Origin: a virus
Taxonomy: Duplodnaviria; Caudoviricetes
Length of the DNA: 24,949 nucleotides
Virus record (IMG/VR): IMGVR_UViG_3300033076_001297
Coordinates: 1 to 24,949 of that record
Direction: 5' to 3' (one strand)
Shown: positions 1 through 24,949 of the stretch, one piece after another
Position numbering within the stretch: position 1 is the stretch's first letter
Layout: each line of letters opens with the position of its first letter
The notes under the pieces: model-generated
Seen by the model: the letters and a program-made list of their open reading frames with translations, nothing else
What the model was told of the DNA's origin: nothing
Database searches by the model: none
Program-made: the position numbers and the translations under genes

Positions 1-113
1 CTGTCGGTCGTGTTGATGGCGATCTCACCGGGGGTCAGGTTAGCGGCCAGAGGCTGCGCACCTGCGGTGGTGGTCCTGTAGTGCTGAATGGGCGTGTATC
101 CTGATTGCGCCAT
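1..113 (-). CDS. N-terminus of a tail fibre/virion protein (Mtd-N-like motif); runs off the window
   Basis: Manual translation from ATG at 113 gives MAQSGYTPIQHYRTTTAGAQPLAANLTPGEIAINTTD. The L-x-x-GE-I-A-I-N-T-T-D pattern is typical of phage tail-fibre N-terminal anchors. GAGG lies just upstream. Confidence 0.65.
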   Translation of the reverse strand, partial: MAQSGYTPIQHYRTTTAGAQPLAANLTPGEIAINTTD

Positions 114-116
114 GGA

Positions 117-452
117 TTACCTCAAGTTTTCAAGTTTATACAGGGTTTTCATATGCTCTCCTGTAAGTTCGTCAAGAATATTCTCGAGCGCGGGGATACC
201 CTTGGCAATCTCGCTTCTGTTCTCATTCAGCCAGATGATGTCGTCATGGATGACCTTCGAGATGTCTTCTTCCTTCTCCTCGATCAGGCCAAACGTGCCT
301 TGATGCGCCTCGACATACTTGTCTAATATAGCAATAATATTTTCATAAAAATCTCCAAGCGCCATGTGCTTGGCGTATGAATTTGTCTTCCAGTGAGAGA
401 CGTGAGCCGCGTTGCGGCTCTCGAATACCCTCTTGATCAGTTCCTCAATCAA
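117..452 (-). CDS. Small ferritin/Dps-like four-helix phage protein (DUF5856-like)
   Basis: 111 aa containing HxxHW-x-T-xSYAxHxALxxFY...D-x-x-x-E and a C-terminal TLYKL. Overlaps the upstream stop codon (ATGA). Confidence 0.7.
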   Translation of the reverse strand: MIEELIKRVFESRNAAHVSHWKTNSYAKHMALGDFYENIIAILDKYVEAHQGTFGLIEEKEEDISKVIHDDIIWLNENRSEIAKGIPALENILDELTGEHMKTLYKLENLR

Positions 453-3400
453 AATGTACCTCCGTTTATGCCTTGCGCGGTACCCGTACCGCCATTTGCT
501 ATTGGTAGTATACCCGATACACCCGTGGTCAACGGTAACCCCGTACAGTTGGTCAAGGTGCCGCTGGACGGCGTCCCTAACGCGCCCCCTGAGTAGAGCA
601 CGGTTCCCCCTGTTCCAAACGCCACACTGCTGCCATTCGTCCCGGTAAAAGTGAGCGTGTTACTGACGTTAAGTATGCGTCCTGAGGCAACTTTAGCCGC
701 AGAATAATCCGCCTCCCAAGTGCCCTCTGCAGTCGCCGTAGTGAGACAAGTCAGGTACAGGTCCGTTCCCGGAGCTACGGTCCATAGGTCCGCACCTCCA
801 TTCGTCTTCACCTGAATATCCTGCGTCGAATCGTTGTCGATCCTGAATTTTCGTCCTGCGACGAGTGTCGTAGCATTCGGTAGTATCAACGTTTGGCCTT
901 GCGTTCCCGTAAATACGGTATAGTCTACCGTTGCGGAAGTGAACGTCGTAGTACCGCCTGTAGTCGCGATCGACTGAAGGCCATAGTTAACAGAAGGTAC
1001 GGTGACAGTGCCAGTGAACACCGGGGCATTTTGCCTTGCGAAAACGCCTGTACCCGTACCTGTATACTCTGTTGAGGTAAGGTGATAGTACTCATTCGCA
1101 GCGCCACCCTGCAGGTTGGCCAGTGCGTTATGGTCCGTTACCGTCGAGCCAGCGAACACTGATGTAAATGCCGAATCGATCTCGGTCGCTGTCGACGCAG
1201 TCTCCGCCACTATGATACGGCCTACGAGAATGGCCATGGACGTGAGAATCGGTGGCGGCGTAGGTGCTGTGGACGCCTGCGCTTGAGCAAGGTTGTAATT
1301 GCCACTTCCGAGAATGTATGCGAGCTTAGGCAGCCCAGACCCGTCGATATACCGGTATACCCAGTTTACTGCGTACTGAGTGCCGGCGCCTGACAGCGTG
1401 ACAAGATTGGTCCCGTTATCATACTGAGTGTTGTTGTACGTAGACACCGTGGATTTTGTCCACACGCCTCCGACATGGTAGTAGAAATCCGCGTTGCTGG
1501 ACGCAGAACTGGTCGCCGCTTCCGTGTACTCGCTTACCCCGTACCACACAGCTCCTGCTGATACTTCGATGACTCGGCCTGTGCTTTCACTGAGCATCAG
1601 TCCCGACGCGCGTTGAAATCTTTGCGTCTGGACAAACCTGCGATTCAAACGGCTGGATGTGGCTCGACCCCAATCGATAGACTGGTAATGGACTTCGGTG
1701 CCAGCCCTCCAGAGTAGCACTGACCCCACTACATCCGAAGCATTGATCAGCAAAGGGTTCGTCGTGATTTGAAATACCGGAGACCCCGCGTTATAGTTTA
1801 TGATCAGATAGTTCGCGCTGTTGTCTGTCAGCGCAAGACCAGTGGCTGCAGGAACAACATATTTTCTGAAAGATCCCATCCACCCGGGGAGGGAATACAG
1901 AAATGCGGTAATCGATGTGCAATCGATAGACGCGCCTCCCGCATTGATCGTAACAACTGTGGGGTCAAGCGCGCCCGCGGTGTTGCTGTCGAAATCGAGC
2001 TGATGCACGTACGAGCCATTGGACAGCATGAGACCTTCGCTCTGATGCCAGATGTCACCGTCGACCGGCGTGGCCGGCTGTGATCCGTTCGGCATGTGCA
2101 GTGGAACGATCGACGAGGTGGCCGCAGGGAGCGTAAGCGACCCTGTGAGCGTCGCTGACCCGCCCGTGATTGCCACATTGTTTGCGTTCTGAACCGCCAT
2201 GGTGCCGAGACCGAGAGACGAGCGCCCGGTAGCCGCGACAAGATTTGTCGATCCGCCATCCCACTGAAGACGCACGCTGTACGCCGTATCCCAGTTGCTT
2301 TGGCTGGCGTTGGTCGGTATGGAGTATCCGGAAGCGTAGGCTACAGAGAACGTGCCTGCGCCGGTCACCGGATTGCCCGATACCGTGAGCCCTGTCGGAA
2401 GAGTCATATCGACGGACGTCACCGTGCCGGCACCGATGGCGGTACGGAAATTCGTTGCGCTCAGCGCGGTTATCGTATTGTCCGCATTGAACCGGGGGAA
2501 CGTTATCGCCGAAGGGTTGGCAAGCGTAAACATGCTGCTTCCGATCGTCGTGGCGCCCAGTGACGTGCGTCCCGTAGCCGCTATGAGATTTGTCGAGCCG
2601 CCGTCCCACTGGAGCCGTACATTGTACGCGGTGTTCCAGTTCGCTTGGCTGAGATCCGTAGGGAGCGAGTACCCGGGCTCGAACGTAAGCGCCAGTGTGC
2701 CCGCGCCAGTGATCGGGTTTCCCGAAATCGAAAAGCCGCTCGGCACCGTCATATCGACCGACGTTACGGTACCTGTGCCGGGAGGGAAATCCCATGCGTA
2801 GCCTGATCCGGTCCAGTAGAGGACCGTGTTGGCCTGCGTGGGTGTAACAACGAATGAGGTAACATTCTCCGCTGACTGATATGGAATCTGGTTCGCCGCT
2901 CCACCATTGAGGTTATCGGCTTGGCCTACATCGAGCGATGACTGATCAACCCAGATATACTCGCCCGCGCCGGCAGACTGCAGCATCTGGCCTGCGGCGC
3001 CTACAGGGCCGACATACAGCCCGTCCGAGCCACACCAGATGATCGCACCAACTTCTGGTACGATGGCCTGACCGGTGCCTCCATGCGCGAGGCCAAGGAC
3101 ACCCGTGATCTTGGTCCCGTCGTTCAGATCGACAGCCGGGTGCCTGTGATCACCCCGAGACATTTCCGTGGACGTACCGGGTGAACCTGCGCTATTGCCC
3201 GTCAAAGGTGTCGCGTCGGACAGATCTGCGCTTATCGTAATGTTGCTACTCAAAGCTCCGCCGCCGCTCAAGCCCGCACCGGTGGAGACTTGTCTGGTGT
3301 CGGGGACGTAGCCGCTCACCGTGAGCTGAACAGTAGTCGCCGAAGCTACGCGGCCTTTTGCGTCCACGGTAAATACCGGGATGTGCGTAGCACTTCCGTA

Positions 3401-3685
3401 TTGGCCCGGGGCGACACCATTGTCTGCAAGCTGTATTGTGTCGATCGAACCGGGGGCGACACTGAGGGTGACATTATTCTCGAGCGTACCGCCGCCGGTG
3501 AGGCTGGTACCCGCTATGATCTGCCTTGATGTAGGCACGCCTGCGACGCTCAGCAGATCACCGACGCGGATCTGGTACGTCGTACCCTCGAATACGATAA
3601 GCATCGTGCTGTTCTCGGACGCGACAGGCGCCGTAGGCAGCTGGGTGACTCTCGTGGGTATCAGATTGCTCGGGACATTTGCCAT
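449..3685 (-). CDS. Large Gly/Thr/Ser-rich tail fibre-like virion protein
   Basis: 1078 aa. Contains GTVTSV, GGTG and 'GLGTMAVQNANNVAITGG' fibre motifs and an internal ~73-aa duplication. Lies in the tail module. Confidence 0.8.
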   Translation of the reverse strand: MANVPSNLIPTRVTQLPTAPVASENSTMLIVFEGTTYQIRVGDLLSVAGVPTSRQIIAGTSLTGGGTLENNVTLSVAPGSIDTIQLADNGVAPGQYGSATHIPVFTVDAKGRVASATTVQLTVSGYVPDTRQVSTGAGLSGGGALSSNITISADLSDATPLTGNSAGSPGTSTEMSRGDHRHPAVDLNDGTKITGVLGLAHGGTGQAIVPEVGAIIWCGSDGLYVGPVGAAGQMLQSAGAGEYIWVDQSSLDVGQADNLNGGAANQIPYQSAENVTSFVVTPTQANTVLYWTGSGYAWDFPPGTGTVTSVDMTVPSGFSISGNPITGAGTLALTFEPGYSLPTDLSQANWNTAYNVRLQWDGGSTNLIAATGRTSLGATTIGSSMFTLANPSAITFPRFNADNTITALSATNFRTAIGAGTVTSVDMTLPTGLTVSGNPVTGAGTFSVAYASGYSIPTNASQSNWDTAYSVRLQWDGGSTNLVAATGRSSLGLGTMAVQNANNVAITGGSATLTGSLTLPAATSSIVPLHMPNGSQPATPVDGDIWHQSEGLMLSNGSYVHQLDFDSNTAGALDPTVVTINAGGASIDCTSITAFLYSLPGWMGSFRKYVVPAATGLALTDNSANYLIINYNAGSPVFQITTNPLLINASDVVGSVLLWRAGTEVHYQSIDWGRATSSRLNRRFVQTQRFQRASGLMLSESTGRVIEVSAGAVWYGVSEYTEAATSSASSNADFYYHVGGVWTKSTVSTYNNTQYDNGTNLVTLSGAGTQYAVNWVYRYIDGSGLPKLAYILGSGNYNLAQAQASTAPTPPPILTSMAILVGRIIVAETASTATEIDSAFTSVFAGSTVTDHNALANLQGGAANEYYHLTSTEYTGTGTGVFARQNAPVFTGTVTVPSVNYGLQSIATTGGTTTFTSATVDYTVFTGTQGQTLILPNATTLVAGRKFRIDNDSTQDIQVKTNGGADLWTVAPGTDLYLTCLTTATAEGTWEADYSAAKVASGRILNVSNTLTFTGTNGSSVAFGTGGTVLYSGGALGTPSSGTLTNCTGLPLTTGVSGILPIANGGTGTAQGINGGTF

Positions 3686-3687
3686 AC

Positions 3688-3990
3688 TTAAATCTCCAAG
3701 TATTTGTCACCGTCTTCGGTGATGATAAATTCATTTCCAGCCTCTTGAATGAGGCCAGACGGACGCGTGTTTATCGACACATCCGGCCGAGTGAACGGAA
3801 GGATGATCTTGTCCGGGGCTCGGGGTGCGAGCCTGTACGGGTCATACTCATCTTTATCTGCCTCGCATACCATCAGCCCGGGGTAGTTTGGATCCGGAGA
3901 CAGCTGCGAAAGCAGGAACTTTCTTGAGCATCTCGCGCAGATCCCGATTCCGTACGTCGGCTCTCCCGTTGGGTCAAGAAATCTGCTCAT
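3688..3990 (-). CDS. Small Cys-containing phage protein (CxxC...C)
   Basis: 100 aa with ICARCSRKF...GLMVC. Coupled to the adaptor gene by an ATGA-type overlap. Confidence 0.7.
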   Translation of the reverse strand: MSRFLDPTGEPTYGIGICARCSRKFLLSQLSPDPNYPGLMVCEADKDEYDPYRLAPRAPDKIILPFTRPDVSINTRPSGLIQEAGNEFIITEDGDKYLEI

Positions 3991-4979
3991 TTTGTGTACA
4001 CGCCTATATTTGGCTGAAGTTGCATCGGGCTGCCGTCGTTATCGCCATCCCATGCTTTTTGCAGGCTGATCGCTGCTTTCTGGTCCAGCATCAGCATGAA
4101 TTGGAGGTCAACCTTCTGATCCGTCCATGGGGTCTCGACAACCACTTTTGCTGCCAGCGCGTTGATAATGGCCTCAAGCCAGCGCGCGGGTACTTCGACC
4201 TCTTGCTGGAGGTTTTCGGTGTCCATGATCTGCCGATGGCGCCAAAGTATCAGCTGAGCGCTTTCTGCAGCGGGGAATGGTGCCGGCCAGATGTTGACGA
4301 CTGGCACCGGCAGGTTACGCTGGAAATAGTAGTTGCTCGGACGTCCGGGAAACACTTTGTTCGACTGGTTCACGTACCCGTCGCGATTCAGCTGACCGAG
4401 GGGGATCTCCTGAGGCATATTGCCGAGAACGACTGACTCGAGCATGAACGTAGACTCGCCGATGATCCTGAAGTACGGATATGCTTTTGCCGCGCTGATG
4501 TCGGTCCACGTGATCTCGCCGGCGATCGCGGTGACGGCGCTCGTGCCTACCGTGATCCATGTCAGGTTGTCGTCGCTCACCTGAAAGGTGGTTGGCGTCG
4601 AAGCGCCGGTCCATTTCAGTCCTACGGTGTTGACGACCGTGGGGTCTGAAAAGTACACTTTATACTCGTTTGAACTGTACGTCGTGGCACCGGTGACCTC
4701 CTGAATTACCCGATAATTCAGGTTCAGAACGTCCACCGTGCCTACCGGGAGCGGGACGATCGGTTGGTTCTCGTACAGGGGGAGAATGACTTTTTCGATG
4801 CACCAGCTGGGAGCTTTCGTACTGGCGAGTTCGGAAAGAATGGCGTAGAGAGACTCGAGGGCGTACTTATGCATTTCAGCCGTAATCGACTGCGCAGGAA
4901 GCCTGCAGCGCCTGAAAGCGTGATCAACAACCTTCAGCGCGTTGAACTTTGTACCACCGATATTTCCTGAATACGCCAT
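3987..4979 (-). CDS. Putative head-tail adaptor/connector protein with a beta-rich insertion
   Basis: 330 aa. Helical N-terminus (AFRRCR...ALESLYAIL), 'GRPSNYY...IWPAP' and a helical C-terminus, as in podovirus adaptor proteins. Position follows the capsid genes. Confidence 0.6.
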   Translation of the reverse strand: MAYSGNIGGTKFNALKVVDHAFRRCRLPAQSITAEMHKYALESLYAILSELASTKAPSWCIEKVILPLYENQPIVPLPVGTVDVLNLNYRVIQEVTGATTYSSNEYKVYFSDPTVVNTVGLKWTGASTPTTFQVSDDNLTWITVGTSAVTAIAGEITWTDISAAKAYPYFRIIGESTFMLESVVLGNMPQEIPLGQLNRDGYVNQSNKVFPGRPSNYYFQRNLPVPVVNIWPAPFPAAESAQLILWRHRQIMDTENLQQEVEVPARWLEAIINALAAKVVVETPWTDQKVDLQFMLMLDQKAAISLQKAWDGDNDGSPMQLQPNIGVYTK

Positions 4980-5067
4980 GCTAGTCCTGTGAATTGGTCG
5001 TAGTATGGCCGCTGTTTCAGCACGCCCGGTCTACATTAAATAAAGCGCAAAATAGGCAAAAAGCAAT

Positions 5068-5337
5068 CTATTTCTTGCTGGCTTTTCTGGCCTCGCTAAG
5101 TGCAATTGCGACTGCCTGCTTTTTGCTCGTTACTGCGGGGCCTTTCTTGCTCCCGCTGTGGAGTTCGCCTGAGCTGAACTCATTCATCACTTTGCCGACT
5201 TTGGCTCGCCCTTTGGGGCCGAAGTTGGTCTGGCCCCCATCCTTCATGGGGATCAGCGGCTCGTGCTTCTTTTTGACAGAGCCTCCACACTTCATACCGA
5301 AGTCGAACTCCTTAACGTACTTAAGTGACTTGCTCAT
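5068..5337 (-). CDS. Small basic protein, DUF6496-like C-terminus
   Basis: Likely start is ATG 5337 (overlaps the upstream stop); 89 aa. KVGKVMNEFSSGELHSGSKKGPAVTSKKQAVAIALSEARK resembles DUF6496. Has two M-K-x-G-G motifs. Confidence 0.7.
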   Translation of the reverse strand: MSKSLKYVKEFDFGMKCGGSVKKKHEPLIPMKDGGQTNFGPKGRAKVGKVMNEFSSGELHSGSKKGPAVTSKKQAVAIALSEARKASKK

Positions 5338-5747
5338 GGTGCTGCATAGGTTTTGATGCACTCGAGAACGATGGTGTACCGATCACCGGCAGTGGCGTTC
5401 ACCGTGGTGAAAAGGACATCGCCCGTGACCCCGGCGCCGGCATTGTTCGTAAGACCGCCGAAAGAGGAATAGTCCATCTTGTACATCTGGTTTTCCGGGA
5501 CTGTATCGCAGATAGCATCGGAAGTCGCATCCCACAGGATGTCAACGCCCATGCCCTGCGTCTGCGCCCAGATCTTGTTGATCTTAACGCCGTTACAGGC
5601 AAAACCTGCGCCGTTCGGTTCAAGAGTTGAAACATCGATCTTGACCACGGCGGTCTCGCCGTCGCCACCCGAAATATTGGTGAACTTGGCTATGAAAAGC
5701 CGTTCGCCATCGAGCAGGGTTTGAGAGGTGACTGCGTCAGCCGCCAT
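5334..5747 (-). CDS. Phage structural-module hypothetical protein (beta-rich)
   Basis: 137 aa with an AAGGAG RBS upstream, in a tightly packed operon. Confidence 0.8.
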   Translation of the reverse strand: MAADAVTSQTLLDGERLFIAKFTNISGGDGETAVVKIDVSTLEPNGAGFACNGVKINKIWAQTQGMGVDILWDATSDAICDTVPENQMYKMDYSSFGGLTNNAGAGVTGDVLFTTVNATAGDRYTIVLECIKTYAAP

Positions 5748-5907
5748 TGTCGTCTCCTTTGATAGGTTCAGGCGTTTCGATACGCCGAATCAGTAGCTGA
5801 TAGGCTTCGATAGCGCCTTGAGCTTTGATCATAAAAGCTTGTGCCTTATTGATCTCCTGCTCAAGGCTGCTGATCTCAGCCAACAAGAAGTCCTTGTTGA
5901 TATCCAT
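5737..5907 (-). CDS. Small coiled-coil hypothetical protein (not in the ORF track)
   Basis: Manual translation gives MDINKDFLLAEISSLEQEINKAQAFMIKAQGAIEAYQLLIRRIETPEPIKGDDNGG (56 aa). It fills the gap between its neighbours exactly. Confidence 0.7.
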   Translation of the reverse strand: MDINKDFLLAEISSLEQEINKAQAFMIKAQGAIEAYQLLIRRIETPEPIKGDDNGG

Positions 5908-5908
5908 G

Positions 5909-6508
5909 TTACGGGGTTACGGTTGTGCCAGCCTGAATGTAGTAGTTGGTGCTGCCGATCTTGATCTTGATCGCCTTCAGAGTGCCGCCGACGGTGCCAG
6001 ACGACACGAAGCCAGCCGCCGGGCCGGACTCGATGTTGATCAGATTGCCAATCTTACCGGTGCCTGCGCCGCTATCCGAAACACGGATGAAGGCCGATGG
6101 CGCCGGGACGGAGACGCCTGCAGCGAAATTGGTGTCGGCCTGAATGACCGCCAGAGTGCCACCGGGAGAGGTGGCGGTGCCGCCGAGAGTTGCCCTGAGC
6201 GCGTTGCCAGCGCCTGAAATGGTGCCTGTGGAATCAATTTCGAGCGACACGTGCGCACCGTTGATGGTGCCGCCGGTAGCCGCAGCCGTCCCGGTGACGA
6301 CAGAGAAAGCCCTTGCAGTCTCGCCGGAACCGGTTGAGGTGAAGGTCATTTTATTGTAAACAAGCCGGCTGTCACCGCTGGCGCCGGCCGCCTGAGCGTA
6401 GCTGCTGGACAAGTTCGAAGATGCGGGGACAGAGATAGGGGCCGCCGAAGAGCCGCTGACAAAACCATTGAGCGATCTTACGGGGCCGGTAAACGTAGTG
6501 TTGGCCAT
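5909..6508 (-). CDS. Putative minor virion/capsid-associated protein
   Basis: 199 aa, Gly/Ala/Thr-rich, N-terminus MANTTFTGPVRSLNGF. Strong AAGGAG RBS. First gene after the major capsid gene. Confidence 0.75.
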   Translation of the reverse strand: MANTTFTGPVRSLNGFVSGSSAAPISVPASSNLSSSYAQAAGASGDSRLVYNKMTFTSTGSGETARAFSVVTGTAAATGGTINGAHVSLEIDSTGTISGAGNALRATLGGTATSPGGTLAVIQADTNFAAGVSVPAPSAFIRVSDSGAGTGKIGNLINIESGPAAGFVSSGTVGGTLKAIKIKIGSTNYYIQAGTTVTP

Positions 6509-6514
6509 GATAGA

Positions 6515-6598
6515 CTCCTTTCATACAAGGGTTTGGCTATGCAGTCTGTATGACGTCAGCCGGATCTGTCTGCAAAGCCGAGATAGTACGCCGGATAG
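6515..6598 (-). ncRNA. Pseudoknot-forming cis RNA downstream of the capsid gene (candidate Mu-gpT-DE-like motif)
   Basis: On the minus strand, GGCTTTGCAG (6579-6570) pairs with CTGCATAGCC (6544-6535). TCATACA (6553-6547) in that loop pairs with TGTATGA (6527-6521), next to the RBS. Confidence 0.5.
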
Positions 6599-6607
6599 TT
6601 ACACAAA

Positions 6608-6635
6608 GTTATACAAAAACCTCCGTATTTTGCAA
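6608..6635 (-). promoter_or_regulatory. sigma70-like promoter TTGCAA-N16-TATAAC
   Basis: Lies just after the capsid terminator and has the same architecture as the site at 8817-8844. Confidence 0.45.
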
Positions 6636-6636
6636 A

Positions 6637-6668
6637 CAAAAAGCCCCCAATACTCTGGGGGCTTTTTG
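6637..6668 (-). terminator. Intrinsic terminator after the major capsid gene (possibly bidirectional)
   Basis: CAAAAAGCCCCCA-atactc-TGGGGGCTTTTTG: a GC-rich stem with T-tracts on both strands. Confidence 0.85.
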
Positions 6669-6685
6669 CTGCTATGGGAAAACGG

Positions 6686-7603
6686 TCAGATACCGGGGGT
6701 TCCATAGAGACCGCGAGGATCGGTCCATCCGAGGGTGTACCTCTCGGTGGCTTTGTACCTCATCGAGTCGGTTTCGAAGTCACCTTCCATGGACTTCTCC
6801 AGCGGTCGACGCATCAGGAGCTTCAGGCCGTCGGGTGCATCCGTCTGAATCCACCACGCCGTAGACGAGGTGATACGAGACAGATTCGCCTGACCTTCAG
6901 CCAAAAGACCCATGCTCTTCACCGGGTTGATGTCGTTGTCCGCGGTTCCAGTACGAAGAACGGATTTCAGAAGCACCTCGGCTTGGAATACGTTGCTGGG
7001 ACCGGTTACGACCTTCTTCGGAGTGAGACGGATCCTTTTGCCGTTGTTGTCAACAGCCTGACGGATCTGGATCAGCATCTGCTCGAGCGAAGTCTGCGAC
7101 AGCGCAGCAGCAGTTGCGAGCTGATTCGAAAACGTACCATTCACGATCGGATGGTTCGCTGCGATGAGGGCCACACCGTCGCCGCCTACGTAGGCGCCAC
7201 CGGTGAACGAACGGTTCAGGACGTTGGCAGCCAAGGTCTCCTTGGTCTCGATGAGAGACTGTGCGAGGTGTTTGGCATAGGTCTGACCGATACGAATGTG
7301 GTCGCCGTCCTCGACAAGCACCTTGGTAAGGCTGAAAGCCAGACCATAAACCTTGTAGAGGTATCGCTGAATGAACAGGACGCCGCCGGACTGGTACGAA
7401 ACCGGCATGCCGTCGGGGAGCTCCGGTGCGGCACCGAAGCCATAGAGCACAGGCTCTTCATGGTAGTTGCGCGGAATACCCTTCTGCTCGCGGAAGACCA
7501 TCTTCCACTCGTCAGCGCGCTGATCGTAAACACCGTCGAACACCTCGTTGAGGATCGGCTCGACAACTGACCTGAAGTCAGTACTTCTCATTGGGGTTGC
7601 CAT
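6686..7603 (-). CDS. Major capsid protein (Mu gpT-like HK97 fold)
   Basis: 305 aa. Motifs 'GDGVALIAANHP', 'GDFETDSMRYKATERYTLGWTDPRGLYGTPG'. Has an AGGAGG RBS, is followed by a terminator, and lies downstream of portal and scaffold. Confidence 0.9.
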   Translation of the reverse strand: MATPMRSTDFRSVVEPILNEVFDGVYDQRADEWKMVFREQKGIPRNYHEEPVLYGFGAAPELPDGMPVSYQSGGVLFIQRYLYKVYGLAFSLTKVLVEDGDHIRIGQTYAKHLAQSLIETKETLAANVLNRSFTGGAYVGGDGVALIAANHPIVNGTFSNQLATAAALSQTSLEQMLIQIRQAVDNNGKRIRLTPKKVVTGPSNVFQAEVLLKSVLRTGTADNDINPVKSMGLLAEGQANLSRITSSTAWWIQTDAPDGLKLLMRRPLEKSMEGDFETDSMRYKATERYTLGWTDPRGLYGTPGI

Positions 7604-7619
7604 AGTTCAGGTCCTCCTG

Positions 7620-8222
7620 TTAATCGTTGGTGGCGACAGATGCCTTGTACTGGGCCTCGTTGAGTCTCACAGAGACAACAACGTACGGATCAGTAAGAGC
7701 ATCACCGATGTTGTAACCGAAACCGGTGATCTGGAACTGACCGGTTTCTCCAGTGCCTACGGCAGTGGTGATCTGGGCATTGCTGAGACCAGTGCTGGTG
7801 GAGCCACCGACGGAGTCGAAGGTCCAGTCGAATTCAGCGCCGACGTAGGTCTGGATCGAAGTGCCAGAGCTCGGATTGGTCAGCTGAACATCGTAGATGG
7901 TCTCGGGGTCATCGTACACGTATGCAACGATGCCGGTGGCCGAAGTGCCGGTCGGCCAGAAGTTCGACACAGTGGGTTTACCCTGTGCGTCCTTGTACTC
8001 GACGCCGGCAAAAATGCCGAGGATTTTGACGCCCGCGATGGTGCCGGTACGCAGGCCATCGCTGGTCCCGAGTACGATGGTGCCGTCGGACGCAATTTTC
8101 ACCGGGTCGCCAATGAAGATATTGGTGGCCAGACCCGTGGTGATGGTGTAGGCTTTCGGGCGCATCTGACCACTGTTGTGGTACGATGGGCGAAAGCCAA
8201 AGGGTGCGCTAAGCGAAGACAT
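7620..8222 (-). CDS. Putative capsid cement/decoration protein
   Basis: 200 aa, beta-rich ('APFGFRP', 'IFIGDPV', 'GIFAGVEY', 'YVYDDP'), immediately upstream of the major capsid gene. Confidence 0.65.
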   Translation of the reverse strand: MSSLSAPFGFRPSYHNSGQMRPKAYTITTGLATNIFIGDPVKIASDGTIVLGTSDGLRTGTIAGVKILGIFAGVEYKDAQGKPTVSNFWPTGTSATGIVAYVYDDPETIYDVQLTNPSSGTSIQTYVGAEFDWTFDSVGGSTSTGLSNAQITTAVGTGETGQFQITGFGYNIGDALTDPYVVVSVRLNEAQYKASVATND

Positions 8223-8256
8223 AGGTAGCTCCTAAGTTGAATTGTTGTCGTCAGGG

Positions 8257-8787
8257 TTATTCCAAATCGAAGGACATATCCCTTTCACGTCCTAGTTCCC
8301 GGATACCCTCGCCGATATCGATTCGTGACTTCGATGCTTTTGCCTGCTCCTCCAAGAACTCTGCCGTATCGGTGAGCTTCTCTTCTTCACGAAGCGGGGC
8401 GTTGTAGTGGACTTCCTTCATGAACTTTTCGTACAGGTCAATCGGAATCTTGAACGCAAGCATTTCATTCACGCCGATGAATCCTGCCCAGTCGCCAGTC
8501 TTCAGAGTGGCGTATTCCCAGCCGGGAACGTCTTCCGGCTTCACGGGCTCATATCCAAGGCGCAAACGCGTCTGGATGGTGTCTCGAGGGTTCGTCGTCG
8601 TCAGCCAGCACAAGTGCCAGCCCGGAATCTTCGGCAAGTCCGGCAATGCGGACTGATAAAACTGTTGACGGAACATTTCAACCCGCTCGTCATCGGAGAG
8701 CTCGCGGTTTTGAGTAGCTTCCCTATCTTCTACTGCGCGATTGCGGCGACCTTCGCCAGCGGATTTTTTCAGTCGTTCGTCATTCAT
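8257..8787 (-). CDS. Phage head-module hypothetical protein
   Basis: 176 aa (PKIPGWHLCWL...RLGYEPV) with an AAGGAG RBS. Confidence 0.8.
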   Translation of the reverse strand: MNDERLKKSAGEGRRNRAVEDREATQNRELSDDERVEMFRQQFYQSALPDLPKIPGWHLCWLTTTNPRDTIQTRLRLGYEPVKPEDVPGWEYATLKTGDWAGFIGVNEMLAFKIPIDLYEKFMKEVHYNAPLREEEKLTDTAEFLEEQAKASKSRIDIGEGIRELGRERDMSFDLE

Positions 8788-8816
8788 AGTACTCGCTCCT
8801 TCAGCGATTAAGTTAA

Positions 8817-8844
8817 TTTATACAATAATTTTAGATAAAAGCAA
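8817..8844 (-). promoter_or_regulatory. sigma70-like promoter TTGCTT-N16-TATAAA
   Basis: AT-rich gap upstream of the capsid gene cluster. Shares TTGC-N16-TGTATAA with 6608-6635. Confidence 0.45.
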
Positions 8845-8849
8845 GCGCT

Positions 8850-9809
8850 TTATTGCTGTTTGTGCTGCTTATCGTACTCGGCGTACCTCTTCACGTACTT
8901 CATACGGAGGACCGGGTCGTCCCAGACGCCGGCTTCGATAAGCGCCTGTTTACGCTCCGGGCTGATGTACACCTCTTTCTTGGTACTTGCCGGCGCATGC
9001 TCTTTTCCGCTACCTACTGCCGGACCCCTTCGTGGCTCACGAGGCTGTTCAGTCTGGAACCTTTCGGGAAGCCTGCGTGCCGTGCGCTTGCGCAACTCGT
9101 TCCAGTACTCCTCGCTGCGCGGATCAAAGCCTTCTCTGCTGAGCGACTGATCGATAGCCATGACGATAGCCGAATCCTCATCGCGGCCTTGCACGTCGTA
9201 CCATGGGTTATCTCTGGTAAACGCCTGCGCGTACTGAAGCGTCTTATCGTCAATCGATGGCGATTGTGGCTGTTGAGGCTGCTGCGCCGGAGGTACCGAC
9301 TGCTGCTTTTTGAGTTTGAGCTGCTGGATTTTTTCCGCAGCCTCATCTCTAAAGCGGAGTGCTTGCGCTGCGTCCTCTCCATTTCCCGCTTCGATTGCCC
9401 GTGCGAGAACCTTGCTGGCCATGTCCATGTCCCGGGACGCCTGTCCTATCGCATTATCGATCGCGGCTATATCGCCATTGTGTGACCGCTGCTCCTGAGC
9501 TGTCAGCCTGCGTTCAAGATCGTCGTTCCTTTTTCGCAGAAAATCCATTTCGAGCTTGTCTCTCTTGATGGCCTGTTCCCTGCGCTCCTTGCGATCTTGC
9601 TTCTCTTTGCGACGACGCTCCCTTATGGCCTCCCTGTCTTCGTCGTCCGTCGATTGCTGAATCCTTTCATCGTCATCATCGTCGTCATCGTCGTCGTGAT
9701 TTACAACGACTGGCTTTTTGGGCTCCTCTTCGGCAGGCGGAGTCTCCTGCGTTTTCGGTTCTTGCTCGACAATAATGATGTCGTCATCCTTTTCAATGAT
9801 GTCTGCCAT
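8850..9809 (-). CDS. Putative capsid scaffolding protein
   Basis: 319 aa with a very acidic N-terminus (poly-D), a long coiled coil and a short C-terminal helix. Lies between portal and major capsid gene. Confidence 0.7.
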   Translation of the reverse strand: MADIIEKDDDIIIVEQEPKTQETPPAEEEPKKPVVVNHDDDDDDDDDERIQQSTDDEDREAIRERRRKEKQDRKERREQAIKRDKLEMDFLRKRNDDLERRLTAQEQRSHNGDIAAIDNAIGQASRDMDMASKVLARAIEAGNGEDAAQALRFRDEAAEKIQQLKLKKQQSVPPAQQPQQPQSPSIDDKTLQYAQAFTRDNPWYDVQGRDEDSAIVMAIDQSLSREGFDPRSEEYWNELRKRTARRLPERFQTEQPREPRRGPAVGSGKEHAPASTKKEVYISPERKQALIEAGVWDDPVLRMKYVKRYAEYDKQHKQQ

Positions 9810-9825
9810 CAGTCATCTCCTTTTG

Positions 9826-10248
9826 TTAAATGAATGCCCTGACTGCGAGCGGATCACCCGTGACCCGGCCGATAATGTCAAGATCGTTAAAAATCACGAA
9901 CATCGCATTTTGATCTTCGCCTTCTTCATCTCTGTACGGAACTTCCCATCGGTCGCCACCGTACTTGGGCACCCTGACGAAATCGCCTTTTTCGCACCAG
10001 CTACCTTCGGGCCACGACTGCATCGTATCCCTGTTTTTGAATGCGAGAGGGCCTACGCTGATCACCTTAGCTACCTGAGTGTTCCACTTTTCGGTGTCCT
10101 TGGTCTCTGCGTGCAGGATGATGCCACTCTTTGTTTTGTTCTTTGGCGTACGGATCTGAACCAGCACGCGGCTGCCGAAAGGCTGTACGCCCGCGTCTAC
10201 CGCGGGGAAAGCCTCCGCTAACGCGTGCTCAGATGTCATTGTTACCAT
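9826..10248 (-). CDS. groES: Phage GroES/Cpn10-like co-chaperonin
   Basis: QPFGSRVLV...KTKSGIIL...AKVISVGP...KGDFVRVPKYGG matches the Cpn10 signature (PLxDRVLV, TxGGIIL, VxAVG, GDxVxxxKYxG). Confidence 0.85.
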   Translation of the reverse strand: MVTMTSEHALAEAFPAVDAGVQPFGSRVLVQIRTPKNKTKSGIILHAETKDTEKWNTQVAKVISVGPLAFKNRDTMQSWPEGSWCEKGDFVRVPKYGGDRWEVPYRDEEGEDQNAMFVIFNDLDIIGRVTGDPLAVRAFI

Positions 10249-10426
10249 GTTGCTCTTCTTTGGTTAGGTTGATGAGTACTTCGATTGCAGCTTCATATCC
10301 GGCAATCATTCCAACGCGGAGCCCATACTCAAAAGCATCGCGTTCTTGGGGCCGCTTCAAGGCATCGAGGGCATACTGCGCCTGTTCTGCCTTGAGGCGG
10401 TTCAAGAGTTTTGTCTCGAAGTTCAT
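10229..10426 (-). CDS. Small helical hypothetical protein
   Basis: 65 aa ('FEYGLRVGMIAGY'), overlapping both neighbours. Confidence 0.75.
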   Translation of the reverse strand: MNFETKLLNRLKAEQAQYALDALKRPQERDAFEYGLRVGMIAGYEAAIEVLINLTKEEQHGNNDI

Positions 10427-10563
10427 ACGACTTCGGTTAGGATTTCAGCCTTTACGACTTCGAGTACACCAACGATCGCGGCTGCCGGGAGCCCGTTCTC
10501 GCATCTCTGCTTGTCGATAATAGCCATAATCTCCGCCCTTACACTTTCGATCTTGTCGTTCAT
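10423..10563 (-). CDS. Small hypothetical protein
   Basis: Likely start is ATG 10563 (MNDKIESVRAEIMAIID..., 46 aa), 4 nt after the upstream stop. ATGA overlap with the next gene. Confidence 0.55.
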   Translation of the reverse strand: MNDKIESVRAEIMAIIDKQRCENGLPAAAIVGVLEVVKAEILTEVV

Positions 10564-10567
10564 AGCC

Positions 10568-10720
10568 TTACTTTTTGGGTTTAGTGACTTGCTTGTCTGC
10601 GCTCTGTGTCTTTTTCGGCACATACTGGCCGTCGCATTTTTCACCTGCGGCCATACGCTTGTGCTGCGGCACATCGGCGCTATTGAGTTTGACCTCTTTT
10701 CCTTTGGTGTCGTCTGCCAT
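10568..10720 (-). CDS. Small basic hypothetical protein (not in the ORF track)
   Basis: Manual translation gives MADDTKGKEVKLNSADVPQHKRMAAGEKCDGQYVPKKTQSADKQVTKPKK (50 aa), with an AGGAG RBS. Confidence 0.65.
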   Translation of the reverse strand: MADDTKGKEVKLNSADVPQHKRMAAGEKCDGQYVPKKTQSADKQVTKPKK

Positions 10721-10734
10721 GGTTGTTCTCCTGT

Positions 10735-13248
10735 TTAGGGTCTTGGGTTGATTCCGGTTCCTGTTTCCATTCCTACTTTCTCGCCTGACTCGATCTCTGC
10801 GGCCGAAATGGTCATTGCAGTCTCGTTGTCCGACATATTCATACGCTCGCGAGCCTCGATCTCCTCTGTTGTGCGTGCATTCTCCTCCTGCTGTTTCGTC
10901 TGCTCGGTCTGCATACGTGCCATGATCTCCTGCTGCTTGCTCGCCAGTTTTTCCCTTTCAAGCTGCATTTTGGCTTCGAGTTCCGTCATGTTGAACTGAG
11001 TCTCAACATCTATCTTCCTCATCTCGACCTGAAGCTTCTGCTGTTCGATCTGGGCCTGCGTCTGTACTGTTTGCGTCTGTACTTGGGCATTTATCTGAGC
11101 CACCTGCAGCGAATTATCAGGCGGAAGCGGAGGCTGCGGTTTGTACTGCTGTGCCTCCTGATCAATTTTGGTAAGCTGATCAGCAAAGCTCATGAGTTGC
11201 TGTTCGATAAGCTTCTGTACCCTCAGCACCATGTCAACCTGTGGATTCGCATCATCAGCTATCAGGTTTTCCCGTGTCGCCTTTTCGACAGCCGTGTGCG
11301 CTTCGACAAGATAATAATTCAGCAGATGATCCCTAAGATGAATTGACATCGGGTAGAGGAACGTCTTGATTATCGCCGGGTTCGACCCGAACAGCGGAGA
11401 CGACAAGAACTGGATGTGTGTAGCGATATGCGCTACATGCTCCTGCCTTGGCAGTACATATATCGGTCTACCCATGGCCGCCGCTACGTTCTCGCTTACG
11501 GGGTCCATGTCTTCACTTCCCGGCGCCGGCAATAGTACTTCGTCTGACGGAACCTTCATGGCCCTGAGGAACATCTGTTCGACCTTGCGTGCGTCGTACA
11601 TCTGCGGGACCACGGCGGTACGTTGCATGATCGCCTGAACCTGAGCGAATCTTTGCGTTTCCGAGAAGATACCCGGGTCACTCACCGGGACGATGTCCAT
11701 AGGCCCGTCGAAATCGCTCGGATCGATATCGATGTCGCCTATCTGCATGCGTATGTCCTCTTCCGTAAGATAGGCGCTGTTGATCCTGTGCAGGACGTTC
11801 AGGCACTTGGTCATGGATGCATGCAAGCGGCTGTGAATCGAGCTGAACACCACCATGCCCTGTTCGATGAGCGCCATGGTGGTACCGACCGGTTGCTGCT
11901 GACTGGTGTCTGAAAGCTTCTCGAAGCTGGTCTGGATCACGCCTTTGCCCGCTTCGACAAGGAATCCAAGGAGCTGGAACAGCGTGGCGCTGGGCCCCGC
12001 GAAAGGAAGAGGCATCGCCAGTTTTCGTACGTCGTCGACGATTGCGCCGCCATCGAGCTCTACGATCTCAGTCGGTTGGACGTTGATCGTCTGGCCCCCG
12101 GGGCCACCTTTGAGCTTCAGAAGCGTGGGGATGTTCTGGATATGGGCACTGTCCAGAAGCGCACGTAGCGCCCCCGTGGCTGCGCCTGACAGGCCACCGA
12201 TCATGTGCGTGAGGCCGATCGGGTACGCTCCGCGCCAAGGCACGAAAGGGAACTCGACAATCCAGTCGAGCTCTTTTTTCATTTCGTCACCCGGCTCCCA
12301 GTTGCGGTAGAGCGCCAGAGGCATCATCGAGTTCTTGTCGATCGATATGATGTACGGCTCGTACCCGTCTTCGAAGTCGATATTCGTGTAGACCTCGTAG
12401 ATTACGCGCAAGCCGTCTTCATTGTAGGCGCTTTCCTCCCTGCCTTCGATCTTGTCATTGGCCTTGGATGCTCTGCTGTACTCCGGTTCAAGCGATGCTC
12501 CGAGGTTGATGTCGACGTACATGCCCTTTTTGATGCGCTGCTGGTACTCCATGCTGGTGATGTACTGCACATGCGTTTTCCTCTCTGCCGTGTAGAAATT
12601 CGTGGCAGCAAAAGGCAGATAAATGTCGTCAATGGCGATGAACTCGCTTGTAGGCCGGCGATACCTATCGTCCCACATGAACTTCATGTACTGGCCGCCG
12701 CCGAGGGGGAGCTGAGTCGTAAGCTGCTCGAGTTCGCTTCGGAATTCAGTCATCTGCTGCGTGAGCTGCCAGTTCATGAATTCCGTTTTGCGGTCCGCCT
12801 TTTCGATCTTTCGCTTGTCCTGCTCGCCTACGATCTTGCTTCTGACCGGGCCTGTTGGCGGGAAGAGCTCCTTCATGGTGCGGGCGCTGAAGTCGACACA
12901 CGACTCCACGAGCAGAGGGTGCACCACACGGTTCGCACCGGTGAACTGCGCTCCGCCCGGCGCGTCATCACCGAGCCCGGTTCTGCGAAGTCCCTCTTCG
13001 TACTGCTTGTCACGCTTCTGTCGTGCTTCTTTGTCTCTATCGATCTTCTCGAGAAGCTCAGCTACGACCGTCTTCAGCTTCGACTGGTCGACTTCTTCGA
13101 TGATATTGGCGAAATGCTTCAGATGGCGCCTTTCATCCTCGTCATTTTTGAGCCTGATAACCGCGCCGCCGTCCTCGGTATCCTCTACTTCGGGGGCGTC
13201 ATCTTCAAGCTTTACGGTTTCGCCTTGTACCTTCTGTTCTTCTTCCAT
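10735..13248 (-). CDS. Portal protein (P22-like, long C-terminal coiled-coil barrel)
   Basis: 837 aa ('VVHPLLVESCVDFSAR', 'YPIGLTHMIGGL', 'PVGTTMALIE') with a Gln-rich coiled-coil tail. Lies downstream of TerL. Confidence 0.88.
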   Translation of the reverse strand: MEEEQKVQGETVKLEDDAPEVEDTEDGGAVIRLKNDEDERRHLKHFANIIEEVDQSKLKTVVAELLEKIDRDKEARQKRDKQYEEGLRRTGLGDDAPGGAQFTGANRVVHPLLVESCVDFSARTMKELFPPTGPVRSKIVGEQDKRKIEKADRKTEFMNWQLTQQMTEFRSELEQLTTQLPLGGGQYMKFMWDDRYRRPTSEFIAIDDIYLPFAATNFYTAERKTHVQYITSMEYQQRIKKGMYVDINLGASLEPEYSRASKANDKIEGREESAYNEDGLRVIYEVYTNIDFEDGYEPYIISIDKNSMMPLALYRNWEPGDEMKKELDWIVEFPFVPWRGAYPIGLTHMIGGLSGAATGALRALLDSAHIQNIPTLLKLKGGPGGQTINVQPTEIVELDGGAIVDDVRKLAMPLPFAGPSATLFQLLGFLVEAGKGVIQTSFEKLSDTSQQQPVGTTMALIEQGMVVFSSIHSRLHASMTKCLNVLHRINSAYLTEEDIRMQIGDIDIDPSDFDGPMDIVPVSDPGIFSETQRFAQVQAIMQRTAVVPQMYDARKVEQMFLRAMKVPSDEVLLPAPGSEDMDPVSENVAAAMGRPIYVLPRQEHVAHIATHIQFLSSPLFGSNPAIIKTFLYPMSIHLRDHLLNYYLVEAHTAVEKATRENLIADDANPQVDMVLRVQKLIEQQLMSFADQLTKIDQEAQQYKPQPPLPPDNSLQVAQINAQVQTQTVQTQAQIEQQKLQVEMRKIDVETQFNMTELEAKMQLEREKLASKQQEIMARMQTEQTKQQEENARTTEEIEARERMNMSDNETAMTISAAEIESGEKVGMETGTGINPRP

Positions 13249-13269
13249 AATAGGTCTTTTAATAAGCGG

Positions 13270-15546
13270 TTAGAGGTTTTCGGTCGTAATATCCTGTGGG
13301 GGCGGTGCATAGTCGAAATCCCAGTATCCTGTGTGCTTTCTCAGCAGATCCGGGTCGGCTTCAGCGCCTTCACTCTTGAACGACACCTGATTTCCGTGTA
13401 CGTCTGTTCCTATATAGTGATAGTCGTCACCAACCTTGGTCACGTTAAGCTTAGGGACTCTTTCTCCCTCGCTCCACGGTATACCAACGTCGTAATGGCC
13501 TTTTCCGTAGCTCAGGCCCATCATCTCGAATGGTACTCCTGCTGACTTCTGCCAGTATTCCGGATCAAACATCGGATGGTTCATGAGCCACTCTGTCGGC
13601 TGATCGGCACGCAGTTCGTTTACCCTTTGTATCTGTTCGTTTACATTACGCATGTACGATTTATACCCTTCTTCTTCAGGGGACAATTCGTAGAACAGCG
13701 AAGGATCTCGTTGCGACCGTACGACATTGGACTCTACCAGAGGATTCGTGCCTTGGGGGTACTCCGGATACTTCTTGAGTATCTCGTGCCCTATTTCGTG
13801 CAAAACCAATTTTCTTGGCTCGTCCGACTCTTCGTACGCATACTCTGGGTTCAGTGATATCGTCTTTTTGTGGGACTGACCCATAACGCCTGTTCCCATG
13901 AACTCAGGGTTCATCTTTAACGCTATATCGCGTAATTCCGGATCGAGGGCAAAAAGTTCAGGGTGTTCGAGCTCAGTGCCTAGTGTGATCTTTTCACCCG
14001 CGTTACCCCAGCTCCGGGATAGCTTCTCCAGTTCTTTCGCCCATTTATATCCTGACGCCTCCATCGCGTTTTGAATGTCCAGAATAGGGTGTTGAATCGC
14101 CATAACCGACGAGTAACTATGCGGATTTCGGCCCATGATGCGGATGAAATCTTCGATCGCGGGGCCAAGTGTTTTATGGTCCTCCTCCATGATGGCCCTC
14201 AAGTGGATCGCATCTGTGTACATCCGGTTCATGTCCTTGGCCTGCTCAACATATGGTTTCTGCACTTTTTCGGTCAGCGTCTTGAACAAATCGATCGTGG
14301 CGTTCTTATCACTTATTTCCGAAAAAGGAAGATCAGGTCTTCCGGGAGGAAACTCAACATTGTACGTCCTCTTCACCTCGCGTGGAGATTTCCCTTTTGC
14401 GAGCGCTTCTCTGGCCGCATTGACGATGGCTTCCGTATTCTCCTTGTGGTACATAGACGCCGGCATCATCATGCGTAAGGCGCCCGTGGCCCCTTTTGGT
14501 GTGCCAATAATTCCTGCTGCCGTGCCTGAGCCCATGAGCGTCAGCGGAATGTTGTTGACGTCCTCGATGCTGTAGTCGACCCCTTCCGCTGCAGCTTTTG
14601 GCGTGTAAAGCGCTTTTGCTGCTTGGTATATTGGCTCCGGCATTGTAATGCCTTCTGACGTTACCCGGGGAAGAATCGCGGGACGTTTCAGACCCGGTTC
14701 CATCTTGGTGTGCTCGTACAGGTACCGCTCCATCGGACTTGCGCTTTCCCACCGGGTAGCCAGATCCGGACCTTTCTCTTTTTTCGGTGCCACCCGCGTT
14801 GAGTCAGCGCCCGCGTACTTTTTCCTCAGGCTGGCCAGACTCACCGAGCCGCCGTTGGCGTACCCTTTTTCCCCCGCTCTACGCATGATCTTACGCACGT
14901 AATCCTGAGTCTCTTTGAACGGAGGTATGCCCTTATACTTCTTGACATTGGCAGGGCCTGCATTGTACGCGGCCAAAGCCAAAGGGAGCGATTTGAACTC
15001 GTCCATCTGCATGCGGAGATACTTCGCTCCACCCTCAAGGTTCTGGATTGGATCGTTCCTGTTTACGACGCCCATGGCCTTCGCAGTGGCCGGCATGAGC
15101 TGCGTCAATCCAACGGCTCCCTTTTTGCTGACTGCGTTCGGATTTCCGCTGCTTTCTTTTTGCACCAAGGCCCTGAATATGTTCTCTGGGACGTTATACT
15201 TCTTGGCTATTCGCGATATGTCATCTGACACCTGCGGTACCCGCGCTGGCTGAGGGGGCGCCTGTGAGGGCGCCTGCTGACTCGCTGGTCGAGCGTTGAT
15301 TGTCGGATTCGGTATGGCGCCCTCGAAGTTGTACTGAACATCCTCGAGCCTTTGCGGTGGGCTGGACGTTCTTCGCATCGCCTGAACAGCTTTCTGGTAC
15401 ATTTCCTGTTCCGCTGTTTGCTGTTCTGCAGATCTTTGCTGCGCGACCTGCAGATTCGCCACGCTTTCCTGCATGCTGTCAAATCGCTTTTTGCGATCAG
15501 ACAGATATTTTTGCGTGAGCTCGTCCAATTCTGGGTTAAACGGCAT
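13270..15546 (-). CDS. Multidomain virion/ejection-type protein: soluble lytic transglycosylase domain plus C-terminal HEXXH zincin-like domain
   Basis: Likely start is ATG 15546 (758 aa). SLT motifs [24 protein letters not shown] and ETQDYV lie at ~14870-15220. HEIGH is at 13786-13800. Confidence 0.8.
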
Positions 15547-17107
15547 ACGGATTGACCCTTTCCTTTGATCTGGGTTTACGCTCTTCAACGTCCTTGGCTT
15601 TCGGGAGTTCGAACCAACGATCGTTTTTCAAATAGATAATGGCCTGCGTGAACGTGTCGACGTAGTCGTCATGATCCGCAACAGGAAATTTAGCTAATTG
15701 TTTGATAAAAGTGTTAGCCCAAGATACATGTCTTCCGGGATTTTTTGCCGATTCAGGGATCCATATGATCTCAAGTTCCAGCGTCGGAGATGCCTGATGC
15801 GCGCGAGAAATCTTGTCCGCTTTACCCGGATTGTAGCCTATGGCCGGCACTTTTGCCAGTCTCAGGTCCTGTAGAAGCGATTGACCGCTTGCTTTCGCCT
15901 CGACGAGCACCCTATCGGGCCGTTTTGGCCTGTTGAACGCTGACTTTTCGCTCATTCCACCATATTCGACCGTCCAATCGTTAATCGCGCGTTTTCTGAG
16001 CTCCGGATACGTCAAATGCTCATCCCAAGCATCGATAAGCATGACATTTCGCTTTCCATTGTAGGTAAAAATGGCCCAGACTGAGCATGCTGTCGGGTCA
16101 CCGGTTGTTTTTTCCGTGAACGCGCAGTCGTATGACTGCAGGATGAACTCGAATTGCGGAAGCGCCTTGTCGTGTGGCCACAACTTAAAGAACTGTGTCT
16201 TCAGGATACCACCGCCGGTGGGTGTCGGATCCTGCTGTAGCTGTCCGCTCGAACCATAAACGCCGAGTAACTGCTTCAGCTCGGTCATTTCCTTCTCCCC
16301 GAGTCGCTCCGGACAGATCAGGTCGCCTACATTCTGCCTCGGATCGTAGTAACCAAGGGACGTTTTTCGCTTGCCACCGTCATACTCAGCCGGGATCATC
16401 AAATGTTCCCACCCTCGTATGTCATCCAGAATGTGACCGCTGATGTCACGCTCATGCAGTCGCTGCATGATGGTCACCATGGCGTCCGTCTTGGCGTTAT
16501 TGAGTCGTGTCGACCATACCATGTCGAACCATTCCAGTGCAGTCTCTCTGACGACGTCCGATTGCGCCTCCTGAGCCGAGTGAGGGTCATCGAGCAGCAG
16601 TCTGGAGCCGCCTTCACCAGTGGCCGTACCGCCTACTGACGTGGCAATTCGGTAACCGGTGTGGTCGTTCTCGTATCTCTGCTTGGCGTTCTGGTCTCCA
16701 GATAGCTGAAATCTGTCCCCCCATCGTTCCTGATACCATGGGCTTTGGACAAGACGCCGGGCTTTCAGGTTGTCGCGAGTCGCCAGTGTTCCTGAGTACG
16801 ACGCGCACAGGAATTTTTCCTCCGGGTGCAAAATCCACTCCCACATCGGCCAGATGACCGATACGATAGTGGATTTGCTCATCCTCGGCGGGATGTTGAT
16901 GAGCAGTCGCTTTATGTCTCCATTGGTGACCGCTTCAAGGTGCTGACAGATGACCTCGATATGCCATCCCCCTACGAATGGCACGCCGGGTTCGACGACG
17001 TGCCACGCCTGTTTGACGAACTCGTACAGCGAAACCTCCGCCAGCCGGCGTTCCTCTTCCTTCCTGATCAGGTCAAGAAGTATCTCAGGGCTTGGCTGTG
17101 AGATCAT
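15536..17107 (-). CDS. terL: Terminase large subunit
   Basis: Likely start is ATG 17107 (ATGA overlap; 523 aa). Walker A variant IPPRMSKS, Walker B LLLDD, coupling motif MQRLH, nuclease acidic motifs SYDCA and HDDYVD. Confidence 0.93.
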
Positions 17108-17370
17108 ACGAGTATGTCGATGTCCATAGATGTGATGATCGGCAATACGTGCGTTGGGGGCACATACTGCGGTTGGATAGTGTAGTGCGGGGGCCACTCA
17201 GCTTTTCGTCTTTCTTCCGCCATCCTCTCAAGCGTCTCGATCGCTTTATTCTTCTCTTCTCGCCTTTTCTCCTCTTTCTTCATCTCGGTTACTGATTCGG
17301 TCAGCTTATCGATTGAAGCGGTGAGACTTTGCAGCATGCCGATCATCACTTCGAACTGTTTCTCGTTCAT
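17104..17370 (-). CDS. Hypothetical coiled-coil protein between terS and terL
   Basis: 88 aa with a GGAGGAG RBS and ATGA overlaps at both ends. Confidence 0.7.
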   Translation of the reverse strand: MNEKQFEVMIGMLQSLTASIDKLTESVTEMKKEEKRREEKNKAIETLERMAEERRKAEWPPHYTIQPQYVPPTHVLPIITSMDIDILV

Positions 17371-17867
17371 TGCTCTCCTCCCGCTGCTTTCTGCAGCATT
17401 TGTTTCATTTGTTGAAGTTCTTCGTTGGTCAATCCTCTGAAGTCCACCGCGGCCAGCGTTATCGGGCCGCCGTTGGCGCCCGTGTGCTCGTTTTTGATCG
17501 TCTGCGTAGTTTGCCAGCCGTGCTTATGCTTGAGGATCTCCAGTGCAATCTTCGGGTCTCCCGGTACCGTGTGCTTTACACCGTTATTATCCATAAACGT
17601 TCGAGGGAACGCCGACAGATTCAGACTCTTGGCCAGCTGTACCTCTGCGTCCGCTTTTCCGGCGATCACCGCGTGTTCGACTCTTGCGTCGAGCTGAAAC
17701 AGCTGGTTGTACTCCGAAAGGGTCAGACCTGCGTGGTATGCCAGGCTTTCGGCCTGCAGACCGAGCTTGCTGCCCTCGTACAGTTTGTCGAGGACCTCTT
17801 CGGTGGCCTTTATCTGCCTCGGCTCATAGGTGAGCGAGTATACCCGATGTTGAAGGCTGTTACTCAT
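17367..17867 (-). CDS. terS: Putative terminase small subunit
   Basis: 166 aa. HTH-like N-terminus and C-terminal 'EHTGANGGPI...LTNEEL', typical of TerS-like proteins. Upstream of terL. Confidence 0.7.
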   Translation of the reverse strand: MSNSLQHRVYSLTYEPRQIKATEEVLDKLYEGSKLGLQAESLAYHAGLTLSEYNQLFQLDARVEHAVIAGKADAEVQLAKSLNLSAFPRTFMDNNGVKHTVPGDPKIALEILKHKHGWQTTQTIKNEHTGANGGPITLAAVDFRGLTNEELQQMKQMLQKAAGGEQ

Positions 17868-18705
17868 TGATCATTCGTCCGTTGATTACCCAGTCGTCGT
17901 TCTCGTCGTAAACGGTAACCCATGGGTGCTTGTCATCCCCCCGGGCCGCATAGTCAAAAAATTCGCATTTATCCAGATCAATTACAAGACCATCTACTCG
18001 CGTGAACAATCCTTTCCTACTCGGCAGATCGACACGATCCTCGATATTGGGCTCTTCGACCGGGGCTGGAGTCGGAGCTGGAGCTGGAGCTGGAGCTGGA
18101 GCTGGCATGATCAGTCCATACTTTGCCAGACACTCTCCTACCTCACTCTCCGGTACCGCTACAAGAAACATATTGAAATGCGGCGTGTAGACGAGCTCTG
18201 GTGTTCCTGCACACCACCACATTTCAGTAGATGCTCTCCTGAAATGTATGAAAGGATTTTTAACCGCGCGACCCGTTTCGTCTACATGATCATACCGGAC
18301 ATTTGTTCCCTCTAAATCGGCCAGATCAAAAACCTTGGCGTTATCGTGATTCTGCAGCCAAACAGGCGGCTCGATCTTGGCGCTTTTCTTGGTGGCGACC
18401 GGTTCGCGTTTCTTGGCGGCGACCGGTGCGCTTTTCTTGGTGGCGACCGGTGCGCTTTCTTCCGCGATGGCAGGGATTCTCTCAGCGAAAAACTCTTTTT
18501 TGAGTTTCAACCGGGGCGCTCTGAGCCTGTTTTTCTTTCTTTCTACCAATTCACTTCGAAACGCTTCGAATTTCTCTAACGCTTCAGCCTGTAGTTCTTC
18601 TCTGTAATCGAGGAGCTTTTCCCTGATCTCATCGGCCTGTTGCGTTGTTTCATGCGTCCCTATGAAAAATCGGTAACCGAGAAAACAGACAGTATTGCTT
18701 GCCAT
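17860..18705 (-). CDS. Hypothetical protein with low-complexity linkers; possible N-terminal AP2-like DNA-binding motif
   Basis: 281 aa. Three copies of (A/E)PVA(T/A)KK(S/R), a PAPAPAPAP tract, and 'FFIGTHETTQQA' loosely like the AP2 G-x-F-x-T-x-E-E-A motif. Confidence 0.6.
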   Translation of the reverse strand: MASNTVCFLGYRFFIGTHETTQQADEIREKLLDYREELQAEALEKFEAFRSELVERKKNRLRAPRLKLKKEFFAERIPAIAEESAPVATKKSAPVAAKKREPVATKKSAKIEPPVWLQNHDNAKVFDLADLEGTNVRYDHVDETGRAVKNPFIHFRRASTEMWWCAGTPELVYTPHFNMFLVAVPESEVGECLAKYGLIMPAPAPAPAPAPTPAPVEEPNIEDRVDLPSRKGLFTRVDGLVIDLDKCEFFDYAARGDDKHPWVTVYDENDDWVINGRMINE

Positions 18706-18810
18706 ATTTTTATCTGTGGTAGTGGTATAGACGTGTGCTGACTTATTTTGTTGAAAAAGGTACTCGCTATAACGTAGCGACTTTTTCGTTTTTCCCCAAA
18801 TATGCGTTTA

Positions 18811-18966
18811 GCTTTTTTTCGGAATTACGGAATTAGGCGCTGTTATTTTCGTTTTTGCGGAAGTAGGCGCTGTTATTTTCGTTTTTGCGGAAGTAGGCGC
18901 TGTTATTTTCGTAATTGCGGAAGTAGGCGACGAAAAAATGAAAAAGTGGCGCCTACTTTCGCAATT
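18811..18966. repeat. 30-bp tandem repeat (three copies plus one degenerate) with an inverted partial copy
   Basis: TGTTATTTTCGTTTTTGCGGAAGTAGGCGC at 18841, 18871 and 18901 (variant); degenerate copy at 18811-18840; inverted GCGCCTACTTTCGCAATT at 18949-18966. Confidence 0.9.
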
Positions 18967-19257
18967 TCGGAATTGCGGAAATAACTTATCGCAACTGTAT
19001 TGTTATGGGACCCTTTTAAAAACGGGTCCCATTTTTATATACGCGGCCCGGTACCTTTTAGCTATTAGTCATAAATATTGTGTTCAAAGTTTGAAATTTT
19101 TTGTGCGGTGTGGGTGGACCCGGCCGTCGTCGCGTTGAATGAATTTAGGGGGTGCCGCCTTATAGAATCAGCGCTTAGCCCCAGGTTAACAGCGTTAATA
19201 GTTAACGGTGTTAACTATACGCTCGTATAGATATACATATACATATATTCCATCTAT

Positions 19258-19416
19258 ACGCTGGCGCTGGCACGCTGGCGCTGGCACGCTGGCGCTGGCA
19301 CGCTGGCGCTGGCACGCTGATGCAGCTAACAGGCCATTACAATGGCTTTCAGCACGCCTGAGGCACGCTGGCACGCCTGAGGCACGCTGGCACGCCTGAG
19401 GCACGCTGGCACGCCT
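19258..19416 (+). repeat. Two GC-rich tandem arrays (14 bp x4.5 and 19 bp x3.4) built on CTGGCACG
   Basis: ACGCTGGCGCTGGC repeats from 19258 to 19320. GCACGCCTGAGGCACGCTG repeats from 19352 to 19416. Confidence 0.9.
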
Positions 19417-19435
19417 CTGGGCACTCAGTCTCATT

Positions 19436-19494
19436 TGTCTCATTTTGACACACTTTTGTCTCATATCGATACACATTTGTATCGTTTTGAGACG
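19436..19494. promoter_or_regulatory. Three 17-bp imperfect palindromes at 21-bp spacing (putative enhancer-binding-protein sites)
   Basis: TGTCTCATTTTGACACA (19436), TGTCTCATATCGATACA (19457), TGTATCGTTTTGAGACG (19478). Consensus TGT(C/A)TC-N5-GA(G/T/C)AC(A/G). Confidence 0.65.
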
Positions 19495-19591
19495 GCTTTC
19501 TCTCCCCTGCTTTCGGCGTGCCAAAGTCTGGCACGCTTGTAACATGTTGTGCTATATGCACTTATAATTTATTTTATTTTTATTTGTGCTT

Positions 19592-19608
19592 TTGGCACAA
19601 TATGTGCA
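19592..19608 (+). promoter_or_regulatory. sigma54 (RpoN) -24/-12 promoter
   Basis: TTGGCACAATATGTGCA has exact GG-N10-GC spacing. It is preceded by an AT-rich tract (19562-19585) and the enhancer-like palindromes. Confidence 0.65.
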
Positions 19609-20061
19609 ACTCTATTAGCGTGACGGGGCAATATCGCCCCGCACAACTCGAAACCGATTATCTCAGGGCGCAACAAAGCCCGCTTATGCACATAGGACTA
19701 CCGGAACGAAAAAGGCGCTTATGTACTCAGCTTAAAGGTGAAAACTGCAAGTTGAGAGCGCCCCAAAACTCCATCAGTCAGCTATGCACCAACACTGTTC
19801 TTTCTCATATGTTATCTGACTTTAGACTGTCACGGCTAACGGGATTATCAAGGTGAAACCAGCGGAGACGGAATACAAACGTATCCGGGTAGACAAAGAG
19901 CTGCCTCCCCACGATACCCGACGGTTAAAAGCTGATTGCGAACGGGTTAACAACCATAAGCAGGTCATGCACAAGTATCGACAGGACAAACAGATAAAAC
20001 GCCAGTCATTAACCCGTAATGGTTGGCACTACTGAAGCGGGTGTTCCTCTCCTTTTACTGT

Positions 20062-20085
20062 GTAATTGTCAAATTTGACAATTAC
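20062..20085. promoter_or_regulatory. Perfect 24-bp palindrome (operator-like)
   Basis: GTAATTGTCAAATTTGACAATTAC equals its own reverse complement. Confidence 0.6.
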
Positions 20086-20098
20086 GCTAATTGGTTGC

Positions 20099-20160
20099 GG
20101 GAACATCAAGGTTGGGGCCTTATGTTATTAGGCCTTGCGGTTCGATTCCGCATGTTCCCC
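20099..20160 (+). ncRNA. 62-nt tRNA-like element (complete acceptor stem and T-arm, reduced D/anticodon half)
   Basis: GGGAACA (20099-20105) pairs with TGTTCCC (20153-20159). The T-arm TGCGG-TTCGATT-CCGCA (20136-20152) stacks directly on it. No encoded CCA. Confidence 0.55.
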
Positions 20161-20180
20161 TGTCAATTACATTAATGGAG

Positions 20181-20605
20181 TGTGGGCAATTGTGGGCAAT
20201 TGTGGGCAATTATGCCCTAAAAAGTTGCCCACACTTAAACCATGCTATGTTAATAAGTTACAGATTCTGTGGGCAATTGTGCTTTTCGCAATTGCCCACA
20301 CTTAACCTCTGTTATATTCATACCTTGCAGGTTTTGTGGGCAAAATATCCGGAAAATTTCCAAATCCACCGGAGATTTTATTTCTGAACACCGGTTTGCA
20401 TATGAATATCTTCATTAAACTTCAACATGGATTTAGGTAAAAAGGCTCTTTTTTTGCCCACAGCCGCTGTAAACTATTGTTTTTTCAACTGTTAGCTGTG
20501 GGCAATTCCTGTAAGCACAAATGCCCACAGAATCTGTAAAACGTTGTTTTTTAAACAATTAACTGTGGGCAACTTTTTTAGCACAAATTGCCCACATTGC
20601 CCACA
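20181..20605. repeat. Array of 13 TGTGGGCAA boxes with 67-bp period forming a large imperfect inverted repeat; putative replication origin
   Basis: Forward boxes at 20181, 20191, 20201, 20268, 20335, 20497, 20564. Reverse boxes at 20225, 20292, 20454, 20521 (one mismatch), 20588, 20597. AT-rich centre at 20344-20453. Confidence 0.8.
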
Positions 20606-20620
20606 AAAGGAGAGAAAGCC

Positions 20621-20827
20621 ATGATTATCGACACACCCGATGGTATTAAGCTGTACACATTGCTTGCACTCAAACAATCGTTAAAGCTGCAAGCAATCGG
20701 CATGAAGTTCAGGGGTAAAAGCCCTGCATCTCAAGCCCGGTCACTGCTTAAGACCAAAACGAAAAGCTGTACGAAACTTCTGGATGAACTCACTAACCAT
20801 ATCGATAACACCTATGGCAAAAAATGA
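20621..20827 (+). CDS. Hypothetical small basic protein
   Basis: ATG 20621 follows AAGGAG; 68 aa, MIIDTPDGIKLYTLLALKQSLKL... Confidence 0.7.
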   Translation: MIIDTPDGIKLYTLLALKQSLKLQAIGMKFRGKSPASQARSLLKTKTKSCTKLLDELTNHIDNTYGKK

Positions 20828-21047
20828 ATGCGCGAAAACGCGCCCGGTTGAAAACCCTTATGAGGTCTGGGTTGCTGGTTCATGGACGTGGAAAGTCCTG
20901 AAGAAATACCAGACGCCCGAGAACGAAGCGAAAAACCCGTACGCACGTTGGTTCTGTGCGGTATCGTCTCCGCACACGTTCGGCGGGTATGACTTGGGTG
21001 ATGTGTACGTCCGGGATATTACCGAGAACGCAGTGCGAATATCCTGA
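20814..21047 (+). CDS. Hypothetical Trp-rich phage protein
   Basis: Likely start is ATG 20814 (77 aa; KTRPVENPYEVW...WKVLKKYQ...YARWFCAV). The stop is followed directly by repeat copy 1. Confidence 0.75.
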   Translation: MAKNECAKTRPVENPYEVWVAGSWTWKVLKKYQTPENEAKNPYARWFCAVSSPHTFGGYDLGDVYVRDITENAVRIS

Positions 21048-21107
21048 AGCACTACGGCCACGCAAGATGAGGTGGCCGCCAGTCAACCAACAAAAGGAGG
21101 AACAGAG

Positions 21108-21287
21108 ATGAAACAGTTTAGCGAAAAGGCACTTGGTGAAAACATCATCATATGTCCGCATTGCGGCGGTGAGGTTGAGTTCGAATTTCTCGAACAAAAC
21201 GGCGCCGGTGAAATATGGATCGATGTTTGCTGCCTTGACTGTCACGAATCATCTACCTACTATTTCGACGTGACACGCGTCGAATAG
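21108..21287 (+). CDS. Cassette 1: small zinc-ribbon protein
   Basis: The ATG follows the repeat RBS; 59 aa, CPHC...CLDC. Confidence 0.8.
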   Translation: MKQFSEKALGENIIICPHCGGEVEFEFLEQNGAGEIWIDVCCLDCHESSTYYFDVTRVE

Positions 21288-21352
21288 CTCAACACGGCCA
21301 CGCAAGATGAGGTGGCCGCCATTCAACCAAAACAAAAAAGGAGGGACGACAA

Positions 21353-21760
21353 ATGGGAAACAGAGCAGTCATCACGGCAGACGAAAAAATCGGTATTTTT
21401 CTGCATTGGAACGGCGGCCTTGAAAGCGTGCTTGCATTCTTGCAGATAGCGAAAGAACGCGGGTACCGAGACCCGGTAACGGCACATCCATCATATGGCA
21501 TGGCACGTCTTACGGGATTGATCCATGAGTATTTCGGTACACGCTCACGTACGTCCGTAGGTATCGGAACGCTTGAAAGTCTCGACGTTCAGAACGGCGA
21601 CAATGGGCTGTATATTCTCGGGCCTGAGTGGACGATCAAGCAGCGAAAGTATTCATGTAGCGACGGCCTTAAGACTGTCGACTGCTTGGGTGAATCCGAA
21701 ATGGAGCAGTATAAAGCTATGCTTATCAGTATGCGAAAGCTCCCGGTCACAGGCTGTTAG
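21353..21760 (+). CDS. Cassette 2: hypothetical phage protein
   Basis: 135 aa, MGNRAVIT...IFLHWNGG...GDNGLY. Flanked by repeats. Confidence 0.85.
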   Translation: MGNRAVITADEKIGIFLHWNGGLESVLAFLQIAKERGYRDPVTAHPSYGMARLTGLIHEYFGTRSRTSVGIGTLESLDVQNGDNGLYILGPEWTIKQRKYSCSDGLKTVDCLGESEMEQYKAMLISMRKLPVTGC

Positions 21761-21820
21761 CTCAACACGGTCACGCAAGATGAGGTGGCCGCCAATCAAC
21801 CAACAAAAGGAGGGACGACA

Positions 21821-22282
21821 ATGAAGCAAACCACGCGATTAGAAGCTTACAAAGCTATTGCCGAAGGTAAAACGGTAAAGCTGGTCTATCTGTCTTCAGA
21901 TGGAACCCGGTCCTTTTTACTGTATCACCCATCGGACGATAAAAAGAAGCGATTGGTTACAGGCAGCGGTGGCGACACATGGGAAATGAGCCCTGAGGGC
22001 CCGACGGATAAGCACAGCACAAGCGATCGCTGGTATATCATACCTGAACCGGTCAAAAAGGTGAAAACCAACACGGAATACCTTAGGGAGCCAACACGGT
22101 GCCCGGTATGCGATTATCCGGGTTTGACCGGTAAAAGCCTCGTGTCGGACGGAGGTAAAGAGGCATATCAATCGATAACCTGCAATCGCTGCGAAGCTAC
22201 GTGGGATGACTATTATTCTCTTACGAGTTATGGAGATCTCAAGAACGCACAAGGCGATAAGCTCGAAGTAACTTACGATTGA
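21821..22282 (+). CDS. Cassette 3: two-domain protein (cassette-6-like domain plus zinc ribbon)
   Basis: ATG 21821 follows the repeat RBS; 153 aa, with C-terminal CPVC...CNRC. Confidence 0.85.
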   Translation: MKQTTRLEAYKAIAEGKTVKLVYLSSDGTRSFLLYHPSDDKKKRLVTGSGGDTWEMSPEGPTDKHSTSDRWYIIPEPVKKVKTNTEYLREPTRCPVCDYPGLTGKSLVSDGGKEAYQSITCNRCEATWDDYYSLTSYGDLKNAQGDKLEVTYD

Positions 22283-22345
22283 TCAGACACGGCCACGCAA
22301 GATGAGGTGGCCGCCAATCAACCAACAAAAAAGGAGGGACGACAA

Positions 22346-22843
22346 ATGGGATGGCTCATAAACACGCATGATCGCGGGTATCGCTATTCGAACGCCGAGA
22401 TACGGAAGTATTTCGAAAGTAGATTCAATAGCGTCAAAATACTTCATCTGTCTGTGTACGGTTTCTCCGAAGTCTATATGGCTTGTGAACATCCATGCAG
22501 ACCGGGTGAAGTGTTTGCCGTAGTCTGTCTTATCCGAAACACCAAAAAGGAGTTTGGATATAAGGATATGTCTGAAGATATGGGGCCCTATTGTTACAAT
22601 GCGCCAAAAAAGATACTCGACTTGCTGACGCCTATTGATAGCAAGTACGCAAACGAGTGGCGGGCTGAGTGCAGGCTCCGTATGGACAAGCTTCGCAGGC
22701 TGAGAAAAGGCGAAATATTCACGTACGGTCTGGCAAGGTACAAACCGGTAAAGGTGACAAGGTCAACCGTAATTGTAGATGAATTAAACACCCGGCTCAG
22801 GTACAGGGTACCAACCGCCCGGATATTCGATCAGATGGAGTAA
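22346..22843 (+). CDS. Cassette 4: DUF6927-like protein
   Basis: 165 aa. 'VFAVVCL...FGYKDMSEDMGP...ILDLLT...ANEWRAEC' is recognised from memory as a plasmid/phage DUF6927-type motif. Confidence 0.7.
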   Translation: MGWLINTHDRGYRYSNAEIRKYFESRFNSVKILHLSVYGFSEVYMACEHPCRPGEVFAVVCLIRNTKKEFGYKDMSEDMGPYCYNAPKKILDLLTPIDSKYANEWRAECRLRMDKLRRLRKGEIFTYGLARYKPVKVTRSTVIVDELNTRLRYRVPTARIFDQME

Positions 22844-22904
22844 CCAGACACGGCCACGCAAGATGAGGTGGCCGCCATTCAACCAACAAAAAGGAGGGAC
22901 GACA

Positions 22905-23309
22905 ATGGGGTATTATGTAAGCTACGTAATCGATACGACCGTGGTCGAGGGAAATGAAGCTGAAGCGCTTGCGACTATCAACGCGCTTCACACGCCAAAA
23001 ATCATGAAACTACTTGGCGGCGGCAGTCATGGCTATTCGTGGGTGCGCAACCCGCCCGAAGGTGAATTCAAAACGCTTGAAGAGGCATTTGCCGCTTGGC
23101 GGTTTGAGTTTTTCCCGGAAAACAACAGCTTCAACTTTGTCGGTGAAAAGCTGGGGGACGAAGAAGTCCTTTTCAACGCGCTCGCGCCCTATCTCACCAT
23201 CGGGGACATTTACGGACGTGGGGGCGACGGTGCTGAATGGGGCTACCGTTTTACACCGGGGTGCCCAATGATCCATCTGTCCTGTGTGAAAACGTGGGTC
23301 GAAGATTGA
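22905..23309 (+). CDS. Cassette 5: hypothetical acidic phage protein
   Basis: 134 aa ('YSWV...GEKLGDEEVLFNALAPY...GxDGAEW'). Flanked by repeats. Confidence 0.8.
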   Translation: MGYYVSYVIDTTVVEGNEAEALATINALHTPKIMKLLGGGSHGYSWVRNPPEGEFKTLEEAFAAWRFEFFPENNSFNFVGEKLGDEEVLFNALAPYLTIGDIYGRGGDGAEWGYRFTPGCPMIHLSCVKTWVED

Positions 23310-23374
23310 CCAGACACGGCCGCGCAAGGCGAGGCGGCCGCCAACCAACCAACACAAAAAAGGAGGGACGATAA

Positions 23375-23608
23375 ATGGAAAACATTACCAAAAGGGAAGT
23401 TACGCGTGAACAAGCTGTCGATGCGATTTTCTGCGGCATCCCGGTGATGCTTGAGTATGAAAATGAAGACGGTGAAAAACGGCAGCTCAGGTATAAGACC
23501 CTATGGGGAATTCCCATGGTTATTGGACAGTGTGCAATGTGGACCATGCACCCGAACGGACCGGACGATCCGCCGGACCCGAACGACAAATGGTTCATTC
23601 TGGAGTAA
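23375..23608 (+). CDS. Cassette 6: hypothetical protein, paralogue of the cassette 3 N-domain
   Basis: 77 aa; aligns by eye with residues 1-76 of 21821..22282. Confidence 0.8.
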   Translation: MENITKREVTREQAVDAIFCGIPVMLEYENEDGEKRQLRYKTLWGIPMVIGQCAMWTMHPNGPDDPPDPNDKWFILE

Positions 23609-23670
23609 CCAGACACGGCCACGCAAGATGAGGTGGCCGCCAATCAACCAACAAAAAAGGAGGGACGACA

Positions 23671-24078
23671 ATGGCATACATAGGACAGAAAGAAAAAGCC
23701 GAGCTCATGCCGGCGATCAAGGCCGTACTGGACAAGTACGGACTGAAAGCCACGGTTGCTATCCGCCACCACATGGACCTTGTTATCACGATCCGCGCGG
23801 GTAAAATCGATCTGGTGAATGAATATGCGGTTTTATTGGAAACGTATGATTTCGTTCTTGCCAGCGCAGTCAGGCGCGAAGGGATGTTCCAAGTGCACAA
23901 TCCGAAAGCCAGCGGGTTCCCGGAAAAGCTGAAAACGCTTTTTTGCGAACTCGACAAAGCGGCGAAAGGTGATAAATGGTACGATCGATCGGATATCATG
24001 ACTGATTATTTCGATACCGCGTACTACATCACGATAAACGTTGGAGACTGGCGAAAACCGTACAAGTATTTGCCGTAA
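23671..24078 (+). CDS. Cassette 7: hypothetical phage protein (possibly LPD29-related)
   Basis: 135 aa, MAYIGQKEK...IKAVLDKYGLK...WYDRSDIMTDYFDTAYY. The family name is tentative. Confidence 0.8.
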   Translation: MAYIGQKEKAELMPAIKAVLDKYGLKATVAIRHHMDLVITIRAGKIDLVNEYAVLLETYDFVLASAVRREGMFQVHNPKASGFPEKLKTLFCELDKAAKGDKWYDRSDIMTDYFDTAYYITINVGDWRKPYKYLP

Positions 24079-24135
24079 CGACCACGGCCGTGCAAGATGA
24101 GGCGGCCGCCAACCAACCAACAAAAGGAGGGACAA

Positions 24136-24441
24136 ATGAACGAATGTGTGGTACAGATCAAGGAGCACCGCAGGAAGATAGCGAAGCTTGAAAAAGATTT
24201 CGCAAAACGCGGTCCGCAGTCCACCGTCTGGGGTTTCATGGTCGACCTCTTTTATGGGGGTAATAAGGAACCCGACGTTGAGCGCATAACCATTGGCTCA
24301 ATAGCTGACCCGGAAGGCACAGGCCAGGCACTTTACGATATGGTATTGGCAAGCCTGAAAAACGGGCTGAAGTTCTGGGAAGATGCTGCAAAAAGAGACC
24401 TTGCCGAACTTCAGGAAACACTGTACAAAAAGGAGGCCTAA
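24136..24441 (+). CDS. Cassette 8a: hypothetical protein
   Basis: ATG 24136 follows the repeat RBS; 101 aa. Confidence 0.8.
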   Translation: MNECVVQIKEHRRKIAKLEKDFAKRGPQSTVWGFMVDLFYGGNKEPDVERITIGSIADPEGTGQALYDMVLASLKNGLKFWEDAAKRDLAELQETLYKKEA

Positions 24442-24696
24442 GTGTATACGATATCTGAACTTATTACGGACCTTCAGCGTGCAATGAATGATCCCGATGA
24501 ACCGGTTCTGTTCGCAGGACTGTACACGCTGAACGATGTTCAGGCGCAAGCGATCGAAAGCGGGAAGCTGTGCACGCGTGAAGATGCAACAAAAATTCTT
24601 ATGGCTATTGACATAAGGATTTGCGACGGTTATATTCAGGATAGCATACGCGATGATATGGCGGAGGCTATCGACGCGCTTGATGACGATGACTGA
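24442..24696 (+). CDS. Cassette 8b: small acidic hypothetical protein
   Basis: GTG start directly after the upstream TAA, with its own AAGGAGG RBS inside the upstream gene. 84 aa, D/E-rich. Confidence 0.75.
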   Translation: MYTISELITDLQRAMNDPDEPVLFAGLYTLNDVQAQAIESGKLCTREDATKILMAIDIRICDGYIQDSIRDDMAEAIDALDDDD

Positions 24697-24755
24697 CTCA
24701 ACACGGCCGTGCAAGATGAGGCGGCCGCCAACCAACCAACAAAAAAGGAGGGACA

Positions 24756-24949
24756 ATGATATCGAACAAAAAATACGTAGGTAGTCAAGGTTGTCCAGTC
24801 TGCAGCGAGTTATGTATACAATATGAGGCATTTTTTGTAGATGCGGATGAAACCGGAACTTTCGCGTTTCAGTCAGCTACATGCCCCACTTGCGGGACGT
24901 CTTGGCTTGACCGCTACACGTTTACAGGGCTGTCTGATGTCGAAGATAA
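24756..24949 (+). CDS. Cassette 9 (partial): zinc-ribbon protein, paralogue of the cassette 3 C-domain
   Basis: Manual translation gives MISNKKYVGSQGCPVCSELCIQYEAFFVDADETGTFAFQSATCPTCGTSWLDRYTFTGLSDVED..., open to the window end. Confidence 0.8.
   Translation, partial: MISNKKYVGSQGCPVCSELCIQYEAFFVDADETGTFAFQSATCPTCGTSWLDRYTFTGLSDVED

Follow-up and report, generated by a model that had tools for sequence, protein, structure and literature searches.

Several kinds of stem-loop between genes have been described. In T4-type phages, PeSLs combine a strong sigma-70 promoter with a stem-loop shown to terminate transcription (PMC2839356; PMC4122927). Ribosome termination structures (RTS) are stable folds located right past the stop codon where the gap to the next gene is at least 25 nt and absent where genes abut; they were described as a loosely defined tendency to fold, seen across genomes, and a synthetic operon was used to test them (PMC7518266). 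Intergenic hairpins without a U-tract have been described as blocking 3' exonucleases and as shielding 5' ends (PMC5927463), and phage mRNAs carry tetraloop hairpins, including UUCG in T4 and GNRA loops, the latter making RNA contacts (PMC4371310).

Here we analysed a stretch of 24,949 nt from an uncultured tailed phage (the window), in which nine near-identical repeats of ~60 bases lie between small genes, all nine on the plus strand and none on the minus strand. The gap between the flanking genes is 57-65 nt at every repeat. The letters of the nine hairpins, and of every substitution named in an initial annotation of this DNA, were confirmed in the sequence. The units, each running from the stop codon to the Shine-Dalgarno (SD) sequence and start codon of the next gene, are as follows.

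21045..21110, plus strand: spacer unit 1; TGA, 7 nt, hairpin 21055-21078, A/C linker, SD GGAGG, ATG
21285..21355, plus strand: spacer unit 2; TAG, 7 nt, hairpin 21295-21318, linker, SD, ATG
21758..21823, plus strand: spacer unit 3; TAG, 7 nt, hairpin 21768-21791 (one U-G pair), linker, SD, ATG
22280..22348, plus strand: spacer unit 4; TGA, 7 nt, hairpin 22290-22313, linker, SD, ATG
22841..22907, plus strand: spacer unit 5; TAA, 7 nt, hairpin 22851-22874, linker, SD, ATG
23307..23377, plus strand: spacer unit 6; TGA, 7 nt, hairpin 23317-23340 (A-U to G-C swap, two loop changes), linker, SD, ATG
23606..23673, plus strand: spacer unit 7; TAA, 7 nt, hairpin 23616-23639, linker, SD, ATG
24076..24138, plus strand: spacer unit 8; TAA, 6 nt, hairpin 24085-24108 (swap and U-G), linker, SD, ATG
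24694..24758, plus strand: spacer unit 9; TGA, 7 nt, hairpin 24704-24727 (swap and U-G), linker, SD, ATG

Nine of the eleven junctions in the array carry a unit, and at the remaining two the genes overlap or abut. Another copy lies downstream of g9, past the end of the window, in two other samples (contigs X2 and X7); the whole spacer, not the hairpin alone, is present at least ten times. The array genes and their surroundings are listed below.

449..18705, minus strand: virion module of a tailed phage, divergent from the array
15536-17197, 10735-13248 and 6686-7603, minus strand: terminase large subunit, portal and major capsid genes
20621-20827 and 20814-21047, plus strand: first two array ORFs (the former phrog_19182), overlapping, no repeat between
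21108..21287, plus strand: g1, 59 aa, Zn-ribbon-like (weak Pfam matches under cut-off)
21353..21760, plus strand: g2, 135 aa, unknown function, 208 homologues
21821..22282, plus strand: g3, 153 aa; N-terminal half like g6 (E 0.01, weak), C-terminal half like g9 (E 5e-7)
22346..22843, plus strand: g4, 165 aa, phrog_21047, unknown function
22905..23309, plus strand: g5, 134 aa, no family match
23375..23608, plus strand: g6, 77 aa, no family match
23671..24078, plus strand: g7, 135 aa, phrog_10415, unknown function
24136-24441 and 24442-24696 (GTG start), plus strand: g8 and g8b, abutting, no repeat between
24756..24949, plus strand: g9, Zn-ribbon-like, runs past the window end

The unit resembles PeSLs, as those elements are described, in spanning the distance from the upstream stop to the SD and start codon in all nine copies. 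It differs from them in having no promoter match and no U-tract, and its stem keeps a set distance from the stop codon; those of PeSLs shift position around the promoter. The published operational definition of an RTS asks for a gap of at least 25 nt and at least five consecutive 40-nt windows of negative dLFE opening between -10 and +20, one of them at or below -6 kcal/mol (PMC7518266). In our re-implementation, which used 20 shuffles and left the downstream coding part unshuffled, all nine junctions fit this definition, with runs of 18-31 negative dLFE windows and minimum dG of -11.8 to -17.1. Compared with RTS as set out in that work, one copied sequence is held here at a near-exact 7-nt register, and its block to re-initiation is putative. 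As an intercistronic stem-loop without a U-tract, no more than 15 nt from the stop, the hairpin is also like the malE REP-type barrier and the papA-type shield (PMC5927463; PMC12306157). In the published accounts, however, such elements guard a single part of an operon in bacteria (PMC5927463), whereas here almost every gene has one; moreover, the repeat has no sequence relationship to REP, and its A/C linker has no U-rich RNase E motif. Where the tetraloop hairpins known from phage mRNAs are of the C(UUCG)G or GNRA type (PMC4371310), the element has a 10-nt loop opening with GCAA and is repeated as a whole spacer.

The statement in the initial annotation that no U-tract follows the stem on either strand was borne out, the 8 nt past the stem holding 0-2 T on the plus strand and 3-4 T on the minus strand, and a terminator scan called none of the nine hairpins. 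Scanning positions 18600-24949 for sigma-70-like promoters returned 10 sites, compared with 8.5 +/- 3.0 in shuffles, and none was inside a repeat. We infer that the array forms one early polycistronic transcript. Rfam covariance models gave 11 matches up to E=10, none overlapping a repeat, and ARAGORN detected no tRNA. An RBS insulator, a hairpin keeping the RBS open regardless of the upstream gene, was not supported in silico, as predicted RBS accessibility showed no gain: the native sequence beat the shuffled one in 31 of 81 junction combinations and the deleted one in 37 of 81. Rejected were an upstream ORF starting from the ATG in the loop, as the length of the A-run shifts the frame between copies, and a TIGR-type guide array, as there are no variable spacers within the unit.

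The stem starts 7 nt past the upstream stop codon in eight copies and 6 nt past it in one, and this register is constant across five different spacer sequences and all three stop codons. Spacing to the stop codon had not been mentioned in the initial annotation. Within the window, the fixed spacing could have arisen if the repeat was copied as a block that includes the stop codon: six of the nine upstream genes end in D/E, and bases common to copies 5 and 7 run on into the gene end. We surveyed viral sequences for stems with a GCAA tetraloop and a downstream AGGAG, a selection blind to stop codons, and found that 63 of 108 distinct matches start 5-9 nt past a stop. At the level of clusters the figure was 38 of 75, against 15.8 +/- 3.4 expected from uniform placement within the gap, and none of 200,000 simulations reached 38; this within-gap null was used in place of one in which most sites were intragenic (71% had no stop). 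The peak persisted for tails with at most three T (28 of 49). Among other pre-RBS hairpins in 377 viral loci, 31 of the 63 with a nearby stop lay 4-10 nt past it, with a mode of 7. UNCG loops occurred 11 times on the sense strand and their reverse complements once (P=0.006; the 11 include two close relatives); nine of these 11 hairpins were 4-10 nt past a stop. A short GC stem after the stop and before the next RBS is thus found in many uncultured phages. Because arrays of non-identical hairpins at two loci, L230 and L293, hold the 6-7 nt register, copying alone does not account for the spacing. At loci with g2 homologues (n=82; 80 prokaryote genome assemblies and 2 phage records) the peak was broader, with 19 of 52 hairpins at 7-11 nt, 2 of 52 at 7 nt and none at 5-6 nt. 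We found no description of a 6-7 nt register in phages in a literature search conducted largely without subscription papers, which does not imply that it is unpublished.

Beyond close relatives of the window, searches of viral, metagenome and genome contigs and of phages did not recover the exact repeat family. Searches for the loop plus linker in viral contigs gave no matches; with the loop plus SD there were 27 matches, all of them single and none in an array. The degenerate hairpin gave 13 single matches in metagenome contigs, none with linker or SD and taken as chance, and none in genome contigs; blastn of the stem arm against phages returned one weak match (E 0.5), and no g2-related loci were found in viral contigs. 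With the exact family seen only in close relatives, the cross-phage support is by analogy.

Taken together, the position shared with unrelated phages and the sense-strand UNCG loops suggest that the element is likely a structural mRNA punctuation hairpin, and on this comparative evidence it is probably a roadblock just past the stop that shields and separates each gene. The GC-rich stem, 6-7 bases past the stop, would fold in the mRNA and is predicted to remain folded just outside the terminating ribosome. There it would shield the 3' end of the finished gene from exonucleases and would halt ribosomes sliding into the next gene, which would start afresh at its own RBS. Among these roles, the exonuclease barrier is predicted to outweigh the scanning barrier, and the hairpin presumably acts through position and stability more than through loop sequence. 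The mRNA stabilisation suggested in the initial annotation is therefore retained as part of the best explanation; its route through a cut site found no direct support.

The same annotation had argued for an RNA hairpin from plus-strand-specific covariation of the stem. All changes do keep pairing, in 63 of 63 stem cells on the plus strand (7 pairs in nine copies), but the claim was overstated, as there are 4 substitutions in 3 events. Four of the seven pairs are constant, two have changed at a single partner (C-G to U-G) and one at both (A-U in six copies, G-C in three). The compensatory swap counts as one inherited event, since copies 6, 8 and 9, which share it, also carry T>C at the unpaired linker column +28; one C>T substitution is common to copies 8 and 9 and a separate one is in copy 3. 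With substitutions placed at random within the stem, the probability that all keep plus-strand pairing is 0.010, 0.036 or 0.087 at transition fractions of 0.57, 0.8 or 1.0, and that of keeping pairing on either strand is double these values; the strand preference alone comes down to two wobbles (P=0.25). The flanking A(-1)/C(+24) is invariant, a mismatch on the plus strand and a G.U pair on the minus strand. The common copy is predicted to fold slightly better on the minus strand (-14.3 vs -13.7 kcal/mol on plus), and the three wobble copies better on the plus strand (-11.0 vs -7.1 and -13.0 vs -11.2 kcal/mol). In a native context of 145 nt, predicted stem probability is 0.75-0.99 on the plus strand and at least 0.70 on the minus strand in seven of the nine copies. 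In four runs aligned to copy 7, no variant of the stem was seen other than near contig ends, and a contig that keeps the order g2-repeat-g3 (X10) has a Watson-Crick C where copy 3 of the window has T. Covariation in the window thus weakly favours an mRNA-level hairpin; the reading has become likelier through the 6-7 nt register and the UNCG layout of unrelated phages, and we infer that the hairpin forms in RNA.

The initial annotation had also proposed that the element is bound by a protein or cut by a nuclease, and a 10-nt loop read by a phage or host factor (as operator, boxB-like antiterminator or cleavage mark) is an unlikely alternative to the structural roadblock. The invariance of the loop outside copy 6 held up, with eight of the nine copies identical; the loop is larger than the tetraloops of most analogues and contains GCAAG preceded by C in seven of nine copies, a GNRA-like hexamer. 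At the unrelated locus L400, two hairpins have one common loop on different stems. However, its conservation is no stronger than that of the stem (variable columns 2 of 10 vs 4 of 14) or the unpaired linker, and homogenisation accounts for it, so a bound protein is not indicated by loop conservation alone. Analogous hairpins in other phages mostly have 4-nt loops, and many different loops occur at the same position; the unit contains no boxA-like motif beside the stem or elsewhere and matches no Rfam family, and the array genes yielded no match to an RNA-binding protein family, about half the genome being missing. Operator, boxB-like and nuclease-cut versions of the element found no direct support. 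In a lambdoid nut site, boxA lies next to a stem of 5 bp whose GNRA-like loop has 5 nt; the 7-bp stem, the 10-nt loop and the missing boxA-like motif do not agree with this. An RNase III site of the T7 type needs about two helical turns of duplex, for which this single 7-bp helix is insufficient.

Contigs from other samples suggest that genes have been lost or swapped at the repeats. One (X4, side 68) has a g1-repeat-g3 joint that skips g2, although g2 is also present in that contig; another (X7, side 50) has a g5-repeat-g7 joint that skips g6; and in other samples different genes are attached to repeats 8 and 9. These cassette joints come from single contigs of depth 3-4, aligned at a likeness of 80%, and the repeat may have led the assembly to join them as chimeras. 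Within the window, units 4 and 7 have 62 identical nt in common, the longest exact stretch between copies, and units 5 and 7 share a 42-nt identity that reaches the final codons of the gene upstream. The unit has been copied between genes, and from such sequence comparisons it seems likely that it provides a joint at which homologous recombination deletes and swaps them.

These observations also bear on a second doubtful alternative, in which the element acts in DNA only, as a recombination joint or palindromic protein site whose pairing is kept by copying or palindrome correction. Template-switch correction of palindromes can imitate compensatory change, and the three mutational events, the lack of a clear strand bias and the A/C flank that pairs only on the minus strand fit such an origin, as do the long exact stretches reaching gene ends and the joints at repeats. 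This explanation leaves unaccounted for the non-identical hairpins 6-7 nt past stops and the sense-strand UNCG loops of unrelated phages. An integron attC site, in which RYYYAAC and GTTRRRY boxes enclose a long hairpin of the bottom strand and which works with an integrase, was rejected, as attC-type boxes are missing, with no GTT box on the 3' side, and the hairpin is 24 nt. Moreover, tyrosine integrase (PF00589) was found in none of five related phage records, only ~75% identical in terminase, whereas the control matched in 14 of 14 genomes.

Somewhat less probable still is a weak terminator or pause site without a U-tract that grades expression along the early operon. In bacteria with uncoupled transcription, terminators are described as GC-rich stems a few bases past the stop (PMC7858274), the position seen here, and PeSL stem-loops terminate (PMC2839356). 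Thirteen of 73 survey clusters have tails of at least five T, seven of these 13 at the 5-9 nt spacing; since terminator-like tails share the spacing, position cannot tell a barrier from a leaky terminator. The tails here hold few T, and with no promoter in each copy to restart transcription, ten or more serial terminators would have to be very leaky. As to a promoter for a phage-encoded single-subunit RNA polymerase, PF00940 matched none of the five related records, but the control matched no genome either, and about half of this genome is missing.

Finally, a recoding stimulator that fuses neighbouring ORFs by frameshift or by stop read-through, likened here to frameshift geometry, is highly improbable. 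A stem 6-8 nt past the decoding site is the arrangement described for frameshift stimulators (PMC7282821), but only four of the nine junctions are in frame, as by chance and ruling out read-through fusion, all three stops are used, and each downstream gene has its own SD.

Taken as a single element, the proposed hairpin is an ordinary way of punctuating phage genes, and its sequence is new. It is conceivable, and we offer this tentatively, that in many phages an mRNA hairpin is placed almost to the exact base relative to the terminating ribosome (6-7 nt, at the mRNA entrance), actively driving ribosome release and leaving cassette genes to initiate independently, and that this phage has made of it a unit portable by recombination, with a dedicated 10-nt loop, for shuffling an early-gene array. 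The 6-7 nt register in unrelated uncultured phages makes the loosely defined RTS a precise, testable prediction, for which these spacers are ready-made natural test constructs. Moreover, a promoter-less repeat holding a stop codon, a hairpin and an RBS may permit PeSL-like shuffling of early genes, suggesting that cassette shuffling is possible without a promoter for each gene. A punctuation mark defined by position would turn a gene and its spacer into a portable cassette.

The repeat to which the initial annotation drew attention is real, and the mRNA hairpin within it is probably real as well. Nine hairpins lie in the window, all on the plus strand and none on the minus, and every substitution reported among them was found in the sequence. 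The repeat extends beyond the hairpin: a stop codon is followed by a spacer of 6-7 nt, the hairpin (24 nt), an A/C-rich linker, a GGAGG Shine-Dalgarno (SD) sequence and the next ATG, giving a stop-to-start gap of 57-65 nt. It is present at nine of the 11 junctions of an array of small genes, and at the other two the genes overlap or abut. A further copy follows the last array gene (g9) on its 3' side, past the window end, in two other samples. The 24,949-base virus record contains the following features.

449..18705, minus strand: tailed-phage virion module (terminase, portal, capsid, transglycosylase-bearing protein)
9826-10248, minus strand: GroES-like co-chaperonin gene (phrog_3188), inside the head module
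18783-18983 and 19258-19416: tandemly repeated units (30, 14 and 19 nt), separating virion module and putative early arm
19590-20180, plus strand: 590 nt upstream of the array with no clear gene
~20080-20165, plus strand: tRNA-like fold closed by an 8-bp stem, with a T-loop-like hairpin and apparently no D-arm
20181-20605: 13 TGTGGGCA/TGCCCACA sites, both direct and inverted, some of them at a 67-nt period
20621..window end, plus strand: array of 12 small ORFs, function not assigned, divergent from the virion genes
21045..24758, plus strand: the nine repeat copies

The terminase is 73-76% identical to its best viral-contig relatives and 46% identical to that of the best named phage. Judging from the layout, the plus-strand array from 20621 would be the early arm. 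Several of its ORFs have many homologues (375, 57, 12 and 208), indicating that they are real genes. One array gene, g3 (21821-22282), seems to be a fused gene, its N-terminal half weakly like g6 (23375-23608) and its C-terminal Zn-ribbon half like g9 (24756-24949). Upstream, the 590-nt stretch folds much more stably than its shuffled versions (z -4.9), is present in other strains (one at ~90% identity) and had no match among the comparison loci retrieved; it is a candidate structured leader or non-coding RNA. The tRNA-like fold scored 24 bits against Rfam tRNA-Sec, under the cut-off of 47, and ARAGORN reports no tRNA there. The 13 sites look operator- or origin-like, and the tandem repeats are possibly near a genome end.

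The initial annotation had argued from plus-strand-specific covariation of the stem. Pairing is indeed kept in 63 of 63 stem cells (four pairs invariant, two with a U-G variant and one changed on both sides), but the evidence is weaker than had been stated. The two swap columns (+5 and +18) are changed in copies 6, 8 and 9, and so is a column of the unpaired linker (+28), which argues that these copies descend from one variant. Four substitutions are seen, which come down to three events: the swap, a C>T found in both copy 8 and copy 9, and another C>T in copy 3. The probability that random placement in the stem keeps plus-strand pairing is 0.010, 0.036 or 0.087 at a transition fraction of 0.57 (about the value among strains in sequencing run X2), 0.8 or 1.0, respectively, and doubles if pairing on either strand is allowed. 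The substitution pattern is suggestive of a maintained stem. Its preference for the plus strand comes from two wobbles (P=0.25), and the unvarying bases that flank the stem, A on its 5' side and C on its 3' side, could pair on the minus strand only. Four runs aligned to copy 7 gave no per-copy stem variants.

Position is a better clue than covariation. The stem starts 7 nt 3' of the stop codon in eight of nine copies and 6 nt in one, across five spacer forms and all three stop codons, and similar spacers with tetraloops occur in related and unrelated phages. A search that took no account of stop codons, for a GCAA-tetraloop hairpin with AGGAG downstream, found at least 121 loci (~550 estimated in the collection). 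Among the matches listed, 63 of 108 distinct hairpins start 5-9 nt past a stop (mode 6), as do 38 of 75 clusters, against 15.8 ± 3.4 expected when each hairpin is placed uniformly within its own gap (0 of 200,000 simulations). For the same matches, the stem-to-SD distance is flat in these 75 clusters, and the 5-9 nt peak is found with both U-poor (28/49) and U-rich (7/13) tails. With the GCAA motif left out, 377 viral loci yielded 90 hairpins before a ribosome-binding site (RBS); 63 had a nearby stop, and 31 of these lie at 4-10 nt (mode 7). At two viral loci, L230 and L293, several non-identical hairpins each start 6-7 nt past a stop, and block copying is therefore not the sole route to the spacing. 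The register was less sharp at 82 loci around homologues of g2 (80 prokaryote assemblies and 2 phage records), with 19/52 at 7-11 nt, two at 7 nt and none at 5-6 nt; some of these loci have long stems that take in the stop codon. The cross-phage support is one of analogy, without homology. As a separate observation, one loop sequence occurs on two different intergenic stems, long folds starting at the stop codon, at L400:1694-1752 and L400:3481-3538, and long stems of a similar kind follow stops at L417 and L222.

We lean slightly towards a roadblock in the mRNA, defined by structure and position. When the A site is occupied by the stop codon, the stem begins 10 nt past the P-site codon. Frameshift stems are reported to act 11-12 nt downstream of that codon, near the mRNA channel entrance (PMC7282821); the comparison, in which the counting convention may differ, places the stem within 1-2 bases of the entrance. 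This would be about as close as a hairpin can sit without melting at termination. Two known roles call for such a hairpin: a 3' exonuclease barrier, which can also shield the 5' end of the next gene (PMC5927463), and, for ribosome termination structures (RTSs), an obstacle to ribosomes that go on scanning past termination (PMC7518266). The repeat hairpin may serve in the first role, in the second, or in both. REP hairpins at most 15 nt from a stop are reported, second-hand in PMC12306157, to stall ribosomes, so the repeat hairpin could possibly damp the upstream gene. One of the two coupled, repeat-less junctions also folds, at -9.6. A separate proposal, of a hairpin role in keeping the next RBS accessible, found no support in silico and was rejected.

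It is doubtful that the repeat works at the DNA level only. The common copy folds at -14.3 kcal/mol on the minus strand versus -13.7 on the plus, and stem probability in context is at least 0.70 on the minus strand in seven of nine copies; on the plus strand it is 0.75-0.99, and the three wobble copies fold better there. Across phages, once relatives were collapsed, UNCG loops read on the sense strand are commoner than their reverse complements by 11 to 1 (P=0.006, with two close relatives among the 11); for UNCG and GNRA loops together the ratio is 18 to 2. The stability of UUCG is specific to RNA. GNRA loops are stable in both RNA and DNA (PMC4371310). Equally unlikely is a 10-nt loop read by a protein or nuclease: neither the stem nor the proximal linker is less conserved than the loop, whose invariance is explained by homogenisation. 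The protein-bound reading first proposed lacks support, and the repeat does not fit the textbook definitions of a lambdoid nut site (a boxB-like site had been suggested), an RNase III site or attC. The chances of a leaky terminator or pause site are slightly slimmer again; with no U-tract at any of the nine repeats, the intrinsic terminator test fails. A recoding element, of the kind that frameshift stems serve, is very improbable.

Compared with known systems, all nine copies fall within the computational, operational definition of an RTS in PMC7518266, as predicted RTSs, and both repeat-less junctions are of the coupled type. The repeat resembles the PeSL cassettes of T4-type phages in layout and probably in shuffling, but a promoter is a PeSL feature (PMC2839356, PMC4122927), and the repeat is excluded from that class: no sigma-70 promoter was found inside any of the nine copies. 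Rfam gave no match to the repeats, and the family was not found outside close relatives of the window (viral, metagenome and genome contigs; phage blastn). Elsewhere, the loci L101, L126 and L152 carry promoter and hairpin units with TTGAC-type -35 boxes, repeated between small genes; these units seem to be genuine PeSL-type cassettes of uncultured phages.

Shuffling of genes through the repeats is fairly likely. Between copies, exact matches are as long as 62 nt, and copies 5 and 7 stay identical into the final codons of genes that are unrelated. At six of nine repeats the gene upstream ends in Asp or Glu (P=6e-4, a post hoc observation), which suggests that homogenisation extends over the last codon and the stop. 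Candidate rearranged orders come from four further runs (single contigs, depth 3-4, aligned at 80% likeness). In run X4, a repeat links g1 to a variant of g3, with g2 skipped (short side 68 letters), g2 also being covered in that run; in X7, g5 is joined to g7 without g6 (50 letters). Three more joints at repeats have sides under 30 letters, and repeats 8 and 9 also carry unrelated genes. All of these joints are possibly assembly chimeras through the repeat. One contig of X10 has the same gene order as the window. No integrase was found in five related records, making homologous recombination the likelier route.

A literature search, conducted mostly outside subscription journals, found no published statement of a 6-7 nt stop-to-stem register in phages. 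The repeat and its hairpin are a fresh example of a common phage gene punctuation, and the part worth pursuing is the tight stop-to-stem register seen across phages.
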